From Acidobacteriota bacterium (GTDB lineage Bacteria; Acidobacteriota; Thermoanaerobaculia; Multivoradales; Multivoraceae): a DNA stretch of 64,000 nucleotides. The position numbers and the translations under genes are program-made. The stretch is taken from positions 17 through 64,016 of the forward strand of contig JAYZDP010000152.1 in NCBI GenBank assembly GCA_036337765.1, read 5' to 3'. Of this stretch, positions 1 to 64,000 are shown one piece after another; the first letter of the stretch is position 1, and every line of letters begins with the position of its first letter. The notes beneath the pieces were generated by a model. The model was not told where the DNA came from, ran no database searches, and was given only the letters and a program-made list of their open reading frames with translations.

Positions 1-4
1 TCGA

Positions 5-2443
5 ATGCGCAGAACAAGCCCAGGGAAGCGGAATCCCGAGGCCTGGGGGCCCCACTTCTTCAGCGTTTTCTCGACGCTGTGCGTAATGACCGCGACGATC
101 GGCGGCGTCGCCGAGGCTGCCGAGGCGATCCCCTCCACGCGGGCCTTTCTTGATCGCCACTGCGTCACCTGCCACGGCGATCGCAAGACCGAGGCCGGCC
201 TCTCGTTGGTCGCGCTGGATGCTGATCGGATCGGTCACCTTCGGCCCGAGATCGAGACCTGGGAGAAGGTGGCCCGCAAGCTCCGCGAGCGCTCGATGCC
301 CCCGCCCGGGCGCCCGCGCCCCGAGAATGCTGTCTACGAGGGCGTCGTCACCCCGATCGAGGCCGCCCTCGATCGCGCCTCCGACGCCCGTCCCGATCCC
401 GGTCGGCCGCCGATTCACCGACTCAACCGGGCGGAGTACCGCAACGCGATCCGCGACCTTTTGGCGATCGACATCGATGAGCGGGCACTGCTGCCTCCCG
501 ACGAGTCCGGCTACGGCTTCGACAACATCGCCGACGTGCTTTCGATCTCGCCGCTGCTACTCGATCGCTACATGGTGGCGGCCGAGAAGATCAGCCGCCT
601 GGCGTTGGGGTCACCCGAGCTCCGACCGACGATCGAGAAGTACACCATGCCCTACACCATGCGGCAGAACGGCCGCATGAGCGAGCAGCTGCCGTTCGGA
701 TCGCGCGGCGGGATGGCCGTGCAGCACCACTTCCCTCTCGACGGCGAGTACGTCATCCGCCTCGCACTGCAACGCGCCTACGGCAACGCGATCCGCGGCC
801 TCGGAGTGCCGCACGAGCTCGAGCTCCGTCTGGACCGGGAGCGTATCGCCGAGTTCACGATCGGCGGCGACGGTGAGCGCGGCCCCTGGGACACGGTCTC
901 TCGGCCGACGATTTACGAACAGGTCGCCGACGACGAGATCGAAGTCCGCATCCGGGTGGCGGCGGGCACCCGCCTGGTCGGCGCGGCTTTCCTCGACACG
1001 CGGACGCTGCGGGAGGGTATCCGCGAGCCACGGCCGGGTGTCTCGAGCCTCGCCTACGCCTGGGATCGCAACTCGCCGATGGCGCTCGACTCGATCGAGA
1101 TCCGCGGCCCCTACGGCGCCACCGCACACGGAGACACGGCGAGCCGCGCCGCGATTCTGACCTGCCGACCCGATGCGGTCGCCGCACAAGAGTCCTGCGC
1201 AGCCGAGATCCTCGGCGGACTGGCACGGCGTGCATTCCGCCGACCAATCGGCGACGAGGATCTCGACCCTCTGCTGGCGCTGTTCGCCAAGGGTCGTGAA
1301 CGGGGCGGGTTCGAGGGCGGCATCGAGTTCGCGATGCGCGGCATCCTGATCGACCCCGAGTTCCTCTTCCGGCTCGAGCGTGACCCAACCACCGTCGCGC
1401 CAGCGACCGCGTATCGGCTCACCGACCTCGAGCTCGCCTCGCGGCTGTCCTTCTTCCTCTGGAGCAGCATTCCAGACGACGAGCTCTTGGCGCTGGCCGA
1501 GGCAGATGCCCTCTCGAACGCCGAAACGCTCCGCGACCAGGTTGCGCGGATGTTGCGCGACCCGCGCTCCGAGGCGCTCATCGACAACTTCTTCGGCCAG
1601 TGGCTGCTGCTGCGCAACATGCGCTCGGTCGCCCCCGACCCGGATGCCTTTCTCGACTTCGACGAGAACCTGCGCGAAGCGATGCAGCGCGAGACGCGGC
1701 TGTTTGTCGCCAATCAGGTGCGCGAGGATCGCAGCGTCACCGACCTGGTCGACGCCGACTACACCTACCTCAACGAGCGCCTCGCCCGGCACTACGGCAT
1801 CGCGGGCGTCTACGGCAATCACTTCCGCCGCGTCCCGCTCGACGGCCGAGGACCGCGTACCGGTCTCCTGGGCCAGGGGAGCGTGCTGACGGTCACCTCC
1901 TACCCGAATCGCACGTCTCCGACCAAGCGCGGCCTGTGGGTTCTCGAGCACCTGCTCGGCGCGCCGCCGCCGCCCCCGCCGCCAGACGTCCCCAGCCGCG
2001 CCGATACCGAAGCGACGGCCACGGGTCAAGCCGTGTCGATGCGCGAGCGCCTGGACTTGCACCGCACCAACGCGGTCTGCGCGAGCTGCCACGCGCGCAT
2101 GGACCCACTCGGCTTCGCGCTGGAGAACTACGACGGCATCGGCGCCTGGCGAGACGACCAAGGCGGAGCGCCGATCGATGCCAGCGCCGTCCTCGCGAAC
2201 GGCACGGACTTCGAAGGGCCGGGCGGGCTGCGCCGGCTTCTCCTCGGCGAGAGGGATCGTTTCGCCGCGACCGTGACCGAAAAGCTCACGACCTACGCGC
2301 TCGGGCGCGGTCTCGAGTACTTCGACGCAGCGGCGATTCGCCGCATAGCGCGCCAGGCCGCCGTCCAGGACTATCGCTGGTCGGCGATCGTCGAGGGCAT
2401 CGTCGAGTCGACGCCCTTCCAGATGAGGAGGTCGCAGGAATGA
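5..2443 (+). CDS. DUF1592/DUF1588/DUF1585/DUF1595-family protein with N-terminal planctomycete-type cytochrome c domain (CxxCH). The start is uncertain and the gene may begin upstream of the window.
   Basis: 812-aa ORF. HCVTCHGDRKTEAGLSL heme-binding motif at the N-terminus, followed by the long conserved PSD-type region typical of DUF1592 proteins. Its stop overlaps the start of the DUF1552 partner (ATGA). Confidence 0.8.
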   Translation: MRRTSPGKRNPEAWGPHFFSVFSTLCVMTATIGGVAEAAEAIPSTRAFLDRHCVTCHGDRKTEAGLSLVALDADRIGHLRPEIETWEKVARKLRERSMPPPGRPRPENAVYEGVVTPIEAALDRASDARPDPGRPPIHRLNRAEYRNAIRDLLAIDIDERALLPPDESGYGFDNIADVLSISPLLLDRYMVAAEKISRLALGSPELRPTIEKYTMPYTMRQNGRMSEQLPFGSRGGMAVQHHFPLDGEYVIRLALQRAYGNAIRGLGVPHELELRLDRERIAEFTIGGDGERGPWDTVSRPTIYEQVADDEIEVRIRVAAGTRLVGAAFLDTRTLREGIREPRPGVSSLAYAWDRNSPMALDSIEIRGPYGATAHGDTASRAAILTCRPDAVAAQESCAAEILGGLARRAFRRPIGDEDLDPLLALFAKGRERGGFEGGIEFAMRGILIDPEFLFRLERDPTTVAPATAYRLTDLELASRLSFFLWSSIPDDELLALAEADALSNAETLRDQVARMLRDPRSEALIDNFFGQWLLLRNMRSVAPDPDAFLDFDENLREAMQRETRLFVANQVREDRSVTDLVDADYTYLNERLARHYGIAGVYGNHFRRVPLDGRGPRTGLLGQGSVLTVTSYPNRTSPTKRGLWVLEHLLGAPPPPPPPDVPSRADTEATATGQAVSMRERLDLHRTNAVCASCHARMDPLGFALENYDGIGAWRDDQGGAPIDASAVLANGTDFEGPGGLRRLLLGERDRFAATVTEKLTTYALGRGLEYFDAAAIRRIARQAAVQDYRWSAIVEGIVESTPFQMRRSQE

Positions 2444-3777
2444 TCGTCACCGGAAAGCACCTCTCGCGCCGCACCTTTCTGCGCGGGGCCGGCGTCAGCC
2501 TCGCGCTTCCGCTGCTCGACAGCATGGTCCCCGCATTCGGCGCGCCCGTCGCCAGGCCAGCGCGGCGTCTCGGCATCGTCTACGTTCCGAACGGCCTCTA
2601 CATGCCGAACTGGACGCCCGCCGCCGACCGTCTCGAGATCACCCCGACACTCGTGCCCCTGGGACGCTTCAAGGACCAGATGGTCATGATCAGCGGGCTG
2701 TGCAGCGAGGAGGGCATCGCCCGACCCGGCGAGGGGGCCGGCGACCACGCTCGCGCCGCCGGTGCGTTCCTCACCGGCGTGCACCCGAAAAAGACCGAGG
2801 GGTACGACGTGAGGGCCGGCATCTCGATGGACCAGATCGCCGCGCGCACCCTCGGGCAGCAGACGCAGCTGGCGTCGCTCGAGATGTCGCTCGAGTCCTC
2901 CGATCGCGCCGGCGCCTGCGACCCCGGCTACACCTGCGTCTACGCCAACACTCTGTGCTGGTCCTCAGAGACCACCCCGCTGCCGATGTCGAGCAACCCG
3001 CGCGTGGTCTTCGAGCGCCTGTTCGGCACCAGTGGCTCGACCGATCCCAGCGCCTGGCTCGAAGCGCGGCGCCACGACCGCAGCCTCCTCGACATGGTCA
3101 CCTCGAAGGTGGCGCGGCTGCGCGCCGACCTGGGACCGCGCGACCGGGTCAAGCTCGAGGAGTACCTCGACGCGGTGCGCGACGTGGAGCGCCGCATTCA
3201 GATGGCCGAGCAGAAGCCGGCGCGAGAGCTCCCACGAGTCGAGCAGCCGGCCGGTGCCCCCGACACCTACGTCGAGCACGCCAAGCTGATGTTCGATCTG
3301 CAGGTTCTCGCCTACCAGGCCGACCTGACTCGGGTCATCACGTTCATGATGGGAAGCGAGACTTCGAACCGCGCCTTCCCGGAGATCGGCGTGCCGGACG
3401 CCCACCACGCGCTGTCGCATCACGGCAACGACCCGCTGCTCATCGAGAAGCTGAAGAGGGTCGATTCCTACATTACGCAGACCTTCGCCTACTACGTGAA
3501 TCGGCTGGCTTCGACGCCGGACGGCGACGGGAGCCTGCTCGACCACATCGTGCTGCTGTACGGCAGCGGCATGAGCGACGGCAACGTCCACAACCACCAC
3601 GACCTGCCGACGCTGCTGCTCGGCGGGGGTGCCGGTCGGCTCGCCGGCGGGCGCCACATTCGCGCCCAGCCAGATACACCGAACACGAATCTGTTCCTCA
3701 CGCTGCTCGACAAGCTCGACGTCCCGATCGACACCCTCGGCGACAGCACCGGCCGCCTGGAGTCGCTGACTGTCTAG
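2440..3777 (+). CDS. DUF1552-family protein, Tat-exported partner of the DUF1592 protein
   Basis: Tat motif SRRTFLRGAGVSLA. HxxSHH signature (HALSHH). ATG overlaps the upstream stop (ATGA) in the frame of track ORF 1600..3777. Confidence 0.85.
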   Translation: MIVTGKHLSRRTFLRGAGVSLALPLLDSMVPAFGAPVARPARRLGIVYVPNGLYMPNWTPAADRLEITPTLVPLGRFKDQMVMISGLCSEEGIARPGEGAGDHARAAGAFLTGVHPKKTEGYDVRAGISMDQIAARTLGQQTQLASLEMSLESSDRAGACDPGYTCVYANTLCWSSETTPLPMSSNPRVVFERLFGTSGSTDPSAWLEARRHDRSLLDMVTSKVARLRADLGPRDRVKLEEYLDAVRDVERRIQMAEQKPARELPRVEQPAGAPDTYVEHAKLMFDLQVLAYQADLTRVITFMMGSETSNRAFPEIGVPDAHHALSHHGNDPLLIEKLKRVDSYITQTFAYYVNRLASTPDGDGSLLDHIVLLYGSGMSDGNVHNHHDLPTLLLGGGAGRLAGGRHIRAQPDTPNTNLFLTLLDKLDVPIDTLGDSTGRLESLTV

Positions 3778-3880
3778 GATCTCGATTGCGCCCCTGCTCC
3801 TGGGGCTCATCGCAGCAGCCGCATTTCCGGCCTCCGAGCCGCGACTCGTAGCCGCTGCCGAGCGGCAGGATGCTCGAGCC

Positions 3881-5206
3881 GTGCGAGAGCTTCTGGCAGC
3901 GGGCAGTAGCGCGGACGCGCGCCAGCCCGACGGCACGACGGCGCTGCACTGGGCGGCGCACTGGAACGACGTGCACATGCTGCGCGATCTCCTCGATGTC
4001 GGAGCCGACCCGAACGCGACTAACGAGCTTGGCGCTGCGCCTCTATGGCTGACGGCGCTGAACGCTAGCGCGAAGGCCGGCGGCCTGTTGCTCGCGGCGG
4101 GAGCCGATCCCAACGCGAGTCTGCCCAGCGGCGAGACGGTGCTCATGGCCGCTGCCCGCACCGGGAGCGTCGAGCTGGTCCAGGCGCTGCTCGAGGCCGG
4201 CGCCGACCCCGACTCCCAGACCCACTGGCGAGGACAGACCGCTCTGATGTGGGCTGCCGGCGAAGGGCACGCGGACTCCGTTGCGAGGCTCGTCCGTGCC
4301 GGCGCCGAGGTCGACGCCCGCTCGAATCACGGCGGCACGGCACTCCTGCTGGCGGCGCGGCGCGGCGACACGGCGACCGCCCGGGCCCTGCTGGAAGGCG
4401 GTGCGGACGTCGATGCGGGCGAGCCGGTGCTCGCGACAAATGCCCGCGTCGATGTCGACGAGTCGCAGACCTCGGGCCGCACGCCGCTGTTCATCGCCAG
4501 CGCCTCGATCGTCGCTACCAGCGGCTTCGAGTACGGCCTGGTCACCAAGCCCAGCGGCCACGAGGAGCTGGCGATCTTCCTGCTGGCAAACGGCGCCGAT
4601 CCAAACCGCGCCGACAGCATCGGTAAAACGCCGCTGCACGCGGCGGCCGAGACCGGAAAGGCTCGGTTGGTCGAGGCACTCCTGACGCACGGCGCCGATC
4701 CCGACGCCCGTCTGACGGCCGCGCCACCCCCACTACAGGGCGACTTCGTCGCCTACACGCGCTACGTCGGCGCGACGCCCCTGTGGCTCGCCGCCGCCGC
4801 TCGAACCCCCAACCCCGCCATCGTGCGAACCCTGGCCGCCGCCGGCGACCCGGAGCTCAAGGCCGACGACGGAACGACCCCGCTGATGGCGGCAGTCGGC
4901 ATGGTGCAGAACGAGGCGCGCCTCGCGCCGGAGCCCGACGCGCTGGAGGTGGTCCGGATTCTCGTCGGTCTCGACATCGACATCAACGCCACCGACAACC
5001 GCGGGCGCACCGCGATGCACGGCGCGGCGCGGCTCGCCCGCAACGCCCTGATCCCGGTTCTGGTCGACCGAGGCGGTCTCGTCAGCGTCGCGGATCTCGC
5101 CGGCAAGACGCCGCTGGACGTCGGTACCGTGGCGCGTCCGCTGCACCCGGACACCGCGGCCCTGCTACGCAGCTTCGGTGCCACCTCCGGCACTGGCGGT
5201 CGATAG
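3881..5206 (+). CDS. Ankyrin-repeat protein, at least ten ANK repeats
   Basis: Repeated G-TPLH-AA...G......LL..GAD-N motifs throughout. GTG start as given by the track. The in-frame upstream stretch 3770-3880 encodes a signal-peptide-like sequence. Confidence 0.8.
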   Translation: MRELLAAGSSADARQPDGTTALHWAAHWNDVHMLRDLLDVGADPNATNELGAAPLWLTALNASAKAGGLLLAAGADPNASLPSGETVLMAAARTGSVELVQALLEAGADPDSQTHWRGQTALMWAAGEGHADSVARLVRAGAEVDARSNHGGTALLLAARRGDTATARALLEGGADVDAGEPVLATNARVDVDESQTSGRTPLFIASASIVATSGFEYGLVTKPSGHEELAIFLLANGADPNRADSIGKTPLHAAAETGKARLVEALLTHGADPDARLTAAPPPLQGDFVAYTRYVGATPLWLAAAARTPNPAIVRTLAAAGDPELKADDGTTPLMAAVGMVQNEARLAPEPDALEVVRILVGLDIDINATDNRGRTAMHGAARLARNALIPVLVDRGGLVSVADLAGKTPLDVGTVARPLHPDTAALLRSFGATSGTGGR

Positions 5207-5565
5207 CGTCAGCCGAAGGTCTTGCCCGGGGCTACTCGGCCGGCTCCCGCCCGACTCCAGAACGTGAGCTCGCTGCCCGACCAGTCCTCGATCGAACAGC
5301 CCGCCATCCTCGTTGCAGCTGACGCCGCCGTCGAGCCGACGTCCCACGGATTGGGCATCACCAACGGCGAGCCGGGACATGAAGATCAAGAAAATGCCTG
5401 CGAACCTCGGCAGTATCACTCATCAGCCGAGCGTACCCTGGCCTGCGCCCGCCGCGGACGGTGGGTTGCGGTCCGCAGACGGACCGGGGAGGACCGCGTT
5501 GCGGTAGTGTCGCGGCGCCCGCTCGGGGAGGCCGGCGAACTACTCAACGCGCGAGAAAGAGGCTC

Positions 5566-5970
5566 ATGATCAAGATCGGCTCACTGGAGCACACTGCAGT
5601 GGCGTATCGCGACACCAACGCAGCGGCCAAGTGGTTCTGTGACGTGCTGGGTTTCGAGGTGGTCCTCGAGGCCGTCCATCCGGCCCACGGCGTCAACCTC
5701 TACTTTCTCAAGGACCCCGCTGGCAAGGGCATGATCGAGATCATCCCGATGCCACAGTCCGACGACGACCGCCTCGGAGATATCCCGACCGCGCACGTAC
5801 ATCTGGCCTTCGACGTCGAGGACATGGAAGAGGCGGTCGCGGGCCTGCGCGCCAAAGGCGTCGAGATCGAAGGCGACATCACCGAGATGGGTCCCAACAA
5901 GCTGCTGTTCTTCCGCGATCCGGAAGGCGCACCTCTGCAGCTCGTGCAGCGGCCGCAGGCGCTGATCTAG
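5566..5970 (+). CDS. VOC/glyoxalase-family protein
   Basis: 134-aa glyoxalase-like fold (GSLEHTAVAYRD...HVHLAFDVED). AAAGAGG Shine-Dalgarno 8 nt upstream of ATG 5566. Confidence 0.75.
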   Translation: MIKIGSLEHTAVAYRDTNAAAKWFCDVLGFEVVLEAVHPAHGVNLYFLKDPAGKGMIEIIPMPQSDDDRLGDIPTAHVHLAFDVEDMEEAVAGLRAKGVEIEGDITEMGPNKLLFFRDPEGAPLQLVQRPQALI

Positions 5971-6416
5971 TTTCGCGCTGTTCTGACAGCACGCGTTAAC
6001 CCTCCGGGGCGTACCAGCGTCTATTCCTTGGAGGCACTGGCCGCCCGGGGTGCCCGCCGCCATCTTGCCCGGCGACGGCACCGGCTAGAGCCGGCCGAGA
6101 TCTTTGTGGACGCGGTCTTTCTTGCGGCGAAGGAGAACCGCGTTGCGCCTTACGCCCGACGTGCGCCAAGTTCGATGAAGTCGAGCAGCTGGGCCCGCTC
6201 GCTAGCGCATGCGAGTCCTACCTTGCTTGCTGTCGTTATCTGGTTCTGACGCGGCGGCGTGATGATCCTACTCCCCGCTCAGTTTCCTGGTGCGCAAAGT
6301 GAACCGCGGGGGTGTCGTCCTGCACAACAGTCGGGTACAGGGCTAATGACCCCAGCCACCCACGGGCGCGGGTCGTCGAATAAGATCGCTGACTCGACAA
6401 TCCGAGGGAGGACGCC

Positions 6417-7463
6417 ATGACCCATAGCCGCTCGACCAAGGCTCCAAGCCGCCTCGCCGTCGCGATGGCCTTCGCCATCGGACTGTGCGCGGGACTGCTG
6501 CACGCCGCCAATCCGATCGAGACCCCGACGCACCGCTTCACCGAGGTGCGCAACGGCATCTACCTCGCGCAGACCACCGCGCGCGTCTTCAACAGCAACG
6601 CCGTAGTCATCGTCAACGAAGACGACGTGGTGGTGATCGACTCCCACGTCACGCCCGCCAAGGGGCGACAGCTGCGCGCCGCCATCACGGAGGCACTCAC
6701 CGACAAGCCGATCTCGACGCTGATCAACTCCCACCACCACTGGGACCATGCGCACGGCAACCAGGTGTTCACCGACGTGCCGATCATCGGGCACGAGTTC
6801 ACCTACGAGAGGCTCGCGGGCGCGCCGCTCGACGAGATCACCTACATCAACGGGTTGCAGGGCAATGCTGCCACGCTCGAGCGACTCGCCAAGCAGATCG
6901 AGGAGGCCGAGGACGACGACGAGCGCACCGGCCTCGAGGAGTACCTGGCGATGTTCGAGGCCCACGTCAGGGACTTCGACGAGATCGCGCCGGTGCCGCC
7001 CGACATCGTGATGAGCCAGCGTACGACCCTGTTCCGCGGCAGCCGCGAGATCCAGATCATGTTCCTCGGCCGCGCCCACACCGGCGGCGACGTCTTCGTC
7101 TACTTTCCCCAGGACAAGCTGCTCTACACCGGCGACGCGGCCTTCAACGGCCCTTCGTACCTGGGTGACGGCTTCGTCGACGAGTGGCCCTCGACGCTCA
7201 TGAACATGAAGAAGCTCGACTTCGACATCTTCGTGCCAGGCCACGGCCCCCCGGTCTCGGATCTGAGCCGCATCGACCTCGTTGCCGACTTTTACCGCGA
7301 CCTGTGGGAGAAGACCGCCGAGATGCACGCCGCGGGCGTGAGCGCGCAAGAAGCGTCAAAGACCCTCGATCTGACCAATCACACCAAAATCCCGATCAGC
7401 GAGGTTGGCCACAGCCTGATCTCGGTCGAGCGGATGTACTACCGCCTGTCCAATCCCGACTAG
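6417..7463 (+). CDS. MBL-fold metallo-hydrolase, secreted (paralog of 47852..48886)
   Basis: Signal peptide. HxHxDH motif (INSHHHWDHAHGN). GAGGGAGG RBS. Confidence 0.8.
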   Translation: MTHSRSTKAPSRLAVAMAFAIGLCAGLLHAANPIETPTHRFTEVRNGIYLAQTTARVFNSNAVVIVNEDDVVVIDSHVTPAKGRQLRAAITEALTDKPISTLINSHHHWDHAHGNQVFTDVPIIGHEFTYERLAGAPLDEITYINGLQGNAATLERLAKQIEEAEDDDERTGLEEYLAMFEAHVRDFDEIAPVPPDIVMSQRTTLFRGSREIQIMFLGRAHTGGDVFVYFPQDKLLYTGDAAFNGPSYLGDGFVDEWPSTLMNMKKLDFDIFVPGHGPPVSDLSRIDLVADFYRDLWEKTAEMHAAGVSAQEASKTLDLTNHTKIPISEVGHSLISVERMYYRLSNPD

Positions 7464-7521
7464 CCTTCGATCAGGCGGTCTTGCCGTGGTCGACCTCGGC
7501 GAGGCCGCGTCTGTCTGTAGT

Positions 7522-8298
7522 TCATGCCCCACCTGCCTGCTCGCGATACTCCGCGAAGCGCTCGTTGACGAAACGGATACCGAAGCCCAGGGGGCTCCCG
7601 ACCACCAAGAAACGGAACCCCCAGTCGACTTTCTGGCGGATCTCCTCCGGGTTCATGAGAATCGTGCCGATGATCTTGCCGGAGCCTTCGGCGCGCTTGG
7701 GCATCTCCTCCATGATGGCCTGCAGCTTCGAGTTCTGCATGTCGGCGGTGATCCCCATCGACGCCGACAGATCCATCGGCCCGATGAAGAGGACCTCGAA
7801 GCCCTCGACCGCCAGAATGTCGTCGATCTGCTCGTAGGCCTCGAGCGACTCCATCTGCAGACACAGCACGGTCTCGTCGTTGGCCGTGCGGATGACCTCC
7901 GGGAAGCTCTCGTTGGCAAGAGCGGCCCAGTGCGGGGAGATACCCCGATTGCCCAACGGCGGATAGCGCGCGTACTCGACGGCACGCTTCGCCTCCTCGA
8001 CGTTGGCCACCTGCGGCACCATGACCGCCACCGCGCCCGCGTCGTAGGCCTTCTTGATGTGTGCAGGGTCGTTCCAAGGCACCCGGACCATCGGTGCAAC
8101 GCCCTGCTGGCGCAGCACGATCGGGATCATCTCCAGGTCCTGAGGCCCGGCGGCCGAGTGCTCCTGGTCGATCCAGATGAAGTCGGCCTTGCAGTGATAC
8201 GCGAGCGCCGTCGCGATCCGGATGTCGTGTGCCGGCAACGCGGTGCCGAGCACCAGACGACCCTCCTCGATCTTCTTCCTCAGCGGATTCGGGTACAC
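7522..8298 (-). CDS. HpcH/HpaI-family class II aldolase (2-keto-3-deoxy-acid aldolase-like)
   Basis: Full-length similarity to HpaI/HpcH/RhmA aldolases (DFIWIDQEH, VEGFEVLFIGPMDLS). 3 nt downstream of the CoA-transferase stop. Confidence 0.8.
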   Translation of the reverse strand: MYPNPLRKKIEEGRLVLGTALPAHDIRIATALAYHCKADFIWIDQEHSAAGPQDLEMIPIVLRQQGVAPMVRVPWNDPAHIKKAYDAGAVAVMVPQVANVEEAKRAVEYARYPPLGNRGISPHWAALANESFPEVIRTANDETVLCLQMESLEAYEQIDDILAVEGFEVLFIGPMDLSASMGITADMQNSKLQAIMEEMPKRAEGSGKIIGTILMNPEEIRQKVDWGFRFLVVGSPLGFGIRFVNERFAEYREQAGGA

Positions 8299-8301
8299 GG
8301 C

Positions 8302-9528
8302 TCAGGCCTCCGTGAGGCGGGCGCGATCGACCATCTCGCGTCCCACGACACCTTCCGCCCGCAGCCCGTCGAGCTCATCACCCGACAGACCGAGATCGGC
8401 GGCGAGCACCTCGTCGGTGTGCTCACCGAGTAGGGGCGCGGCCTCGACATCGACCTCGCCCTTCGAGAAGCGCGGCCCCCAACCTAAGAGGCGCACATCA
8501 CCATGGTCCTTGTGCGTGACTTCGTGGATGAAGCCGCGCTCGATCAGATGGGGATCGCTGAACAGATCGTGGGTCTCGTACACGGCGCTCGCACACGCGC
8601 CGGACTCGGACAGGATCTCCATGCACTCGTGCTTGGTGTGCTGTTCGGTCCAGGCTCGGATCTCCGCCGACAGCTCGTTGCCGTTCTCCATCCTCAGATC
8701 GGGAGTCGCGAAGCGCGGATCGCTCTCGAGCTCGGGTCTCTCGATGGCGCTGCACACGGCCGCATACATGCGCGGGTTGACGGCCATGATGTAGACGTAG
8801 TCGTTCGGCCCACCGGGAGAACACGGATACAGCGACAGCAGCGGGTGCTCGCCGTTGCCGGTACGCGGCGTCGGCACCTCACCGTACTGGGTGCGAGAAA
8901 TGGCGGTGCGCAGGTAGTAGGTCATCGCCTCCTGCATCGACAGCTCGACCAGCTCGCCTTCGCCGGTGCGCAGCTTCTGCGCCCAGGCGGCGACCACCGC
9001 CAGTGCCGCCTGGACGCCTGTTCCGGCGTCCCCCATGGTGGCTCCAGGTCGCATCGGCGGGCCGTCGGCCTCACCGGTCACCGAGAAGGCGCCGGCGGCG
9101 GCCTGCGCCACCATGTCCATCGACTTGTAGTGCCCCCGCGGTCCGCTCGTTCCCCAGCCCTTGATGCGGACGTAAATGATGTCGTCGCGCAGCGCCTTCA
9201 GTGTGTCGTAGCCGAGCTCGAGCTTCTCGATCACGCCGGGCCCGTAGTTCTCGATGAAGACGTCGTAGTGCGGCACCATCCTGAGCAGGAGATCCCGCCC
9301 CTCCGTCGAGCGCAGGTTGAGCGTCACGCTGCGCTTGTTGGAGTTCCAGTTGACGAAGTACTCGCTGTCGATATCCTCGGCACCCGCCACGTGACGGCCG
9401 GGATCGCCAGTCGTCGGCGGTTCGACCTTCACCACGTCGGCTCCCAGCCAGGCCAAGGCCTGGGTGCACGAGGGCCCAGCCTCGAAATGGGTCATGTCCA
9501 GCACGCGCATTCCGTCCAGAGCAGCCAT
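8302..9528 (-). CDS. Family III CoA-transferase (CaiB/BaiF)
   Basis: MRVLDMTHFEAGPSCTQALAWLGADVVKVE N-terminus is typical of CaiB/BaiF/formyl-CoA transferase. Confidence 0.85.
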   Translation of the reverse strand: MAALDGMRVLDMTHFEAGPSCTQALAWLGADVVKVEPPTTGDPGRHVAGAEDIDSEYFVNWNSNKRSVTLNLRSTEGRDLLLRMVPHYDVFIENYGPGVIEKLELGYDTLKALRDDIIYVRIKGWGTSGPRGHYKSMDMVAQAAAGAFSVTGEADGPPMRPGATMGDAGTGVQAALAVVAAWAQKLRTGEGELVELSMQEAMTYYLRTAISRTQYGEVPTPRTGNGEHPLLSLYPCSPGGPNDYVYIMAVNPRMYAAVCSAIERPELESDPRFATPDLRMENGNELSAEIRAWTEQHTKHECMEILSESGACASAVYETHDLFSDPHLIERGFIHEVTHKDHGDVRLLGWGPRFSKGEVDVEAAPLLGEHTDEVLAADLGLSGDELDGLRAEGVVGREMVDRARLTEA

Positions 9529-9586
9529 GCAACCCCCTCCCGAGTGGAAACGGACTATACGGGACCCGACAGCCTTTCAGGACCGC

Positions 9587-12387
9587 CTAGTCGACGTAGA
9601 AGATGAAGTCGTTCGACAACAGCCCCTGCGGTGACTGCAGCTGAATCAGGTGCAGCCCCGGCTCGGCCGGCGGACTCACCAGTCGGACGCGGATCGCTTC
9701 GTCCGTGCAGTTGGGAAGCGTGCCGCCGCGATCGCAGACGGCACTCCCCGCAACACGGCGGCCGTCGACGAAGATCCGCGATCCGGGAAAGAGATGGCGG
9801 CCGAAGATACGCATCGGATTGTCTTGCGGCAGCCGTGGAAGATCCTGGACCACCTGGTGCGCGCCGGGCGTCACCGGCCGCCCCCAGATGCCCGGCTGTG
9901 GCCGATCCGGACCGACCTTGGGCGGCAGCTGGCCGGTGAGCGTGACCACCAGATCCCGGGCCGAGGCCGCGGTGAGCAGATCCTCGCGCGTCCACAGACC
10001 CGAGCCATCGCTCGCCTTGTAGCGCCGTGAGCCCGGCTTGAAGACGAACCCCACCGACACCGGCAGCGCGCCGTCCAGCCTCACCCCCTCGGTGACGAGC
10101 AGGATGGCACCGTCGGCGGCGTTCGTTTCCAGCGCGTCCAGCAACTTGGCAGTCAGCGGATTGTCCCAAGTCCTGTGATTCAGAGTCACCTGGCGTCCGA
10201 AGGCGCCGGAGGTTCCCATGCTGCCCTCGAGGAACATCTGCCAGGGCCCGCGCGGACCCCAGCCGGAGTTCATGCGGTTATCGGTCGGATTCTGGGCAGT
10301 GCCGATGGTCATGCCCCACATCGAGAGCTCGTCGAAACCCTTGGCGGCGTCGAACGGGAACTCGTTGGTTTCGCGGCTAGTCACGCTGACCAGCTCCCAC
10401 ATGTTGATGCGCCCCTGCGGCAGGATGAGCCAGCGGTCGGGCAGGCCACGAAAACTGGGGGCGTCCATACCCGAGCCCGGCGTGTTCGACGAGGTCCAGA
10501 ACGGAAACTGGTGGCACCGGCCACAGGTTTCGCGGCCACCATTGTCGTGAAACTCGAAAAAGCCCCGCTTGGCCAGCGCTGTCAGCTGATCGTCGTAGGG
10601 ACGCTCGCGGCCCGGCGGGTGGAGGATGGTGAGTAGGAACTCCCCCATCGCCGAGCGCTGTCCTGCCTCCAGCGGTCCGCGCTGGCCCGCCCGATTGCGG
10701 CGGCAGTTGCCCTGCTCGCACATCGTCGAGGCGAGGCCGCCATCGATCACATTTCGGATGCAGCTCTCGGGGGTCGTGCAGTTGGGTGCCCGAAAGGTGC
10801 CTGGGAACTCGCCGTTGATGCCGCCGAAAGGATCGCCAGGAACGCCGTCCCAGTGATACGGCGCCGTGTCGCGCACGCCCCGTACGGGCAGGGTCGATCG
10901 AGGCGGGATCTGGGTGCAGCCGGCGGTCGTGCACTGCGGGCCGCCCAGGACCCACAGCAGCTGGTCGGTATGACCGTCGGGGTGGCAGCTTTCGCAGGAG
11001 AAGGTGCCGGTGGTTGAGCCATCCTCGGCGTTGTTGAAGGCGGCGCGGCCGGCCTTGACCACTGGATCCGTCGGGTCCTTGAGGCGGATGGTCTTCAGCA
11101 CACTGGGTCTTGTCGGCGCCGCGACGTTCACCATGGAGACGCTGTTCTCCACGGCGTTGAGCACCCACGCGGTCAGCGGGGCACCGCTGGCCGCCGATGC
11201 CAGGGCCACGCCACGCGGCACGGCCTGGACCTTGACGCGTCCGAGCACGTCGCCGGTCGCCGTGTCGACGGTGAAGAGCTTGTCCGAACCCGCCGCCGTC
11301 ACCGCCAGGGTCGAATCGTCGCCGCTGACCTGGATGCCGAACGGCGTCGCCAGCGCCATTCCCTGCTTCGGGTTGTTCGGCGGCAAAGGCTCGAGATCGA
11401 AGGCCGACGGTTTGCCGCAGCTCGCGCCCTTGCAGCTGACGACCCCGATCTGGTTCAGGAAGGCTCTATTCTCGAGATCGCGGAGCTCGTGCTTCTTGGT
11501 ACCGGCACGGCCGTTAGCATCGTTGCGAGCTTCGGTCTGCGAGATGAAGACCTTGCCATCGGAGTCGACCGCCACGCCGTAGAGGAGGGTGCCGACCGAG
11601 GAGACGACGTCGACTAGCGATTCGTTCTTGGTGTCGAAGACGAACAGATCCCTATCCGGAACCCGTGGATCGCGAACGATGTCGGCGTCGTAGCCGAGCG
11701 ACAGGACGTTGTTGTTGTCGACCACGTGCTCGCCGAGGTCGAAGGTGCACTGGTCACCGTCGATGCCGCCCTGAAACTCGAAGCAGCCGGCGAGCTCGGT
11801 CTGGTTGCCCGACTCGAAGGCGACTACGTAGAGCCGGTTGCCGCGCACTGTGATCGCGCGCGGGTCCTGGGCCGCGATCTCGAGCCGCTTCGTCACCTTG
11901 CGGGTCTTCACCCGCACCACCGCGATCTTGTTGGTCGACGACAGCGCGACGTAGGCCTTGGCGTTGTTGGCGAACGCGACCCCGACCGGCTCGTCGAAGC
12001 GGGTCGAGCGACTCGCCGAGTGGAAGAGCTGCACGGTGTCGACGACGTGGTGGAAGGTGCGGCTCGAGGGGTCGGAGTCGATCACGCTCACGGAGTCGGA
12101 GAGGTGGTTGGTGACCCAGACCTCCAGCCCGTCCGGCCGGATGGCAATTCCCACCGGCTCAACTCCGACCGCAATCCGATCGACGATCTGGCGACCTAGG
12201 GTGTCGATCACATCGACCGTCCCAGAAGGGGTGTTCACGACGTAAACGAGGGAGCCATCCGGATGCAGCTCGATCGGCTGCGCATGGGGGCTCAAGAAGC
12301 TGGCGGTGCCAGGCTTCATGGCGACTACGACGGTCGCTGTCGCCATCCCTATCGCCAGCAGCAACGCGACACGGTCGAGCCTCACAG
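9587..12387 (-). CDS. Secreted YVTN beta-propeller repeat protein with C-terminal di-heme cytochrome c peroxidase/MauG-like region (two CxxCH)
   Basis: YVTN-type repeats (YVVNTPSGTVDVID, WVTNHLSDSVSVID). CESCHPDGH and CGRCHQFP heme motifs. Track ORF starts at 12697, but its first ~100 aa are Arg-rich overlap with the Gfo gene. Likely GTG start at 12385-12387 overlapping the upstream TGA (GTGA), followed by the signal peptide RLDRVALLLAIGMATATVVVA. Confidence 0.6.
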
Positions 12388-13812
12388 CGTCCACCCGTCC
12401 CGGTAGCGGTAGTGCAGATGGGCGTTGGCGTCGGGACGGTTCGGGATCGTCATGTTCTCCGCATCCCATGCTAGCGTATCCTCTGGGAACATCAGCGCGA
12501 CGTTGCCGAGCATGGCGATCTCGGTCAACGGGCCACCGTGGCCGAAGTGCGAGCCCGCCACCTTGTAGCCCCTGCAGGCCTGCAGGAAGTCCTCGTGGTG
12601 CTCGAAGTTGTTCGGCATCCCGACGCCACGCTCGTCTTCGACGCGTGAGCGGTCCGCCATGTACTCGTCCATGCGCTCCTCGGGAAGGATGCGCCACTGC
12701 GCAGCGCCGTGGGAGGCGTATGTGATCTTGCCTCGATCGCCGACCACCAGTCCGCCGACCGCACCGCGACCGCCGAGAAGCGGAATCGACACCTCGTCGG
12801 GCCCGAGCTCCTCGGGATGTGGCGGTGCGAAGACGTCGCCGTCGTACCAGTACATGGTCAGAGCCGGGCGCACTCCGCCATTCGCGAGCTTCGCCTCTGG
12901 AAACTCGAAGCGCACCTTGGACGACCGCGGGAACGTATCGCCGTGCTTTTGCGGGTCGTAGCCGTCAGCCACTTCGGCGTGCACCGAACTCGGTGCCCCA
13001 AGCTGCAGGGCGGTGAAGACCGGGTCGACGATATGGCAGACAAAGTCGCCGATCATGCCCGAACCGAAGGCACGGAAGCAGCGCCAGAGTCCGGGGTGGT
13101 ACAGCGGGTGGTACGAACGCTCGGCCGCCGGACCCAGCCACCTGTCCCAGTTCAACGACTTCGGCACCGGATGCTTCTCCTCGAGGCGCGGCAGATCTTC
13201 GATGCGGCTGAAGTTGAACGCCGCCTCGACCACGTGGATCTCGCGCACGGTACCGATCACGCCAGACCAGATGGCTTCGCAGAACTCGTGATTCGAGGCG
13301 TACGAGTGTCCCTGGTTGCCAAGCTGCGTCGCCACGCCGTGGTAGACGGCGGCCTCTTGGAGGCGACGGACTTCATACATGGTGTGCGCCAACGGCTTTT
13401 CGCAGTACACGTGCAAACCATGCTCCATGGCCGCAAGCGAGATCAGGGCATGGGCGTGGTCGGGGGTGGCGACGATCACGGCATCGATTCCCTTTTCCTC
13501 GTCGAGCAGACGGCGGAAGTCGTCGTAGCGCTCGGCCTTCGGAAACATCTCTACGACCGACTTCGGAGCCTCGTTGTCGACGTCGCAGAGAGCCGCGATC
13601 TTGCTGCCCGCCAGGTCAGAGGTGCGCACGTCGAACCGGCCCATCGTTCCGAGCCCGATTCCGGCGACGTAGACCGTATCGCTAGGCGCGGTGTTGCCAG
13701 GGCCTCCGAGCACATGCCGTGGCACGATCGCGGCGGACGCGGCACCCGCCGCGGCGGCCGTGGCTGCGCCCTTCAACAGATCGCGACGGGTAAGGTTCTC
13801 GATCTCTTTCAT
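12382..13812 (-). CDS. Gfo/Idh/MocA-family NAD-dependent oxidoreductase, Tat-exported (GH109-like)
   Basis: Tat signal RRDLLKGAATAAAAGAA. Rossmann GxGxxG (YVAGIGLGTMG). EKP motif (YCEKPLAHT). ATGA overlap with the sulfatase gene. Confidence 0.8.
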   Translation of the reverse strand: MKEIENLTRRDLLKGAATAAAAGAASAAIVPRHVLGGPGNTAPSDTVYVAGIGLGTMGRFDVRTSDLAGSKIAALCDVDNEAPKSVVEMFPKAERYDDFRRLLDEEKGIDAVIVATPDHAHALISLAAMEHGLHVYCEKPLAHTMYEVRRLQEAAVYHGVATQLGNQGHSYASNHEFCEAIWSGVIGTVREIHVVEAAFNFSRIEDLPRLEEKHPVPKSLNWDRWLGPAAERSYHPLYHPGLWRCFRAFGSGMIGDFVCHIVDPVFTALQLGAPSSVHAEVADGYDPQKHGDTFPRSSKVRFEFPEAKLANGGVRPALTMYWYDGDVFAPPHPEELGPDEVSIPLLGGRGAVGGLVVGDRGKITYASHGAAQWRILPEERMDEYMADRSRVEDERGVGMPNNFEHHEDFLQACRGYKVAGSHFGHGGPLTEIAMLGNVALMFPEDTLAWDAENMTIPNRPDANAHLHYRYRDGWTL

Positions 13813-15221
13813 GGGCTCGCTCCTCGTGCGGCGGCCGCCTGTTCACGCTGGCGCATCCATTCGATTCGTCTCTCCTCGATCCACTCACCGGACGTGCGAT
13901 CGAAGAGATCCGGACGGCGGGTCGCCGGAGCAACGTCGTCGGTGTCTTTCTGCCACTCGCCTAACACCGCGCGCAACTCGGCGAGAGTTGCGGCATGGAC
14001 CGGGAGACTGGCGAGATTGTGGAGGGAAAAGGCATCGAACTCTAGATCGTAGAGCTCTTCTTCAGGCCTCGGCGAGAGGAAGGTCGTCGACTGCTCGGGA
14101 GGGAGCTGGCCGCTACGGTGGAGGTGAACCATCGCCCGGTAGGTGATCGAGCGCACCGCGTCGCGGGGTGGGTTGCAGCTCAGGTCGTTGTACTCGTTAC
14201 GAACGTAGAGGTGACGTTTCGTTCGTACCGAACGCGCGCGAGCCGCATAGTCGTGCCAGTTGCGCTCGGCGAAGACGTGCTCACGATGCTCGCGGCGAGG
14301 GCTCTCGAGGATGCCGGCGAAGGAACGACCCTGGTGCGAGTCGAGCGGATCGAGGCCGGCGAGATCGAGGATCGTGGGGGCGATGTCGACTGCGCTGATC
14401 AGACTCGCGGTCGTCGAGCCCGCCTCGGCGACGCCTGGCAGCCGCACGATGAACGGCGTGCGGATGCCGCTGTCGTACAGCGTCGTCTTCGAGCGCGGAA
14501 ACGGCCGGCCGTTGTCGGACAGGAAGAGAACGAACGTGTTCTCCGCGGCACCCTGCTGCTCGAGCTCGGCGAGCACATGGCCCACCGCGCCGTCGAGGCG
14601 CGCGATCTCGTCGTAGTAGAGGCGGAGGTCGGCGCGAGTAGCCGCGTTATCGGGAAGAAACGGCGGCACCACCACATCGTCGTCGCCATGGGGAACGGCA
14701 ATGATCCCCTCCTCGTAGTCGCGGTGCGGATCATTGGCCGCGAACCAGAAGAAGAACGGTTGGTCGCGCGGTCGCTCACGCAACACTCTCGACCATTCCT
14801 CACTGCCTCCCGCACCCCCGCCGACCACGAGATCGAACTTCGGCCGCGTTGCGTCGCCGAGGTGCCACTTGCCGGCGGCTGCCGTGTAGTAGCCGAGGTC
14901 GCGCAACGGCTCGGTCACGATCACCTGCGAGGCGGGCAGCGGGAGGTGCAGCTCCGCCGCGCCCGTCGAGTGCGGGTAGCGGCCCGTAAGGATGCTCGAA
15001 CGGCTCGGGCTGCACGAACTGGTGGTCAGAAACGCCCTATCGAAGCGCATGCCGTCGCGGGCGAGCCGGTCGATATTGGGCGTGCGGATGTGTGGATGCC
15101 CATAGGCCCCGGCGTCGTTCCACGCCATGTCGTCGGCGACGAAGACGATGAAGCTCGGCGGCGCCCCACCCCCAGCGGAGGATGAGGCCACCATCAGCAG
15201 GGCCACGAGTATGGGGCTCAC
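13809..15221 (-). CDS. Sulfatase (formylglycine-dependent)
   Basis: Signal peptide. C-x-P-x-R sulfatase signature CSPSR in TTSSCSPSRSSILTGRYPHSTG. Confidence 0.85.
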   Translation of the reverse strand: MSPILVALLMVASSSAGGGAPPSFIVFVADDMAWNDAGAYGHPHIRTPNIDRLARDGMRFDRAFLTTSSCSPSRSSILTGRYPHSTGAAELHLPLPASQVIVTEPLRDLGYYTAAAGKWHLGDATRPKFDLVVGGGAGGSEEWSRVLRERPRDQPFFFWFAANDPHRDYEEGIIAVPHGDDDVVVPPFLPDNAATRADLRLYYDEIARLDGAVGHVLAELEQQGAAENTFVLFLSDNGRPFPRSKTTLYDSGIRTPFIVRLPGVAEAGSTTASLISAVDIAPTILDLAGLDPLDSHQGRSFAGILESPRREHREHVFAERNWHDYAARARSVRTKRHLYVRNEYNDLSCNPPRDAVRSITYRAMVHLHRSGQLPPEQSTTFLSPRPEEELYDLEFDAFSLHNLASLPVHAATLAELRAVLGEWQKDTDDVAPATRRPDLFDRTSGEWIEERRIEWMRQREQAAAARGASP

Positions 15222-15224
15222 GCT

Positions 15225-17153
15225 CTACTCGGGGTTCACCCAGATCGGCGAAGACCAGGCGCGCTCCTGGAGCGTGGCCTGCACGTCCCGGCGGGGCTCG
15301 ACGCCCTCCTGTAGGGCGTCCCAGGTCGACCAACGGCAGGTCGGGTTCTCGAGCACGCGTACGTAGTAGAAAGCCCTTAGCGACGGGTCGAAATCGGGAT
15401 CGCTCCAGGTCGCCTTAAGCTCGTCGGCGCCCCCACCGGAGGGCTCACAGGTAGCGAGATCGACCGAAGCGCCGTTGTCGGGACAACGGTGGGTGTCTGG
15501 ATCGACGGCCGCACCATCGGAGCAGGCCACGTCGTAGACCCGCTCGTCGGTCGCGCCGTCCGACGACCAGCCCTTGATGATCTGCACCCGGTCCAGGGGG
15601 GCTGCCAACGCATCGCGCAGCGCCCAGACCGCGAAGCTCGGCGTCGCGCCGACGTCGGCCGCATCGAGCTCACCGCCCATGGGCACCGCCTCTGCGTAGG
15701 CGCGGGTCAGGAAGTCGTCGGAGTCGAGATCCGCGGTCTCGAACGCGCCGCCGCCGAAGAAGCGCACGCGGATGCGAGGCCCGGAGGTCGAGAAGGTCTC
15801 CTTGCGACGAAACGCCTGAAAGATGGCCTCGCGGGTGTTCTCCTCTGCCCACACTCCGGCGAGACCCGAGGCACCCCAGGTGTAGTAGTAGGTGTCGCGA
15901 TAGGTTCGGCCCGAGCCGTCCTGAGTGCGGATCGCCGAGTCGGAGCGCTCGGCCGCGGTGTCGAACGACGCGTTCGCGCCACCGCCGGGAACCGAGCCGC
16001 GCAGCTGCGCGGTGGCGTCAAGAATGCCGACCTTGGACCAGTAGGTCTCCTCGTTGTACGAGCCGGCGGCGACGTGAGTGTCGCTCGAACCGATCACGCC
16101 GACCTTGTAGGGGTTTTGCACCCCCCCGTCCTCGATCGCGAGTCCACGGCGGAGCGCGTTGCGCACGTAGCTGCCGGGGGGGTCACTGAGCTGGTAGCTC
16201 GCGACCTTGTACGGCATGATCTCGAACTCGGCCCACTCGTCGTTGGGAGACAGCGCCGGGTGAGTGTCAGAGGTGCCCTTGACCTGGGTGTTCTCGACAA
16301 TCGGCTCGTTGCGCATGCGGGTTTCGGAGTAGGCCTGGTCGATCGCCCCGCCGTCGTAGTACTCGAGTTCGAACATCCGCCCGCCCGAGCCGTTCGAGTT
16401 GTGGGGGATCGCCAACGAGTCGATGCCCCGCTCGCGCCAGGCGTCCATCGCCGCCCACAGATCTTCGGGATTCTGTGAGTCGAGGCGACTGAAGGGGGCT
16501 TCCGGAGCGTCCGAGCCGCGAAAGATCACATTACGGTGCAGGTTGTTGCGCTCACCGCCTGAAGAGGTGTACTCGTAGCCGATGAAGGCGGTGAACGTGC
16601 CGGGATCGTTGTGGCGCTCAGCCGCATCGACGATCTCGGACCAGGCACCCTTGACGATGTCGAGGTCGAAGTGCTCCTCGGTCCCCGCGTCGCCACGCAG
16701 ATACGGGCCCATGCCGACGAAGTTCGCCCGGCGCTCGTCGGCCAGTTCGGCGGACCGCACACCCTCCGCGACGGGATGGTCGTAGGCCCCGGAGTCCGGG
16801 TCGGTCATCGCCGGCAGCATCCCCAGATACATGCCGTGGTCCGCGACGGCCTGAAAGTCCAACGGACGGTCGAGCTTGAGCTCGAAGCCGGCAGGATGCT
16901 GGATGCCCTTTCCCTTCGCGAACTCGTAGGCGTCGTTCGCGTCGGCCTTGGTGCCGAAGATGAAGGCGTCGAAGGAGTAGCGCGTGTGCACGTGCACGTC
17001 GCCGAAGTAGGCGTCGCGCGTCGGATTGGGGGCACTGGCGGCGGAGGGTTCGCTTGCCGACGAGCCGTCGGCGGGCGGAGCATCTTCCGGCGCGCCACAG
17101 CCCAGAGCTAGTGCAAGGCCAAGGCACGCGGCCGCCGAAACGATCGTTCTCAT
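15225..17153 (-). CDS. DUF3604-family lipoprotein with PHP-like HxH metal motif
   Basis: Lipoprotein signal ...ALALGC. YFGDVHVHTRYSFDAF PHP-like motif. Paralog of 37831..39738. Stop lies 4 nt from the sulfatase start. Confidence 0.7.
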   Translation of the reverse strand: MRTIVSAAACLGLALALGCGAPEDAPPADGSSASEPSAASAPNPTRDAYFGDVHVHTRYSFDAFIFGTKADANDAYEFAKGKGIQHPAGFELKLDRPLDFQAVADHGMYLGMLPAMTDPDSGAYDHPVAEGVRSAELADERRANFVGMGPYLRGDAGTEEHFDLDIVKGAWSEIVDAAERHNDPGTFTAFIGYEYTSSGGERNNLHRNVIFRGSDAPEAPFSRLDSQNPEDLWAAMDAWRERGIDSLAIPHNSNGSGGRMFELEYYDGGAIDQAYSETRMRNEPIVENTQVKGTSDTHPALSPNDEWAEFEIMPYKVASYQLSDPPGSYVRNALRRGLAIEDGGVQNPYKVGVIGSSDTHVAAGSYNEETYWSKVGILDATAQLRGSVPGGGANASFDTAAERSDSAIRTQDGSGRTYRDTYYYTWGASGLAGVWAEENTREAIFQAFRRKETFSTSGPRIRVRFFGGGAFETADLDSDDFLTRAYAEAVPMGGELDAADVGATPSFAVWALRDALAAPLDRVQIIKGWSSDGATDERVYDVACSDGAAVDPDTHRCPDNGASVDLATCEPSGGGADELKATWSDPDFDPSLRAFYYVRVLENPTCRWSTWDALQEGVEPRRDVQATLQERAWSSPIWVNPE

Positions 17154-17369
17154 CTCTTTTCCTCCAGTGAAGAAGCGAATCTACCAGTCCCGCCCACGAG
17201 CCGATCGCTTCACGACGATCGTTCGGGATCGAGAGCGAGCCCTACTGGTGCGTCCGAAGATCCTAGGACCCCCGGCGAGCGCCATCTGTGAGTGGCATGC
17301 GGACCGACTGTATGCAGCTGAGATCGACGGCCAACGCCGGGGTTAGGATCGGCGGGGCGAGGCACGACA
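17154..17369. promoter_or_regulatory. Divergent promoter region between the DUF3604 operon (-) and the Tat-sulfatase gene (+)
   Basis: 216-bp non-coding spacer between opposed start codons. Contains the partial palindrome GCATGCGGACCGACTGTATGCAGC. Confidence 0.3.
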
Positions 17370-18923
17370 ATGACCAAGATCGGCAGGCGCGACTTCATCA
17401 AGAACGTAGGCGTGGCCACCACGACGTTCGCGGTATCCCGTTCACTGCGGGCAGACAGGAACGACACCAACCGACCTAACGTCGTCTTCATCCTCGCCGA
17501 CGACATGGGCTACGGCGACATCACGAGCTTGAACAGCGACTCGCAGATTCCCACGCCGAACATCGACCGCCTGACGAAAGGGGGGCGCTACTTCACCGAC
17601 GCCCACTCCCCATCGGCGCTGTGCACACCCACCCGCTACGGCGTACTGACCGGCCGTTATTGCTTCCGCACCCGCGTCAAGCGCAGTGTGCTGTGGGGCT
17701 ACAGCCGCCACCTGATCGAGCCCGAGCGGACAACGGTCGCCTCGCTACTGAAATCGCAGGGCTACAACACCGCCTGCATTGGCAAGTGGCACCTCGGCAT
17801 GGACATGCCCGCGCCGGGCGGCGGCCGCATCCCGGATCCGGATCACAGGGTCGACCGGCGCGCCTACAAGGGCGCGGTCGACTGGAACGCCACGATCGAC
17901 AACGGTCCTCTCTCGGTAGGCTTTGACACCTACTACGGCATCCCGGCATCGCTCGACATGTACCCCTACATCTGGATCGAGAACGACCGTTTCGTCGGCG
18001 AGTGCACGGCCGAAGACGACCTGCTCTTCATTACCGAACAGACCCGCGGCCAACGCTACGGCGACAACATCGGGCCCGCTCATCCCGACTTCCGAGCCGA
18101 CGAGGTGATGCCCACCATCACTCGCAAGACGGTCTCCACCATCGAAGAGCAGTCTGCGGAGACTCCGTTTTTCGTCTACATGTCCCTGACCGCGCCGCAC
18201 ATCCCGATCGTGCCTTCAGCGCCCTTCCGCGGCCGCAGCGAGATTGGCCCCTACGGCGACTTCTGCATCGAGGTCGACGACGGCGTCGGGCAGGTGCTCG
18301 ACGCGCTGGAGCGCAAGGGGCTCGCCGAGCAAACCCTGGTCGTGTTCACCGCCGACAACGGCTGCGCCCCTTACATCGGTGTAGAGGACATGAACGAGCA
18401 GGGCCACTACCCGTCCTACATCTACCGCGGCTACAAGTCCGACATCTACGAGGGAGGCCACCGCGTTCCCTTCATCGCCCGCTGGCCACAGCGCATTCCG
18501 GCGGCGACGCATTCCGACGAGACCATCTGCCTCACAGATCTACTGGCCACCTGCGCGTCCATCACCGACACCCGCCTCACGCAGAACGCCGGCGAGGACA
18601 GCTACGACATCTTGCCGGCGTTGGTGGGGGGACCGCTGGAGGAGCCGATCCGCGAAGCCACCGTGTCCCAGGCCGGCGATGGCTCCTACTCGATCCGCCA
18701 GGGCCGCTGGAAGCTCGAGCTCACGCCTAGCTCCGGCGGCTACGACCGGATCAGCCCGGACGAGGCACGCAAGAAGGGCCTGCCGGCGATCCAGCTCTAC
18801 GATCTGTCCGCAGACATCGGCGAGCGCACCAACCTCTACGACCGCAACCCGGAGGTCGTCAACAGCCTGAAACGGCTGCTCGAGAAGTACAGGCGAGAGG
18901 GACGAAGCGCCCCGCACGCCTAG
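17370..18923 (+). CDS. Sulfatase, Tat-exported
   Basis: Tat motif GRRDFIKNVGVATTTFAVS. Sulfatase signature CTPTR in SPSALCTPTRYGVLTGRY. Confidence 0.9.
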   Translation: MTKIGRRDFIKNVGVATTTFAVSRSLRADRNDTNRPNVVFILADDMGYGDITSLNSDSQIPTPNIDRLTKGGRYFTDAHSPSALCTPTRYGVLTGRYCFRTRVKRSVLWGYSRHLIEPERTTVASLLKSQGYNTACIGKWHLGMDMPAPGGGRIPDPDHRVDRRAYKGAVDWNATIDNGPLSVGFDTYYGIPASLDMYPYIWIENDRFVGECTAEDDLLFITEQTRGQRYGDNIGPAHPDFRADEVMPTITRKTVSTIEEQSAETPFFVYMSLTAPHIPIVPSAPFRGRSEIGPYGDFCIEVDDGVGQVLDALERKGLAEQTLVVFTADNGCAPYIGVEDMNEQGHYPSYIYRGYKSDIYEGGHRVPFIARWPQRIPAATHSDETICLTDLLATCASITDTRLTQNAGEDSYDILPALVGGPLEEPIREATVSQAGDGSYSIRQGRWKLELTPSSGGYDRISPDEARKKGLPAIQLYDLSADIGERTNLYDRNPEVVNSLKRLLEKYRREGRSAPHA

Positions 18924-18993
18924 GAGCGAGTCCGAGTATCGGACACGCTCCCGGGGAGGTGGTTTGGGACGCTCGTGCGCCTGCGAGCTGTCG

Positions 18994-20220
18994 TCAGGTA
19001 GTTGACGCTGCAAGCTGAACCACGCGGCGCTCGGCGAGATCGCGGACGGCCGCCTCGTCGAAGCCAAGGCTCGCTAGGACCTCGCCGGTGTGCTGCCCGA
19101 GGACCGGGGCCTGGAGCGGCGGGAGCTTCGCCACGCCCTCGACCTCGATCGGGCTCGCCACCGTTCGTAAACCGTCCGATCCCTCGATCTCAGGCAGTAG
19201 GCCGTTGGCGCACATCTGCTCGTCGGTGGCAACGTCCGCGATCCGATTAACGATGCCGAAGGTGACTTCATGATCGTCCAGTGCCTGTCGCCAGCGTGAC
19301 AGCGGCGCACTCGCGAAGGTCTCGTCGAGGACGGCGACCAGCGCCACCGAGTTCGCACGCCGCGATTCGGCGTCCGCGAAGCGTGGATCGTCGACGAGAT
19401 CTTTACGGCCGATGGCGGCGACGAGCCGCGGCCACTCCACAGGATCATTGATCATGGCGAGGTACAGAGCCTCGCCGTCGCCGCAGACGTACGCACTGAT
19501 CAGCGCGTTGGGACTCTCCGAGTGCGCCGGCGGCTCGAACGCGGGTGCACCGCATAGCGCCGCCTGGATGAAGATCGAGTTTGCCCAGACGCCGTTGGCC
19601 ATCAGCGACGTCTTGACCTTGCTGCCCTTGCCGGTGCGCTCGCGGCGGTACAGGCCCATCATGATCGCGCCGAACAGCGCCACGGCGCTCGGGTTGTCAC
19701 CCATCCCAGCCGTGGCGATGGCGTGGTCGGCACCCGGCGGCCGCACCGTGTCCATCATGCCGGACCGAGCCCACCAGGCCGTCGCGTCGTAGCCGGGCTT
19801 CTCGATCTCCTCGCCAGCATCGCCGTAGCCGGTGGCGTGAGCGTAGACGAGGCGCTCGTTGTGGCCCGCCAGCTCTTCCCAGCCGAGACCGAGATCGGAG
19901 ACCACCGAGGGGTGGAAGTTGGTGATGAAGACGTCGGCATCTGCGACCAGCCGGTAGAGAATCGCCCGCCCCTCCGCATCCTTCAGGTTCAGAGCCACCG
20001 ACTTCTTGTTTCGGCCTGTGAGGATCCAACAGTAGGGCTGGTCGCTCACTGGGAACGGCGCCACCGTGTGCAGGTAGCGGTAGGGGTCGCCGATGCCTGG
20101 GCCTTCGACGTGGATCACCTCGGCGCCGAAGTCGCCCATGATGGTCCCGGCCGCCGGCGCCAGAACGAAAGTCGCCACTTCGACGACCTTGATTCCTTCG
20201 AGGAGGGGTGTGTCGCTCAT
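18994..20220 (-). CDS. Family III CoA-transferase (CaiB/BaiF)
   Basis: GIKVVEVATFVLAPAAGTIMGDFGAEVIHVE N-terminal pattern. Second member of this family in the window. Confidence 0.85.
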   Translation of the reverse strand: MSDTPLLEGIKVVEVATFVLAPAAGTIMGDFGAEVIHVEGPGIGDPYRYLHTVAPFPVSDQPYCWILTGRNKKSVALNLKDAEGRAILYRLVADADVFITNFHPSVVSDLGLGWEELAGHNERLVYAHATGYGDAGEEIEKPGYDATAWWARSGMMDTVRPPGADHAIATAGMGDNPSAVALFGAIMMGLYRRERTGKGSKVKTSLMANGVWANSIFIQAALCGAPAFEPPAHSESPNALISAYVCGDGEALYLAMINDPVEWPRLVAAIGRKDLVDDPRFADAESRRANSVALVAVLDETFASAPLSRWRQALDDHEVTFGIVNRIADVATDEQMCANGLLPEIEGSDGLRTVASPIEVEGVAKLPPLQAPVLGQHTGEVLASLGFDEAAVRDLAERRVVQLAASTT

Positions 20221-20265
20221 CTGCCGCGATGCTATCGGAGGTCCAAGAGGTAGTCGCGCACTAGA

Positions 20266-20596
20266 GTGGCGGCGGCGCCGGAGGTACTACCCGCGAGCAC
20301 GAACGACGACAGACGGTCCGCCAGCCGAAGTGCGCGCCGCCTGCCGGTGCGCTTCCGGGTCAAGGGGGAGGAGCGCGAGCAGACGGGGTTTCTCTCCGAC
20401 ATCTCGGCCACTGGCGTCTTCATCGGCACGGCACGCCCCCTACCCCGCGGCGCACCCGCCGCCACTGAACGAGGCAGTGCAGCTGGAGTTTCGGCTCGCC
20501 GATGGGCATACCGTATCGGCAGTCGGACGGGTCGTCCAACGGGTCGAGGAGCCCGAAATCATCCTCGAGACCCTGCGTACGCTGCTCGCAGACTGA
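20266..20596 (+). pseudogene. PilZ-domain (c-di-GMP receptor-like) gene interrupted by a +1 frameshift near a C5/C4 run (20436-20446)
   Basis: N-terminal half in the frame of ORF 20266 (RRSARRLPVRF...FLSDISATGVFIG, i.e. the RxxxR and DxSxxG motifs). C-terminal half in the frame of ORF 20093..20596 (VQLEFRLADGHTVSAVGRVVQRVEE). Confidence 0.45.
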
Positions 20597-20613
20597 ACTG
20601 GCCGCGGGCCGCC

Positions 20614-21639
20614 TCAGCGCCCCTGCTGCTGGCGCCACTCCTGCTCGAGGAAGCGCGCTCCTCGCAGGCTGTTGCCGACCGAGTAGTTGCCCTCGTGGCA
20701 GGCGAACTCGTACAACCGCTTGTCCGTCCGCGGCCACGGTAGCGAGCCACTGTACGGCGCGGTGTGCTCGGGATCGTTGACCGTGAATTCGTAGAGCAGG
20801 TTGTCCTCGTCGAGGTGAGTGAAGCGCTCCACGACGTGCAGACCCTCGCGCGATTCGTGCCAGGAGGTCATGAAGTGGGTCGTATCCACCACCAGCGTGT
20901 CGCCTTCGAACCAACCGATCGAGTCGCCAGCCATCGATCGTGCACCGGCGTGGGCGTGCTCCGAATCGAGACGGATGACACGAGCCCAGTGCATCCACTC
21001 GACCAGCAGAACGACGTGGGTCTCGGTCTGGGTGATGGTCTTGACGTTGTTGTACGCCCTGGGACCGATCGGGATGGTGGCCGACTGGTGGAAGACACAG
21101 CGATTGAGCGGGGTCAGCGACTCGGGGCCGTCGTAGGGGTCGTCGCCGTTCTCGAGCCACCAGGCCGTGCCGGTGTTCTCGTAGCCGAACGCGGGCAGAT
21201 CGGCGCGGCGCTTCTCGCCGGCCTCGGTCAGCGTCGGCAGCCGACCGTTCGGCGGGTCGGTGAGGATCGAGGTGCGGTACTTGCCGTCGATGGCGAAAGT
21301 CGTTGTACCGCGATCGAGCCAGAACCGATTGTAGGCACCGACGCCCCCGAACTCCTCGTCACCTCGCGCCGCGGGAGCTGAGCGGTTCGGGTCGCTGGCC
21401 TCGTTCGCACGTGCCGCAGCGGCCGCGTCCGCTTGCTCGATCTCCCGCGCCTCGCGCCCATCCATGTACAGAGTGTCGCCGTACTTCGGATCGCGCTCGT
21501 AGGGCGTCAGGACCGAGATGTCGTACGTGCCAGAGAAGTCCGGCTGACCACTGGGAGTTCGGGGAATGTCATCGGCACTCACGACCGACAGGGCCGAAGA
21601 AACCAAGACGGCTACCGTCAGAACAAGAGTCTTGCTCAT
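20614..21639 (-). CDS. Secreted conserved hypothetical protein, C-terminal CHEGNY motif (paralog of 27709..28821)
   Basis: Signal peptide. Conserved IPRT(P/A)SG(Q/R)PDFSG near the N-terminus. LYEFACHEGNYSVGN near the C-terminus. Lies 25 bp downstream of the PHM-like gene on the same strand. Confidence 0.6.
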   Translation of the reverse strand: MSKTLVLTVAVLVSSALSVVSADDIPRTPSGQPDFSGTYDISVLTPYERDPKYGDTLYMDGREAREIEQADAAAAARANEASDPNRSAPAARGDEEFGGVGAYNRFWLDRGTTTFAIDGKYRTSILTDPPNGRLPTLTEAGEKRRADLPAFGYENTGTAWWLENGDDPYDGPESLTPLNRCVFHQSATIPIGPRAYNNVKTITQTETHVVLLVEWMHWARVIRLDSEHAHAGARSMAGDSIGWFEGDTLVVDTTHFMTSWHESREGLHVVERFTHLDEDNLLYEFTVNDPEHTAPYSGSLPWPRTDKRLYEFACHEGNYSVGNSLRGARFLEQEWRQQQGR

Positions 21640-21664
21640 TCAACGACCTCCCGCCTCCGCAGTG

Positions 21665-23221
21665 CTATAGCCCCGCGCTGGGACTGACGCTGCCGTCGTA
21701 AGGCAAGCCCACGATCGGAATCGCCTGCGGCTCTGCGGTATCCGACCCGATCGTCAGGGTGCCCGTGAATCGTCCGTCGGGCTGAACCGCCCCTTCGATC
21801 ACGGTGGTCGTCGCACTGGCGTCGGGAGTCGGGAACTGAGTGACGATCTTCAGCTCGGCGCCGTTCCACGCAAAGTCATCCAATGATGTCGAGAAAGCCC
21901 CTGTTCCCTGGCCGAGGTACAGCCACCCCTCGCCCTGACGGGGAGCATGGAACGCCAACGACAGGAACCCGTCCACGAGGTAGGAATCCTCGGCCGGATG
22001 AAGCGCCAGCCGAGATAGCAGCATCTGCCGGGCTGGCGTCGGCTTGAAGCGAACCGAGTCCTTCTTCACCGCCTCGACGAAGCCGACGAACATCTCGTTG
22101 AAGGTGTCGCCGCGGTAGATGATCTCCTTGGTGGGGTCCGGATTGTCAGCATTGCCCGCGGAGTTGTCCCACACCGCCGTGACGTCCAGCCGGCTGCCGG
22201 CGGGAATGTCGATGGGCTGGGTCGGGTAGTACAGCCACTGCCAGTTGAAGTTGTAGTTCGGCACGTCGAGCAGCACTTCCTTCTGGCCATCAGGATAGGT
22301 GAGCTCGTAGCTCATCGCCTTGCCGCGCAGGTGCATGTGCGGACTGAAAGCCAGAATCTGCATGTCTTCGTCGAACAGCATGTGGGCCGTCTCGGGATGG
22401 TGATCGGCGCCGGGTGGAATCCGCAGGCCGGTATTCGCTACCGCCAGGGTCACCACTTCCCTTTGCAGCTCACCGTCACCGAAGTAGACGCCGATCTGAG
22501 ACACGTCGCTGGTCGCCTCACCCATCGGGTGGAAGTGCATGTCCAGCTGCAGCGTGGTCTTTTCGCCCAAGACCCGGCCCATCCCGTCGGGAAAGACGTA
22601 GGGCGGCATCCCGGCCGTCCACACCGCAAGCACGCCAGTCGGTCCCCCGCCATAGGTGGCGAGGAAGTGGTGCGCCACCCGCCGGTCCCCGGGGAGAAAC
22701 TCGATCGCTCTCACCCAGCGGTCTCCGTCGAGCGCGATCTCATGGCGCTGGACCGTGAAGATGTCGTCGCCATCCGCGGGCACGTCGACACGGTCAAGGG
22801 CGATCACGAGGTCCGGCTCGCCGAGCGTCCAACCGTCGGCGAAGGTCGGGACTTCGGGGAGATCGGAAGGGTTGCCTTCCGCGGCACCCTGTTTCGCCCA
22901 GTTGACGATGGTCGCGATCTCGGCATCCGAGAGCGAGATGTCGTTGGACCACTCGTGCCGATCGGACTCACCGCTGAACGGCGGCATGTCACGGCTCTGC
23001 ACTTGCTTGGCGATCGAGCGGGCCCATGGCCGCACTTCTTGGTAAGACAGTAGGGACATGGGCGCGACTTCGCCGGGCCGATGACACTGGGCACAGTTCT
23101 CGAAAAATATCGGAGCCACGTCGCGGCTGAAGGTCGGCGCGTCGACGGCGGCGGCGGCCGGCAAGGCGAGCAGGATCGAGAGGGCGGCGAGAGGGGTCAC
23201 GACGAGGATCTTCGACATCAT
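21665..23221 (-). CDS. Cytochrome c (PSCyt-like) domain fused to a PHM/DBH-like two-copper monooxygenase domain
   Basis: Signal peptide. FSRDVAPIFFENCAQCHRPG (heme CxxCH). CuH-site-like VAHHFLATYGG and LDMHFHP. CuM-site-like HMHLRGK and NEM. Confidence 0.65.
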   Translation of the reverse strand: MMSKILVVTPLAALSILLALPAAAAVDAPTFSRDVAPIFFENCAQCHRPGEVAPMSLLSYQEVRPWARSIAKQVQSRDMPPFSGESDRHEWSNDISLSDAEIATIVNWAKQGAAEGNPSDLPEVPTFADGWTLGEPDLVIALDRVDVPADGDDIFTVQRHEIALDGDRWVRAIEFLPGDRRVAHHFLATYGGGPTGVLAVWTAGMPPYVFPDGMGRVLGEKTTLQLDMHFHPMGEATSDVSQIGVYFGDGELQREVVTLAVANTGLRIPPGADHHPETAHMLFDEDMQILAFSPHMHLRGKAMSYELTYPDGQKEVLLDVPNYNFNWQWLYYPTQPIDIPAGSRLDVTAVWDNSAGNADNPDPTKEIIYRGDTFNEMFVGFVEAVKKDSVRFKPTPARQMLLSRLALHPAEDSYLVDGFLSLAFHAPRQGEGWLYLGQGTGAFSTSLDDFAWNGAELKIVTQFPTPDASATTTVIEGAVQPDGRFTGTLTIGSDTAEPQAIPIVGLPYDGSVSPSAGL

Positions 23222-23314
23222 CGGCTCATTCTAGCCTGTCATCCGGCGACCTGTCGTCAGGCTGCTGCAAGCGCGCCGTATACTGCTGCAGTCCAACGAG
23301 CCAGGAGATCCGTC

Positions 23315-24592
23315 ATGCGCGCATCCACAACAATGGCCATCGCCATCGCCATCGCCATCGCTGCAGTCTTTCTCGTCACCGGCGCGGCACTGGCCGCGGC
23401 CAAAGACGTCGTCGCGGAGCCCACCTTCTACCGCGACGTGGCGCCCATCCTCCAGCAAAGCTGCCAGAACTGCCACCGCGATGGCGGCGCCAACCTCGGC
23501 GGTCAAGTCGCGCCCATGGCACTCGTCTCCTATGCCGACACCCGCCCGTGGGCCAAGGCGATCGCCAAACAGGTCGAGGCACGCACGATGCCTCCGTGGC
23601 ACGCCTCGCACGCGCAGAACGGGATCTTTCACAACCAGCGCACCCTCAGCGAGGGCCAGATCGCCACCGTAGTGGCTTGGGCCCGCGGCGGAGCGCCGGC
23701 CGGAAACGTCGCCGACGCGCCGACTCCGAAGGCGTGGCCACCGACCGTTGACGGCTGGATCACCGGCGAGCCGGATCTCGAGATCGCCATCGAGCGCACC
23801 TTCATCGAGGACGACGTGCAAGACATCTACATGGACCTGGTGACCGAGATCACCCCCGACATGCTCCCCGAGCCGCGCTGGGTCAAGTCGATCGAGTTCC
23901 AGCCGGGAAGCTCGATCGTGCACCACATCGTCGCCCCACCCCTCGGCGGTCTCGGACCGGGGCTGCAGCCGTACCTGTACGCCGAGAACTTCGGCACCCT
24001 CCTCGCGCCTGGTGACCGGGTGCGCTGGTCGATGCACTACCACAAGGAGCCCGGCCCCGGCACCGGAGTGTGGGATCAGTCGCGCGCCAACATCCAGTTC
24101 TATCCCCCGGGAGTGGTGCCCGATCATCCCGTGGTCTGGGCCCACGCGTCGCGCTACGACTTCGTGCTGCCGCCGGGCGACGAGCACGTCCAGTACACCC
24201 AACGGCTACCGATCGAGCGCGACGCGCTACTGCTAGCGCTGAACCCGCACATGCATCTGCGCGGCAAGGCCGCGCGCTACACCGCGCACTACCCCGACGG
24301 TACGACCGAAGTCCTGCTCGACGTGCCGCGCTACGACTTCAACTGGCAGACCACGTACGAGTATCCGCTCGGCGAGCCCAAGAACCTGCCGGCCGGCACC
24401 GAGATCGAGTTCATGGCCGCCTGGGACAACTCGGCCGACAACCCGTACAACCCGAACCCGGCGGAAGAAGTGCGCTTTGGTAAGCCAACCACGGCCGAGA
24501 TGATGGTCGGTTGGGTCATCCTCTCCGACGCAGAGCCCGGTGTCACCGTGCCAGGGGGGGTCTTGACCAGCCGGACGCGCGTGGCCGACTGA
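23315..24592 (+). CDS. Cytochrome c (PSCyt-like)–PHM/DBH-like copper monooxygenase fusion, divergent paralog
   Basis: FYRDVAPILQQSCQNCHRDG. VHHIVAPPLGG. SMHYHKEPG. HMHLRGKA. AEMM. Same architecture as 21665..23221. Confidence 0.65.
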   Translation: MRASTTMAIAIAIAIAAVFLVTGAALAAAKDVVAEPTFYRDVAPILQQSCQNCHRDGGANLGGQVAPMALVSYADTRPWAKAIAKQVEARTMPPWHASHAQNGIFHNQRTLSEGQIATVVAWARGGAPAGNVADAPTPKAWPPTVDGWITGEPDLEIAIERTFIEDDVQDIYMDLVTEITPDMLPEPRWVKSIEFQPGSSIVHHIVAPPLGGLGPGLQPYLYAENFGTLLAPGDRVRWSMHYHKEPGPGTGVWDQSRANIQFYPPGVVPDHPVVWAHASRYDFVLPPGDEHVQYTQRLPIERDALLLALNPHMHLRGKAARYTAHYPDGTTEVLLDVPRYDFNWQTTYEYPLGEPKNLPAGTEIEFMAAWDNSADNPYNPNPAEEVRFGKPTTAEMMVGWVILSDAEPGVTVPGGVLTSRTRVAD

Positions 24593-24607
24593 CGACAGGT
24601 CCCCGGT

Positions 24608-25624
24608 TCAGGGAGCGTCGATGACCCACATGTCGGCCTGCACGCTGCTGCCGGTCGGCGAGCCACCGGCGACATAGAGCTTGCCGCCGAGGATCGCCGC
24701 CGCCGGCGAGGAAAGCGGCATCGGCAGAGTCGCTACGTGCCGCCACTCTCCACCGGGCGCAAGCGTGAGGATGCCAGGGTCGATCTTCTTCGACTCGCCT
24801 GCGGCAGTGGTGTGGCCACCGACCATCCAGATCTTTCCGCCGTGCACGAAGGTGCCGCCCTCGGCGTGCGAGTGGCCCTTGGGAAGAGACGGGCCGGCGG
24901 ACCAGGAGTCGGTCGCCGGGTCGTAGATGTCGACACGGGCCTGATCGAGCTGCTTCGAGTCGTGATGCAACTGACCGCCGATGGCGTAGATCTTTCCATT
25001 AAAGACGACGCACGAGAACTGGTTGCGCGGGCCCGGCAGCGGCGCCGCGTCGGTCCACTCGGCAGAACCGCCGGCCCAATCGTCTAAGTCCAGCACCCAA
25101 TGGTCAGCGGCATTGGTGTCGCGATCGGCCTTCACGCCGCCCATGTAGTGGAGCTCGCGGCCGACGATCGCAAGACCGCCGCCGCCGCGCGTTTCAGGCA
25201 GCAGCGGCGCCGCAGTGAAGCGGTCCTGGTCGACGTCGTAGCTCCATACCTCGGCGATGGTGTGTCCTTTGTAGCCGTCCTTGAAGCCGCCGGCGTACCA
25301 GACCGTGCGTCCGTCGAGCACGAGGTTCATGTGCGTGATGGCACTCGGCAGATCCTGGATCCGCGTCCAGCTGCCGTCAGCAGGGTCGAAGAAGTGCGAG
25401 ATCCGACTCGAGCGCACCCCCTCGGTGTAACCGCCGAGCAGGTAGAGCTTGGCGTCGAGCACGAAGGTGCCCGCCTCCCACTTCTCGACCGGCATGTCCG
25501 GCAGCTGGACCCAGTCGCTCTGGGCGGAAACCGTGGATGTGAGCACGAAAGCGAGAGTCGCAATCGCGGCCCACGTGACGCGGCACGACATCCGACTTCC
25601 ACGCTGGAACCTGTTGGCCTTCAT
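24608..25624 (-). CDS. Kelch-repeat beta-propeller protein (NanM/mutarotase-like), secreted
   Basis: Six Kelch blades (KLYLLGGY, RTVWYAGGF, ELHYMGGV, KIYAIGGQ, KIWMVGGH, KLYVAGGS). Start set at MKANRF, which has a GGAGG RBS and a signal peptide, rather than the track start at 25834. Confidence 0.75.
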   Translation of the reverse strand: MKANRFQRGSRMSCRVTWAAIATLAFVLTSTVSAQSDWVQLPDMPVEKWEAGTFVLDAKLYLLGGYTEGVRSSRISHFFDPADGSWTRIQDLPSAITHMNLVLDGRTVWYAGGFKDGYKGHTIAEVWSYDVDQDRFTAAPLLPETRGGGGLAIVGRELHYMGGVKADRDTNAADHWVLDLDDWAGGSAEWTDAAPLPGPRNQFSCVVFNGKIYAIGGQLHHDSKQLDQARVDIYDPATDSWSAGPSLPKGHSHAEGGTFVHGGKIWMVGGHTTAAGESKKIDPGILTLAPGGEWRHVATLPMPLSSPAAAILGGKLYVAGGSPTGSSVQADMWVIDAP

Positions 25625-25693
25625 GCGTTCCTCCGCAACGAGTCTCGACGTTGTTCGAGAAGTGAAGTGTACTGTCGCTACCATTGCGAGCCG

Positions 25694-26428
25694 ATGACTG
25701 TCCGGGTCGCCATGTGGTCGGGGCCACGCAATATCTCGACCGCGATGATGCGCTCCTGGGGCTCCAGGGCGGACACCGTGGTCGTGGACGAGCCGTTCTA
25801 TGCGCACTACCTGCAGCAGACCGGCCTCGAGCATCCGGGCGCCGAAGAGATCATCGATCGAGGTCAGACCGATTGGCGAGACGTAGTCGCATCACTCTTC
25901 GAGGATCTTTCCGAGGGAAAGTCGGTGCAGTTTCAGAAGCAGATGACGCTACATCTCCTCGAGAGCATGGACCGCGGCTGGATCCACAACGTCGTGAACT
26001 GCTTCCTTATCCGCGAGCCCCGTGACGTGATTACTTCGTACGCCGCTAAGCGCCCGCATCTCGATCTTTCTGACCTCGGCTTCCTCCAGCAAGCCGAGCT
26101 TCACGCTTGGGTCCTCGAGCACACCGGACAAGACCCACCCATCGTCGACGCCCGCGACGTGCAGAACCACCCGGAGGCCGTCCTGGCGCGCCTGTGCGAG
26201 CGCATCGGCACCGCCTTCGACCCCGCCATGCTCTCGTGGCCGCCTGGCCGCCGCGACACCGACGGTATCTGGGCTCCCCACTGGTACACGTCGGTCGAGG
26301 CCTCTACGGGCTTCAACCCCTATCGCGAAAAGGGCCAGGACGTGCCCGCGGCCCTCGAGGGCATCTACAAGGTGGGCCTCGAGACATATCGCGAGCTCTA
26401 CGAGCAGAGAATCCGACCGGACGACTAA
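25694..26428 (+). CDS. Sulfotransferase-like P-loop family protein (BCAT-like-associated N-domain type)
   Basis: N-terminal MWSGPRNISTAMMRSW motif. About 245 aa. Immediately followed by a class IV aminotransferase. Confidence 0.45.
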   Translation: MTVRVAMWSGPRNISTAMMRSWGSRADTVVVDEPFYAHYLQQTGLEHPGAEEIIDRGQTDWRDVVASLFEDLSEGKSVQFQKQMTLHLLESMDRGWIHNVVNCFLIREPRDVITSYAAKRPHLDLSDLGFLQQAELHAWVLEHTGQDPPIVDARDVQNHPEAVLARLCERIGTAFDPAMLSWPPGRRDTDGIWAPHWYTSVEASTGFNPYREKGQDVPAALEGIYKVGLETYRELYEQRIRPDD

Positions 26429-26443
26429 CTGAGGCGAGGAAAC

Positions 26444-27358
26444 ATGCTCCAACAGTGGAACGAAAAAAACTCGGACATCCAGATCAGCATCAACGGTCGC
26501 CTGGTGCACCGCGACGTCGCCGGGGTCAGCCCCTTCGACTCCGTGGTCCAGGGCGGCGATGCGGTCTGGGAGGGGCTGCGCCTGTACCAGGGACACATCT
26601 TTAAGCTGGAGGAGCACCTCGACCGCCTTCGCAGCTCGGCTCTCGCCCTGGCCTTCCGCGAGATCCCGCCGCACGATGAGCTCGTCGCCGAGATTCGTCG
26701 GACCCTCGAGGCCAACCAGATGTTCGACAATGTCCACATCCGCCTGACTCTGACCCGAGGGGTCAAGATCACGTCGGGCATGGACCCGCGTCTCAACCAG
26801 AGCGGACCCACCCTCATCGTTATCGCCGAGCACAAAGCCCCCGTCTACGGCAGCACCGGGGTCACCCTCGTCACCTCGGCGCTGCGTCGCTTCTCGCCCG
26901 ATTTCCTGGACCCGAAGATCCACCACTGCAATCTAATCCAGTCGATCCTGGCGAAGATCGAAGCCAACACCGCCGGCGCCGACGACGCCCTGATGCTCGA
27001 CCAGAATGGCTTCATCGCCGAGACCAACGCCACCCACTTCTTCCTCGTCCAGGGCGGCACGGTGCTAACCAGCCGGCTTCTTGCGTGTCCAGAAGGCATC
27101 ACTCGTGCGACGGTGCTCGAGCTGTGTTTCGAGCTCGACATCCCCTGCTCGGAGCGCGATCTGTCCCTGACCGAGGCCTACCGCTGCGACGAGGCGTTCT
27201 GCACCGGGACCATGGGCGAGCTGGTACCTGTTGTCCGCCTTGACGATCGGCCCCTCGGCGGGCTGGGCAGGCCGGTGACCGAGCGTCTTCACGCCGCGTT
27301 TCGCGACCTCACCGTTGCCTCCGGCACCCGGCTCGTCGACCCACTCGCCGATGACTGA
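26444..27358 (+). CDS. Class IV (fold type IV) PLP aminotransferase (BCAT/D-AAT/ADCL-like)
   Basis: 304 aa with class IV-typical motifs (EAFCTGTMGELVPV). Confidence 0.85.
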   Translation: MLQQWNEKNSDIQISINGRLVHRDVAGVSPFDSVVQGGDAVWEGLRLYQGHIFKLEEHLDRLRSSALALAFREIPPHDELVAEIRRTLEANQMFDNVHIRLTLTRGVKITSGMDPRLNQSGPTLIVIAEHKAPVYGSTGVTLVTSALRRFSPDFLDPKIHHCNLIQSILAKIEANTAGADDALMLDQNGFIAETNATHFFLVQGGTVLTSRLLACPEGITRATVLELCFELDIPCSERDLSLTEAYRCDEAFCTGTMGELVPVVRLDDRPLGGLGRPVTERLHAAFRDLTVASGTRLVDPLADD

Positions 27359-27394
27359 GGCGGCGCGCAAGATTCGAGCGCGAGGCGAAGGTGA

Positions 27395-27690
27395 TCGCCA
27401 CCCTCATATCGTCACGATCTACGCCATCGAGGACGTCGAGGGCACGCGCTGCCCTACATGTCCCCGGAGCAGGTGCAGGGGCTCGGGATCGATCACCGCA
27501 CCCATATCTTCTCGTTCGGCATCGCGACGCCAGCCGGGGAGCCACCGAAGAAAGCGCCGCCGCACAAGACCTACCGGACACCTCTTGCCGGTCGTGAGAC
27601 CGAACGCAGCGAACTCCTCGGACTGCTCGAACAGGCTGAGCAGGGCCGCTCGGCATGCCCAAGCACTCGGCCATGTCCGCCACCCACCTG
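27395..27690 (+). pseudogene. Relic fragments of a Ser/Thr protein kinase, followed by the start of a kinase-associated ATPase/STAND-like region
   Basis: One frame gives HPHIVTIYAIEDVEG (subdomain V-like). Another frame gives YMSPEQVQGLGIDHRTHIFSFGI (subdomains VIII-IX), then TPLAGRETERSELLGLLEQAEQG. The catalytic-loop and DFG regions are missing. Confidence 0.4.
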
Positions 27691-27708
27691 GACCAGCTCT
27701 GGGATCTC

Positions 27709-28821
27709 CTAGTCTCCGCCCGTCGGGGCCGCCTCGCCCTCGAGCAGACGCGCGCCACGCATGATGTTTCCGAGCGCGTAGTTGCCCTCGTGGCACGCGT
27801 ACTCGTACACGCGATCGCCTGACGCCGGCCACACATATTCGCCGCTCCAGGGCGCGGTCCAGGTGCCCGGGTCGCTGACCGTGAACGAGTAGCGAATCGT
27901 CGAGGCATCCTCGAAGCTGAAGCGTTCGGTGACACGCATATCGTCGGAGGCTGCCTCGAATCCCGACAGACCGAAGCCGTCGAAGTGGCTCTTGAGGTTG
28001 GCGGTCTCGACCACCAAGGTGTCGCCCTCCCAGTGGCCGACCGAGTCGCCGAGCCACCTCTTGATCTCGCCGGGGTTGTGCTCGCCATCGATGCGGATGA
28101 TGCGCGCGTCGTGGGCCATCTCGATCAGGATCATCAGGTAGTCGTCGGTCTGTACGACGGTCTTCATACTGTTGTAAAGCGTCGGCAGCATCGGCGGCCC
28201 GGCGCTCGAGCCGAAGGCGAGCAAACAGCGCTCGGGCAACGGCCGCTGCTCCATGTCGTCATAAGGACCGGAGTCGCGATCCAGCCACCACGCGGTGCCG
28301 GTGTTCTGGTGTAGCGCGATTGCCAGCTTCGAGGCCTTCGCCGTGCCGTGTGGAGTCATCGGCGGGTACTGGCCATTGGGCGGATCGGTCATGATCGAGG
28401 TGCGCCACTTGCCGTCGATCTTGAAGGCACCCTCACCGGGGTCCATGTAGAAGGCGTTGTAGCCGCCGCTGCCGCCCGAGGCGACCTCGAGACCGGGGTC
28501 GAAGATCGGCGCACCGCCGACCGGAGGAGCGTCGCGATCGGGATCGCTGGGCCGTGCGTCGGCGGCGTAGATCTCGGCCTTGCGAGTGGCGATCGCGGCC
28601 GCCTCCTCGTCGCTAAGGGTCAGGCGGTCGCCAAACTGGGCTGGCCGGGTGAGCGGTGTCAGGGTAGCAGCGTTGTAGTTGCCGCTGAAGTCGGGGCGAC
28701 CGCTCGCGGTGCGTGGAATCTCCGAATCGCCCGCGGCGGCGAACGAGAGGCCTGGAAGCAACAGGGTCACGGCCAGGCCGGTGACCCACCGCTGAGCATG
28801 GCGAAACGATCCTCTACACAT
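27709..28821 (-). CDS. Secreted conserved hypothetical protein, CHEGNY-motif family (paralog of 20614..21639)
   Basis: Signal peptide. IPRTASGRPDFSG. YEYACHEGNYALGN. Confidence 0.6.
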   Translation of the reverse strand: MCRGSFRHAQRWVTGLAVTLLLPGLSFAAAGDSEIPRTASGRPDFSGNYNAATLTPLTRPAQFGDRLTLSDEEAAAIATRKAEIYAADARPSDPDRDAPPVGGAPIFDPGLEVASGGSGGYNAFYMDPGEGAFKIDGKWRTSIMTDPPNGQYPPMTPHGTAKASKLAIALHQNTGTAWWLDRDSGPYDDMEQRPLPERCLLAFGSSAGPPMLPTLYNSMKTVVQTDDYLMILIEMAHDARIIRIDGEHNPGEIKRWLGDSVGHWEGDTLVVETANLKSHFDGFGLSGFEAASDDMRVTERFSFEDASTIRYSFTVSDPGTWTAPWSGEYVWPASGDRVYEYACHEGNYALGNIMRGARLLEGEAAPTGGD

Positions 28822-28925
28822 CTTCGTCTCCTCGGCAGTGACCGCCCGCCAGCCTAGCAGCTAGCACAAGCAGAAGAGCCTGGCGGGGCGGTTAGGATTC
28901 TCATCTCGACTGAGGTCTGTCCGCA

Positions 28926-30725
28926 ATGTCTCACCTGCAAAACAGCATCCTCGCCGTCACTCTACTGGCCGGCGTGGCTCTCGCTCCGGCACTTGGCGCC
29001 GACGGACCGCCTCTCGCCCTCACCCCGGCCGAGTACAACAACACCGTCGCCGATCTACTCGGCTTCCCCCGCGACGGTACCCAGTGGCCGGAGCGTTCGG
29101 CACTGGCGGACACGCTCAGTCCGCGTCGTAAGGCGAGCAAGGGCGTGTTCGCCCCCTCCCCACCGCCCGCCGTGTGGCCCTGGCGCTTCCCCGTCGAGCC
29201 GGGTGCGAACGGTTTCCAGGGCATCGACCAGGGTCAAGACCCGTCGTCGTACCAAGTCGAAGAGCTTCACCTGGCCGCCATGCATTTCGCCTCGTTCGTG
29301 CTCAGTTCGCCGAGCTTCTTCTCCTGCGAGGGCTGGGAGTCGATGGCACCGAGTGAGCAGGCGTCGTGCGCCGAGGCGAGTCTCGCGCGCTTTGCGCGCC
29401 GCGCATGGCGCCGGCCGCTCAGCGAGACCGAGCTCGCCAGGATGGCTGCGTTCTGGCAGCGTAACCAGCTGGAGAGCGACCTCGATCAGGCGGTCGCGAT
29501 GACCGCCGCGGGCATACTGCAGGCGCCGGCCTTCCACTTCCGGCTGCCGGCCGGAGCGAAGCCCTCGGTCTGGGATCTCGCCAACCGGCTGTCTTACTTC
29601 CTATGGGACTCGATGCCCGACAAGGCGCTGCTCACAGCGGCGGAGACAGGAGAGCTCGCGACCCGTGCCGGCATCGAAGCTCAGGCCCGGCGGATGCTCG
29701 ACGATCCGAAGGCACGCGACGCCGTGATCAAGTTCCACCACCGCTGGCTCGAGACCGACAAGACCCTACTGGTGGCGCCGGCCCGTCGCGCCTTCGGCTC
29801 GCGATTCGGTATCGCCCCGCAGATCAAGACTGCGTCCGACGACGACCTCGAGTGGCCGGCGATCATGGGTGCCGTTCGCCACTCTATGAAGCTCGAGACT
29901 GAGCTCTTCGTCGAACACACTGTTTTCGAAGGCGCCGGTACGTTGGAGGCGCTACTGACCCACAACCGTGGCTACATGTCCGAGGCCACGGCACCGATCT
30001 ATGGCGACGGCGCGCGCCGTATCGAGGGCGGCCAGACGGTTACGCGACCGGTCGACATCATCGTGGCGTCGATGGCCAAAGAGGTCGAGCTCACCCTCTA
30101 CCCGGCCGAGTTCCCAGCCCACCAGCGGGCGGGGGTGCTAACACTCCCGTCCGTCCTCGCGATCGGCGCCTACGCGGTGCAGCCCGGGCCCATTCTGCGC
30201 GGTGTACGGGTGCTCGAGCGCCTGGCCTGCATGGAGCTGGGGGCACCGGTCGAGGGCGCCGAGGCGGCGCTGCCGCCCGACACCCTCACGGCCGAGAGCA
30301 CCAACCGCGAACGTACGGCAACCGCCACCAGCCCGCCGGTGTGCCGGTCGTGCCACCGGAAGATCAATCCGCCGGGCTTCGCCTTCGAGCACTACGACGC
30401 CATCGGCTCCTGGCGAGCCGAGGACAACGGTCAGCCGGTAGACGCCAGCGGCACCCTGACCCTTGCCGGGGGCGAGACCCTCACCTTCACCGACGGCATC
30501 GACCTCGCCCACCAGCTGGCGCGCAGCGAGCGCGTGCACGACTGCTATGCCCTACACTGGACTCGTGTCGCACTGGGCCGCCAGCTCTCGCACTCCGCCC
30601 CCGAGCTGGGGCCGATCCAGGCAGCCTTCCGCGCTGACGACTCGATCCGTGGGCTGCTTGTAACGATCGCCACCAGCGATGTTTTCCGTCAAGGCCCCGC
30701 TAGCGTAGGAGCGCCAGTACGATGA
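28926..30725 (+). CDS. DUF1592-family protein lacking the N-terminal cytochrome c domain
   Basis: Signal peptide. DUF1592-type conserved regions (RLSYFLWDSMPD, ARDAVIKFHHRWLE). No N-terminal CxxCH. Confidence 0.8.
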   Translation: MSHLQNSILAVTLLAGVALAPALGADGPPLALTPAEYNNTVADLLGFPRDGTQWPERSALADTLSPRRKASKGVFAPSPPPAVWPWRFPVEPGANGFQGIDQGQDPSSYQVEELHLAAMHFASFVLSSPSFFSCEGWESMAPSEQASCAEASLARFARRAWRRPLSETELARMAAFWQRNQLESDLDQAVAMTAAGILQAPAFHFRLPAGAKPSVWDLANRLSYFLWDSMPDKALLTAAETGELATRAGIEAQARRMLDDPKARDAVIKFHHRWLETDKTLLVAPARRAFGSRFGIAPQIKTASDDDLEWPAIMGAVRHSMKLETELFVEHTVFEGAGTLEALLTHNRGYMSEATAPIYGDGARRIEGGQTVTRPVDIIVASMAKEVELTLYPAEFPAHQRAGVLTLPSVLAIGAYAVQPGPILRGVRVLERLACMELGAPVEGAEAALPPDTLTAESTNRERTATATSPPVCRSCHRKINPPGFAFEHYDAIGSWRAEDNGQPVDASGTLTLAGGETLTFTDGIDLAHQLARSERVHDCYALHWTRVALGRQLSHSAPELGPIQAAFRADDSIRGLLVTIATSDVFRQGPASVGAPVR

Positions 30726-32113
30726 TCTCGCGACGACAGCTCCTGCAGCTCGGCGGCCTGACCGCGCTCGGCGTCGGCTTTCCGCGCGGTGTTCGCGCGA
30801 CGAGCGATCCGATCCGCCGCCTGATCCTCGTCAGCCACTGTCACGGCTGGCCCTACGAGACCTGGAAGATGCGCCCAGAGGGCCGCTCTGTGGCCGAGCC
30901 CTGGTCGATCGATCTGGGGCCGCTCGCCGAAACCGAGCTCAGCCGCCCGCTCGCGCCGCTGTACGCGCACCGCCGCCGCGTCATCGCTCTGGACGGGCTC
31001 TCCCTGGCGACGGCCGAGCTCGACATCGGTGGCAACCGCCACGATCGCGGCTGGATCCATGCGTGGACCGGCAACAACGCCGACTTCGCCGCCAGCGATA
31101 CGCGGGCGACGTCGGCATCGCTCGATCAGCTGGTCGCGGCGCGAATCGCGCGATCGGATCGCATGCCCTCGCTCGAGCTGTCGGTGGACTCGGCGCTCGA
31201 AGCGGGCCGACCGATCAGCTACAGCGCCAGCGGCATCCGACTGCCCGCCGAAGGCACGCCGCTGAGGGCGTGGGAGCGGGTCTTCGGCCCGGCATCCTCG
31301 GGCGACGCAGTCGGCAAGCGCCGCCGGTCGACGCTCGACTTCGCCTACCGTGAGTACCAGCAGCTCGCACCGAGACTCGATGCCGCCGGGCGCGAACGGG
31401 TCGAGTCACACTTCGATCTGGTGGAGCGGCTCGGCGGACGTCTGGAGGGGTTGGCCAACCTCGCCTGCGACGCCCCTCCTCGTCCACCTGTGGCCTTCGA
31501 GCAATACGATCTGCAGTTCGACGCCTTCACCGACATCATCGCGGCGGCCTTCGCCTGCGACATCACCCGCGTGGTGACGCTGTCGCTCGGCGAGATGCCG
31601 ACGGCCGAGTTCGGCGCCGAGCACATCAGCGACAAGGTCCACAAGGGTATCGCCCACTACATCTACGACGACCCGGTGAAGTATGGCGCCATGACCGACT
31701 ACGCCGGCACCCACGCCGCCCAAGTGGCACGGCTCGTGTCGACGCTCGACAACGTCTCGGACCCCGCCGGAGGCTCGGTGATGGACCACACGCTCATCGT
31801 CTGGGGCTCCGAGCTCGGCGACGGCTGGCACGGCTACAGCCGCTACTGTCCGGTGCTGATCGGCGGCGACTGGGCCTTCCGGACCGGCCGCTACATGTAC
31901 TGGCCGCAGGACACGCCAGCCGAGATGCGAGTCCCGACCCAGGTGCTCCCGAGCGGCACGACCCGGCTCGCCGGAGTGCCCCACCAGCGCATGCTGGTGA
32001 GCGTCGCCCGCGCCATGGGAATCGATGTCGACCACGTGGGTCTCGAGCACGTGCGCGGCCAGCGCGGCGACTTCATCGACCTTCACGGCCCGATGCCGGC
32101 CCTCGTCGCCTAA
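30722..32113 (+). CDS. DUF1552-family protein (Tat-type N-terminus)
   Basis: ISRRQLLQLGGLTALGVG Tat-like signal. ATGA overlap with the preceding DUF1592 gene. Confidence 0.85.
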   Translation: MISRRQLLQLGGLTALGVGFPRGVRATSDPIRRLILVSHCHGWPYETWKMRPEGRSVAEPWSIDLGPLAETELSRPLAPLYAHRRRVIALDGLSLATAELDIGGNRHDRGWIHAWTGNNADFAASDTRATSASLDQLVAARIARSDRMPSLELSVDSALEAGRPISYSASGIRLPAEGTPLRAWERVFGPASSGDAVGKRRRSTLDFAYREYQQLAPRLDAAGRERVESHFDLVERLGGRLEGLANLACDAPPRPPVAFEQYDLQFDAFTDIIAAAFACDITRVVTLSLGEMPTAEFGAEHISDKVHKGIAHYIYDDPVKYGAMTDYAGTHAAQVARLVSTLDNVSDPAGGSVMDHTLIVWGSELGDGWHGYSRYCPVLIGGDWAFRTGRYMYWPQDTPAEMRVPTQVLPSGTTRLAGVPHQRMLVSVARAMGIDVDHVGLEHVRGQRGDFIDLHGPMPALVA

Positions 32114-32129
32114 GGCCTGGCTGGTCAGC

Positions 32130-32885
32130 TCAGCCGCGTCCCACCAGCGGCATGGTGGTGGCCATGACGGTCATGAACTGGACGTTGGCGTCGAGCGGCA
32201 GGCTCGCCATGTAAACCACCGCACGAGCCACGTTGTCGACGTCCATGGTCGGCTCGGGCTTGCGGGTGCCGTCGGCCTGAGTCACCCCCTTGCCCATGCC
32301 GGCGGTCATGTCGGTGAGCGCGTTGCCGATGTCAATCTGACCGCAGGCGATCGAGTACTTGCGTCCATCGAGGGATGTCGACTTGGTGAGGCCGGTGATC
32401 GCGTGCTTGGTCGAGGTATAGGGCGCCGAGTTGGGGCGCGGAGCGTGGGCTGAGATCGAGCCGTTGTTGACGATGCGGCCGCCCTGAGGGTCCTGGGCTT
32501 TCATCATGCGGAACGCCTCCTGTGTGCACAGGAAGGAGCCCGTCAGGTTGATGTCGACCACTCTTCGCCAGCGCTCGACCTTCAGGTCCTCTAGCGGGAT
32601 CGCCGGGGCGCCGATACCGGCGTTGTTGAAGAGCAGGTCGAGGCGACCGAAGCGCTCCTTGGTGGCGTCAAAGAGCGCCGCGACCGACGCCTCGTCCGCG
32701 ACGTCGGTCGGCACGGCGAGCATTCGGTCCCCGGCGTCCGATTCTTCGATCACCGTGTCGAGAAGCTCACCGCGGCGGCCAGCGATCGTCACGCTGAAGC
32801 CCTCGTCCACCAGCGCTAGCGCACTGTGCTTACCGATGCCGGTGCCGCCACCGGTGACGATCGCGACCTTGCCCACTTGGGTCAA
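32130..32885 (-). CDS. SDR-family oxidoreductase
   Basis: TGGGTGIG Rossmann motif. Classical SDR length of 251 aa. Confidence 0.85.
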
Positions 32886-33388
32886 TCGCCGTCCTTCTCA
32901 GGATCGCCCTCCTGGACTCCGGGTTTCACGACCTTCCCCCACATGTGTCCGCCGAAGGCGTCGTGCTTCCACGTCCCCGCGTAGAGACCGTCATAGATCA
33001 GCACCCGAGCCGAGAACGAGCCCTCCATTCCTTCGATCGGCTCGTCGGTCAGGGTGATGACCGGAGTGTCGCCGGACCACACGACCTTGAAGGGCATCGG
33101 CAGGCTGATCTCGTTCTCCAGGTACTTCATTGTGGCGACGAAGAGCCACCGCCCGTCGTCGAGCTTTTCGACCTTCGACACCGAGTAGCTCTCAGGCTGG
33201 ATCGGGATGTTCATGCCGTCGATCGTGAACTGGCCCAGGAGTTGGGCGCCGTTCATCGTCTCCTCGAACATCCGGTCCCGCTCCTCCTGCGAAGTCTCGG
33301 CCGTTGCGGACCCCGAGAACGGGAGCAGTAGGAGCGCGACCAGCGCGGCGAGTCCGGCGATGGATCGTTGGGGTGTTCGGCTGTTCAC
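32882..33388 (-). CDS. Secreted hypothetical protein
   Basis: GTG start with a GGAG RBS. Signal peptide [21 protein letters not shown]. Its stop overlaps the SDR start. Confidence 0.5.
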
Positions 33389-33612
33389 TATTGAGCTCCT
33401 TTCGAGAGCAACTCCATGGCCTTTTCCAGCGCAGGGTCGCGGCCGGAGTCGAGATCGACCTGCCGAAAGACTGCCACCTCGATGTCGGGCGGGACGCCAG
33501 GGCCGTCGAGACTCGCGGACAGCGGCGCTTCGGCCGGCTGGTCCACTGTCTGACAAGCCACAGCGGCAACGAGCAAGCTCGCCGACGCCAGGCAGAGACC
33601 AGGGTGGCGCAT
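33388..33612 (-). CDS. Small lipoprotein (~74 aa)
   Basis: MRHPGLCLASASLLVAAVAC lipobox-like signal. AGGA RBS 8 nt upstream. Stop overlaps the downstream GTG start. Confidence 0.4.
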   Translation of the reverse strand: MRHPGLCLASASLLVAAVACQTVDQPAEAPLSASLDGPGVPPDIEVAVFRQVDLDSGRDPALEKAMELLSKGAQ

Positions 33613-33632
33613 GCGGGGCATCCTAACCGCGA

Positions 33633-34436
33633 TCAGTCCCAGCGCCCGGTGAAGCGGATATTGCTCTTCTCGAGACCATCGAGGACGACTTGGACGCCGC
33701 CGCTTCGCACCATCCACTCCAGACGGTGATCGCGATACTGACGTTTGAAGCGGCCCTGCTCCACGAGGTCGGCCACTCCCGCCAACCCCGCCGCGGCCTG
33801 TGCGGCGGCTTGACGAACCTCGCTGACACTGTCACGCGCGTTGGCGCGCTCGAGCCACGAGGCGAAGCCAGAGCCTGGCTCGGGTGCGTGCCCGAAGCCG
33901 ACCGCGCCATTGACGAACGGCACGACCGCCAGGTCGGCCCAGCCAAAGGCATCGCCATTGAACCAGAGTCGATCCCCGAGCCGCTCACCGAGCCACCCAT
34001 GCAACGAACCCAGCTGGGCGGCCGCACGCGCCTCCAGTGCTGCCGCCAGCTCACCCTGGGCCCGGCCGAAGTGGCGGATCTCGGCCAGCCCCCAGGTGAT
34101 GGCCTCGTAGTGGGTGTCGATCACGTCCTCGAGCATGCGAGCCCTGGCGCGATCGGCCGGTGCGGTTGGAAGCAGCGAAGGATCGGGGAAGCGATCCTCG
34201 AGATACTCCAACATGATCGTCGAGTCGAATATCTGGAGCTCCTCTTCGGCGTCTTCAACGATGAGAAGTGGCACCTCCAGGCGCGGGTTCCCGGATGCGA
34301 AGCCTGCGTCCGGGGCTGCACCGCTACCGATGCCCGACGGCAGGCGCAGCTCGAAGGGCACGCTTTTCTCCAGCAGGGCGATCTTGACCTTCTGCGCGTA
34401 GGCCGACAAAGGGTGCTCGTAGAGGACGACGGTCAT
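33633..34436 (-). CDS. Glutathione S-transferase-family protein
   Basis: MTVVLYEHPLSAYAQKVKIALLEKSVPFE thioredoxin-like GST N-domain plus a C-terminal helical domain. Confidence 0.8.
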   Translation of the reverse strand: MTVVLYEHPLSAYAQKVKIALLEKSVPFELRLPSGIGSGAAPDAGFASGNPRLEVPLLIVEDAEEELQIFDSTIMLEYLEDRFPDPSLLPTAPADRARARMLEDVIDTHYEAITWGLAEIRHFGRAQGELAAALEARAAAQLGSLHGWLGERLGDRLWFNGDAFGWADLAVVPFVNGAVGFGHAPEPGSGFASWLERANARDSVSEVRQAAAQAAAGLAGVADLVEQGRFKRQYRDHRLEWMVRSGGVQVVLDGLEKSNIRFTGRWD

Positions 34437-34574
34437 GGCAGCTCCGGTGCGTGCACAAGAGTGGAAGTACGCATGTCGGTAATCTTGCCACTTCCTCCGA
34501 TCCGGCCCTGCCCATGACAAGCCTCACCCCCTTCGACCTAGTCATTGGATTGTCAAATGGAGAGAGAGGGGGGG

Positions 34575-36566
34575 TTAGTCCCCCTCGGCGAGTGCCAGGG
34601 CGACGAGCTCGCTGGTCTGGCCGGGGCCGCCGAGCGGCACGACGATGTACTGGCGTCCCTCGTGGACGTACGTCATCGGGGCGCCGGTGGCTCCACCGCC
34701 GTCGAGCTGCATCTCGAAGACGCGCTCACCGGTTCGTTTGTCGAAGGCGCGGAACCCATGGCCGCCGACCCAGTCCCAGCCTTTGAAGGGCGCCCCGACC
34801 ATCGCCCGCTCGCCGTCGGCGCTGAAGAGCAGGGTCTTGGTCAAAAGCGGCGCGGCTCGACCCATGTTGCCGAGCGGCGGTAGGTCGAGGCCGGCGAGCT
34901 TGGGATGATCGCGCGGACCGTCGCCGTTGGCCGCGACCCATAGATGCTCTCCAGTGTCGAGAGCGATAGCGGTGATGCGGCCCCATGGAGGCTTGATCGC
35001 AGGAATCTCGCCCTCGAGGCCGACGTCGACCCACTCATTCTCCCAGCCGATCCGTGCGTCGACGTAGTCGACGTTTGCACGGGCGGGATCGACCGGCGGG
35101 TGCAGCCCGCGGATGCCATGCAAGTAGGTCACCGAAGGAACGTAGACGACGTGGGTCTCGGGGTCGTAGGCAGCGCCGCCCCAATTCGTGCCGCCTACCA
35201 TCGACGGCACCTGGATGTAGCCGCGGTAGCCGCCCCAGCCCTCGGGGATCGGCGGATCGAAGAGTGGGCCGATCTTCCACTCGGAGAGCACCGCCATGGC
35301 CTCGGCACGAAGCGCGGGGGTGAAATCGATCAGGTCGTCAACGCCGAGCCCTTGCAGGTCGTAGCCCTTCGGCCAGCTCGGGATCGGTTGCGTCGCCGCG
35401 GCCACCTCGCCCGGCACCCTCGACGCTGGCACCGGGGTCTCGACAATCGGCCAGACCGGCTCCCCCGTCACCCGGTCCAAGACATACAGAAAGGCCTGCT
35501 TCGACGCCTGCGCCAGGGCCTTTATGGGGCGGCCGTCAACGACAATGTCGGCGAGGATCGGGGCACAGGCGAAGTCGTAGTCCCACAGGCCGTGGTGCAC
35601 GGTCTGGAAATGCCACTTCAGCTCTCCGCTGCGCGCGTCGAGGGCGAGGATCGACTCGGCATGGAGGCCGTCGCCCAGACGATGACCGCCGTAGGTGTCG
35701 TTGTTCGGAGTCGTCGTTGGCGCGTAGACCATCCCGAGGTCCTCGTCACAGCTCATCCAGGCCCAGACGTTTGCGTGCCCGGTGTAGTCGGCGGAGCCGT
35801 CGTCCCAGGTCTCGTAGCCCGCCTCACCCTTGCGCGGGATGACGTGGAAGGTCCACAGCAACTCGCCGCTGCGCGCGTCATAGCCGCGCAGCATGCCCGG
35901 CAGGGCGCGCCGGTAGGCACCACCGGCAATGTCTCGCGTCGAGTTGCCCAAAACGACGGTGTCGTTGCAGACCACCGGCGGCGACGTCCAGCTGTAGTAG
36001 GGAATGCGCTCGCCGTCCCCCGCGTCGTGCCCGTCGGCGGCGCCGCCCTCGCCAAAGCCCGGGGCCGGCAGCCCGGTCTCGGCGTCGAGCGCCATCAGCC
36101 GACCATTGGCGGTGAAGAAGAAACGCTTCTTGGGGCCGTCTCTCCAGGACGTACCGCCGCGCAGCATGCGAAACCCGATGTCGCGCAGTGACGGCGACTG
36201 GCCCTCGCGGTAGGGATCCCAGAACCAGATCGACTCGCCGGTGGCGGGATCCAGCGCCGCTGCCGCACCCAGACCGGTCGCCATGAGCAGGCGACCATCG
36301 TCGTAGACCGGCGTGGTCTCGAAAAGCGCCGCAGGCTTCAAGGTGATGCTCTCGCCGAGACCGTAGTCTGGCGACTCTCGTCGCCACGCCACCTCCAGGC
36401 GGTGCACGTTGCCGGCGTGGATCTGATCGGCGCGCGAGTACTTGGTCGAGGCGTTGTCGCCCGCGTACTTCGGCCAGTCGCCGTTCTGCGCCACCGCAGG
36501 AGCCGCCGCGGCCGTGGCCACGAGCAGCACGAGGCACAGCCGCGGCCGAGCAATCGGAACACCCAT
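34575..36566 (-). CDS. PQQ-dependent dehydrogenase, beta-propeller quinoprotein, secreted
   Basis: Signal peptide. WxxYxGD...Y start (GDWPKYAGDNASTKYS). W-docking propeller repeats. 663 aa. Confidence 0.85.
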   Translation of the reverse strand: MGVPIARPRLCLVLLVATAAAAPAVAQNGDWPKYAGDNASTKYSRADQIHAGNVHRLEVAWRRESPDYGLGESITLKPAALFETTPVYDDGRLLMATGLGAAAALDPATGESIWFWDPYREGQSPSLRDIGFRMLRGGTSWRDGPKKRFFFTANGRLMALDAETGLPAPGFGEGGAADGHDAGDGERIPYYSWTSPPVVCNDTVVLGNSTRDIAGGAYRRALPGMLRGYDARSGELLWTFHVIPRKGEAGYETWDDGSADYTGHANVWAWMSCDEDLGMVYAPTTTPNNDTYGGHRLGDGLHAESILALDARSGELKWHFQTVHHGLWDYDFACAPILADIVVDGRPIKALAQASKQAFLYVLDRVTGEPVWPIVETPVPASRVPGEVAAATQPIPSWPKGYDLQGLGVDDLIDFTPALRAEAMAVLSEWKIGPLFDPPIPEGWGGYRGYIQVPSMVGGTNWGGAAYDPETHVVYVPSVTYLHGIRGLHPPVDPARANVDYVDARIGWENEWVDVGLEGEIPAIKPPWGRITAIALDTGEHLWVAANGDGPRDHPKLAGLDLPPLGNMGRAAPLLTKTLLFSADGERAMVGAPFKGWDWVGGHGFRAFDKRTGERVFEMQLDGGGATGAPMTYVHEGRQYIVVPLGGPGQTSELVALALAEGD

Positions 36567-36626
36567 CGGGATCCTCCTTCTGGTTGGAAGCTTCGAGACT
36601 GTATAGGAGTCGCGGACAGGCTCGTC

Positions 36627-37757
36627 TCAGGAGCGATCATCGAGTTCGATCGGGCGACCCTCGTCGATCGATCGATGCGCGGCAACCCCGATCGCCACGG
36701 CGAGAGCTCCGTCGCGCACACTCACTGCGACCTCTCGCTCGCCACGGATCGCATCCGCGAAGTGGCGGTGCTGCCAATACGTCGAGCCGTGATGGTGCCC
36801 TGCCGAGAGCAGGTCTGCCTCGACCGGGATCACGACCTCCTCGACGAGGTCGGAGCGCATGCGTCGCGGCTCGGAGTCGGAAGGTTCTGCGGCGGCGAGA
36901 TCCCGCCTACCGACGCGCACCAGCGACTGCGGCAAGAAGCACTCGACCTTGCCCCGGTCGCCTGTGACCACGATCTCCTGCTCGTGCTCGGATGCCTCGG
37001 CGAACATGCAGAGATCGAGCAGGCCGCGCACGCCGTCCTCGAAGTCGACGACCACGAAGGCGTTGTCGAGAATGTCGGGTACGCGGCCGTCGTAGCGCTC
37101 GTCGAGGTGGTTGACGTCCTGGGCGCCGGAGGCGAAGACCCGCAGGGGTCGCTTGCCCACGATCTGGACCATCAGGTCGAAGAAGTGACAGCACTTCTCC
37201 ACCAGGGTGCCGCCGGTGTTGTCGTTGAAGCGGTTCCAGTCACCGATCTTGGGCAGGAACGGGAAGCGATGCTCGCGGATCGCCACCATGACCGGGCGCC
37301 CGACGCTCCCTCCGCGCACTTCCTCGATCAGCCGAGCGACGGGCGCCATGTAGCGGTACTCCATTCCCACCCAGACGAGACCGGGATGATCCTGGGCCCG
37401 CTCGCGCACCCGCTCGCAGTCCTCGTTGGTGGTGCAGAGAGGCTTCTCGACCAGCAGGTGGAGCCGATGCCCCCACAGCTTCTCGAGGACGGCCCCATGG
37501 GTGTGATTCGGCGAAGCGATCACCACCGCGTCGAGCTCTCCAGCGGCGGCAAGCTCCCCGGCAGCTTCGTAGAGGGCGATCTCCTCGCCGAGATGCCGCC
37601 TCGCCCTCAGGCGCGACTCAGGGCGCGGATCGGCAACCGCCGTCACGCGGACGCGCAGGCCGTGCTCGCCCAACAGCGTGAGGTTGCGCGCGTGCTCGGC
37701 GCCCATCAGGCCGTAGCCAGCGATGCCGTAGCGCAGAACTGGCGGCTGAGTAGTCAT
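36627..37757 (-). CDS. Gfo/Idh/MocA-family oxidoreductase, cytoplasmic
   Basis: LRYGIAGYGLMG Rossmann motif. VEKPL motif. No signal peptide. Start chosen at MTTQPP. Confidence 0.85.
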   Translation of the reverse strand: MTTQPPVLRYGIAGYGLMGAEHARNLTLLGEHGLRVRVTAVADPRPESRLRARRHLGEEIALYEAAGELAAAGELDAVVIASPNHTHGAVLEKLWGHRLHLLVEKPLCTTNEDCERVRERAQDHPGLVWVGMEYRYMAPVARLIEEVRGGSVGRPVMVAIREHRFPFLPKIGDWNRFNDNTGGTLVEKCCHFFDLMVQIVGKRPLRVFASGAQDVNHLDERYDGRVPDILDNAFVVVDFEDGVRGLLDLCMFAEASEHEQEIVVTGDRGKVECFLPQSLVRVGRRDLAAAEPSDSEPRRMRSDLVEEVVIPVEADLLSAGHHHGSTYWQHRHFADAIRGEREVAVSVRDGALAVAIGVAAHRSIDEGRPIELDDRS

Positions 37758-37830
37758 GTGCGCTAGAGGATCCCACGGCGGGCTCGCGGGCTGCGAACGT
37801 GTCAGGATCCGGCCATCGAAGGAGATCGCG

Positions 37831-39738
37831 ATGCGCCGCTTTTCAGCCTTGCTCCTGATCGGAACCCTGATGACCGCCTGCTCCGGAGGCGACGACAACG
37901 ATGGGACATCGTCGCCGGGCGAGCCCGAAGCGCTGTCGACGGCCGCGCTCAGCCCCGCCGATCGCAACGCCTACTTCGGCGATCTGCACATCCACACCCG
38001 CTACTCCTACGACGCGTTCGTCTTCGGCACCCGCACCGGTCCCGACGACGCTTACGAGTACGCCAAGGGCAACCCGATCGAGCACCCGGCCGGCTTCGAG
38101 CTCAAGCTCGACCGGCCGCTCGACTTCCTCAGCGTCTCGGACCACGCCAACTACCTCGGCATGCTGCCGGCGATGCTCGATCCCGAATCGTCGGCCTTCG
38201 ACCACCCCGCAGGGGACATCGTGCGCAACGCCCGGACGCCCGCTGAGCGGCAGGGAATCTTCGCCGCCATGCAGCCCTACGTGCGTATCCACGAAGGCGA
38301 GGACCCGTCGATCCGCGGGCATCTCAAGATGGACGTGGTGCGCTCGGCCTGGGAGGAGATCATCGCCTCCGCCAACCGCCACAACGATCCGGGGCGATTC
38401 ACCGCCTTCATCGCCTACGAGTACACCTCGGCCGGAGCCGGAGGCATTTACGAGAACCTGCACCGCAACGTCGTGTTTCGCGGCGATCGCGGCCCCCAAG
38501 CGCCGTTCTCTCGACTCGACTCCTACAACCCCGAGAACCTGTGGGCGAAGATGGACGAGTGGCGCGCCGACGGTATCGAGGCGCTCGCCATTCCCCACAA
38601 CACCAACGGCTCCGGCGGCCGGATGTTCGAGTACGAGTATTTCGCGGGTGGCGCGATCGATCGCGCCTACGCCGAGACCCGGATGCGCAACGAGCCGCTG
38701 GTCGAGATTACCCAGACCAAGGGCACCTCGGAGACTCATCCGGCGTTATCGCCCAACGACGAGTGGGCAGACTTCGAGATCATGCCCTACCGGGTCTCTA
38801 CCCGCATCCACTCAGAGCCGCCAGGCAGCTACGTACGCGACGCCTATCGCCGGGGTCTGGAGATCGCTGAGGGTGGAGTGCCGAACCCCTACAAGCTCGG
38901 CGTGATCGGATCCAGCGACACGCACGTGTCGGCCGGTGCATTTCGCGAGGAGGAGTTCTGGGGTGCCTCGGGCCTGACGACCGAGACGCCCGAGCAACGG
39001 GGCTCACGGCCGAGCCCCGATCCCGGCTCGGAGAGGTTCACGATCGACGACGGCAGCAGTCGGATCTTCCGCGACACGCCCTCGACCACCAACGGCGCGT
39101 CGGGTCTTGCGGGTGTCTGGGCCGAGCACAACACTCGTGACTCGCTTTTCGATGCGATGCGGCGCAAGGAGACTTTCGGCACCTCGGGAACGCGCATCCG
39201 GGTGCGCTTCTTCGGCGGCGCGGGCCTCGGCGGGCTGAGCGTCGACGATGGGGACCTGGTGGCCAAGGCCTACGCCGGAGGCGTGCCCATGGGCGGGGAT
39301 CTCGGCCCCGAAGCAGAGGCTCCAAGCTTTCTGATCTGGGCGATGCGCGACGCTCAGGCCGCGCCGCTTCAGCGCCTGCAGGTCGTCAAGGGGTGGTGGT
39401 CGGACGGCAAGAGTCACGAGGAGGTGATCGACGTCGCCTGCTCGGACGGTCTCACGGTCGATGCCGACACCGGGCGCTGCCCGGACAACGGCGCCTCGGT
39501 CGACCTTGCGACCTGCGAGCCCACCGGCGAGGGCGGTGCCAGCGAGCTGAAGGTGCTCTGGACCGACCCCGACTTCGACCCCGGCCAGCGCGCCTTCTAC
39601 TACACCCGCGCGTTGGAGAACCCGACCTGCCGCTGGTCGACCTGGGACGCCCTGCGGGCCGGCATCGAGCCCCGGCAGGACTTTCCCGCGACGATTCAGG
39701 ACAGAGCCTGGTCCTCCCCGATCTGGTTCACCCCCTAG
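37831..39738 (+). CDS. DUF3604-family lipoprotein with PHP-like HxH motif (paralog of 15225..17153)
   Basis: GGAG RBS. Lipoprotein signal LLLIGTLMTAC. YFGDLHIHTRYSYDAF. Confidence 0.7.
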   Translation: MRRFSALLLIGTLMTACSGGDDNDGTSSPGEPEALSTAALSPADRNAYFGDLHIHTRYSYDAFVFGTRTGPDDAYEYAKGNPIEHPAGFELKLDRPLDFLSVSDHANYLGMLPAMLDPESSAFDHPAGDIVRNARTPAERQGIFAAMQPYVRIHEGEDPSIRGHLKMDVVRSAWEEIIASANRHNDPGRFTAFIAYEYTSAGAGGIYENLHRNVVFRGDRGPQAPFSRLDSYNPENLWAKMDEWRADGIEALAIPHNTNGSGGRMFEYEYFAGGAIDRAYAETRMRNEPLVEITQTKGTSETHPALSPNDEWADFEIMPYRVSTRIHSEPPGSYVRDAYRRGLEIAEGGVPNPYKLGVIGSSDTHVSAGAFREEEFWGASGLTTETPEQRGSRPSPDPGSERFTIDDGSSRIFRDTPSTTNGASGLAGVWAEHNTRDSLFDAMRRKETFGTSGTRIRVRFFGGAGLGGLSVDDGDLVAKAYAGGVPMGGDLGPEAEAPSFLIWAMRDAQAAPLQRLQVVKGWWSDGKSHEEVIDVACSDGLTVDADTGRCPDNGASVDLATCEPTGEGGASELKVLWTDPDFDPGQRAFYYTRALENPTCRWSTWDALRAGIEPRQDFPATIQDRAWSSPIWFTP

Positions 39739-39752
39739 CGGGGGACGCAGCC

Positions 39753-40652
39753 ATGCAGCGAACAAACCCGACCCCCACGCGCGTCCTTCTCGTCGCCCTC
39801 ACAAGCCTTGCCCTGGTCCCGACTCTCGCGAGCGCGGAGCTGAGATCGAGCGCTGCCGACGGGTTCCTCGTCGAGCACACCTTCGAGATCCCCGCCCCGC
39901 CCGACGCCGCCTGGAGGGCGCTCACCCAGCCCGAGAGCTACTGGCCCGCCGATCACACCTGGTCAGGTAGCGCCGAGAACCTGAGCCTCGACGCCAAGGC
40001 CGGGGGGTGCTTCTGCGAGTTGTGGGACGGCGGCAGTGCCGAGCACGGCAGGGTGCTCATGGCGCAGCCCGGCAAGCTCCTCCGCATCCGTGGATCGCTA
40101 GGACCGCTGCAGGAGATGGCGGTCGCTGGCGTTCTCGGCATCGCCCTCGAAGAAACCGAGACCGGCACGACCGCGGTCGTGACCTATCGCGTGAGCGGCG
40201 ACTCGACCCACGACCTCACCGGCATCGCCCCCGTGGTCGACGAGGTGATCGGCCAGCAGCTCGGCGGCTTCGCCGCGCTCGCTGCGAGCGGTGGCAGCGG
40301 CCCCTCATCCGTGCTGGGCGGCGTCTACACCGAGCTACAGGCAGCGCGCGGCTTCCGGGCCTATCGCGGTGTGTGCCAGGAGTGTCACAAGTCGGACCTC
40401 GGCGGCGAGGACATGGCCCCCGGGTTGGTCGGCGTCGCGTTCTCCTTCCGCTGGCGCAACAAGACCCTCGCCGACATCTTCACCAGCTTGAAGACCACCA
40501 TGCCGCTCGAACGGGCCGGCAGCCTGACCGATCAGGCCTACGTCGACCTGGTGGCCTTCCTGCTGTCGAAGAACGACTACCCAACGGGCGATGACGAGTT
40601 GGCTCCCGACGAGGCCCTCCTCGCCGGCATCAAGGTCGAGTCGCAGCCCTAG
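39753..40652 (+). CDS. SRPBCC-like (AHSA1/Bet v1 fold) domain fused to a class I c-type cytochrome
   Basis: Signal peptide. N-terminal ~150 aa Bet v1-like. C-terminal CQECH heme motif with distal Met (TTMPLE). Starts 15 bp after the DUF3604 stop. Confidence 0.6.
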   Translation: MQRTNPTPTRVLLVALTSLALVPTLASAELRSSAADGFLVEHTFEIPAPPDAAWRALTQPESYWPADHTWSGSAENLSLDAKAGGCFCELWDGGSAEHGRVLMAQPGKLLRIRGSLGPLQEMAVAGVLGIALEETETGTTAVVTYRVSGDSTHDLTGIAPVVDEVIGQQLGGFAALAASGGSGPSSVLGGVYTELQAARGFRAYRGVCQECHKSDLGGEDMAPGLVGVAFSFRWRNKTLADIFTSLKTTMPLERAGSLTDQAYVDLVAFLLSKNDYPTGDDELAPDEALLAGIKVESQP

Positions 40653-42412
40653 TCGTACGCCAATGCGAAAACGAAGAGGTTGTTGCCGAAGGCGGGCTTC
40701 ACTTCGGGGGTGAGCCGAAGGAAGCTCGAAGTGGTCGCCGATCGACCGGTGGAGACGGCGACGAACTGGCGGCCGTCGACCGCGTAGGTGATCGGGTAGC
40801 CCGTGACCGGTGAGCCGAGGTTGACCTCCCACAGCACTTCGCCCGTCATCTGGTGAATCGCCTTGAAGCGGCCACCGGTATCGCCGCCGAAGAGCAGGCC
40901 ACCACCCGTCGCGACCAGTGAGGTCGTCGAGGTGCGCTGCTCGTAGAGCCACTCGGTGGCTCCGGTCTCGACCGAGATCGCGTAGATCGTTCCCAGGTTC
41001 TCCTTGCCCGGCGCGAGCTCGTGCATGACCGAGAGCGCGTAGTACGGGTGCGACGCACTCGCGTCGTCCGACACGAGGGTGGGCATGCACATGTTGCGCA
41101 ACGGGAAGTACATAGTGTGGGTCAGCGGACTGTAGGCGCCGGCCTCCCAGTCCTTGCCACCGTGCATGTTCGGGCAAATCAGCCGTTCCTGGCCCATCTC
41201 GCGAAACACCACCTCCGGATTCTCGATCACGTCGCCGGTCTTCACGTCGATGTCGATGATCACGTTCTGGGGCACAGTGGGTTTCGCCCACAGAAACTCT
41301 CCCGTCTCGCGGTCGAGCGTGTAGACCAGACCGGTCTTGCCGGGGATGCCGGTCAAGACCTTTCGGGTCTCGCCCGGTGTCACTGCGGGGTTGATCCACT
41401 CGACCTCATCCGCGGCCGGGGCGACGGCCGTGTCGACCAGCATGCGCTCGAAGGGGTGGTCGAGGTCCCAGTGGTCGTTCAGGTGCTGGTAGTACCAGAC
41501 GATCTCACCGGTGTCCCCATCCAGCGCGAGGGTAGAGTTGTGGTAAAGGTGCGCGTTTTCCGCTCCACCGAGCAGAAACTTCGGCGCTGGCGCCGTAACG
41601 GAGGTGCCGACGTAGACCAGGTTGAGCTCCGGGTCATAGCTCGGCGGCATCCAGCTGCCGACGTGCTTGCGCTCCTCGAACGGCACCCCGCCCCAGGTCT
41701 CGTCTCCCGGCTCGCCAGGACCTGGAATCAGGCGCCGGCGCCAGACCTCGGCGCCGGTCTTCGCGTCGTGGGCGACGATGACGCAGGACTCGGGTCCGCC
41801 GCGCGGCGAGCAGCTACGCCCGGAGACGGCCTTGCCGTTGGCGATGATCGGGCCGGCGCCCTGGAGCGCGGGTTGGGTCTTGTAGTCGAGGACCATAGTC
41901 TCCCAGGCCATCTTCCCCGTCACGGCGTCGATGGCAAAGACGTGATCGTCGACCGAGGTGTCGATGATCAGGCTGCCCCAGATCGCGATATTCCGGTTGT
42001 TCTGCGACAGGAAGCCCATCTCCGCGTCTTCGGGTATCGCCCGCCTGTGCTCCCAGATGAGGTCGCCCGTCGCCCCGTCGAGCGCCTGGATGACGTCGTT
42101 GGGATTCGGCATGTACATCACACCACCATAGGCGAGCGGCGTGCCGGTCTGGCTACCCTCGTCGAGCGCGCGAGTCCAAACCATCCGCAGCTCGCCGACG
42201 TTTCGCGGCGTGATCTGATCGAGCGGGCTGTAGCCCCAGCCGTCAACCGTTCTGCGCCAGCTCAGCCAGTCGCCGTCGGCGGGATCGGCGAGCATCGCGT
42301 CGGTCACAGGCACGAAGTCACGGTCGGCTTCGGCGCGCGCCGCCGAGACGTTCAGCGCGAGCAGGAACACCACGACAAGAGTCGCGACCGCACAGGGGGT
42401 TCGTCGAGACAT
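40649..42412 (-). CDS. PQQ-dependent dehydrogenase, beta-propeller quinoprotein, secreted
   Basis: Signal peptide. GDWLSWRRTVDGWGYSPL start. 587 aa. Paralog of the other PQQ dehydrogenases. Confidence 0.85.
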   Translation of the reverse strand: MSRRTPCAVATLVVVFLLALNVSAARAEADRDFVPVTDAMLADPADGDWLSWRRTVDGWGYSPLDQITPRNVGELRMVWTRALDEGSQTGTPLAYGGVMYMPNPNDVIQALDGATGDLIWEHRRAIPEDAEMGFLSQNNRNIAIWGSLIIDTSVDDHVFAIDAVTGKMAWETMVLDYKTQPALQGAGPIIANGKAVSGRSCSPRGGPESCVIVAHDAKTGAEVWRRRLIPGPGEPGDETWGGVPFEERKHVGSWMPPSYDPELNLVYVGTSVTAPAPKFLLGGAENAHLYHNSTLALDGDTGEIVWYYQHLNDHWDLDHPFERMLVDTAVAPAADEVEWINPAVTPGETRKVLTGIPGKTGLVYTLDRETGEFLWAKPTVPQNVIIDIDVKTGDVIENPEVVFREMGQERLICPNMHGGKDWEAGAYSPLTHTMYFPLRNMCMPTLVSDDASASHPYYALSVMHELAPGKENLGTIYAISVETGATEWLYEQRTSTTSLVATGGGLLFGGDTGGRFKAIHQMTGEVLWEVNLGSPVTGYPITYAVDGRQFVAVSTGRSATTSSFLRLTPEVKPAFGNNLFVFALAYD

Positions 42413-42479
42413 CTGAAACTCCCTGGCCCGGGAACGGGCCTTCTCGGATGAAGAGGGGGCGCGAGTATAGAGGAGGTCG

Positions 42480-44573
42480 CTACCGTTGCTGCGCGGATCG
42501 GAAGAGTCGTGGGCTCAGGGCATCGCCCGCGGCCACCAGCATTTCCACCTCGTTGGGGCCCGCGACCAGCGCCTTCTGGGCGACCAAGGCCGAGAAGCGC
42601 GCCTCGCCTGAGGCCGTAAGACGCCCATGGGCGAAGCCGGCCACCCGGCCGTTGACCGCGGCCACGAGATGCACCTCAGCGCCACCGGCTCCCGGCACCT
42701 TCACCGTCCCGGTGAGCTCTGCGGGAACATAGGTCCAGGCCGGATCGTAGGCCTCGAGCACGCGGCTCTGGTCCACCTGCCAGACGAGGCCGGGGGACTC
42801 TTCGAGGTTCAGCTCGTCGAGTCTCCGGCCTAGCAGAGAGCGATAGGGGCCGATGCCGATGAGCGACGCGACGCCGTCGCTCCAGTCGAAGAGCGACAGC
42901 CTACGCTCCACGGACGCGAGATCCGGATCGAATGCACCCGTGAAGGTGAGCACGCCTCCGAATCGGTCGCGAAGGGACTTGCGCTCAGGGAGCTGTGTCG
43001 CGGCGGAGCGGAGGCTGAGGCCGTCGAGGGCATACTCGCCCTGCGCCCCCACAACGTCGAGAATCGTCGGCAGCACGTCGACGGTGCGGGCGTTGCGGTC
43101 GTCGATCTCTCCCGCCTGCTGCGACGGATACTTGACGAACAGCGGTACGCGTAGGACGTCCTCGGGATGAGGCATCGAGCCCGGCAGCCGGCGGGAGCCC
43201 TGAGGCCAGTGACTGGAGCCGTGATCGCCGACTACGATCAGCAAGGCGCGATCCCACAGGTCGGCCTCCTTCAGCCGATCGACGAGCTCACCGATCAGCC
43301 GGTCGGCGAACGCGACCTGCAGCAGGTGCCGCTGATACGTCAGTAGGTTGAACCACGGATACTGAGCCCACAGCTCGCGTGGGTCGCCGCTGAGGAACGG
43401 CTCTCCCTTGTACACCTTCCCCGTTGGAAGGTAGTAGTACGGCGTGTGCGGCAGCAAGGAATGGAAGAAGTAGAGGCCCGGCTCCTCGGTGGGCTCGATC
43501 GCATCCAGGAACATACGGAAACGCTCCGCCCGCCGACGCTCATCCGCGGGAAGCGCACCCTGGTGCTGCGTCGGTAGCCGTAAGGAGTCATCGTCGGCAC
43601 CCAGGCGAAGTCGCCAGAAGTTGCCCCAGGCACCCTCGATCGACGGCAGTCGGTAGCGCCAGGCCTCGGGTGTGGCGGTGTGCAGCAGGACCACTCCCAT
43701 GTCCGCCATGAGTTGGGCGAGCCGGCGCGGTCTCGCCTCCTTCTCCGGCTGGAAGTCGCGGTTCGGAGGCGCGAGGCGCGACAGGGTCTCGATGACCCGC
43801 AGCTCGTGGCTTCCGGCCAAGAGACTGAAGAGGTTCTCTCGGTAGTTCGAGAGGATCGGAGCGACACCCAGGCTCGCGACCTTGCCGGAAAGGATCGAGC
43901 TCAGAGATTCCTCCGTACGCGCCCACACGGTGGTGCCATTGCGGTACCAGGTGGCACGCTCCGCCAGCTCCGCGAAGTTCGGGAAGGCCCTGGCATCGAT
44001 CTCGAGTCGCTCGTCCAGAAGTGACGTCAGGGGGAACTCGTCGAATACCAGCAACACGACGGGAAAAAGGTCGGCGATCTGTGCCGCTTCCACCTCGATG
44101 GACCCGGCTGCGAAGAAGCCACGCACCTCCAAGCGCGCGAAGAAGGCGGCAACGATCACGACCAGACCGTAGGCGAGGTAGCGCAGGTACAGACGCGTCG
44201 TCTCTCGGGTCGTCAGCCATGTCAGGAGCGGGATCGCAGCCCCGCCGAGCGCCACACAGAGCGCGGCCGGGAGGGCCGTCCGAACGAGGATCTCGAGAAC
44301 GAACAAACCTCCTAGCAGGCCAACAACCGCCGCATCGGCAATGATCGCGGACGACTCACTGAGGGCGAGGTGGACTACGCCATGCACCAACGCCAGCGCG
44401 ATCATCCCGCCGCCCGTCACGAGCACGACCACCAGGATGGCGTCGAGCCCGTCGGCACCCTGGTAGAGCAGGAACGGAATGTTCCCGGCTATGAGGTCGA
44501 ACAGGGGCTGGAGCACCGCCAGTCCGAAGACGGCCCAGGAAGGCGCAGACGCTCTCATCAGCTCTCGCACCAT
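42480..44573 (-). CDS. Membrane-anchored alkaline-phosphatase-superfamily protein (LTA-synthase/sulfatase-like)
   Basis: About six N-terminal TM helices followed by a sulfatase-like catalytic domain. Confidence 0.65.
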   Translation of the reverse strand: MVRELMRASAPSWAVFGLAVLQPLFDLIAGNIPFLLYQGADGLDAILVVVLVTGGGMIALALVHGVVHLALSESSAIIADAAVVGLLGGLFVLEILVRTALPAALCVALGGAAIPLLTWLTTRETTRLYLRYLAYGLVVIVAAFFARLEVRGFFAAGSIEVEAAQIADLFPVVLLVFDEFPLTSLLDERLEIDARAFPNFAELAERATWYRNGTTVWARTEESLSSILSGKVASLGVAPILSNYRENLFSLLAGSHELRVIETLSRLAPPNRDFQPEKEARPRRLAQLMADMGVVLLHTATPEAWRYRLPSIEGAWGNFWRLRLGADDDSLRLPTQHQGALPADERRRAERFRMFLDAIEPTEEPGLYFFHSLLPHTPYYYLPTGKVYKGEPFLSGDPRELWAQYPWFNLLTYQRHLLQVAFADRLIGELVDRLKEADLWDRALLIVVGDHGSSHWPQGSRRLPGSMPHPEDVLRVPLFVKYPSQQAGEIDDRNARTVDVLPTILDVVGAQGEYALDGLSLRSAATQLPERKSLRDRFGGVLTFTGAFDPDLASVERRLSLFDWSDGVASLIGIGPYRSLLGRRLDELNLEESPGLVWQVDQSRVLEAYDPAWTYVPAELTGTVKVPGAGGAEVHLVAAVNGRVAGFAHGRLTASGEARFSALVAQKALVAGPNEVEMLVAAGDALSPRLFRSAQQR

Positions 44574-44668
44574 CGAAGTGTGCTATTTAACGCTCCTCAG
44601 TGACAAGCGGGGCGCCGGCAGACGAGTTTGGGCCTCGAACAAAGACAAACACATCGTTGGAGACGCAG

Positions 44669-45937
44669 ATGTCTGACCAGAACCCCGAACTGTTCAACCT
44701 CGGCATGTCCGAAGAGGCGCAGCCACTGATGACCGCGGTGAAAAAGCACATCCGCGACAACGTCGAGCCGATCACCGAAGAGTTCTTCGCCCTTCAGGAG
44801 GGAAAGGAGGACCGCTGGACCTGGCATCCACGGCAGCTCGAGCTGCTCGAAGGAGCCAAGGACAAGGCCAAGGAGTCGGGGCTATGGAACTTCTTCCTGC
44901 CAGGCGCATCGGAGATCGGCAAGGGCCTGACCAACCTCGACTACGCCTACATCGCCGTCGAGCTCGGCAAATTCGGCCTGGCGTCAGAGACTCTCAACTG
45001 TTCGGCGCCCGACACCGGCAACATGGAAGTGCTCGAGCGCGTCGGGACGCCCGAGCAGCAGGAACAGTGGCTCAAGCCGCTGCTGAACGGGGAGATCCGC
45101 TCCGCATACGCCATGACCGAGCCGCACATGGCGTCGTCGGATGCGAAGAACATCTCGTGCAGCGCTGTTCTCGACGGCGACGAGTGGGTCATCAACGGCG
45201 AGAAGTACTACATCTCCGGCGCCGGCGACCCGCGCTGCAAGATCATGATCACGATGGTCAAGACCAGCCCCGACGCCCACCCCAGCCGCCAGCAGTCGCA
45301 GATCCTGGTGCCGAAGGACACGCCTGGTGTCGAGCTTCTCGAGGGCATGCAGGTATTCGGCAAGGACCACGCGCCGCGCGGCCACATGCACATCAAGTTC
45401 GACAACGTCCGCGTGCCGAAGGACAACATCCTGCTAGGCGAAGGCCGCGGCTTCGAGATCTCACAGGTGCGCCTCGGCCCCGGCCGCATCCACCACTGCA
45501 TGCGCTCGATCGGCAAGGCCGAGAAGGCACTGGAGCTGATGGTCAAGCGCGCCTCGACACGCCACGCCTTCGGCAAGCAGATCGTGCGACTCGGCAAGAA
45601 CCTCGAGGTCATCGCTCGCGCGCGCATCGAGATCACCGGCATGCGCCTGGCGGTGCTTCAGGCCGCCAAGGCGATGGACGTGCTTGGCAACCAGGAGGCC
45701 AGGGTCTACGTCAGCGCCGTCAAGGCGATGGTGCCGGAGAAGGTCTGCCAGATCATCGACGCCTCGATCCAGATGCACGGCGCCACCGGCATCTCGCAGT
45801 GGTCACCACTTGCAGACCTTTACACCGACATGCGGCACTTGCGTTTCGCCGACGGCCCCGACGAGGTCCATCACATGGTGGTGGGTCGCGCCGAGGTGCA
45901 AAAGCACGGCCTGTGGAACGTGGAGGTCCCCGGCTAG
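44669..45937 (+). CDS. Acyl-CoA dehydrogenase (ACAD10/11-like subgroup)
   Basis: GGAG RBS. ACAD fold motifs (YAMTEPHMASSD, CMRSIGKAEKALE). Confidence 0.85.
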   Translation: MSDQNPELFNLGMSEEAQPLMTAVKKHIRDNVEPITEEFFALQEGKEDRWTWHPRQLELLEGAKDKAKESGLWNFFLPGASEIGKGLTNLDYAYIAVELGKFGLASETLNCSAPDTGNMEVLERVGTPEQQEQWLKPLLNGEIRSAYAMTEPHMASSDAKNISCSAVLDGDEWVINGEKYYISGAGDPRCKIMITMVKTSPDAHPSRQQSQILVPKDTPGVELLEGMQVFGKDHAPRGHMHIKFDNVRVPKDNILLGEGRGFEISQVRLGPGRIHHCMRSIGKAEKALELMVKRASTRHAFGKQIVRLGKNLEVIARARIEITGMRLAVLQAAKAMDVLGNQEARVYVSAVKAMVPEKVCQIIDASIQMHGATGISQWSPLADLYTDMRHLRFADGPDEVHHMVVGRAEVQKHGLWNVEVPG

Positions 45938-46028
45938 CGTAGTCACTGCTTCGGAGAAGTCGAGTTTGTTCCGCGCTCGTACCGCGCCCCCCGCTAGCGT
46001 TGCTTCCCTCCGAGGGGCGCTCGCCTTC

Positions 46029-47255
46029 GTGTCGATCGTTGCCCTTTGGGCCGCGCTTGGAGCGCGGCCGGCCGCCGCCGCGGAGATCCCCGTCGGCACA
46101 GGTCTCGCCAAGAGCAGGGAAGCCATCGGCCAGATCGAGGCAGCGCGTGACCCGGCCGCGAAGGGCGACGCCGCGTTCACCCTCACCGAGCTGATGACGG
46201 AGCACCACACTCCCGCCCTCAGCGTCGCCGTGGTGCGCGACTACCGGCTGTTGTGGGCGAAGGCCTACGGCGTCGCCGATGAGCAGGCCGGGCTCACCGC
46301 CAATGTGGAGACACTCTTTCAGGCAGCCTCTATCTCGAAGCCGGTGTCGGCGATGGCCGTCCTCAAGGCCGTCCAAGACGGCCATCTCGGCCTCGACGAG
46401 GACATCAACACCCTGTTGGAGTCGTGGAAGCTCGAGCGGTCGCAGGAGTACCTGGAGAAGACGGCGGTCACACCGCGGATGCTGCTCAGCATGACGGCGG
46501 GAACGACCGTTTCGGGGTTCCCGGGTTACCTACCTACCGATCCGATGCCGACCCTGCCTCAGATCCTCGGTGACGGCTCGGGCAATGAGACTCCGGCCAA
46601 TACTGACCCGGTCATTGTCGATTGGCAGCCCGCCACCAAGGAAGCCTACTCCGGGGGTGGCTCGACGATTCTGCAGCTGGCGATGATCGACGTGCTCGAT
46701 CGACCCTTCCCTGAGATCATCGCGAAGGGGATTCTCGAACCGCTCGGCATGGCCAACAGCTGCATCTGCCAGCCTCTACCGACGGCCCTCGACCGCAACG
46801 CCGCTCGTGCCTACGGCTCTCGAGTTCGAAAGCAGCGCGAAGAGGGAGGCCACGACGCCAAGTGGCACGTCTACCCAGAGCACTACGCCGCCGGCCTGTG
46901 GACCACGCCGACGGATCTGGCCAAGTTCATGATCGAGGTACAGCTTTCTCTAGCTGGCCGATCGGACCGCGTGCTGAGACGGGAGATGACCGAAAAGATG
47001 GTCACTCCGAGCGGGATCGGCAGCTATGCCCTCGGCTTCACCGTCGGCTCCGAGTCACCCCATCGGCCGGCCAAGCCCGGCGAGAGGAACCGTTTCTTCG
47101 GCCACACGGGAGGTAACTGGGGCTTCCGATCCAACCTCGACGCGCATCTCGAGGGGGGCAACGGCTTCATCATCATGGCCAACAGCGGCGAGTCCAACCC
47201 CATCCTGTTCGCTGAGCTGCCGCGCCGCATTCGGGCCGCCTACGGCTGGGACTGA
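46029..47255 (+). CDS. Beta-lactamase-family serine hydrolase (class C/PBP-like); the start is uncertain
   Basis: S-x-x-K motif ASISKP. Signal-like N-terminus. Only a GTG candidate start was found. Confidence 0.7.
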   Translation: MSIVALWAALGARPAAAAEIPVGTGLAKSREAIGQIEAARDPAAKGDAAFTLTELMTEHHTPALSVAVVRDYRLLWAKAYGVADEQAGLTANVETLFQAASISKPVSAMAVLKAVQDGHLGLDEDINTLLESWKLERSQEYLEKTAVTPRMLLSMTAGTTVSGFPGYLPTDPMPTLPQILGDGSGNETPANTDPVIVDWQPATKEAYSGGGSTILQLAMIDVLDRPFPEIIAKGILEPLGMANSCICQPLPTALDRNAARAYGSRVRKQREEGGHDAKWHVYPEHYAAGLWTTPTDLAKFMIEVQLSLAGRSDRVLRREMTEKMVTPSGIGSYALGFTVGSESPHRPAKPGERNRFFGHTGGNWGFRSNLDAHLEGGNGFIIMANSGESNPILFAELPRRIRAAYGWD

Positions 47256-47272
47256 TCTAGTGTCGCGTGCGG

Positions 47273-47720
47273 GCTAGAAGGTGATCGGGTCCAGTAGCTC
47301 GGCCCGGACCGACAGCTCACCACTCGCTGGTTCGACTACCTTGACCGGTAAGCCGTCGTTCTGGCGCGCCGAGATCAGGTTTCACAGATCCGCCACCGGG
47401 TAGTCATGCCCCTTGTGCGCCTTGAACTCCTCGGGCGGGTAGGTGAAACAGAGCGTTCAGGATCGCCCGGAACGGGAGCGAGCCCGCTCTCGGCACGCCC
47501 GTCGATGAGCTGGGGCACGATCGCCAGGGACTCGAACATCGTGTACTCACCTGTCCTCAGGGCCGCAACGGCGCCGAGGGGATGCAAGCCGCGGTAAGCG
47601 TCGGTGTCCTGTTCCCCTGCTAGCAGATCCACCTTCCGCTCGTGTAGTCGACCTCGAGCTCCTCGAGCACCCACCTGGCTCGCTGCGATCGGGTCGGCGG
47701 AAACTCGAATAGCTCGATCA
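47273..47720 (-). pseudogene. Glutathione S-transferase pseudogene (frameshifted and C-terminally shortened) retaining a strong RBS
   Basis: GAAGGAGG 5 nt before the ATG. MIELFEFPPTRSQRARWVLEELEVDYT, then at least two frame changes through KVDLLAGEQDTDAYRGLHPLGAVAALRTGEYTMFESLAIVPQL... and a short C-terminus. Confidence 0.5.
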
Positions 47721-47851
47721 TGCTGCCTCCTTCTGAACCAAGGACGAACGGACAGATGGCTAGGATACGCACCCACCCAAGAAACTGACGGCGGTATATT
47801 CGGCACTCGCCCGAACCAGCCCGAGTACCCATCCCGGAGGAGAGACACTCG

Positions 47852-48886
47852 ATGACTCCAGATCGACGGACGCTTCGCATCTTCAACCTGGCCCTCGTAA
47901 CGGCTCTTTGTGGCGGCTGGCTTCAGGCCGCCGAACCGATCGAGACCGACACCCACCGGCTCACCGAGGTCCGCAACGGGATCTATCTGGCGCAAACCAC
48001 GGCACAGGTCTTCAACTCGAACGCCATCGTCATCGTCAACGAGGACGACGTGGTGTTGATCGACTCGCACATCACCCCGGCCAAGGCGCGCGACCTGGTC
48101 GCGTCGATCGGAGTGCTCACGGACAAGCCGATCTCGGCGCTCATCAACTCCCACTTCCACTTCGATCACGCCCACGGCAATCAGATCTTCAACGGCATCC
48201 CGATCATCGGCCACGAGTTCACGCGCATGAAGATGGCTGGCGCGCCGCTCGAGGAGCCGACCTGGGTCAGCAGCACGGCCGGGAATCAGGCACAGCTCAA
48301 GCAGCTCGAAGAGCAGATCGCCGCCGCGCAGGGCGACGAGAAGTTCGAGCTCGAGGCCTACCTCGAGATGTTCGCGGCGCACGTCAAGGACTTCGACGAG
48401 GTAGATCCCGTCGCGCCCGACGTCACCATCCGCGAAAAGATGACCTTGCATCGGGGCAGCCGGGAAATGGAGATCCTCTTCTTGGGTCGCGCCCACACCG
48501 GCGGCGACGTCTTTGTCTACTTCCCCCAGGACAAGTTGCTCTACACCGGTGACGCGGCCTTCGCCGGCCCATCGTTTCTCGGTGACGGCTATGTCGACGA
48601 GTGGCCGGACACGCTTATGAACATGAAAGAGCTCGACTTCGACATCTTCGTGCCGGGGCACGGACCGCCGGTCGAGGACCTGAGCCGCATCGACATCGTC
48701 GCCGACTACTACCGCGACCTGTGGAAACAGACCGCCGAACAGTACGGCTCCGGAGTCAGCGCCGAGGACGCGTCGAAGACCATCGACCTGACGAGCCATA
48801 CCAAGATCCCGGTCATGGAGGTGGGTGCGAACCTCCAGGCTGTGCAGCGCATGTATCACCGGCTCGACAACCCCGACGCCCCATGA
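47852..48886 (+). CDS. MBL-fold metallo-hydrolase, secreted (paralog of 6417..7463)
   Basis: INSHFHFDHAHGN motif. Roughly 70-75% identical to the first copy. Stop overlaps the mmsA start (ATGA). Confidence 0.8.
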   Translation: MTPDRRTLRIFNLALVTALCGGWLQAAEPIETDTHRLTEVRNGIYLAQTTAQVFNSNAIVIVNEDDVVLIDSHITPAKARDLVASIGVLTDKPISALINSHFHFDHAHGNQIFNGIPIIGHEFTRMKMAGAPLEEPTWVSSTAGNQAQLKQLEEQIAAAQGDEKFELEAYLEMFAAHVKDFDEVDPVAPDVTIREKMTLHRGSREMEILFLGRAHTGGDVFVYFPQDKLLYTGDAAFAGPSFLGDGYVDEWPDTLMNMKELDFDIFVPGHGPPVEDLSRIDIVADYYRDLWKQTAEQYGSGVSAEDASKTIDLTSHTKIPVMEVGANLQAVQRMYHRLDNPDAP

Positions 48887-50391
48887 CGGAGGCGCCAGCC
48901 GAGCCGGTGGTCCAGCATTGGATCGACGGCAAAGAGACGACCTCGCACAGCCTTCGGCAGGGTCCCGTCACCAACGCCGCGACTGGCGAGACCGTGCGGA
49001 CGGTCGCCCTCGCGACCGCCGACGAGGTCGACCAGGCGGTGCGCGCGGCCAAGGCGGCCTTCCCGGGCTGGCGCGATACCACCCCATTGCGGCGCGCCAG
49101 GATCCTCATGAAGGTCCGCGATCTGATCGAGGATCATCAGGGCGAGTTCGCGCGCGTCATCAGTGAGGAGCACGGCAAGACTGTGCCCGACGCCGCTGGA
49201 TCGACCCAGCGCGGCCTCGAGGTGGTCGAGTTCGCGACCGGCGTTCCCCACCTGCTCAAAGGCGAGCATGCCGAGAACGTCGGCACCGCCATCGACTCCC
49301 ACACCGTCAAGCAGCCGCTGGGGGTGTGCGTGGGCATCACGCCCTTCAACTTCCCGATCATGGTGCCGCTATGGATGATTCCGGTGGCGCTCGGCTGCGG
49401 CAACACCTTCGTCCTGAAGCCCTCGGAGAAGGACCCGTCGGCGAGCATGCTCCTCGCCCGCATCTTTCAGGAGGCCGGACTACCCGACGGGGTGCTCAAC
49501 GTAGTCCACGGAGACAAGGAGGCCGTCGACGCGCTCGTGACCCACCCGGACGTCGCGGCAGTGTCCTTCGTCGGCTCGACACCGATCGCCCGCTACATCT
49601 ACGAGACCGCGACTGCTCAGGGCAAGCGCGTCCAGGCCCTGGGGGGAGCAAAGAACCACGCCGTGGTCCTACCCGACGCCGATCTCGACGCCGCCGCCGA
49701 CGCACTGATCGGCGCCGCCTACGGCTCGGCTGGCGAGCGCTGCATGGCGATCTCGGCCGTCGTCGCGGTTGGCGAGGCTGGAGACGCTCTGGTGGAAAAG
49801 ATCGCCAACCGGGCGGCTGCGCTGCCGGTCGGCCCCGGCGATCGGCCGGGCATGGAGATGGGTCCTCTGGTCACCGCCGAGCACCTCGACCGCGTGCGCG
49901 GCTACGTCGATGCCGGTGAAGGCGAGGGGGCGAGCCTGGTCCTCGACGGCCGCGGTCTCGAGATCGAGGGCCACGCGGGCGGCCACTTCATCGGACCGAC
50001 GCTGTTCGACCACGTTACTGCGGACATGACGATCTACCGAGACGAGATCTTCGGCCCGGTCCTGGTCGTGGTGCGCGCCGAGTCCTTCAGCGAGGCCATC
50101 GAGTTGGTCAATGACAACCCATACGGCAACGGGACGGCAGTTTTCACCCGGTCAGGCGCCGCCGCCCGCCGCTTCGAGCACGAGATCCAGGTCGGCATGG
50201 TCGGCGTCAACGTGCCGATTCCGGTGCCGATGGCCTTCTTCTCGTTCGGCGGCTGGAAGAGCTCGCTGTTCGGCGATCTGCACGTGCACGGCGTCGAGGG
50301 CGTGAAGTTCTACACCCGTACCAAGGTCATCACGCGCCGTTGGCCCGAGCAACGGGAAGAGGTGAGCCTGTCGATGCCGACGATGGAGTGA
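48883..50391 (+). CDS. mmsA: Methylmalonate-semialdehyde dehydrogenase (CoA-acylating)
   Basis: Diagnostic ITPFNFPIMVPLWM motif. Catalytic Cys context AGERCMA. 502 aa. Confidence 0.85.
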   Translation: MTEAPAEPVVQHWIDGKETTSHSLRQGPVTNAATGETVRTVALATADEVDQAVRAAKAAFPGWRDTTPLRRARILMKVRDLIEDHQGEFARVISEEHGKTVPDAAGSTQRGLEVVEFATGVPHLLKGEHAENVGTAIDSHTVKQPLGVCVGITPFNFPIMVPLWMIPVALGCGNTFVLKPSEKDPSASMLLARIFQEAGLPDGVLNVVHGDKEAVDALVTHPDVAAVSFVGSTPIARYIYETATAQGKRVQALGGAKNHAVVLPDADLDAAADALIGAAYGSAGERCMAISAVVAVGEAGDALVEKIANRAAALPVGPGDRPGMEMGPLVTAEHLDRVRGYVDAGEGEGASLVLDGRGLEIEGHAGGHFIGPTLFDHVTADMTIYRDEIFGPVLVVVRAESFSEAIELVNDNPYGNGTAVFTRSGAAARRFEHEIQVGMVGVNVPIPVPMAFFSFGGWKSSLFGDLHVHGVEGVKFYTRTKVITRRWPEQREEVSLSMPTME

Positions 50392-50399
50392 GAGCACCT

Positions 50400-52361
50400 A
50401 TGAGCTCATCGAGACTATGCTTTGTCGCTTGCCTTTCCGCGGGGCTCCTCGGAGGGCCCCTGTCAGCCCAGCACGGTGCGCAGGGTGGCGACTGGTCGAG
50501 CTACCACGGCGATCTCGGCGCCGCGCAGTACGCACCCCACGATCAGATCGTCGCCTCGAACATCGACCTCGTCGGGCTCGCGTGGAGGTGGGCATCTCCC
50601 GACAACCCGATCGCCGCCGCGACCGAAGATCGGCGCATGATGCCCGGCGCCTACAAGGCGACACCGCTGGAGATCGATGGTCGACTCTACGTCAGCACCT
50701 CCCTCGGACAGGTGGCAGCGATCGACGCCAAGACAGGGGAGACGATCTGGGTCTTCGACACCAGGTCGAGGGAGTCGGGCCGGCCCAACAACTCCGGCTT
50801 CAATACTCGCGGTGTCGCCTACTGGACGGACGGCAACGACCAACGCATCCTCCATGCCGGCAGCGATTCGGGCCTGTGGTCGATCGACGCCAAGACGGGC
50901 GAGCCCGTCACCCGCTTCGGCCGCAAGGGCAAAGTCGATCTTCTCGAGACTCTGAGGCGCGAGACCAACCGCCGGATCTACTCGATCGTCGGCGCGCCAC
51001 TCGTGGTCGGCGACATCGTCGTGCTTGGCTCGGCCATCTTCGACGGCCCGACCCGCAAGGAGATGCCGCCAGGCGACGTGCAGGCGTTCGACATACGGAC
51101 CGGCGAGCTCGCCTGGACCTTTCACAACCCGCCGCTGGCGGGTCAGCGCGGCTACGACACCTGGGAGAACGGCTCGGCCGACTTCACCGGCAACGCCAAC
51201 ATCTGGACCAACCTGTCGGCCGACGAAGAGCTGGGTCTGGTGTATCTGCCCTTCGGCACTCCGACCAACGACTGGTACGGCGGCCACCGACTCGGCGATG
51301 GCCTGTTCGGCGAGTCGATCGTGTGCGTGAAGGCCGAGACCGGGGAGTACGTCTGGCACTTCCAGCTCATCCATCACGGCCTGTGGGACTATGACCCAGC
51401 CTCGGCACCGACGCTGTTCGACGCCGTTATCGACGGCCGCCCGCGCAAGGCAGTCGTGGTGGTGACCAAGCAAGGCTTCGCATACACGTTCGATCGTGTG
51501 ACCGGAGAGCCGATCTGGCCGATCGAGGAGCGTCCGGTGCCCCAGTCGGACGTGCCCGGCGAACGCTCGTCGGCGACCCAGCCCTTCCCCACTAAGCCAC
51601 CGCCCTTCGAGTCCCAGGGAATCTCAAACGAGACGATCATCGACTTCACCCCCCAGATCCGCGCCGAGGCGATTAAGACTCTCGAGCGCTATCGCTGGGG
51701 TCCGATCTACACCCCGCCAGCCGTGTCGACCGACGAGATCTACGGCACGGTCCAGAACCCGGGCTGGGGCGGCGGCAGCAACTGGGGTGGCGCCGCCACC
51801 GATCCCGAGACGGGCATGCTCTTTGTACCGTCGTTCTCCGAACCGATGGTGGTGGCGCTGACCAAGCCCGACGCGGCGCGCTCGAACTTCGACTACGTGC
51901 GCGGCTTCGGCCCGGATCCAGTCAACTCGTTCGCCGAGATGATGTCGTCGCCCTACGGTTCGATCCAGGGCCCGCACGGCTTGCCGATCGTCAAACCTCC
52001 ATACGGGCGGATCACGGCCTACGACATGAGCCGCGGCGAGATCGCGTGGCAGGTACCGCACGGCGACGGGATTCGTCAGGAGATCATCGACGCCGGCCTT
52101 CCGGATCCAGGGCCGGTGGGGTCGGTGGGAACGTCGGGACCGCTGCTGACAAAAGGCCTGCTCTTCCTCAACCAGACCGATGACTCTGCGGCAGGACGGA
52201 TCGTCGCTTACGACAAGACCTCAGGTCGCGTCGCCGGCGCCATCGAGGTACCCGGCCGCCCGAACGGCACGCCTATGAGCTACATCGCCGGCGGCAAGCA
52301 GTACATCGTGGTCGCGACCGGGGGCGAGGACGCGGCGCTGGCAGCATTCGCTCTACCCTGA
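50400..52361 (+). CDS. PQQ-dependent dehydrogenase, beta-propeller quinoprotein, secreted
   Basis: Signal peptide. GGDWSSYHGDLGAAQY start. Start chosen at MSSSRLCFVA. Confidence 0.85.
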   Translation: MSSSRLCFVACLSAGLLGGPLSAQHGAQGGDWSSYHGDLGAAQYAPHDQIVASNIDLVGLAWRWASPDNPIAAATEDRRMMPGAYKATPLEIDGRLYVSTSLGQVAAIDAKTGETIWVFDTRSRESGRPNNSGFNTRGVAYWTDGNDQRILHAGSDSGLWSIDAKTGEPVTRFGRKGKVDLLETLRRETNRRIYSIVGAPLVVGDIVVLGSAIFDGPTRKEMPPGDVQAFDIRTGELAWTFHNPPLAGQRGYDTWENGSADFTGNANIWTNLSADEELGLVYLPFGTPTNDWYGGHRLGDGLFGESIVCVKAETGEYVWHFQLIHHGLWDYDPASAPTLFDAVIDGRPRKAVVVVTKQGFAYTFDRVTGEPIWPIEERPVPQSDVPGERSSATQPFPTKPPPFESQGISNETIIDFTPQIRAEAIKTLERYRWGPIYTPPAVSTDEIYGTVQNPGWGGGSNWGGAATDPETGMLFVPSFSEPMVVALTKPDAARSNFDYVRGFGPDPVNSFAEMMSSPYGSIQGPHGLPIVKPPYGRITAYDMSRGEIAWQVPHGDGIRQEIIDAGLPDPGPVGSVGTSGPLLTKGLLFLNQTDDSAAGRIVAYDKTSGRVAGAIEVPGRPNGTPMSYIAGGKQYIVVATGGEDAALAAFALP

Positions 52362-52429
52362 CCGGCCCCGGTAGACAGCCAGTGCGGGTGTACGATCCGC
52401 AGCGCATACCTGGATCAAGGAGACTGCAC

Positions 52430-54058
52430 ATGGCTCAGCGACCCTCTCGGAGCTACGGGTTCACTCTACTGCCGGCGCTGTCGCTGCTGCTGGGCACCAC
52501 CGCCGGCGCCCAGCAGGAACCGGTCGACTTCGAGCGGCAGATCCGTCCGATCTTCGCTCGCTACTGCTACACCTGCCACGGACCGGACCGTGCGACCCGT
52601 GAGGCGGAGCTCCGACTCGATCGCAAAGAGTTCGCCTTCAAGGAGCTGGGCGCCGGCTACCACACGATCGTGCCAGGCAAGCCCGACGAGAGCGAGGTCT
52701 ATGCACTGATCTCGTCGGAGTTCGCAGAAGATCGCATGCCGCCGTACGAGGCGGGCGTCGAGCTGCCAGGCCGTGCGATCTCCATCATCCGTCGGTGGAT
52801 CGCGGAGGGCGCGAGCTGGCCCGACGGCATCGACGACAACCCGCTGCCGGCCTCCGCGAGACCGCCCGGAATCCCTCGGGTCCAACTGCCGGATGAGTCG
52901 ATCATCGTCCACACCCACGAGATCCCGCAGGTACGGGTGCGAGTGCTCACGAAGGGACTCTCCCATCCCTGGTCGATCTCATTCCTGCCAGAGGGCGACC
53001 TTCTCCTCACCGAGCGCAGCGGAGAGCTGCGTATGTACCGCGACGGAGTGCTCATGCCGGATCCGGTCGAGGGCGTCCCCACCGACATCGTCGCCCGCGG
53101 CCTGTCGGGGATGATGGAAGTCGCCGTTCATCCGGACTTCGCCGAGAACCAGACCATTTTTCTCACGTACACGCGCCAACTCGGCGAGCGCAACGGCACG
53201 GTGGCACTGGTGCGGGGACGTCTCGACCGCATGACGCTGACCGATGTCGAAGACGTCTTCGTGGCCGACCCTTGGATGGGCGAGGTGGACAGCGCCGATC
53301 CGAACGCCTTTCTCAGCTTCACCGCCGCCGCGCGCCTCGCCTTCGCACCCGACGGCACGCTCTTCATGTCGATGGGAGGCGCCTTCGGCGTCGAGCGCGA
53401 CGATGGCACCTCGAGCTTCTTCGGCAACGCCATGCTGGCGCAAGACCCGATGAGCCATGCAGGCAAGCTACTGCGGCTCAACCAGGACGGCTCCGCTCCG
53501 GCCGACAATCCGTTCCACGGCAAGGTGGGCTACAAGCCCGAGATCTACTCGATGGGGCACCGCAACCAGCAAGGCTTGGCGCTTCATCCCGAGACCGGCA
53601 TGCCCTTCGCGACCGAGCACGGCGTGCAGGGCGGCGACGAGCTCAACGCGATCGAGTCCGGGGGCAACTACGGCTGGCCCGTCGTCTCTTACGGCCGTCA
53701 CTACGACGGCCCACGCATCGCCAAGCAGTTCTGGCGGGACGGCTTCAAGGAACCCACGGTGTTCTGGGTGCCCTCGATCGGACCTTCGGGTTTGGCCTTC
53801 TACACCGGCGACAAGTTCCCGGAGTGGAAGGGCAACTTGTTCGCGGGCGCAATGATGGAGGGCCGGATCCCACGCACGGGAAGCCTGCAGCGGATCGCCT
53901 TCAACGAGCAGGGCGAGGAGCTTCAACGCGAGTCGATGCTCGGCGAGCTGCGCCAACGGATCCGCGACGTGCGCCAGGGCCCGGACGGCTTCATCTACCT
54001 CCTCACTGAGGAGAACCAGGCCGCCCTTCTGCGTCTCGAGCCCGTCACCGTCGAGTAG
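52430..54058 (+). CDS. Planctomycete-type cytochrome c domain fused to a PQQ-dependent sugar dehydrogenase (GSDH/sorbosone DH beta-propeller)
   Basis: AAGGAG RBS. Signal peptide. FERQIRPIFARYCYTCHGPD heme motif. GSDH motifs (LSHPWSISFLPEGDLLLTERSGELR, MGHRNQQGLALHP). Confidence 0.8.
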   Translation: MAQRPSRSYGFTLLPALSLLLGTTAGAQQEPVDFERQIRPIFARYCYTCHGPDRATREAELRLDRKEFAFKELGAGYHTIVPGKPDESEVYALISSEFAEDRMPPYEAGVELPGRAISIIRRWIAEGASWPDGIDDNPLPASARPPGIPRVQLPDESIIVHTHEIPQVRVRVLTKGLSHPWSISFLPEGDLLLTERSGELRMYRDGVLMPDPVEGVPTDIVARGLSGMMEVAVHPDFAENQTIFLTYTRQLGERNGTVALVRGRLDRMTLTDVEDVFVADPWMGEVDSADPNAFLSFTAAARLAFAPDGTLFMSMGGAFGVERDDGTSSFFGNAMLAQDPMSHAGKLLRLNQDGSAPADNPFHGKVGYKPEIYSMGHRNQQGLALHPETGMPFATEHGVQGGDELNAIESGGNYGWPVVSYGRHYDGPRIAKQFWRDGFKEPTVFWVPSIGPSGLAFYTGDKFPEWKGNLFAGAMMEGRIPRTGSLQRIAFNEQGEELQRESMLGELRQRIRDVRQGPDGFIYLLTEENQAALLRLEPVTVE

Positions 54059-54092
54059 AACAAAACAGAGAATTATAAGGGGGAGCAAGGAC

Positions 54093-54272
54093 ATGAAAGT
54101 TCTTGTAGGTTTAACCACTTTAGTTTTTCTCTCAACAGTGGTTTATGCATATTCAAGTTACGAGCATTCTAGAGACGGTTCCAGTGTTGCCTGTGGAGGT
54201 GAATATTCAAGTTACGAGCACTCCAGAGATGGAACTTCTGTTTGTGCCGGAGGCAGACATTCAAGTTACTAG
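54093..54272 (+). CDS. Small Sec-secreted tandem-repeat peptide (59 aa) encoded in an AT-rich islet
   Basis: AAGGGGGAG RBS. Signal MKVLVGLTTLVFLSTVVYA. Repeats YSSYEHSRDGSSVACGGE / YSSYEHSRDGTSVCAGGR / HSSY*. A/T-ending codons unlike every other gene in the window. Confidence 0.4.
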   Translation: MKVLVGLTTLVFLSTVVYAYSSYEHSRDGSSVACGGEYSSYEHSRDGTSVCAGGRHSSY

Positions 54273-54300
54273 CATTCTAGAGATGGGAGTATCCTCGCGG
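54152..54300 (+). repeat. Approximately 2.8 copies of a 54-bp tandem repeat (TATTCAAGTTACGAGCAYTCYAGAGAYGG...)
   Basis: Direct reading of the sequence. The third copy carries a GAG->TAG change that creates the stop. Confidence 0.7.
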
Positions 54301-54323
54301 AGCCAGCGGCTCAGGACGGTCAA

Positions 54324-54882
54324 GTGATGAATCTGTCGCGCAGCGGGGTGCTTCTCGAAAAGCCTCCGGTAGCAATCGGCACGAGGGTCCGAGTGGGATT
54401 TCAGGGACTGGAGGCCAGTGGAACGGTCGTACGAGAGATCAGCGCCGTCGGTTCCGCGAAGCACCTCGGGGCAGCCGTCCGTTTCGATGAGGTGCAGCAG
54501 TCGGGGGGATGGCTCGTTGGGTAGCGAACAGACCCCCAGAAGGGCTTCTCGCGTCCGCTCCGTCCATCTAGTTGCCTACACCGACAAGACTCGTGAGCGA
54601 GAAACGGCGTCGATCTCGTTGGGCAAGACGCTCGACCTGAGTCCTTTTGGCATTCGCATTGAAGTCAACGAAAGGCTGGAGGAGGGGGACCTTATCGAGC
54701 TCGAGATTGGCGTTGGCGACAAACTGATTCAAGCCGAGGCGCGAGTGGTTCACGTCCCTCCACTCTTCACCGATGAAGGGCTCCGTTTCGAAGTGGCCGA
54801 GGGCGGCTGCTTCAAGGTTGGTGCCGAGTTCACGAGCATTGCTGACGAGGACCGAGCCGTTCTCATCTCCCTTGCGGATTAG
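54324..54882 (+). CDS. Tandem PilZ-like protein (degenerate PilZ half + canonical PilZ) split by a frameshift at a G6 run (~54496-54501)
   Basis: Part A 54324..54524: GTRVRVGF...GTVVREI...AAVRFDEV. Part B in the +1 frame to 54882: PRRASRVR, DLSPFGIRIEV, ARVVHV. Confidence 0.5.
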
Positions 54883-55155
54883 CGCGACGAGCGACGAGCG
54901 GACGTATCCACCGCTAGAGAAGCGGATTGAGCAATCCGGATGTTCAGCGCTTCCTACCCGCGTTGAGGGGAAGCGCCCCGCGTTTACTCAAGTCACTGGC
55001 TGTCAAGTGGTCGGTGGCGTTGCCTACGGGCGAACGAGCGTTCGTCAAGTCCGGCACGAACGAGTTGCTCTCGGTCGAACGCGCATTGACCCTTCCGCGG
55101 GCCACTGTTACCTTCCGTCTCCCACACGATCTGAATTGACAGGGAGACCACATCC

Positions 55156-56346
<1,191 letters not shown>

Positions 56347-56368
56347 GGATCGAGCCGGGGATCGCCGG

Positions 56369-57784
56369 TCAGCCGGCCGGCTGCTCGACGAGAGAGCCGT
56401 CGGCCGGAACCGCTGGCCTCCTTCGCACCGCCGAGCGAAGGGCGGAACGCCACCAAACCAGGGCGACGACGGCCGATACCCAGCTACCGACGATGATCGC
56501 CATCCAGACGTACTGGATCGGCCGGTCGAAGGCAAAAGCGAAGATGCCGGCCAGCGGCACCGAAATCAATAGCACCCGCAACAGGCTCAGAACGAGCTCA
56601 GGGGTGCCACGGTCGAGGCCCTGCTGCGCTCTACCTAGAAGGATCGAGAACGGGAACGCGACGAACGCGAGTGTGGCGTAGCGCAGGTACTGGACCGCAA
56701 CGACACGAATCGCCTCGGAGTCCGTGAAGGGGGCGACCAACCAGGGCGCGAAAGCCAGAAAGAAGGCTGACATCGTGACCGCGATCAACACCGCCTGCTT
56801 GATCGCGTAGTTCGCGATCTCCTCCACCAGCTCGAGCCGCTTGGCGCCATAGAACATTCCGACCAGCGTGACGAGCGCCGACGCGATGGAGACGATCGGA
56901 AGCACTACGAGATGGTCGATGCGAGTTCCGACCTGCAGCCCTGCGACGGCGTCGGGGGAGTACTCTACGAGGATGCGGTTGAAGGTGCCGCCCCCGGCTG
57001 ACATCACCAAGAACGACAACGACGCCGGCGCGCCGATGCGAACGAGGTCGCGAACGATCTCGCTGCGGAGGCGGAAGTTGCGGTACGACAGGTCCACGTG
57101 GATTCGCTTCCTGATGAATAGCAGGTAGGCAAACGTCAACATCACAGCGGCCTGGGTGACGACGGTGGCGACGGCAGCGCCGCGAATGCCCATGTCGAGG
57201 CTGAAGATGAAGATCGGATCGAGCACAATGTTCGTTGCCGTGCCGATTCCCGAGATGATCACCGGTAACTTCACCTCGCCCTCGCCCGAGAAGAGCGATC
57301 GGAAGAGGATCGCCTGGACCTGGAAGACGAACCCTGCCACCACCACCGAGAAGTATTGCCAGGCGAACGGCAAGATCTCCTCGGGAACGCCGATTCCGAG
57401 TAGCAGGCGCTCCCCATAGACCAATCCGACTGACACGAAGCCGATCGTGAGCAGCACCCCGACCAGCAGCGCGTGCTGCGCGATTCGACTGGCCCGACGC
57501 TGATCCTTCGCGCCGATCGCCTGCGCGATCATCGCGGTAACGGCGCTGCCGAGCCCGAAGGTCGAGCCCATGGCCAGAAACAGCAGCGGCATGGTGAACG
57601 ACACCGCAATCAGGGCGTCGGGGCCGAGCATGCCGACGAACACCATGTCGGCGATCATGTAGGCGGTGTAGATCGACATGCCGACCATGATCGGCAGCGA
57701 CAGGGTCCACAGCGCCTTGCGCGGGTTGCGCTGGAACTCTTCCAGGCGCGCTCCGGCGCGGTCCTGATTCGCGGGTTCGCTCAT
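56369..57784 (-). CDS. MATE-family efflux transporter
   Basis: Twelve predicted TM helices. MATE N-terminal pattern (LWTLSLPIMVGMSIYTAYMIADMVFVG). Start chosen at MSEPANQ. Confidence 0.85.
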   Translation of the reverse strand: MSEPANQDRAGARLEEFQRNPRKALWTLSLPIMVGMSIYTAYMIADMVFVGMLGPDALIAVSFTMPLLFLAMGSTFGLGSAVTAMIAQAIGAKDQRRASRIAQHALLVGVLLTIGFVSVGLVYGERLLLGIGVPEEILPFAWQYFSVVVAGFVFQVQAILFRSLFSGEGEVKLPVIISGIGTATNIVLDPIFIFSLDMGIRGAAVATVVTQAAVMLTFAYLLFIRKRIHVDLSYRNFRLRSEIVRDLVRIGAPASLSFLVMSAGGGTFNRILVEYSPDAVAGLQVGTRIDHLVVLPIVSIASALVTLVGMFYGAKRLELVEEIANYAIKQAVLIAVTMSAFFLAFAPWLVAPFTDSEAIRVVAVQYLRYATLAFVAFPFSILLGRAQQGLDRGTPELVLSLLRVLLISVPLAGIFAFAFDRPIQYVWMAIIVGSWVSAVVALVWWRSALRSAVRRRPAVPADGSLVEQPAG

Positions 57785-57862
57785 GGTGGGACCGCCCCAG
57801 GTCGCGCAGGCTAGCACCTTCCCTGCAACGGGCCGGTACACTGCGCTGCCTAGGAGGTTCAC

Positions 57863-59110
57863 ATGGCGGACTCGAAAGTCGGAAGTGGCGGGGTCGACCC
57901 GGCACCGGCAGCCGACAGGCCCAGCCGGCGCTCATTCCTGAGACACGCCGGCGTCGCCGCGGCGGCTGCAGCCGCAGGGGGTACGACGACCGCCGCGCAG
58001 ACGGCGCGTCAATTGGGAGCCACTCCGCGGGAGCACGGCGAGCGGTCACCCCACGTTGGCTCGAAGCGATGGAGCCGGGCACCGGACGCAACGGCCTCGT
58101 CGTCGAACTCTCCGCTCGCTGACTCGGTGGGCATCGTTACGCCCTCGGATCTGCACTTCGAGCGCCACCATACCGGCGTGCCCGAGATCGATCCGGCCGA
58201 GCACCGTCTACTGATCCACGGTCTCGTCGAGCGGCCCCTGGTGTTCACGATGGACGACCTCGTCCGGCTGCCAGCCGTGTCGCGTTTCCACTTCGTCGAG
58301 TGCTCAGGCAACAGCGCCGCCGAGTGGCGGCCTCCCGGACGCCCGAACGTGCAGATGAGCCACGGCCTCGTGAGCTGTAGCGAGTGGACCGGAGTGCTGC
58401 TTTCCGACCTGCTAGACGAAGTCGGAGTGCAGTCGAGGGCGAGCTGGATCGTCGCCGAGGGAGCCGACGCGGGTCGCATGAGCCGCAGCGTGCCGCTACA
58501 GAGAGCGCGCGACGACGTCATCCTCGCCTACGGCCAGAACGGCGAGGCGGTGAGGCCGGAGCAGGGTTACCCGCTTCGCCTGCTGGTACCGGGATGCGAG
58601 GGCAGCCTCAACGTCAAGTGGCTGCGCGGGATCGAGGTGGCGAGCCTGCCGGCGATGGCGCGCGACGAAACCTCCAAATACACCGATCTGCTACCGGACG
58701 GCCGAGCCCGCCAGTTCACCCTGGTGATGGACGCGAAGTCGGTCATCACCGACCCCTCGGGCGAGCAGAAACTGAATGCTCCGGGCTTTCACGAGATCCG
58801 CGGCCTGGCGTGGTCGGGTCGCGGCCGCATCGATCGGGTCGAGGTCTCCACCGACGGCGGTGGCCGCTGGGTCGACGCCGAGCTGCAGGAGCCACGCCTG
58901 CCGAAGGCGTTCACGCGCTTCCGGCTGCCATGGCGGTGGCAGGGGGCGGAGCACGTCGTGATGTCGCGCGCGACCGACGAGACGGGCTACGTCCAGCCCA
59001 CTCTGGCTGCGCTGATCGAGGCGCGCGGGATGTCGACCATCTACCACCACAACGCCATCAAGCCCTGGCAGGTTCACGCCAGCGGCGAGGTCACGAATGT
59101 CGAGGTGTAG
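57863..59110 (+). CDS. sorA: Sulfite dehydrogenase/oxidase-family molybdopterin subunit, Tat-exported
   Basis: Tat signal SRRSFLRHAGVAAAAAAAGG. HFERHH motif. Mo-ligand ECSGN motif. Confidence 0.8.
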   Translation: MADSKVGSGGVDPAPAADRPSRRSFLRHAGVAAAAAAAGGTTTAAQTARQLGATPREHGERSPHVGSKRWSRAPDATASSSNSPLADSVGIVTPSDLHFERHHTGVPEIDPAEHRLLIHGLVERPLVFTMDDLVRLPAVSRFHFVECSGNSAAEWRPPGRPNVQMSHGLVSCSEWTGVLLSDLLDEVGVQSRASWIVAEGADAGRMSRSVPLQRARDDVILAYGQNGEAVRPEQGYPLRLLVPGCEGSLNVKWLRGIEVASLPAMARDETSKYTDLLPDGRARQFTLVMDAKSVITDPSGEQKLNAPGFHEIRGLAWSGRGRIDRVEVSTDGGGRWVDAELQEPRLPKAFTRFRLPWRWQGAEHVVMSRATDETGYVQPTLAALIEARGMSTIYHHNAIKPWQVHASGEVTNVEV

Positions 59111-59654
59111 CGCAACCTGCCGTCTGGGGCGTGCGGCGGTGGCGCTCCTGGTCGCGATGCTCGCGGCGACCGCGATCGCGGCGCAGGAGCGACGGTTCGA
59201 CGTCGGGCACGCGCCGACGAGCGAGGAGTTCGGGGCCTGGAGTGGGAGCGCCTTCCCCGACGGCACCGGCCTCCCGCCCGGCCAAGGCACCGCACGCGAA
59301 GGTGCCGCGCTGTACCGAGAGGCCTGCTTCGTCTGCCACGGCCACAACGCCCGTGGCGACCAGGCGGCGGCACTCGTCGGCGGACGAGACACCCTGACCG
59401 AGTCACGCCCGAAGCGCACGGTCGAGAGCTACTGGCCCTACGCCACGACGCTGTGGGACTACACCAAGCGTTCCATGCCCTACGAGGAGCCGGGGTCGCT
59501 CACCGACGACCAGGTCTACGCGGTCGTCGCCTACGTGCTAAACCTCGCCGGCCTGGTGGAAGAGGACGAGATCGTCGACGCCGATTCGCTGCCTCAGATC
59601 CGAATGCCGAATCGCGACGGCTTCATTCCAGACTCGCGTCCCGATACCCGATAG
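59097..59654 (+). CDS. sorB: Sulfite dehydrogenase cytochrome c subunit
   Basis: Signal peptide. CFVCHG heme motif. Overlaps the sorA 3' end by 14 nt. Confidence 0.75.
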   Translation: MSRCSATCRLGRAAVALLVAMLAATAIAAQERRFDVGHAPTSEEFGAWSGSAFPDGTGLPPGQGTAREGAALYREACFVCHGHNARGDQAAALVGGRDTLTESRPKRTVESYWPYATTLWDYTKRSMPYEEPGSLTDDQVYAVVAYVLNLAGLVEEDEIVDADSLPQIRMPNRDGFIPDSRPDTR

Positions 59655-59671
59655 CGGCCCGGATACTCCGT

Positions 59672-60961
59672 ATGAGCGAGCCAGAGCCTTCCCAGAAGAA
59701 AGACTACAAAAAGATCTACACCCTCGGAGTGCTGCACATGGCGCAGTACTTCCCACAGGGCTTCACACAGAGCGGCCTGCCCGCGATCTTCCGCCAGCAG
59801 GGACTGCCGCTCGAGAAGTTCTGGCTGATCTCGTCGTTGCCGATGTGGCCACGCTGGATCAAGTTCCTCGTCGCCATGGCGGTCGACAACTTCGGCTCGG
59901 AGCGTTTCGGCTACCGGCGCAGTTGGATCCTGCCCTGCACGCTCATCTCGGCGCTGCTCTACGTGAGCCTGGCCTTCGTGCAGCCGCTGGTGGCGACGAT
60001 CGGACTGATGTCCACGATCCTGGTCGTCAAGTCGCTCTTCATGACCGCGCAGGACGTGGCCGTGGATGCCTACTGCAGCGAGAGCTTCACGGAAGCGGAG
60101 CGCCCGTCGGGAGCCTCGATCCTGGCGTTTCTGGCCTCTCTGGGTGGCTTTCTGGGCACCGGCATCATCGCGCTCGTCGACTCGATCGGATGGTCTCCGA
60201 CCATGGTCCTGGCCTCGCTGCTCCTGCTCGCGGCGGCCACGCCCGCTATCCTGCGGCCGGAGCCACCTCCGCCGCCGGCGCTGCAAAGGAGGCGCGAGCG
60301 CGGCGAATCTGCGACTTTCCTCAGGACGCTACGCCGACGGGACGCGGCACTCATCATGCCGCATTGCTTCGCCGCCGGCTGGGTGGACAGCTTCGCCTTC
60401 ACGATGGTCGCGCCCTTCCTGATCGATCAGGGAATGTCACTCACCGCCTACGGCATCTTCATACCCTCGATCGGCATCCTCGGCCGCGGCTCTGCCGCCT
60501 ACGTCGTTCCCAAGGTGATCGCCCGCTTCGGTCAGAGCCGCGCCGCCCTGGTCGGAGCTCTGGGCTTCTTGGGTGAAGGCGCCTTCTACTGCTACCTCTC
60601 CGTGACCGGAGAGCTGCCGCCGCTCTGGCGGATGATCCTCTACGTCGCGGGCCTGAACTTCCTCTACATGCACTACGTCATGTCGCTGAACACCTCGCGG
60701 TTCCGCTGGGTGTCGAAAGAGCAGGCGGGTACCGACTATTCGACCCAGTCGAGCTTCTACTTCCTCGGCATCAGTGCCGGCGGGGCCGCCAGCGGATTCG
60801 CCGCCGCCGCGCTCGGCTACTCGAGCTTTTTCATCGTCGGCTTCAGCATCACAACGACGATCGCCGTAATCTATGCACTCACGCTCCCCAAGGTCGACGC
60901 GATGGTGGACGCGCGAGAGGCACGCATCGCGGCCGACGAACCGGCACCGATCGAGCCGTAG
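59672..60961 (+). CDS. MFS-family transporter
   Basis: Twelve TM helices. MFS loop motifs. Start chosen at MSEPEPSQKKDYKKIY. Confidence 0.75.
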   Translation: MSEPEPSQKKDYKKIYTLGVLHMAQYFPQGFTQSGLPAIFRQQGLPLEKFWLISSLPMWPRWIKFLVAMAVDNFGSERFGYRRSWILPCTLISALLYVSLAFVQPLVATIGLMSTILVVKSLFMTAQDVAVDAYCSESFTEAERPSGASILAFLASLGGFLGTGIIALVDSIGWSPTMVLASLLLLAAATPAILRPEPPPPPALQRRRERGESATFLRTLRRRDAALIMPHCFAAGWVDSFAFTMVAPFLIDQGMSLTAYGIFIPSIGILGRGSAAYVVPKVIARFGQSRAALVGALGFLGEGAFYCYLSVTGELPPLWRMILYVAGLNFLYMHYVMSLNTSRFRWVSKEQAGTDYSTQSSFYFLGISAGGAASGFAAAALGYSSFFIVGFSITTTIAVIYALTLPKVDAMVDAREARIAADEPAPIEP

Positions 60962-60981
60962 GCGACGGCCCCAGCAACCGC

Positions 60982-61785
60982 CTACCTGCCGACAAACACG
61001 GGTTCGCGCTTCTCCACGAAGGCGCTGCCGGCCTCGGCCGCGTCCTCCGACGAGAAGCAGGCGTCCTCCATCGCCAGGGACAGCGGCATCACCTGCTGGA
61101 CCATCGACTTGATCCACCGGTTCAGCGGTACCTTCGAGGCGGCAATCGCCATCGAGGGTCCCTTGGCCAGACGCTCCGCGATCCCCAGTGCTTTCGGCAG
61201 CAACTCATCGGGCTCGGTCACGAAGTTGACGAGTCCGAGCCTCTCCGCCTCCTCTGCGGGGACGAAGTCGCCGGTCATCAGGTAGTACTTGGCGCGATTC
61301 GGTCCCATCAGGAGCGGCCAGATGATCTGGCCGCCGTCGCCGGCCCCGATTCCCATCTTGACGTTGGTGTCGGCGAACACGGCCGCCTTCGAGGCCACCA
61401 CCACGTCGCAGAGCAGGGCGACGTTCGCCCCCAGACCCATGGCATAGCCGTTGACCGCGCTGATCGTGGGCTTCGGGCAGTCGAGCAGGTTCTCGACGAT
61501 CTGGATCGCCTCCTGCATCATCGGCGGCGCGTGCGGTGGCGGGTCCTCGTCGAGGCCCCCGCCGAAGTCGCCGCCCGAACAGAAGCCACGACCGGCGCCG
61601 GTGACCACCAGCGCCTTGACGTCGGCGTCGCCCGCAGCCTCACGCGGTAGCTTCGCCATCTCGTAGTGCATCCAGCGATTGACCGCGTTGAGGCGCTCCG
61701 GCCGGTTAAGGGTGGCGAGTAACACCCCATGGTCGCGATGCTCGATCTCGATCGTCTTGTAGCTGGCGGGGTCCAACATGGCCAA
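60982..61785 (-). CDS. Enoyl-CoA hydratase/isomerase (crotonase family)
   Basis: ALVVTGAGRGFCSGGDFGG oxyanion-hole motif. Confidence 0.85.
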   Translation of the reverse strand: MAMLDPASYKTIEIEHRDHGVLLATLNRPERLNAVNRWMHYEMAKLPREAAGDADVKALVVTGAGRGFCSGGDFGGGLDEDPPPHAPPMMQEAIQIVENLLDCPKPTISAVNGYAMGLGANVALLCDVVVASKAAVFADTNVKMGIGAGDGGQIIWPLLMGPNRAKYYLMTGDFVPAEEAERLGLVNFVTEPDELLPKALGIAERLAKGPSMAIAASKVPLNRWIKSMVQQVMPLSLAMEDACFSSEDAAEAGSAFVEKREPVFVGR

Positions 61786-61861
61786 TGCCTCCGTCTATCG
61801 GGTTTTCGGGGTGACGAAGGTTATCGCCGTAGCCGGGCTCCACGAGTAGCGCGGGGACCGA

Positions 61862-62758
61862 TCAGAAGACATCCAGATCGTTGGCCGAGACCACCTCGCC
61901 CACGAATCCCGCCTCGCGCACCTCGCGCTCCAGATCCTCGTTGCTCGCGGTACCGAGAAGCTGGTGGTAGAGGACAAGGAGCTTCGGCTTCGCGTCGATC
62001 GCCAGCTTCGCCAGCTCCGACGTCGAGGTGTGTGCCTGCCGGTGGTACTCGGAGTTGTAGTGATACTCGATGAAGCTCTGCGAGTAGACCTCGTGCAAAA
62101 GCACGTCACAACCGTTGCAGGCCTCGACCAGGCTCTGGCTCGGTCGGGCATCGCCCGAGACGACGATCGTGCGATCGGGAGTGCGAAACCGATAGCCGAA
62201 AGCGTGGGGCCAGGTCAGGTGCGCGACCGGGATGGCGTCGACGGCGACCGTACCGTCGTCGTAAACCTCGCCGCCCTCGATCTCGTGCGCTACGGCACGG
62301 TAGTCGTGGCGCGTGACCGCCTCGAGCCCGAAAAGCCGCATGTGCACGTCTTCGATCCATGCCTCGGCAATCTTTTCGGTCATCCGCCGAATTCCGGGAG
62401 GACCCCAGACCTGGACAGGCTCGAGCCTGCCGTTCTGCCACGGGGTGAACATGAGATCGGGCAGCCCCAGGGTGTGATCTGAGTGCAGATGGGTAATGAA
62501 GACCCGTCTCAGATGCTGCGCCTCGAGGCCCGTAAACCCCAACTGGTGCGCCGCCGCCGCGCGACGGACGATGCCTGGGCCGGCATCGACCAAGTAGGCC
62601 TCGTCGCCGACAACGATCGCCACGCCAGGACCCGAGCGCTCTGGATCGGCGATCGGTGTGCCGCTGCCCAAAACCACGATCTTCGTCGCGGGGCTCTGAG
62701 CCGCCGAGAAAGGCGACGCCAGGGTCGCGAGGATGAGAATAGTGGGCAGGCGACGCAA
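61862..62758 (-). CDS. MBL-fold metallo-hydrolase (RNase Z/ElaC-like), secreted
   Basis: Signal peptide. HxHxDH (ITHLHSDHTLG). Confidence 0.75.
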   Translation of the reverse strand: MRRLPTILILATLASPFSAAQSPATKIVVLGSGTPIADPERSGPGVAIVVGDEAYLVDAGPGIVRRAAAAHQLGFTGLEAQHLRRVFITHLHSDHTLGLPDLMFTPWQNGRLEPVQVWGPPGIRRMTEKIAEAWIEDVHMRLFGLEAVTRHDYRAVAHEIEGGEVYDDGTVAVDAIPVAHLTWPHAFGYRFRTPDRTIVVSGDARPSQSLVEACNGCDVLLHEVYSQSFIEYHYNSEYHRQAHTSTSELAKLAIDAKPKLLVLYHQLLGTASNEDLEREVREAGFVGEVVSANDLDVF

Positions 62759-62814
62759 GATCGGCGGTCATCTTAGCCCGTCATGGAGGAGGTCGCCCGG
62801 GTAAGGTATGGCCC

Positions 62815-63579
<765 letters not shown>

Positions 63580-63580
63580 C

Positions 63581-64000
63581 ATGCCGCTGCCATTCAAGCT
63601 CGCCCGCGTCTTTCTGACCATGCACCTGCGCGACCGGCAGGCCCTCGTCTTCAGCATGTTCTTTCCGATCGCCTCCATGGTGGCGCTGGGCCTGTTCAGC
63701 GGAGCCGGAGGCGACCCGATCGACCTGGGCCTGGTTCGGGGTAGCGGCGGCGAGCTGGCCGCGCAGTTCATCGCCGAGTTGGAAGACAACCCGTTCTTCA
63801 CGGTCCAGGAGGGCGACGAACAGGCGCTACGCGCATCCCTGATCGAAGGAGACCTGCAGATGGTGCTCGTTTTGCCCGAACACATGCAGGACCGCGCCGG
63901 TGCAAACGAGCTACGGCTGCTCGTCGACCCGGCGCAGACTCGTCAGCTCGGTCTCCTGCTACCCATCTTCGAGAAGGCCCTCGGCGGCGTGGAGCGGGAG
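63581..64000 (+). CDS. ABC-2 family permease (3'-truncated by the window end)
   Basis: ATG 2 nt after the ATPase stop. TM segment FSMFFPIASMVALGLF. Confidence 0.7.
   Translation, partial: MPLPFKLARVFLTMHLRDRQALVFSMFFPIASMVALGLFSGAGGDPIDLGLVRGSGGELAAQFIAELEDNPFFTVQEGDEQALRASLIEGDLQMVLVLPEHMQDRAGANELRLLVDPAQTRQLGLLLPIFEKALGGVERE

Follow-up and report, generated by a model that had tools for sequence, protein, structure and literature searches.

Organisation of the locus

Four genes packed head to tail on the minus strand of an Acidobacteriota MAG raise the question of whether their exported products act on a common substrate, and whether such a context can guide the function of DUF3604. ORF calling in the 64-kb window, which is the whole stretch of DNA analysed, confirmed four consecutive ORFs on this strand, here called g1 to g4. 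They correspond to a DUF3604 protein (g1, 15225..17153, 642 aa, ATG start), an S1 sulfatase (g2, 13809..15221, 470 aa, GTG start), a Gfo/Idh/MocA oxidoreductase (g3, 12382..13812, 476 aa, ATG start) and a propeller/di-heme protein (g4, 9587..12385, within a maximal ORF of 9587..12697). The minus strand displayed the codon statistics of real genes (GC3 0.81-0.85 vs GC2 about 0.5). Every one of the four ORFs gave strong family matches, and their identification in the initial annotation as DUF3604, formylglycine sulfatase, Tat-exported Gfo/Idh/MocA enzyme and YVTN propeller with two heme c sites was upheld.

The tight packing reported before was also found, except for the start of g4, which had been placed at 12387. 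This position is out of frame and the codon occupies 12385..12383. Between g1 and g2 the junction reads TAG + AGC + GTG, a 3-nt spacer that leaves both genes in the same frame. The g2/g3 junction is an ATGA overlap with a GAGGAG Shine-Dalgarno site 7 nt upstream, and the g3/g4 junction is a GTGA overlap, provided that g4 starts at GTG 12385. The public annotation of g4 starts at ATG 12346 (919 aa), which implies a 35-nt gap and the loss of the signal peptide. A start at 12385 or 12394 is more plausible, because the homologs of g4 have longer N-termini than the publicly annotated protein.

The ATG of g1 at 17153 is preceded by a GGAGG Shine-Dalgarno site. Upstream of it lies a 216-bp divergent intergenic region (17154..17369), presumed to be the promoter region, in which a search for the sigma-70 consensus gave no match. 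After g4, ending at 9587, the run of same-direction genes goes on with a CoA-transferase family III gene (8302..9528, minus strand, Pfam CoA_transf_3 1.5e-105), located 58 nt past g4 and having its own Shine-Dalgarno site GGGAGGGG. It is followed after 3 nt by the gene of a HpcH/HpaI aldolase or citrate-lyase-beta-like protein (7522..8298, minus strand, Pfam HpcH_HpaI 5.8e-27). No terminator-like sites were found above the shuffle expectation. The genes g1 to g4 are probably co-transcribed, and the transcript may extend into those of the cytoplasmic CoA-transferase and the HpcH-type lyase. As to export, g1 is predicted to leave the cytoplasm as a lipoprotein, g2 and g4 through the Sec route and g3 through the Tat route, and all four products could plausibly reside in the periplasm.

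The window holds two DUF3604 proteins, two Gfo/Idh/MocA proteins, two S1 sulfatases plus one LtaS-like protein, three PQQ alcohol dehydrogenases, one cytochrome-GSDH fusion and two CoA-transferases, together with ACAD, thiolase, ECH and ALDH. Glycoside hydrolases, TonB/SusCD transporters and sugar transporters were not found in it.

Gfo/Idh/MocA oxidoreductase

The protein g3 contains the Pfam domains GFO_IDH_MocA and GFO_IDH_MocA_C2, a Tat signal (TIGR01409, 21.1 bits; cutoff 16.7) and the motifs TRRDLLK, GIGLGTMG, EKP and DFVCH in its translation. It had been assigned the architecture of GH109 alpha-N-acetylgalactosaminidases, and this assignment had to be given up. GH109 enzymes and g3 have in common Tat export, the Gfo/Idh/MocA fold and the Rossmann NAD site, but the C-terminal substrate domain of g3 is of a different type. 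The structure 6t2b (GH109 protein 2) aligned only with residues 46-189 (3.5e-5, 25.9 bits), which is the Rossmann part, and was outscored by 45 other Gfo-family structures. The full length of g3, on the other hand, aligned with the 3-dehydrogenase-type structures 8tdf (2.5e-68) and 8tdh (6.8e-65). The best NCBIfam match was NF058561, the BT_2158 family of glycoside 3-dehydrogenases (1e-106, 357.4 bits, residues 9-462 on profile positions 2-435 of 487), so that both comparisons place g3 outside the GH109-like clades. Since the score is below the curated equivalog cutoff of 750 bits, g3 is a relative of this family and not an equivalog. With the GH109 call, the proposal of an amino-sugar glycan as substrate loses its basis.

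The characterised enzymes BT2158 and AL3 are Tat-exported, hold NAD tightly and generate 3-keto-glycosides (PMC8121099; bioRxiv 10.1101/2024.03.25.586180). With these glycoside 3-dehydrogenases of the Bacteroides and Alistipes 3-keto-glycoside pathway g3 shares the Tat signal, the N-domain and the C2-type C-domain, and by homology it would be expected to bind NAD tightly and to be exported in folded form with it. Its surroundings are different, as g3 adjoins a sulfatase, a DUF3604 protein and a di-heme propeller. The partners known from that pathway (DUF1080 hydrolase, lyase and second Gfo) are not near g3 or in nine contexts of its homologs; neither the DUF1080 3-keto-glycoside hydrolase nor the sugar-phosphate-isomerase-like lyase was present among the ~40 window ORFs scanned.

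Sulfatases

The product of g2 matched the Sulfatase domain (PF00884, 3.2e-47, 161.7 bits; cutoff 25) and SGSH_C (8.7e-16, 58.9 bits; cutoff 29.3). Its translation carries a short signal peptide and the CSPSR maturation motif of Cys-type formylglycine sulfatases, as expected for the formylglycine-dependent S1 family. No FGE gene was found among the window ORFs scanned. The best solved relatives were S1_8A (1.5e-54), S1_8B (2.1e-45) and human SGSH (8.6e-42), which suggests that g2, an S1 formylglycine sulfatase, is of S1_8-like type. S1_8A is described as a monosaccharide galactose-2-sulfate sulfatase (bioRxiv 10.1101/2025.01.09.632246). The CxPxR motif and the Sulfatase and SGSH_C domains are common to g2 and the S1_8 sulfatases, namely human SGSH and the Pseudoalteromonas lambda-carrageenan 2-O-sulfatases S1_8A/B/C. 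In contrast to the S1_8 systems, g2 stands without a GH or PUL context.

A second S1 sulfatase (17370..18923, plus strand, Pfam Sulfatase 1.7e-45) is encoded divergently from g1. It has a CTPTR motif and the N-terminus MTKIGRRDFIK, and appears to be Tat-exported and S1_15-like. Its best solved relatives were 7oze (1.8e-79), the GalNAc-6-O-sulfatase 6s20 (2.9e-70) and S1_15A (7.7e-69).

DUF3604 protein

The match of g1 to DUF3604 (PF12228) covered profile positions 2-591 of 591 and was above the cutoff (3.4e-216, 719.7 bits). The protein is a predicted lipoprotein whose signal peptide ends LALG|C. Cys19, H54/H56, E194, H206, H251 and D358/H360 were invariant in 43 homologs. The N-terminal D-x-H-x-H-T...S and ...A-x-x-D-H pattern, and further along the invariant E, H, H and D-x-H, are reminiscent of the trinuclear-metal phosphoesterases of the PHP family (YcdX, histidinol phosphatase). 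DUF3604 differs from these in its length (~640 aa), its large insertions and its C-terminal beta-sandwich, and no statistically significant match to PHP domains was obtained by HMM, profile or fold search. Sequence and Foldseek searches, the latter with an AF2 model of pTM 0.81, found no solved relative.

Propeller/di-heme protein

The layout of g4 comprises a signal peptide, a seven-bladed YVTN-type beta-propeller (PDB 1l0q, 3.4e-47), a di-heme module (CESCH, CGRCH) and, at the C-terminus, beta-sandwich domains. Both CxxCH sites were invariant across 40 homologs. The family profile matched the beta (4.7e-16) and gamma (3.9e-5) subunits of hydrazine synthase, and in the AF2 model (pTM 0.85) the propeller superposed on the beta subunit with a TM of 0.80. 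Pfam CCP_MauG (PF03150) was matched by 36 of the 40 family members, g4 itself giving no match at E 0.1 or better. In five homologs, including the closest one (67% identity), the PF03150 score was 25.7-28.9 bits (cutoff 25.6), covering just profile positions 1-69 of 149. These matches suggest that the heme module is CCP/MauG-like and resembles the gamma subunit of hydrazine synthase.

The closest known systems are hydrazine synthase beta/gamma and the bacterial di-heme cytochrome c peroxidases (CCP) and MauG: a YVTN-like seven-bladed propeller precedes a di-heme module, and it is in the first heme region that the family matches CCP_MauG and the gamma subunit. Unlike hydrazine synthase, g4 is a single chain that has additional beta-sandwich domains at its C-terminus and no alpha subunit, and its host is not an anammox bacterium. 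The family to which g4 belongs is very large and includes fusions with PQQ sugar dehydrogenases and with CBM domains. Of the 120 best homologs, 20 end in a PQQ glucose/sorbosone dehydrogenase domain, and others have CBM4_9.

Conservation in other genomes

The full set of four genes was not adjacent in any of the other genomes examined. A search of 80 DUF3604 loci (1.38 Mb) gave no homolog of Gfo or of g4, even with the threshold at E 1e-3, and an S1 sulfatase was present in just five. The closest g1 orthologs (70-76% identity) lacked all three partners. The recurrent contents of DUF3604 loci were SDR (10), CoA-transferase III (7) and ACAD (7), and their conserved partners were a PpiC-like protein and HupE/UreJ. 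From the g4 side, homologs of g1, g2 or g3 were found in none of three contexts, whose neighbours have no counterpart in this operon.

From the g3 side, some co-occurrence was observed. A DUF3604 gene was located within 6 kb of the Gfo homolog in 3 of 9 contexts, belonging to two other lineages (distances 2-6 kb), so that the homologs are not strictly always apart. A sulfatase was present in two of the nine, both of one lineage and not orthologous to g2, and a g4 homolog in none. Two loci with wider synteny with the window (L096 and L097) contain the Gfo gene and lack g1, g2 and g4. The neighbours of the g3 homologs included ECH, SDR, acetyl-CoA hydrolase/transferase, a MFE-2-like protein, PhyH and CoA_transf_3; the genes that turn up repeatedly beside members of the Gfo and of the DUF3604 family alike encode CoA and beta-oxidation enzymes (ECH, CoA-transferase, SDR, ACAD, PhyH).

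Judged from these neighbourhoods, the four-gene arrangement is lineage-specific and not a conserved pathway module. The expectation that the operon would provide a testable function for DUF3604 is weakened accordingly: since the set is unconserved from all three anchors, it offers a weak handle.

Proposed function and alternatives

The reading that we favour, although tentatively, is a lineage-specific periplasmic operon for scavenging, which would desulfate and oxidise small sulfated sugars, glycosides or polyols. The S1_8-like g2, aided by the divergent S1_15-like sulfatase, would strip sulfate esters, to judge from their nearest characterised relatives. With its tightly bound NAD(P), g3 would then turn a ring hydroxyl into a ketone by analogy with its homologs BT2158 and AL3, acting as a dehydrogenase and not as a GH109-type hydrolase. 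More speculatively, g4 could be the redox partner, accepting electrons or using peroxide, and the DUF3604 protein, a presumably metal-dependent enzyme that carries PHP-like motifs, could work on some ester or keto-intermediate.

A link to carbohydrates is suggested by the likeness of the sulfatases to sugar sulfatases (S1_8A; S1_15 and GalNAc-6-sulfatase), by that of g3 to glycoside 3-dehydrogenases and by the PQQ sugar dehydrogenase and CBM4_9 fusions in the g4 family. The sulfated-sugar reading is supported as well by the tight junctions, the Shine-Dalgarno sites, the lack of terminators above chance, the four export signals, the Gfo-DUF3604 proximity in two other lineages and a ThuA gene that is overlapped by one of the Gfo homologs (L098). 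It is weakened by the missing conservation, the missing BT2158 partners, the CoA-enzyme neighbours and the lack of glycoside hydrolase, TonB/SusCD or sugar transporter in the window.

It is possible, if somewhat less easily accepted, that the genes form an operon by position only, encoding four exported enzymes of families heavily expanded in this genome which act independently, with no common substrate or pathway. The DUF3604, Gfo and S1 sulfatase families are each represented twice in the window, conservation is zero from the g1 or g4 side, and the sulfatase beside Gfo in Pseudomonadales is of another subfamily (24% identity). With 10-20 DUF3604 copies per genome, a DUF3604 gene within 6 kb of Gfo in two independent lineages among eight contexts has p roughly 0.02-0.08 by our own estimate. 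However, start/stop overlaps with Shine-Dalgarno sites indicate co-expression, which is usually a sign of related function, one compartment is common to all four products, a sugar-type dehydrogenase is flanked by two carbohydrate-type sulfatases, and the closeness of Gfo and DUF3604 is seen again in unrelated phyla.

We consider it unlikely that the genes serve to degrade a lipid-like alcohol that is sulfated (an alkyl, isoprenoid, steroid or cyclitol sulfate). In this scenario the sulfatase would free a secondary alcohol, Gfo would make a periplasmic ketone, and the carbon skeleton would enter CoA-dependent degradation via the CoA-transferase, the HpcH lyase and nearby beta-oxidation genes. 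The continuation of the same-strand run, the CoA-related neighbours of g3 homologs and DUF3604 loci, and the ACAD, thiolase, ECH and ALDH of the window would fit it. Nevertheless, the nearest relatives of both sulfatases are carbohydrate sulfatases and not steryl or alkyl sulfatases, the only characterised relatives of g3 act on glycosides, and CoA-enzyme families are so common in such genomes that their closeness tells little.

The original picture, in which a GH109-like glycosidase, a sulfatase and DUF3604 desulfate and hydrolyse a sulfated amino-sugar glycan and the heme protein serves as electron sink, is highly improbable: it draws on the Tat signal and Rossmann NAD domain of g3, the SGSH_C domain of g2 with its likeness to human N-sulfoglucosamine sulfohydrolase and the GalNAc-6-sulfatase-like divergent enzyme, but the full-length and NCBIfam matches of g3 are of the 3-dehydrogenase type, polysaccharide-utilisation hallmarks are lacking in the window and the set is unconserved.

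For the favoured sulfated-sugar reading there is an established precedent in which the periplasmic C3 oxidation of sugars is coupled to a heme protein: the glucoside 3-dehydrogenases ThuAB/LacABC deliver electrons to cytochrome c, and g3 and g4 might be tied in a similar way. LacABC is a flavoprotein-cytochrome complex, whereas the operon has no ThuA or flavoprotein and g4 is a CCP-like enzyme module, no simple class I cytochrome. To our knowledge, electron transfer from a hydride-carrying NAD enzyme to heme is impossible without a mediator, which counts against the favoured reading.

A bolder proposal, to which we give very little credence, is that DUF3604 is a metal-dependent eliminase/hydratase partner of a Tat-exported, NAD-bound 3-dehydrogenase subfamily. 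It would provide a second, non-Koshland cleavage of glycosidic or sulfate-ester bonds, and the HZS-beta/gamma-like di-heme propeller would re-oxidise the bound cofactor or the keto-intermediate. If true, this would give first functions to DUF3604 and to the very large uncharacterised heme-propeller family.

Gene structure and junctions

The four minus-strand ORFs and the tight junctions proposed in the initial annotation were confirmed, with small corrections, by the ORF listing, the junction reading and codon statistics. They comprise a DUF3604 gene (15225..17153), an S1 sulfatase gene (13809..15221), a Gfo/Idh/MocA gene (12382..13812) and a YVTN propeller/di-heme gene (maximal ORF 9587..12697, start taken as 12385). 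The GC content of these ORFs was 0.81-0.85 at the third codon position (GC3) and about 0.5 at the second (GC2). Together with the strong family matches, this indicates that these four, unlike the plus-strand ORFs overlapping them, are genes.

At the first junction, as read from the sequence, TAG and AGC are followed in the same frame by the GTG start of the sulfatase gene. A single interrupted ORF, suggested by the shared frame and by this minimal spacing, was rejected because the C-terminus coincides with that of DUF3604 homologs. The sulfatase and Gfo genes share an ATGA that lies 7 nt downstream of a GAGGAG, and the GTG at 12385 is overlapped by the TGA stop of the Gfo gene. The propeller start originally placed at 12387 was found to be out of frame. 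Public annotation uses ATG 12346 (919 aa), by which the signal peptide and hydrophobic N-terminus are lost, while starting at GTG 12385 (GTGA overlap with the Gfo gene) or at GTG 12394 gives back both n-region and hydrophobic core. Homologs have longer N-termini than ATG 12346 would give, fitting 12385 or 12394. We place the start at 12385, with 12394 as a possible alternative.

The same-strand run continues with a CoA-transferase III gene (9528..8302, minus strand), 58 nt after the propeller gene and with its own GGGAGGGG Shine-Dalgarno sequence, and an HpcH/HpaI-type lyase gene (8298..7522, minus strand) 3 nt further on. Terminator-like sites in this run showed no excess over shuffle expectation.

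Proteins of the operon

The Gfo/Idh/MocA protein carries a Tat signal (TIGR01409 above cutoff), the motifs GxGxxG, EKP and D-x3-H, and GFO_IDH_MocA and C2 domains. Its best NCBIfam match was the BT_2158 family of glycoside 3-dehydrogenases (1e-106, full length), at 357 bits against a cutoff of 750 bits, and its best structures were 8tdf (2.5e-68) and 8tdh (6.8e-65), both full length. The GH109 structure 6t2b matched residues 46-189 only (3.5e-5). The protein is therefore a relative of the glycoside 3-dehydrogenases, and the earlier GH109-like assignment was not upheld. The Bacteroides and Alistipes enzymes BT2158 and AL3 are Tat substrates with tightly bound NAD that oxidise the C3 position of glycosides; a DUF1080 hydratase and a lyase then carry cleavage to completion, and reduction of 3-ketoglucose regenerates the cofactor (PMC8121099; bioRxiv 10.1101/2024.03.25.586180). 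The partners of that route are missing from the four-gene operon.

The sulfatase is a Cys-type formylglycine enzyme (CSPSR motif, Sulfatase and SGSH_C domains), with S1_8A, S1_8B and human SGSH as best solved relatives. Divergent from the DUF3604 gene, across a 216-bp intergenic region, lies another S1 sulfatase gene (17370..18923, plus strand; CTPTR), closest to GalNAc-6-O-sulfatase and S1_15A. The Tat signal of its product (MTKIGRRDFIK) is unusual enough for an S1 sulfatase to be remarked.

The DUF3604 protein matched its family at full length (PF12228, 3.4e-216). Its signal peptide ends in LALG followed by a Cys that is invariant in 43 homologs, which identifies it as a lipoprotein. Judged by sequence, the invariant residues (H54-x-H56, D105-H106, E194, H206, H251, D358-x-H360) appear to recall a PHP metal site. 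No PHP Pfam domain was matched among 43 DUF3604 members, and hhalign against a sequence that we take to be that of E. coli YcdX gave a non-significant probability of 1.6%. The PDB yielded no match by phmmer or profile search. The AF2 model was confident overall (pTM 0.81), and Foldseek returned only non-significant C-terminal beta-sandwich matches to UNC119/RhoGDI (E about 0.01, TM 0.35). A literature search on DUF3604 returned nothing relevant. DUF3604 is a highly conserved periplasmic lipoprotein family of thousands of members without a solved relative.

In the fourth protein a signal peptide precedes a YVTN-type propeller (1l0q, 3.4e-47); its AF2 model (pTM 0.85) best matched the fold of hydrazine synthase beta (TM 0.80). 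Two CxxCH motifs are invariant in 40 homologs. The family profile matched hydrazine synthase gamma (3.9e-5) and, weakly, di-heme peroxidases, and Pfam CCP_MauG was detected (E <=0.1) in 36 of 40 members. Five homologs, including the closest (67% identity), passed the CCP_MauG gathering cutoff over profile positions 1-69 of 149. The link was visible only in the family profile and in Pfam scans of homologs; the C-terminal half had no phmmer match in the PDB. On account of these profile and CCP_MauG matches, the heme module is classed by sequence as CCP/MauG-like, a predicted enzyme-type module and not a plain electron carrier. The family combines a hydrazine-synthase-beta-like propeller with a hydrazine-synthase-gamma/CCP-like di-heme module. 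It is very large (2,271 matches at E <=1e-5 among the candidates scored) and highly conserved, many members from different phyla showing about 53% full-length identity. Among the top 120 homologs (P0001-P0120), 20 carry a C-terminal PQQ glucose/sorbosone dehydrogenase domain; other homologs carry CBM4_9, dockerin or FG-GAP domains. No described function was found for this family.

Conservation of the gene neighbourhood

Conservation across related genomes had been proposed as a check of the operon, and the four-gene set was recovered neither from 80 DUF3604 loci, nor from three contexts of the propeller protein, nor from nine of the Gfo protein. Since the homologs of these three genes occur without the set, the four-gene string is a local, lineage-specific assembly.

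The DUF3604 loci were taken from species-representative genomes (50-76% identity, up to 10 kb on each side where the contig allowed, 1.38 Mb) and compared by local tblastn with 40 window proteins. None of the 80 contained a Gfo homolog of either type or a propeller/di-heme homolog, even at E 1e-3. An S1 sulfatase occurred in five and adjoined DUF3604 in just one. The closest DUF3604 orthologs, from Thermoanaerobaculia, "Ca. Multivorans", Holophagales, Vicinamibacteraceae and Bryobacterales, stand without the other three genes. Tandem DUF3604 paralogs were recurrent neighbours, and SDR genes were present in 10 loci, CoA-transferase III and ACAD in 7 each and PQQ dehydrogenases in 5.

In about 20 of the 80 loci, mostly from marine Alpha- and Gammaproteobacteria plus one Vicinamibacterales, a PpiC-type Rotamase_2 gene lies 6-60 nt downstream of DUF3604 and is followed by an overlapping HupE_UreJ_2 membrane protein gene. 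Examples from loci L018-L080 and L092 are L019:4791-8581, L059:12177-15874 and L092:14351-18231. This is the DUF3604 operon that is truly conserved, and a more reliable lead to DUF3604 function than the four-gene string. With its Ni/Co-type transporter, it hints at a periplasmic enzyme that depends on Ni/Co or another metal and has a folding helper of its own. Neither partner was found in the window.

The three contexts of propeller/di-heme homologs (67%, 63% and 56% identity) had neighbours in common neither with the operon nor with each other. Neighbours of the Gfo protein were compared by tblastn in nine distinct contexts (54-69% identity); a metagenome scan added one 2.3-kb fragment only. 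In two syntenic Pseudomonadales lineages, a stretch of 7-9 kb contains genes for DUF3604, ECH, methyltransferase and Gfo together with a convergent sulfatase gene; in one of these lineages a beta-lactamase-family gene separates Gfo from the sulfatase. That sulfatase is only 24% identical to the one in the operon and belongs to another S1 subfamily. In one further lineage (L092), DUF3604, Rotamase_2 and HupE lie 6 kb from the Gfo gene. Loose Gfo-DUF3604 proximity was the only recurring association; for two independent cases in eight contexts, at 10-20 DUF3604 copies per genome, the estimated P is roughly 0.02-0.08, which is no more than suggestive.

No gene of the propeller/di-heme family was found in the nine contexts, and small NHL, YncE-like or Kelch propellers adjoin the Gfo homolog in three. 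At L098:9039-11392, the start of a 58%-identical homolog shares 4 nt with a ThuA-family gene. ThuAB is a known 3-keto-disaccharide-forming pair, and this overlap supports a sugar C3-dehydrogenase role for the subfamily. Downstream in the same locus, a 357-aa YncE-like propeller and a Rieske protein are convergent.

In loci L096 and L097, synteny with the window reaches further (Kelch 68%, PSD/PSCyt 48%, ankyrin, DUF1552, PQQ), and the DUF3604, sulfatase and propeller/di-heme genes are absent beside the Gfo gene. Sets of PSD/PSCyt (planctomycete-type cytochrome c domain), DUF1552 and ankyrin genes recur beside the Gfo homologs of both (L096:16003-21422; L097:11571-16830) and are found in the window at 5-5206 and 28926-32113. 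In L097 the Gfo gene is followed by PSD/PSCyt, DUF1552 and ankyrin, in that order; in the window a distance of 7-20 kb separates these families from the Gfo gene, a spacing that suggests local rearrangement.

Interpretation of the operon

We rate the locus as a putative catabolic operon of exported enzymes. On the best-supported, still tentative reading, the four genes are probably co-transcribed, and their exported products may scavenge small sulfated sugars, glycosides or polyols. The S1_8-like sulfatase and the divergent S1_15-like one would desulfate the substrate, as suggested by their nearest characterised relatives, which include monosaccharide-specific sulfatases. By homology, the Tat-exported, NAD-bound dehydrogenase would then oxidise a ring hydroxyl. 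The di-heme propeller might have a redox role, to which only the family fusions to PQQ sugar dehydrogenases and CBMs point, and DUF3604 could perhaps catalyse a hydrolytic or lyase reaction. A more specific version, with DUF3604 as eliminase or hydratase partner of the dehydrogenase subfamily and the heme propeller recycling its cofactor, is very improbable.

The four genes could also be unrelated enzymes from expanded families packed together, a serious if somewhat doubtful explanation to be set against the tight junctions and the loose Gfo-DUF3604 association. A route that passes a sulfated lipid-like alcohol on to the adjacent CoA enzymes is unlikely, the dehydrogenase matches being to glycoside-oxidising enzymes. 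CoA-transferase III genes lie on both sides of the cluster. The amino-sugar glycan model built on GH109 is very improbable, the Gfo protein matching a GH109 structure over residues 46-189 only.

The locus does not qualify as a polysaccharide-utilisation locus. Scans of about 40 window ORFs revealed neither a glycoside hydrolase nor a TonB/SusCD or sugar transporter, and no DUF1080 or sugar-phosphate-isomerase-like protein. Every operon family is already known, three by function class and DUF3604 by name only, and the operon has no close resemblance to any described pathway. If the four proteins do cooperate, the locus would be a compact test bed for DUF3604 function, for the re-oxidation of Tat-exported NAD-bound sugar dehydrogenases outside Bacteroides, and for the role of widespread propeller plus CCP-like di-heme proteins. 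The by-products, namely the DUF3604-PpiC-like-HupE/UreJ module and the size and domain fusions of the propeller family, are possibly more useful than the operon.

Other features of the window

The window forms an island of genes for periplasmic oxidoreductases (34575-36566, 40649-42412, 50340-54058, 57863-59110), with ALDH, ACAD, thiolase and ECH genes in between. These oxidoreductases comprise three PQQ alcohol dehydrogenases, a PSCyt1-GSDH (cytochrome-GSDH) fusion and a Tat sulfite-oxidase-like molybdoenzyme; SDR, PSD/PSCyt and DUF1552 pairs, and ankyrin and Kelch proteins are also encoded.

Two of the PQQ alcohol dehydrogenases (34575..36566 and 40649..42412, minus strand) flank a second DUF3604 gene (37756..39738, likely start near 37831), whose product is 62-64% identical to the first and lipoprotein-like (MRRFSALLLIGTLMTAC), and a divergent gene for a cytoplasmic Gfo/Idh/MocA protein (36627..37967). 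Nearby, 42480..44573 encodes a 697-aa polytopic membrane protein with a partial C-terminal sulfatase/phosphodiesterase-superfamily domain without CxPxR; by sequence it looks LtaS/phosphoglycerol-transferase-like and is easily miscounted as a third sulfatase. A second copy of the same module, made up of these genes and the PQQ propellers, was rejected because this Gfo protein differs from that of the operon (27% identity, another C-domain, no Tat signal) and because the supposed sulfatase is LtaS-like.

A Sulfotransfer_5 sulfotransferase is encoded a few kb from the sulfatases. At 24608-26428 its maximal ORF (plus strand) overlaps that of a Kelch-repeat protein (minus strand); the domain-coding parts do not overlap.

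Follow-up and report, generated by a model that had tools for sequence, protein, structure and literature searches.

Peptidylglycine alpha-hydroxylating monooxygenase (PHM, the catalytic core of PAM; PDB accessions 1PHM, 1OPM, and 1SDW), DBH, and TBM have so far been studied as eukaryotic, ascorbate-driven enzymes. PHM contains an H site formed by H107, H108, and H172 and an M site formed by H242, H244, and M314, and how electrons cross the 11 Å cleft between the two coppers and how oxygen activation is gated is a long-standing question (PMC9064607). PAM homologs have been presented in animals, green algae, and ciliated protists, with bacteria unmentioned (PMC9004410). Our literature searches turned up neither a description nor an experimental study of a bacterial protein of the cytochrome c-PHM-like or redoxin-PHM-like kind.

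Heme c is known to feed copper sites in other systems, including the cytochrome-c-fused copper nitrite reductases and the Cellvibrio protein Cbp2D, whose X183 c-type cytochrome domain reduces lytic polysaccharide monooxygenases (LPMOs). The logic that these systems have in common with the proteins described below is that an attached or partner heme c gives single electrons to a copper site in the periplasm or outside the cell. The copper domains involved (a cupredoxin trimer and the LPMO histidine brace) are unrelated to those described here, and the resemblance is functional only.

A divergent pair of paralogs in a marine acidobacterial genome

We analyzed a 64,000-nucleotide stretch of DNA (the window) from a marine Acidobacteriota genome, in which two genes, A and B, lie head to head. 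The two products are paralogs, sharing 41% identity over 385 residues (E 1e-82), a level far beyond chance. The divergent paralog pair across a 93-bp spacer proposed in the initial annotation is thus borne out, and every motif quoted there is found in A and B. Gene A encodes, in order, a signal peptide, a heme c domain, a PHM-like CuH domain, a PHM-like CuM domain, and a C-terminal beta-barrel; gene B has the same layout minus the C-terminal tail. The features of the locus are as follows.

20614 to 21639, minus strand: CHEGNY-motif secreted protein (VYE73_11525), 341 aa, starting 25 nt past the gene A stop
21665 to 23221, minus strand: gene A (VYE73 locus, NCBI name 'cytochrome c'), 518 aa
21668 to 22045, minus strand: A residues 393-518, C-terminal 8-9-stranded up-and-down beta-barrel of avidin/calycin type, absent from B
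22046 to 22441, minus strand: A residues 261-392, C-terminal catalytic beta-sandwich with the CuM-type site, from alignment to PHM and Cu2_monoox_C
22442 to 22846, minus strand: A residues 126-260, N-terminal catalytic beta-sandwich with the CuH-type site, from HMM and hhalign alignment and conservation
22847 to 23146, minus strand: A residues 26-125, monoheme c-type cytochrome domain, with CxxCH at 23081-23095
23147 to 23221, minus strand: A residues 1-25, Sec-type signal peptide (MMSKILVVTPLAALSILLALPAAAA), read from the sequence
23222 to 23314, no strand: divergent intergenic spacer between A and B, 93 bp
23315 to 24592, plus strand: gene B (VYE73_11535, NCBI name 'hypothetical protein'), 425 aa

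The gene B reading frame is open from position 23081. We rejected this longer ORF and place the start at the ATG at 23315 because it has a GGAG 8 nt ahead of it, the signal peptide begins there, and the resulting 425-aa product is exactly that of NCBI entry MEE2777376.1. Within the spacer, the minus strand contains a sigma-70-like sequence (ACGACA, 18 nt, TAGAAT, at 23257-23228), which is a consensus match only.

The adjacency of A and B, from which the initial annotation had concluded that the two are probably co-regulated, is not kept among relatives. A second copy within 8 kb was present in 0 of 12 A-clade loci, leading us to reject a conserved divergent pair, and in a Ca. Multivoradales genome the B ortholog (locus L073) lies on the same contig as the A ortholog (L006) at a distance of 2.5 Mb. 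A conserved neighborhood of A orthologs was likewise rejected, with the neighbors in L001, L002, and L003/L004 being unrelated save for a CHEGNY gene in L002. A Kelch protein encoded downstream of B was considered as a partner and dismissed, as homologs occur in 0 of 84 related loci. A and B are ordinary members of a large family, and their value lies in the family rather than in this locus.

Both proteins contain a probable exported c-type cytochrome domain

Covalent heme attachment requires prior export, and the N-termini of A and B are hydrophobic and of the Sec type, in agreement with the signal peptides of the initial annotation. The corresponding residues 1-25 of A have a pLDDT <50 in the structure model. 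Each exported protein carries a CxxCH motif (CAQCH at residues 43-47 of A, spanning C43-H47; CQNCH at residues 50-54 of B, spanning C50-H54 and encoded at 23462-23476 on the plus strand) that is kept in relatives. Within the heme domain of A, M55 and M79, the latter part of a DMPP motif encoded at 22979-22990, are invariant and represent candidate sixth heme ligands.

The type of heme domain first suggested found no support in Pfam. The initial annotation had called it 'planctomycete-type', yet the PSCyt1 and PSCyt2 Pfam models gave no match to A or B at E<=1, and the best match is Cytochrome_CBB3, with scores of 19.6 bits for A and 22.7 bits for B that fall below the gathering threshold of 27. 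For B, the E-values were 1.2e-4 for Cytochrome_CBB3 and 3e-3 for Cytochrom_C. Among 46 relatives, 34 match Cytochrome_CBB3, and the CxxCH motif and the methionine of the MPP motif are conserved. A and B fall below the Pfam gathering thresholds for every family matched, and an NCBIfam scan returned nothing useful.

The catalytic core has a PHM/DBH-like fold and the ligand residues of PHM

Downstream of the heme domain, A and B contain the two-domain beta-sandwich catalytic core that defines the PHM/DBH family. A profile built from the 46 relatives and searched against PDB sequences retrieved PHM as the top match (E 1.2e-5) and DBH next (E 7e-4). An hhalign comparison with PHM, using a sequence identical at 296 of 296 positions to 4e4z_A/1sdw_A, gave an E-value of 3.5e-5 and a ligand-on-ligand match, at a probability of only 60-72%. 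The structure model of A (pLDDT 86.2, pTM 0.84) retrieved PHM or DBH for all of its best 31 Foldseek matches, with E-values down to 2e-12. A single-sequence phmmer search of A against PDB sequences, by comparison, returned chance matches only.

The metal ligands of PHM, HH plus H and HxH plus Met, occur at aligned positions in both proteins. In the HMM and hhalign alignments, H184, H185, and H229 of A and H203, H204, and H241 of B fall on the CuH residues H107, H108, and H172, while H295 and H297 of A and H312 and H314 of B fall on the CuM residues H242 and H244. In A, these lie within AHHF (residues 183-186, H184-H185 at 22664-22675), MHFH (residues 228-231, 22529-22540, where H229 is the ligand position and H231 is clade-specific), and HMHLRGK (residues 295-301, 22319-22339). 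The B counterparts are VHHI (residues 202-205, HH at 23918-23929), MHYH (residues 240-243, HYH at 24032-24043), and HMHLRGK (residues 312-318, 24248-24268). For the CuM methionine, E376-M377 of A, within NEMF (residues 375-378, 22088-22099), aligns with E313-M314 of PHM, with M396 as the counterpart in B, within AEMM (residues 394-397, EM at 24494-24505). This equivalence rests on an extended hhalign run, because a profile restricted to the C-terminal catalytic domain found no PHM match, or any other, among PDB sequences. Local motif pairs add to the likeness (WARNAPP in PHM and WTAGMPP here; HTHHLGK and HMHLRGK).

The CuH and CuM ligands are kept in the 46 relatives wherever the sequence is present, as well as in distant subfamilies at about 35-37% identity, and the C-terminal domain contains the further invariant motifs HxHxRGK, NWQ, and DNSxxNxxNP. 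The profile, the hhalign comparison, and this conservation support the fusion of a c-type cytochrome domain with a two-copper core resembling PHM and DBH that the initial annotation proposed, and its ligand assignments align with those of PHM and hold across the family.

Pfam comparisons, which the initial annotation had put forward as a check, gave a divided outcome. A itself is sub-threshold for both copper monooxygenase families, scoring 17.1 bits against Cu2_monoox_C (PF03712; cut-off 23, E 3.8e-3, residues 277-354) and 12.7 bits against Cu2_monooxygen (PF01082; cut-off 30), and B has no copper-monooxygenase match in Pfam. PF03712 is matched at E<0.01 by 8 of the 46 relatives, and one homolog, P0107, passes the curated Cu2_monoox_C threshold (41 bits versus 23).

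On this evidence, we consider A and B to be probably periplasmic (or secreted) metalloenzymes in which a monoheme cytochrome c domain feeds electrons to a PHM/DBH-type core with two separate copper sites for hydroxylation. The ligand conservation also bears on whether the proteins are enzymes at all. They could conceivably be periplasmic electron carriers or copper-binding/copper-handling proteins built on a PHM scaffold, a reading consistent with the lack of any known substrate or activity behind the database names 'cytochrome c' and 'hypothetical' and with the unconserved neighborhood of the closest A orthologs. Retention of both three-ligand sites to about 35% identity argues against it, as this includes the weak Met ligand, which is catalytically essential in PHM (PMC9064607). 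Together with the invariant motifs that line the C-terminal domain, this is the pattern expected of purifying selection on a catalytic cleft, and we regard a non-enzymatic role as highly improbable.

Differences from PHM and DBH point to another substrate and electron source

A and B share 17-19% identity with PHM and differ from it in being bacterial, exported to the periplasm, and fused to an N-terminal heme c domain. They also lack the PAL lyase domain and do not keep R240, N316, or Y318. PHM R240 forms a salt bridge to the peptide carboxylate (PMC9064607). Its position is occupied by S293 in A and N310 in B, and by serine or asparagine across relatives. N316 and Y318, which presumably also take part in substrate binding, are replaced by V379 and F381 in A, with valine and phenylalanine or tryptophan, respectively, at these positions across relatives. 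Judging from these residues, the substrate is not a C-terminal glycine peptide bound in the manner of PHM, because the carboxylate-binding residues of PHM have been replaced.

These replacements, along with the low identity, weigh against A and B being true bacterial peptidylglycine alpha-hydroxylases that act in peptide amidation or in a step of peptide breakdown. No solved structure is closer than PHM by any of our measures, and secreted peptidases or serine hydrolases often adjoin relatives (including L001, L073, and loci with beta-lactamase-family genes), but with the anchor residues gone we find this function improbable. For the heme-fed hydroxylation that we favor, two other features may speak to the chemistry. 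The calycin-type barrels of the A tail, of DUF1579 proteins encoded near relatives, and possibly of the CHEGNY protein hint at a small, possibly hydrophobic ligand. Homology of the A tail to DUF1579 or to the CHEGNY protein was rejected, as BLASTP gave no similarity. The redoxin-type N-terminal extensions of some relatives could instead indicate peroxide or thiol chemistry.

DBH has a DOMON domain at its N-terminus. In comparison with DBH/tyramine beta-monooxygenase (PDB accession 4ZEL), the N-terminus of A and B is probably a class-I-like c-type cytochrome that would bind heme covalently, the dimerization domain is missing, and A bears an avidin-like C-terminal barrel. Ascorbate seems unlikely to be the reductant of A and B, as the fused heme c domain suggests another electron source.

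A and B belong to a large family with modular variants

The family comprises 14,986 cluster representatives at E<=1e-10 and 22,509 at E<=1e-3, which public databases name only 'cytochrome c' or 'hypothetical'. The architecture had been described as 'unusual and poorly described'; 22,509 representatives contradict the first term, while the database names and the literature agree with the second. About 50 of the best 150 representatives (about one third) contain an N-terminal extension, which in 7 of 8 scanned extended relatives is an AhpC/TSA redoxin domain that A and B lack. Proteins with the order redoxin(AhpC/TSA)-cytochrome c-Cu2_monoox_C, and others with a double module (examples of these forms are P0306, P0316, P0241, and P0107), contain the same cytochrome c and PHM-like module as A and B, to which they are direct homologs (E down to 1e-160 and lower), and some pass the PF03712 threshold. 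What these relatives add is an AhpC/TSA domain at the N-terminus, another complete module, or an esterase, CBM48, or EF-hand domain at the C-terminus, whereas A and B represent the minimal form, with A alone of the two bearing a barrel tail. At 14 of the 84 loci, 2-4 family copies are present. Cultured carriers include Anatilimnocola sp. NA78 (L075) and Bryobacterales bacterium F-183 (L064).

Gene neighborhoods suggest a possible link to PQQ dehydrogenases

The initial annotation placed the CHEGNY gene 25 bp downstream of A, a spacing that holds. This gene, which has a GGAGG 8 nt upstream of its start, probably shares a transcript with A. Any functional connection between the two proteins is uncertain, and the suggestion that the CHEGNY protein is a partner fares poorly on a family scale: linkage is weak, occurring at just 6 of 84 related loci, five of them in the A clade.

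A cassette containing a PQQ dehydrogenase, two tandem paralogs, and DUF1579 recurs among relatives. The PQQ dehydrogenase (Pfam accession PF01011, E 9e-184) is encoded immediately upstream of or inside operon-like cassettes at six loci (L040, L041, L051, L056, L061, and L078), and at 13 of 84 loci overall. PQQ dehydrogenases normally pass electrons to c-type cytochromes. At some loci, operon adjacency makes the link a real one; the 13/84 frequency counts for little, since PQQ dehydrogenase genes are plentiful in these genomes, with three in the window alone, at 10-28 kb from the A/B pair. Among other neighbors, L001 contains genes for trypsin-like and S9 peptidases, L073 contains genes for an S9/S15-like hydrolase and esterases, and beta-lactamase-family genes are found in 9 loci.

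The shared cassettes bring up a reading in which the same cofactors serve an oxidase or reductase, with CuM using the heme electrons to reduce O2, H2O2, or a nitrogen oxide. By analogy with the cytochrome-c-fused copper nitrite reductases, such a protein might act in the periplasm as a sink for electrons from dehydrogenases, or it might serve in detoxification. PQQ dehydrogenases are in need of an acceptor, 7 of 8 scanned relatives with an N-terminal extension carry a redoxin domain upstream of the module, and, according to entry titles, solved PHM structures have nitrite, azide, CO, or O2 bound, with the M site named as the binding site for CO and O2 (PMC9064607). However, the whole family retains an intact PHM-type His2Met site and the cleft between the two domains, O2 reduction in PHM is fully coupled to substrate hydroxylation (PMC9064607), the redoxin domain is absent from A and B, and the paralog expansion is more readily explained by a diversity of substrates than by one small-molecule reaction. 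We thus view both the oxidase/reductase chemistry and the sink or detoxification role as unlikely, if credible.

A proposed route from heme c to substrate hydroxylation

We infer that the two sites of A and B are loaded with copper and that they would support hydroxylation as follows. The protein would be exported by the Sec pathway and heme then covalently attached at the CxxCH motif. The heme would accept single electrons from a periplasmic donor, such as a soluble cytochrome c or a PQQ dehydrogenase, and pass them to the electron-transfer copper CuH (H184, H185, and H229 in A). From there, electrons would cross to the catalytic copper CuM (H295, H297, and M377 in A) on the facing domain, where O2 would be activated and a C-H bond of the bound substrate hydroxylated. 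The fused heme would thus take the place of ascorbate, the reductant of the animal enzymes.

A wider proposal, which strikes us as plausible but somewhat short of probable, is that A and B represent an unstudied, very large prokaryotic branch of the PHM/DBH family, in which a copper monooxygenase is wired into periplasmic electron transport (from PQQ dehydrogenase or soluble cytochromes to heme c, CuH, and CuM). Its members would often be paired paralogous modules, in the form of tandem genes, fused double modules, or a divergent pair, with calycin-type barrels aiding the hydroxylation of substrates yet to be found, and the amidating and catecholamine enzymes of animals and algae could have evolved from this branch. 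If so, a self-sufficient, heme-fed bacterial system with a built-in spectroscopic electron donor would ease the study of electron transfer across the cleft. Acidobacteriota and Planctomycetota are abundant in soils and oceans, and the family would constitute a new class of periplasmic C-H hydroxylases in these phyla, giving a function to tens of thousands of proteins that are now labeled 'cytochrome c' or 'hypothetical'.

A divergent pair of cytochrome c–PHM/DBH-like genes

The window (G+C ~65%) belongs to a metagenome-assembled Acidobacteriota genome (locus tags VYE73_*) and contains two neighbouring genes, A and B, each encoding a secreted heme c domain joined to a PHM/DBH-like two-copper core.

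21665..23221, minus strand, gene A, 518 aa
23315 (ATG) to 24592, plus strand, gene B, 425 aa

The B reading frame is open upstream as far as 23081. A start at that upstream end was rejected because a GGAG lies 8 nt before 23315 and the signal peptide begins there; the product from 23315 is an exact match to NCBI protein MEE2777376.1. With this start, A and B are divergent across 93 bp, and their products share 41% identity over 385 residues (E 1e-82). The divergent paralog pair described in the initial annotation thus holds, and all of the motifs that it reported are present in both proteins at the positions it assigned them.

None of the 12 loci with close A orthologs contains a second A/B-family member within 8 kb, and 2.5 Mb separates the orthologs of A (L006, 67% identity) and B (L073, 58.5%) in a Ca. 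Multivoradales genome. The divergent pairing is thus a local arrangement. A Kelch-repeat beta-propeller gene (24608-25834, minus strand) is convergent with the 3' end of B across a 15-bp gap; no Kelch-protein homolog was found near family members across 84 related loci.

Homology and fold

Single-sequence searches detect the relationship to PHM and DBH weakly. A scores 19.6 bits against Cytochrome_CBB3, 17.1 against Cu2_monoox_C and 12.7 against Cu2_monooxygen, every match falling below the curated Pfam threshold, and B matches cytochrome families only. Neither an NCBIfam search of A and B nor phmmer with A as a single sequence against PDB sequences returned anything useful. The family-level evidence is nonetheless clear. 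Homologs of A number in the thousands, and a profile built from 46 of them (alignment A1) identifies rat PHM as the best match among solved structures (E 1.2e-5), followed by human DBH (E 7e-4). An hhalign comparison of the family with PHM gives E 3.5e-5, the first 31 Foldseek matches of a confident AlphaFold2 model (pLDDT 86.2, pTM 0.84) are all PHM or DBH, and one homolog, P0107, exceeds the curated Pfam threshold for Cu2_monoox_C. The profile, hhalign and Foldseek results, along with conservation of the copper ligands, support the initial reading of a cytochrome c fused to a PHM/DBH-like core.

The heme domain, preceded by the signal peptide, is predicted to be an ordinary exported cytochrome c module with a single heme. 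In the AlphaFold2 model, residues 26-125 of A make up a three-helix domain; in the alignment of relatives CxxCH is conserved, and M55 and M79, the latter part of an MPP motif, are invariant. Cytochrome_CBB3 is matched in 34 of the 46 relatives. Planctomycete PSCyt Pfam models matched neither A nor B, which argues against the earlier description of the heme domain as planctomycete-type.

Predicted copper ligands and proposed mechanism

With PHM numbering fixed by a sequence check against the PDB (296/296 identical), alignments pair residues of A with ligands of the two PHM copper sites, the coppers of which are 11 Å apart (PMC9064607).

A H184/H185, PHM H107/H108, CuH (HH + H site)
A H229, PHM H172, CuH
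A H295/H297, PHM H242/H244, CuM (HxH + Met site)
A E376-M377, PHM E313-M314, CuM

The equivalents in B are H203/H204, H241, H312/H314 and M396. These residues are kept in all full-length members of the alignment and also in subfamilies that are only ~37% identical. Such conservation of the ligands, and of the cleft, makes it very improbable that the proteins are non-catalytic carriers or copper proteins.

Both proteins have an 'HxH' on the CuH strand.

22529-22540, minus strand, A H229/H231
24032-24043, plus strand, B H241/H243

The second His (A H231) is invariant in the A/B clade and confined to it. In distant subfamilies this position is T, Q or V and the motif reads 'HY' like PHM, which points to H229 as the likely CuH ligand in A. 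The clade-specific second His could be an additional ligand or take part in electron transfer.

PHM R240 forms a salt bridge to the peptide carboxylate (PMC9064607). Its position is occupied by S293 in A and N310 in B, and those of PHM N316/Y318 by V379/F381 in A. A and B thus resemble PHM in predicted cofactor layout but, with these binding residues replaced, would not be peptidylglycine hydroxylases in the PHM sense, and a true peptidylglycine hydroxylase is a very improbable reading. We consider the best mechanism, and a reasonably probable one, to be heme-fed two-copper hydroxylation of a substrate other than peptidylglycine. Single electrons from periplasmic carriers would enter the heme c domain and pass to CuH, which would then reduce CuM; CuM would activate O2, and the non-peptidylglycine substrate would be hydroxylated.

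Family size and architectures

With cutoffs of E<=1e-3, E<=1e-10 and E<=1e-30, a complete HMMER scan over 1.84 billion cluster representatives yielded 22,509, 14,986 and 5,550 matches, respectively. The architecture, initially judged unusual, is thus actually common but unrecognised: relatives carry public names no more specific than 'cytochrome c', 'mono/diheme cytochrome c family protein' or 'hypothetical protein', and no description of the family was found in the literature within reach of our searches. At least 589 relative-encoding stretches were found among species-representative genomes. The relatives listed are mostly from Acidobacteriota (Thermoanaerobaculia, Vicinamibacteria, Blastocatellia, Bryobacterales), with others from Planctomycetota, Nitrospirales and Hydrogenedentales; cultured carriers include Anatilimnocola sp. 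NA78 and Bryobacterales bacterium F-183.

Three relatives (P0107, P0110 and P0117) contain two complete modules per chain. An N-terminal extension is present in ~50 of the best 150 representatives, and seven of eight scanned proteins with such an extension contain an AhpC/TSA redoxin domain. Other relatives have C-terminal additions: an esterase, CBM48 with a BlaR1 M56 anchor, or EF-hands. Relatives listed for these variant architectures (AhpC/TSA or C-terminal) are P0241, P0306, P0316, P0323, P0261, P0282, P0360 and P0384.

Gene neighbourhoods

The secreted-protein gene downstream of A, named CHEGNY after its motif, has a second copy in the window.

20614..21639, minus strand, CHEGNY gene, 25 nt after A, with its own GGAGG
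27709..28821, second CHEGNY copy, 44% identical to the first

Homologs of the CHEGNY protein fall into at least 4,288 clusters, every one hypothetical and some from marine Gammaproteobacteria, and no Pfam or NCBIfam family was found for the protein. At six of 84 loci (L002, L009, L010-L012 and L082), five of them in the A clade, a CHEGNY homolog and a family member are no more than 8 kb apart, in variable orientation. CHEGNY appears to be absent beside other paralogs in CHEGNY-carrying genomes (e.g. L006, L015, L053, L073). The association is weak and clade-limited, and is compatible with CHEGNY as a candidate partner.

Other genes in the window include the following.

12382-13812, GFO/IDH/MocA oxidoreductase
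13809-15221, minus strand, sulfatase
15225-17153, minus strand, DUF3604 gene (E 3e-216), between the two sulfatases
17370-18923, plus strand, sulfatase
28926-30725, plus strand, protein with PSD5, PSD4, PSCyt3 and PSD2 (DUF1595/1592/1588/1585)
30722-32113, plus strand, DUF1552 (HXXSHH) protein

The first four (13809-18923 plus the oxidoreductase) look like a degradative-enzyme cluster. The last two are a planctomycete-type gene pair in which the stop of the first overlaps the start of the second.

Two to four family copies occur together in 14 of the 84 loci. An operon-like cassette in Blastocatellia-type genomes (L038, L041, L051, L056 and L078; partial in L040 and L061), exemplified by L051 6066-11456, consists in these five loci of two distinct tandem cytochrome c–PHM-like paralogs and a small secreted DUF1579 protein, joined in four of the five by a PQQ dehydrogenase. 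First paralogs (g1) are 69-82% identical among cassette loci and second paralogs (g2) 73-86%, whereas g1 and g2 share 41-48% identity.

PQQ dehydrogenase (PF01011) is the commonest recurring neighbour (13/84 loci), and in L040, L051 and L061 it lies directly upstream of the family gene on the same strand. PQQ dehydrogenases normally reduce c-type cytochromes, and this linkage is thus the strongest hint available as to what donates the electrons, though a limited one because PQQ dehydrogenase genes abound in these genomes and the window's three copies lie 10-28 kb from A and B.

34575-36566, minus strand, PQQ-dependent dehydrogenase-like, tblastn 44% identity to the cassette dehydrogenase
40649-42412, minus strand, PQQ-dependent dehydrogenase-like, tblastn 24% identity
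50340-52361, plus strand, PQQ-dependent dehydrogenase-like, tblastn 46% identity

The linkage to dehydrogenases and the redoxin fusions in relatives both favour an oxidase or reductase built on the same centres, a reading that we regard as unlikely overall beside heme-fed hydroxylation. The significance of these findings is at the level of the whole family, of which A and B are ordinary members.

What the first reader, a model, noticed from the sequence alone, without database searches (positions are those of the whole stretch)
54059..54323. AT-rich islet encoding a small secreted tandem-repeat peptide with foreign codon usage
In a ~68% GC genome this ~250-bp stretch is ~40% GC. It begins immediately after the stop of the cytochrome-GSDH gene. 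It contains an excellent Shine-Dalgarno (AAGGGGGAG) and then an ORF for a Sec signal peptide (MKVLVGLTTLVFLSTVVYA). After that come repeated YSSYEHSRDG(S/T)SV(A)C(A)GG units. They are generated by a 54-bp DNA tandem repeat (~2.8 copies), and the third copy is cut by a GAG->TAG change. The codons used (AAA, GTT, CTT, TTA, TTT, TCA...) are the opposite of the GC3-saturated usage everywhere else in the window. This points to recent horizontal acquisition, or to a mini-gene under very different constraints. Candidates include a secreted Tyr/Ser/Cys-rich adhesive, signalling or RiPP-like precursor peptide, or a phage-derived moron. It sits directly upstream of a PilZ (c-di-GMP effector) gene.
Basis: seen in the sequence. 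Interest (0 to 1): 0.7.

Follow-up and report, generated by a model that had tools for sequence, protein, structure and literature searches.

The report
Captured fragment of a foreign gene
The AT-rich islet is a real ~230-bp piece of a small secreted-repeat-protein gene from a low-GC marine methylotroph (Methylophilaceae type), pasted into the chromosome of a high-GC marine acidobacterium where it replaced the start of a PilZ gene; it is most likely a recombination scar, not a working mini-gene.

Summary
Window 54059-54290 is the only stretch below 52% GC in 64 kb (42% against 66%). It carries a Shine-Dalgarno site, a 59-aa ORF with a Sec-type signal peptide, and 2.6 copies of a 54-nt (18-aa) repeat. 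Its origin can be named: 54077-54290 is 90% identical in DNA (195/217) to a 76-aa gene of a marine Methylophilaceae MAG (32% GC). That gene belongs to an unnamed family of small secreted repeat proteins (64 cluster representatives; no Pfam or NCBIfam model). The window copy is a fragment. Homology stops 33 nt into repeat 3, the C-terminal cap is missing, and a TAG replaces the CAG/GAG codon. On the left, similarity to donor-type DNA runs through the GSDH stop codon (microhomology GAGTAGAA). On the right, the insert abuts a PilZ gene that has lost its 5' end and RxxxR motif. Two separate assemblies of a Mediterranean metagenome carry the same islet and both junctions, with 7 SNPs against the window, so it is not a chimera. 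No phage, plasmid, RiPP or mobile-element signal was found. Best reading: recent cross-phylum capture of a gene fragment by illegitimate recombination, probably non-functional. Interest is modest.

The parts
52382..54058 (+). Host gene for a cytochrome c (PSCyt1) + PQQ-type glucose/sorbosone dehydrogenase (GSDH). Its last codons, ...CCC GTC ACC GTC GAG TAG (PVTVE*), form the left microhomology.
   Evidence: Pfam GSDH 2.8e-108 and PSCyt1 3.1e-15. Relatives end ...LEPV plus a variable tail, whereas the window ends LEPV-TVE*. GC3 is 0.85.
54042..54066 (.). Left junction zone. Host and donor-type sequences are too alike here to place the crossover. It holds a perfect 8-nt match, GAGTAGAA, inside a 12/16 extended microhomology, and a 15/17 match to a glmS-3'-end-like element that flanks the gene in donors.
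   Evidence: The alignments give L171/L172 as ...ATAACTGTGGAGTAGAAGGAAACAG and the window as ...GTCACCGTCGAGTAGAACAAAACAG. L081 5269-5285, CCGTCACAGTGGAGTAG, matches window 54042-54058.
54059..54290 (+). Foreign AT-rich segment (41.8% GC). It comprises the donor-type intergenic leader, the SD and the 5' 198 nt of a small secreted repeat-protein gene.
   Evidence: 195/217 nt (90%) identity of 54077-54290 to L081 4985-5201, a Methylophilaceae MAG at 32% GC. 54059-54076 resembles the leader in L171/L172. It is the only sub-52% GC stretch in the window.
54077..54085 (+). Shine-Dalgarno AAGGGGGAG, 7 nt upstream of the ATG. It was inherited from the donor (AAAGGGGAG in L081).
   Evidence: Sequence and alignment.
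54093..54272 (+). 59-aa ORF. Signal peptide 54093-54149 (MKVLVGLTTLVFLSTVVYA), repeat 1 54150-54203, repeat 2 54204-54257, start of repeat 3 54258-54269, and a premature TAG at 54270-54272.
   Evidence: It is 88% aa identical to P0001 (E 9.5e-30). Donors have CAG where the window has TAG.
54258..54290 (+). Repeat 3, only 33 of 54 nt. Homology to donor genes ends at 54290, so the last ~30 nt of the donor gene (…DVATGWESN*) are absent.
   Evidence: The BLAST alignment ends at 54290. Alignments.
54214..54214 (+). Population SNP A/G inside the islet. TAC->TGC, Tyr41Cys, at the family's invariant aromatic position.
   Evidence: Window against L169/L170. Repeat position 4 is Y48/W11/F1/C1.
54247..54247 (+). 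Population SNP C/T inside the islet. GCC->GTC, Ala52Val, a variant also seen in donor-type genes.
   Evidence: P0072, P0073 and P0031 have VCVGG.
54291..54524 (+). Remnant of host gene PilZ1. The native GC-rich sequence resumes at 54291. Gene callers start it at ATG 54327 (65 aa). The NLSRSG (D/NxSxxG) motif is present, but the RxxxR motif and about 20 N-terminal profile positions are missing. It is in the same frame as the small ORF.
   Evidence: The Pfam PilZ match starts at profile position 20 and scores 21.9 bits, below the 22.5 cut-off. In the relative L176 the codon equivalent to ATG 54327 is GTC and the ORF continues upstream. Both population SNPs here are non-synonymous.
54517..54882 (+). 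Host gene PilZ2. It is intact, with RRASRVR and DLSPFG motifs, and is not part of the insert.
   Evidence: Pfam PilZ 7.7e-08, profile 3-98/102. The start at 54517 is as called on L169. Homologues of 53-98% identity exist.

Best explanation
A short piece of DNA from a low-GC marine bacterium of the Methylophilaceae (OM43-like) type was integrated into the chromosome of a high-GC marine acidobacterium of the Thermoanaerobaculia type. The piece carried the end of a glmS-3'-end-like element, a 26-35-nt leader with its SD, and the first 66 codons of a small secreted 18-aa-repeat protein gene.

Integration was by illegitimate (microhomology-guided) recombination, not by a dedicated mobile element. 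The left crossover lies in a stretch where the end of the host GSDH gene (…ACCGTCGAGTAGAA) happens to resemble the donor element (…ACTGTGGAGTAGAA). The right crossover lies 33 nt into repeat 3 of the foreign gene and inside the host PilZ1 coding region. The same event, or a later deletion, removed the host intergenic region and the 5' end of PilZ1.

The result is two broken genes side by side. The foreign gene has lost its C-terminal cap and carries a nonsense codon. PilZ1 has lost its start and its RxxxR c-di-GMP-binding motif. The insert is recent, because it is not ameliorated, but it predates the split of two strains about 0.8% apart.

Shown: the foreign origin, the truncation of both genes, presence in two strains, and the absence of mobile-element features.

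Inferred: the recombination mechanism, and that the 59-aa ORF is no longer under selection. It could still be translated from GSDH read-through, because no terminator intervenes and its SD, ATG and signal peptide are intact.
For: - Foreign origin. There is 90% nt identity over 217 nt to a Methylophilaceae gene plus its SD, and 88% aa identity at E 9.5e-30. GC3 is 0.27 against a host value of 0.83 +/- 0.04. The family is widespread: 64 representatives at E<1e-3.
- Real, not a chimera. L169 and L170, two assemblies of SRR5007147/SAMN05992386 from a Mediterranean water column, contain the islet, both junctions and the TAG. They carry 7 SNPs against the window, spread over the flanks (5) and the islet (2). 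The flanks have the same tetranucleotide signature, r 0.97-0.98.
- Truncation of the foreign gene. Homology ends at 54290, and the GWESN-type cap seen in full-length members is absent.
- Truncation of PilZ1. The Pfam match begins at profile position 20. The relative L176 has a non-start GTC at the position of the window's ATG, and its ORF continues upstream.
- Left microhomology. See the alignments.
- No mobile machinery. There are no flanking TSD or TIR and no tRNA. The genes within +/-10 kb are all metabolic or transport genes.
- Relaxed constraint. SNPs in intact genes are 3/3 synonymous (GSDH 2, PilZ2 1). SNPs in the two remnants are 4/4 non-synonymous, including Tyr->Cys at an invariant aromatic position.
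- The mechanism has an experimental precedent. Foreign single strands integrate at extended microhomologies that may contain mismatches (bioRxiv 10.1101/2023.11.22.568220).
Against: - The pre-insertion ('empty') allele was not found. The right-junction microhomology and the size of the host deletion are therefore unknown.
- The SD, ATG, signal peptide and two complete repeats are intact. Natural two-repeat members of 58 aa exist (P0004, P0026), so a functional 40-aa mature peptide cannot be excluded.
- The SNP argument rests on 7 sites (Fisher p about 0.03). One of the two islet SNPs (A52V) is a variant tolerated in the family.
- The 232-bp insert is larger than the 3-100 bp described for short-patch events.
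- In donors the gene sits in a cassette-like array next to recombinase or resolvase genes. A site-specific route followed by a deletion is therefore possible.
- L169 and L170 derive from one read set, so independent support amounts to one additional sample.
Confidence: 0.65

Rival explanations
1. Domesticated mini-gene. The captured fragment is expressed, co-transcribed with the GSDH gene, and exported. It is kept by selection as a two-repeat secreted or periplasmic peptide, and the TAG was selected to prevent a toxic fusion of signal peptide, repeats and PilZ.
For: The SD, ATG, signal peptide and two full repeats are intact. No terminator was predicted between GSDH and the ORF. Natural 58-aa two-repeat members exist. 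The ORF is retained in two strains. Window-versus-donor divergence is mostly synonymous or conservative, 9 synonymous and 8 non-synonymous codons.
Against: The family's C-terminal cap is missing, and repeat 3 shows Tyr->His and a stop. Both within-population SNPs are non-synonymous, one at an invariant aromatic residue. The low dN/dS against L081 mostly reflects divergence among donors before transfer, because the outgroup L171 shares many window states. The insert is too young for intactness to carry weight.
Confidence: 0.15
2. Site-specific insertion of a mobile gene cassette that targets the glmS 3' end. It used the look-alike GSDH 3' end as a secondary site, and a later deletion removed the cassette's 3' part and the PilZ1 5' end.
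For: In L081 the gene lies just downstream of glmS in an array of small modules. These are bounded by ~100-nt repeats and imperfect palindromes that contain copies of the glmS end (GTCACAGTGGAGTAG), with a recombinase fragment next door. The P0003 homologue is next to a resolvase gene. The window's left junction coincides with a 15/17 match to that core.
Against: The 17-mer match alone is not significant (E 5.2). The window has no recombinase gene, second core copy or palindrome. The window leader matches only the 26-35 nt directly upstream of the gene, not the ~190-nt element of L081. This route also needs an extra deletion event.
Confidence: 0.15
3. Assembly or binning artefact: a chimeric join, or contaminating low-GC reads stitched into an acidobacterial contig.
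For: The donor and host lineages co-occur in marine plankton. The GSDH-PilZ adjacency is not seen in any of 24 related genomes. The insert has roughly the length of a read.
Against: The same insert and both junctions appear in two other assemblies made with different assemblers. SNPs relative to the window lie in both the flanks and the insert. The flanks are compositionally one genome. There is no long shared k-mer at the junctions that would mislead a de Bruijn assembler.
Confidence: 0.03
4. Phage-derived moron or RiPP precursor.
For: The gene is small and AT-rich with its own SD, and the peptide is Cys/Tyr/Ser-rich and repetitive.
Against: There are no relatives in IMG/VR, INPHARED phages or PLSDB plasmids. 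PHROG hits are marginal, the best being 7.7e-05 on the signal-peptide region. There are no phage, maturation or transport genes within +/-10 kb. The N-terminus is a Sec signal peptide, not a RiPP leader.
Confidence: 0.02

Closest known systems
Unnamed family of small secreted 18-aa tandem-repeat proteins. Examples: MDB4039976.1 (hypothetical protein N9489_00810, Methylophilaceae bacterium, here P0001) and MBL7556576.1 (Pseudobdellovibrionaceae, P0083).
   Same: Signal peptide ending VYA|Y. Repeats Y-S-S-Y-x-H-S-R-D-G-x-S-V with alternating ACGG and CAGG endings. 88% aa and 90% nt identity to P0001, and the same SD.
   Different: The window copy stops 33 nt into repeat 3, lacks the C-terminal …V(A)xGW(E/D)(S/G)(N/D) cap, has a TAG in repeat 3, and sits in a 66% GC genome of another phylum. 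The family has no Pfam or NCBIfam model and no PDB-like fold, so its function is unknown.
[quoted passage not shown] 2016, as summarised in bioRxiv 10.1101/2023.11.22.568220).
   Same: Fully heterologous DNA is integrated without a homologous anchor. Recipient DNA is replaced at the same time, and a junction lies at an extended microhomology containing mismatches (left junction).
   Different: SPDIR patches are described as 3 to ~100 bp, whereas this insert is ~232 bp. The right-junction microhomology cannot be assessed. Competence of the host is unknown. This is a natural cross-phylum case seen in metagenomes, not a laboratory event.
PilZ-domain c-di-GMP receptors (Pfam PF07238)
   Same: The ORF right of the insert keeps the D/NxSxxG motif (NLSRSG) and the C-terminal beta-barrel part of the domain. 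An intact PilZ gene follows.
   Different: The remnant lacks the RxxxR motif and the first ~19 profile positions, and it scores just below Pfam's cut-off. It is collateral damage of the insertion, not a partner of the small ORF.
Integron-type or att-site gene cassettes downstream of glmS
   Same: In the donor-type genome the gene is one of several small modules after glmS. The modules are separated by imperfect palindromes that repeat the glmS end.
   Different: The window has no such palindrome, no second core and no integrase. The elements do not fit the integron attC core consensus well by eye. This was not tested further.

Membership tests
Small secreted 18-aa repeat protein family (P0001-like, unnamed) | Significant sequence similarity to family members | tested here: met
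   E 9.5e-30 and 88% identity to P0001. 64 representatives at E<1e-3, 31 of them at E<1e-10.
Small secreted 18-aa repeat protein family (P0001-like, unnamed) | N-terminal Sec-type signal peptide | tested here: inconclusive
   MKVLVGLTTLVFLSTVVYA|Y has the n-region K, a hydrophobic core and V-x-A at -3/-1 by eye, and it aligns with the signal peptides of members. No SignalP-type predictor was available.
Small secreted 18-aa repeat protein family (P0001-like, unnamed) | At least two repeats Y-x-x-[YW]-x-[HT]-S-x-D-G-x-x-V-[AC]-[CA]-G-G with alternating ACGG/CAGG | tested here: met
   Two complete units fit the consensus derived from 81 units.
Small secreted 18-aa repeat protein family (P0001-like, unnamed) | C-terminal cap after the last repeat (…DV[AC]x[GQR]W[EDN][SG][NDS]) | tested here: not met
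   Homology ends at 54290 and the cap is absent. The ORF ends …GGRHSSY*. The window therefore holds a truncated copy, not a full member.
PilZ domain (PF07238), for the ORF right of the insert | RxxxR motif at the N-terminus of the domain | tested here: not met
   The match starts at profile position 20, and there is no RxxxR in the native sequence 54291-54326.
PilZ domain (PF07238), for the ORF right of the insert | D/NxSxxG motif and a score above Pfam's gathering threshold | tested here: inconclusive
   NLSRSG is present, but the score is 21.9 bits against a cut-off of 22.5.
RiPP precursor peptide | Neighbouring modification, protease or export genes and a leader-core architecture | tested here: not met
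   The neighbours are a PQQ dehydrogenase, GSDH, PilZ, a thiolase, MatE, a Mo-oxidoreductase and MFS. The N-terminus looks like a Sec signal peptide.
Phage moron / prophage cargo | Location in a prophage, or homologues in phage genomes | tested here: not met
   There are no tblastn-confirmed relatives in IMG/VR or INPHARED, only marginal PHROG hits, and no phage genes nearby.
Transposable element / MITE | Terminal inverted repeats and target-site duplication flanking the insert | tested here: not met
   The repeat finder on 53950-54450 gave only a 10-nt 90% inverted pair at 53958/54295 (chance level) and the internal tandem repeat.
Illegitimate-recombination (DIR/SPDIR-type) insertion-deletion | Heterologous insert with (extended) microhomology at both junctions and replacement of recipient DNA | tested here: inconclusive
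   The left junction has GAGTAGAA (8/8) within a 12/16 stretch. Loss of the PilZ1 5' end is shown. The right-junction microhomology cannot be tested without the empty allele.
Genuine chromosomal feature (as opposed to an assembly chimera) | The same junctions in separate assemblies or strains | tested here: met
   L169 and L170 carry both junctions and differ from the window by 7 SNPs. They come from one read set assembled twice.

The most novel reading that the evidence does not exclude
The fragment is not junk. The acidobacterium expresses it from GSDH read-through as an exported 40-aa two-repeat peptide, so a truncated gene from another phylum has been domesticated. In this reading the parent family is a new class of periplasmic beta-hairpin repeat proteins rich in Tyr, His, Asp and Cys, possibly binding a metal or cofactor. 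These proteins would travel as cassettes behind glmS in streamlined marine methylotrophs. The landing site beside two PQQ-type dehydrogenase genes would then be more than coincidence.
Probability: 0.1. Interest if true: 0.55.

Novelty: new member of a known kind. Interest (0 to 1): 0.33.

Why it matters
This is a clean natural example of something mostly known from laboratory transformation experiments. A few hundred bases of completely unrelated DNA, from a betaproteobacterial methylotroph, became fixed in the core chromosome of a member of another phylum, a marine acidobacterium. No mobile element was involved, one junction lies at a microhomology, and a host gene was damaged in the process. 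The donor type is identifiable at 90% identity and the insert is seen in two strains. The locus could therefore be used to date and track such events in the ocean.

It also draws attention to an unannotated family of small secreted repeat proteins that appears to be mobile in low-GC marine bacteria. For annotating this genome the practical message is simple. The 59-aa ORF and the 65-aa 'PilZ' ORF should both be treated as probable pseudogene remnants, and automated callers mis-call the islet as a 60-aa ORF in another frame.

Tried and rejected
- TRF on 53900-54500 found no array. The copies are too diverged in their 3' halves, so the repeat finder and manual alignment were used instead.
- Rfam at E<=10 gave only a meaningless lncRNA hit at 54404-54551. 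The islet is not a known RNA.
- Promoter and terminator scans of 53800-55200 found nothing.
- Exact-protein look-ups failed for the 59-aa ORF, the GSDH and the alternative-frame 60-aa ORF of the window. The window's own contig is not in that collection.
- The genome-contig scan with GSDH gave at best 67% aa identity ('Ca. Multivorans', Thermoanaerobaculia and Holophagales MAGs). None of these relatives has PilZ or the peptide downstream, so no empty site was found.
It found no close relative and no PilZ.
- The right-junction 25-mer is absent from IMG/VR.
- Pfam, NCBIfam and PHROGs gave no credible family for the peptide. The weak leads were the RtxA repeat PF07634 in P0009 (22.3 bits) and RCC1_2 in P0002 (E 0.039).
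- An AlphaFold2 model of P0001 reached pLDDT 73.6 in one model of five and shows a helix plus six short strands. Foldseek against PDB found nothing at E<1.
- PilZ1 and PilZ2 show no BLASTP similarity to each other, so PilZ1 is not a recent duplicate of PilZ2.
- The relative L176 has PilZ1-PilZ2 in tandem, but its contig ends 2 nt before the codon equivalent to 54327. The ancestral 5' end could therefore not be read.
- Rejected: that the in-frame continuity of the small ORF with PilZ1 has a meaning. This happens by chance one time in three, and a secreted PilZ makes no biological sense.
Full report

Yes.
- The window is 66.2% GC. Among 200-nt windows (mean 66.2%, sd 3.6%), the only run below 52% is 53961-54350, with a minimum of 42%.
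- Segment 54059-54290 is 41.8% GC.
- It starts right after the stop codon (54056-54058) of a gene with Pfam GSDH (2.8e-108) and PSCyt1 cytochrome c domains.
- AAGGGGGAG lies at 54077-54085, 7 nt before an ATG at 54093. The ORF 54093..54272 encodes MKVLVGLTTLVFLSTVVYA followed by YSSYEHSRDGSSVACGGE, YSSYEHSRDGTSVCAGGR and HSSY*.
- The repeat finder reports three in-register 54-nt copies, 72% and 61% identical to the first. TRF does not score them.
- In the first 30 nt of units 1 and 2, all four differences are synonymous third positions. That was the first hint of a real coding sequence.
- GC3 of the ORF is 0.27, against 0.83 +/- 0.04 for 41 long host ORFs.

**2. What is it?**

A word-indexed search of 5.8 billion proteins returned six relatives. 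The best is P0001: 76 aa, 88% identity, E 9.5e-30, annotated 'hypothetical protein N9489_00810 [Methylophilaceae bacterium]'.

An exhaustive HMMER search of 1.84 billion cluster representatives found 64 proteins at E<1e-3 and 31 at E<1e-10. Most are 54-110 aa: a signal peptide plus 2-3 units of an 18-aa repeat. Some are 200-600 aa with 4-8 units behind an unrelated N-terminal region.

The consensus from 81 units is Y-[ST]-S-[YW]-x-[HT]-S-[R..]-D-G-x-x-V-[AC]-[CA]-G-G. Units alternate between …VACGG and …VCAGG. Short members usually end in a cap such as …DVATGWESN.

The family has no Pfam, NCBIfam or credible PHROG model. An AlphaFold2 model of P0001 (pLDDT 73.6) shows six short strands and has no PDB neighbour. 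Its function is unknown.

**3. The islet is foreign DNA, and only a fragment of the gene.**

At the DNA level, window 54077-54290 aligns to L081 4985-5201 with 195/217 identities (90%). L081 is contig JAOKBJ010000001.1 of GCA_028244835.1, 31.7% GC over 10 kb. The alignment covers the SD, the ATG, the signal peptide, repeats 1-2 and the first 33 nt of repeat 3. It stops at 54290.

The donor-type gene continues …GATGTTGCTACTGGATGGGAAAGCAATTAA, whereas the window continues ATCCTCGCGGAGCC…, which is GC-rich host sequence. The copy therefore lacks its last ~30 nt, which encode the cap.

In repeat 3 it also carries TAT->CAT (Tyr->His) and TAG where donors have CAG.

Against L081 there are 9 synonymous and 8 non-synonymous codon differences. 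Many window states are shared with the more distant L171 homologue, so the true donor was a sister lineage of L081 rather than L081 itself.

The GC content of the window part (41.9%) equals that of the L081 counterpart (40.9%), so there is no detectable amelioration.

**4. The junctions.**

*Left junction.*
- In L171/L172 (homologue P0004, 35-37% GC) the gene lies 26 nt after …ATAACTGTGGAGTAG. The leader there, AAGGAAACAGTGATTTTAAGGGAGA, resembles the window's AACAAAACAGAGAATTATAAGGGGGAG.
- GTGGAGTAG is the end of glmS (…KSVTVE*) in L081. A second copy, CCGTCACAGTGGAGTAG, follows the gene there.
- The window's GSDH ends CCGTCACCGTCGAGTAG (PVTVE*), a 15/17 match to that copy.
- Similarity to donor-type DNA therefore runs through the GSDH stop codon, and the crossover lies somewhere in 54042-54066. 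The perfect shared core is GAGTAGAA.
- GSDH relatives end …LEPV followed by a variable tail (D*, ETAEEEETTAG* and others). The TVE* tail could be native, giving a fortuitous microhomology, or donor-derived, with the crossover at CCGTC. I favour the first, because ACC GTC use host-type codons in an otherwise unameliorated insert. I cannot exclude the second.

*Right junction.*
- The host sequence resumes inside a PilZ gene. The translation from 54273 matches Pfam PilZ only from profile position 20, at 21.9 bits. It has NLSRSG (D/NxSxxG) but no RxxxR.
- In a related organism (L176; PilZ2 62% identical) a PilZ1 homologue sits directly upstream of PilZ2. Its codon equivalent to the window's ATG 54327 is GTC, which is not a start, and the ORF runs off the contig.
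- The window's PilZ1 has therefore lost its 5' end. PilZ2 (54517-54882) is intact.

**5. Is it an artefact?**

No. A search with the PilZ1 remnant found one near-identical protein (P0070) on two short ENA contigs, L169 and L170. L169 is HARO18-2_SAMN05992386 scaffold_321792. L170 is SRR5007147 k127_317500, from PRJNA352798. That project is the Mediterranean depth-profile metagenome study.

Both contigs span the end of GSDH, the whole islet, both junctions, the TAG, PilZ1 and the start of PilZ2. They differ from the window at 7 of 904 positions:
- two synonymous sites in GSDH;
- two sites in the islet (54214, Tyr41Cys; 54247, Ala52Val);
- two non-synonymous sites in PilZ1;
- one synonymous site in PilZ2.

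Another contig of that sample is 99.3% identical to window 55015-57437. The flanks of the islet share one tetranucleotide signature, r 0.97-0.98. The insert is thus a genuine feature of a marine acidobacterial population and is older than the split of these strains.

Caveat: L169 and L170 come from one read set, so this amounts to one extra sample.

**6. Functional or not?**

SNPs in intact genes are 3/3 synonymous. SNPs in the two remnants are 4/4 non-synonymous (Fisher p about 0.03, tiny numbers). Tyr41Cys hits a position that is aromatic in 60 of 61 units, while Ala52Val is a variant also found in donors. Together with the missing cap, Tyr->His and the stop in repeat 3, this favours neutral decay.

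Against that, the SD, ATG, signal peptide and two repeats are intact, no terminator separates the ORF from GSDH, and natural two-repeat proteins of 58 aa exist. Expression of a 40-aa exported peptide is therefore possible. I put functional retention at about 0.15.

**7. How did it get there?**

No mobile machinery was found.
- The insert has no TSD or TIR.
- The window has no tRNA gene.
- The genes within +/-10 kb are a sulfatase, an acyl-CoA dehydrogenase, a beta-lactamase-fold protein, an aldehyde dehydrogenase, a PQQ dehydrogenase, GSDH, PilZ, a thiolase, MatE, a Mo-oxidoreductase, MFS, an enoyl-CoA hydratase and an MBL-fold protein.
- The family has no relatives in IMG/VR, INPHARED phages or PLSDB plasmids.

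The simplest mechanism is integration of a free DNA fragment by double illegitimate recombination, with replacement of host DNA. Such events at extended microhomologies that tolerate mismatches are documented experimentally in Acinetobacter baylyi. The short-patch form is described as 3 to ~100 bp, so the present 232-bp patch is larger.

There is an alternative. In L081 the gene is one of several small modules downstream of glmS. These are separated by ~100-nt repeats and imperfect palindromes that repeat the glmS end, with a recombinase fragment adjacent. The P0003 homologue is next to a resolvase gene. A site-specific cassette that used the look-alike GSDH end, followed by a deletion, is possible (about 0.15).

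**8. Comparison with what is known, and verdict.**

The ORF is a truncated copy of an unnamed 'hypothetical protein' family. It meets the similarity and repeat criteria but fails the C-terminal-cap criterion. The neighbouring 'PilZ' fails the RxxxR criterion. RiPP, phage-moron, MITE and chimera readings were tested and not met.

Its functional speculations and the implied link with PilZ are not supported.

As a kind of thing, namely a horizontally acquired gene fragment left by illegitimate recombination, it is known. The particular cross-phylum case and the protein family are new but of modest interest (0.33).

Noticed in passing
L081 4779-5950 (Methylophilaceae MAG JAOKBJ010000001.1): Downstream of glmS there is an array of small modules: the repeat-protein gene, a 95-aa recombinase fragment and a 73-aa ORF. 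They are separated by ~60-106-nt direct repeats and by imperfect palindromes (TAAACATGTACGAGCGAAA…GTCACAGTGGAGTAG…TTTTGCTTGTACATGTTTA) that duplicate the 3' end of glmS. It looks like a cassette array or repeated integrations at a glmS att site.
   Followed up: partly
Family proteins P0001-P0069: Within one protein the variable repeat positions 5 and 8 are usually the same in every unit. Examples are all Q/R in P0001, V/R in P0004, K/Y in P0022 and Q/I in P0018. They differ between proteins. In the window, units 1 and 2 nevertheless differ at synonymous sites. This suggests either selection for identical units or old gene conversion. Units also alternate strictly between …VACGG and …VCAGG, giving a 36-aa super-repeat.
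   Followed up: no
window 54300-55150: The PilZ1/PilZ2 region has lower GC (57-63%) and lower GC3 (0.66-0.69) than typical genes of the window (GC3 0.83). It may itself be an older acquisition or a weakly expressed locus. GSDH-PilZ adjacency is absent from all 24 related genomes examined.
   Followed up: partly
L176 1-3 (ZHEN22-1_SAMN12826203 scaffold_413489): The contig of the related organism breaks 2 nt before the codon equivalent to window 54327. This is about 35 nt from the position equivalent to the islet's right junction. It is possibly coincidence, or possibly a sign of strain-variable sequence upstream of PilZ1 in that lineage too.
   Followed up: no
L169/L170 265-447 = window 54145-54327: Automated gene calling on the public contigs annotates the islet as a 60-aa ORF in the wrong frame (MHIQVTSILE…). 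It misses the 59-aa signal-peptide ORF, and that is why the real peptide is not in the protein collection for this organism.
   Followed up: yes
P0040 (6519 aa), P0009 (222 aa): A giant 6519-aa protein contains 12 stretches matching the repeat. P0009 combines DUF4124 with the repeats and gives a borderline hit to the Pfam 'RtxA repeat' (PF07634, 22.3 bits against a cut-off of 20.8). P0002 gives a weak RCC1_2 hit (E 0.039). These are possible distant links for the 18-aa unit.
   Followed up: no
window 25841-26090 and 44551-44760: These are the next-lowest GC stretches in the window (55-56%). They are far milder than the islet.
   Followed up: no
window 54247 and L081/L174: The C/T polymorphism inside the islet (Ala/Val52) is at the same site that differs between the two donor-type alleles, L081 (GCG) and L174/L175 (GTG). 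This may be coincidence or a mutable or tolerated site.
   Followed up: no
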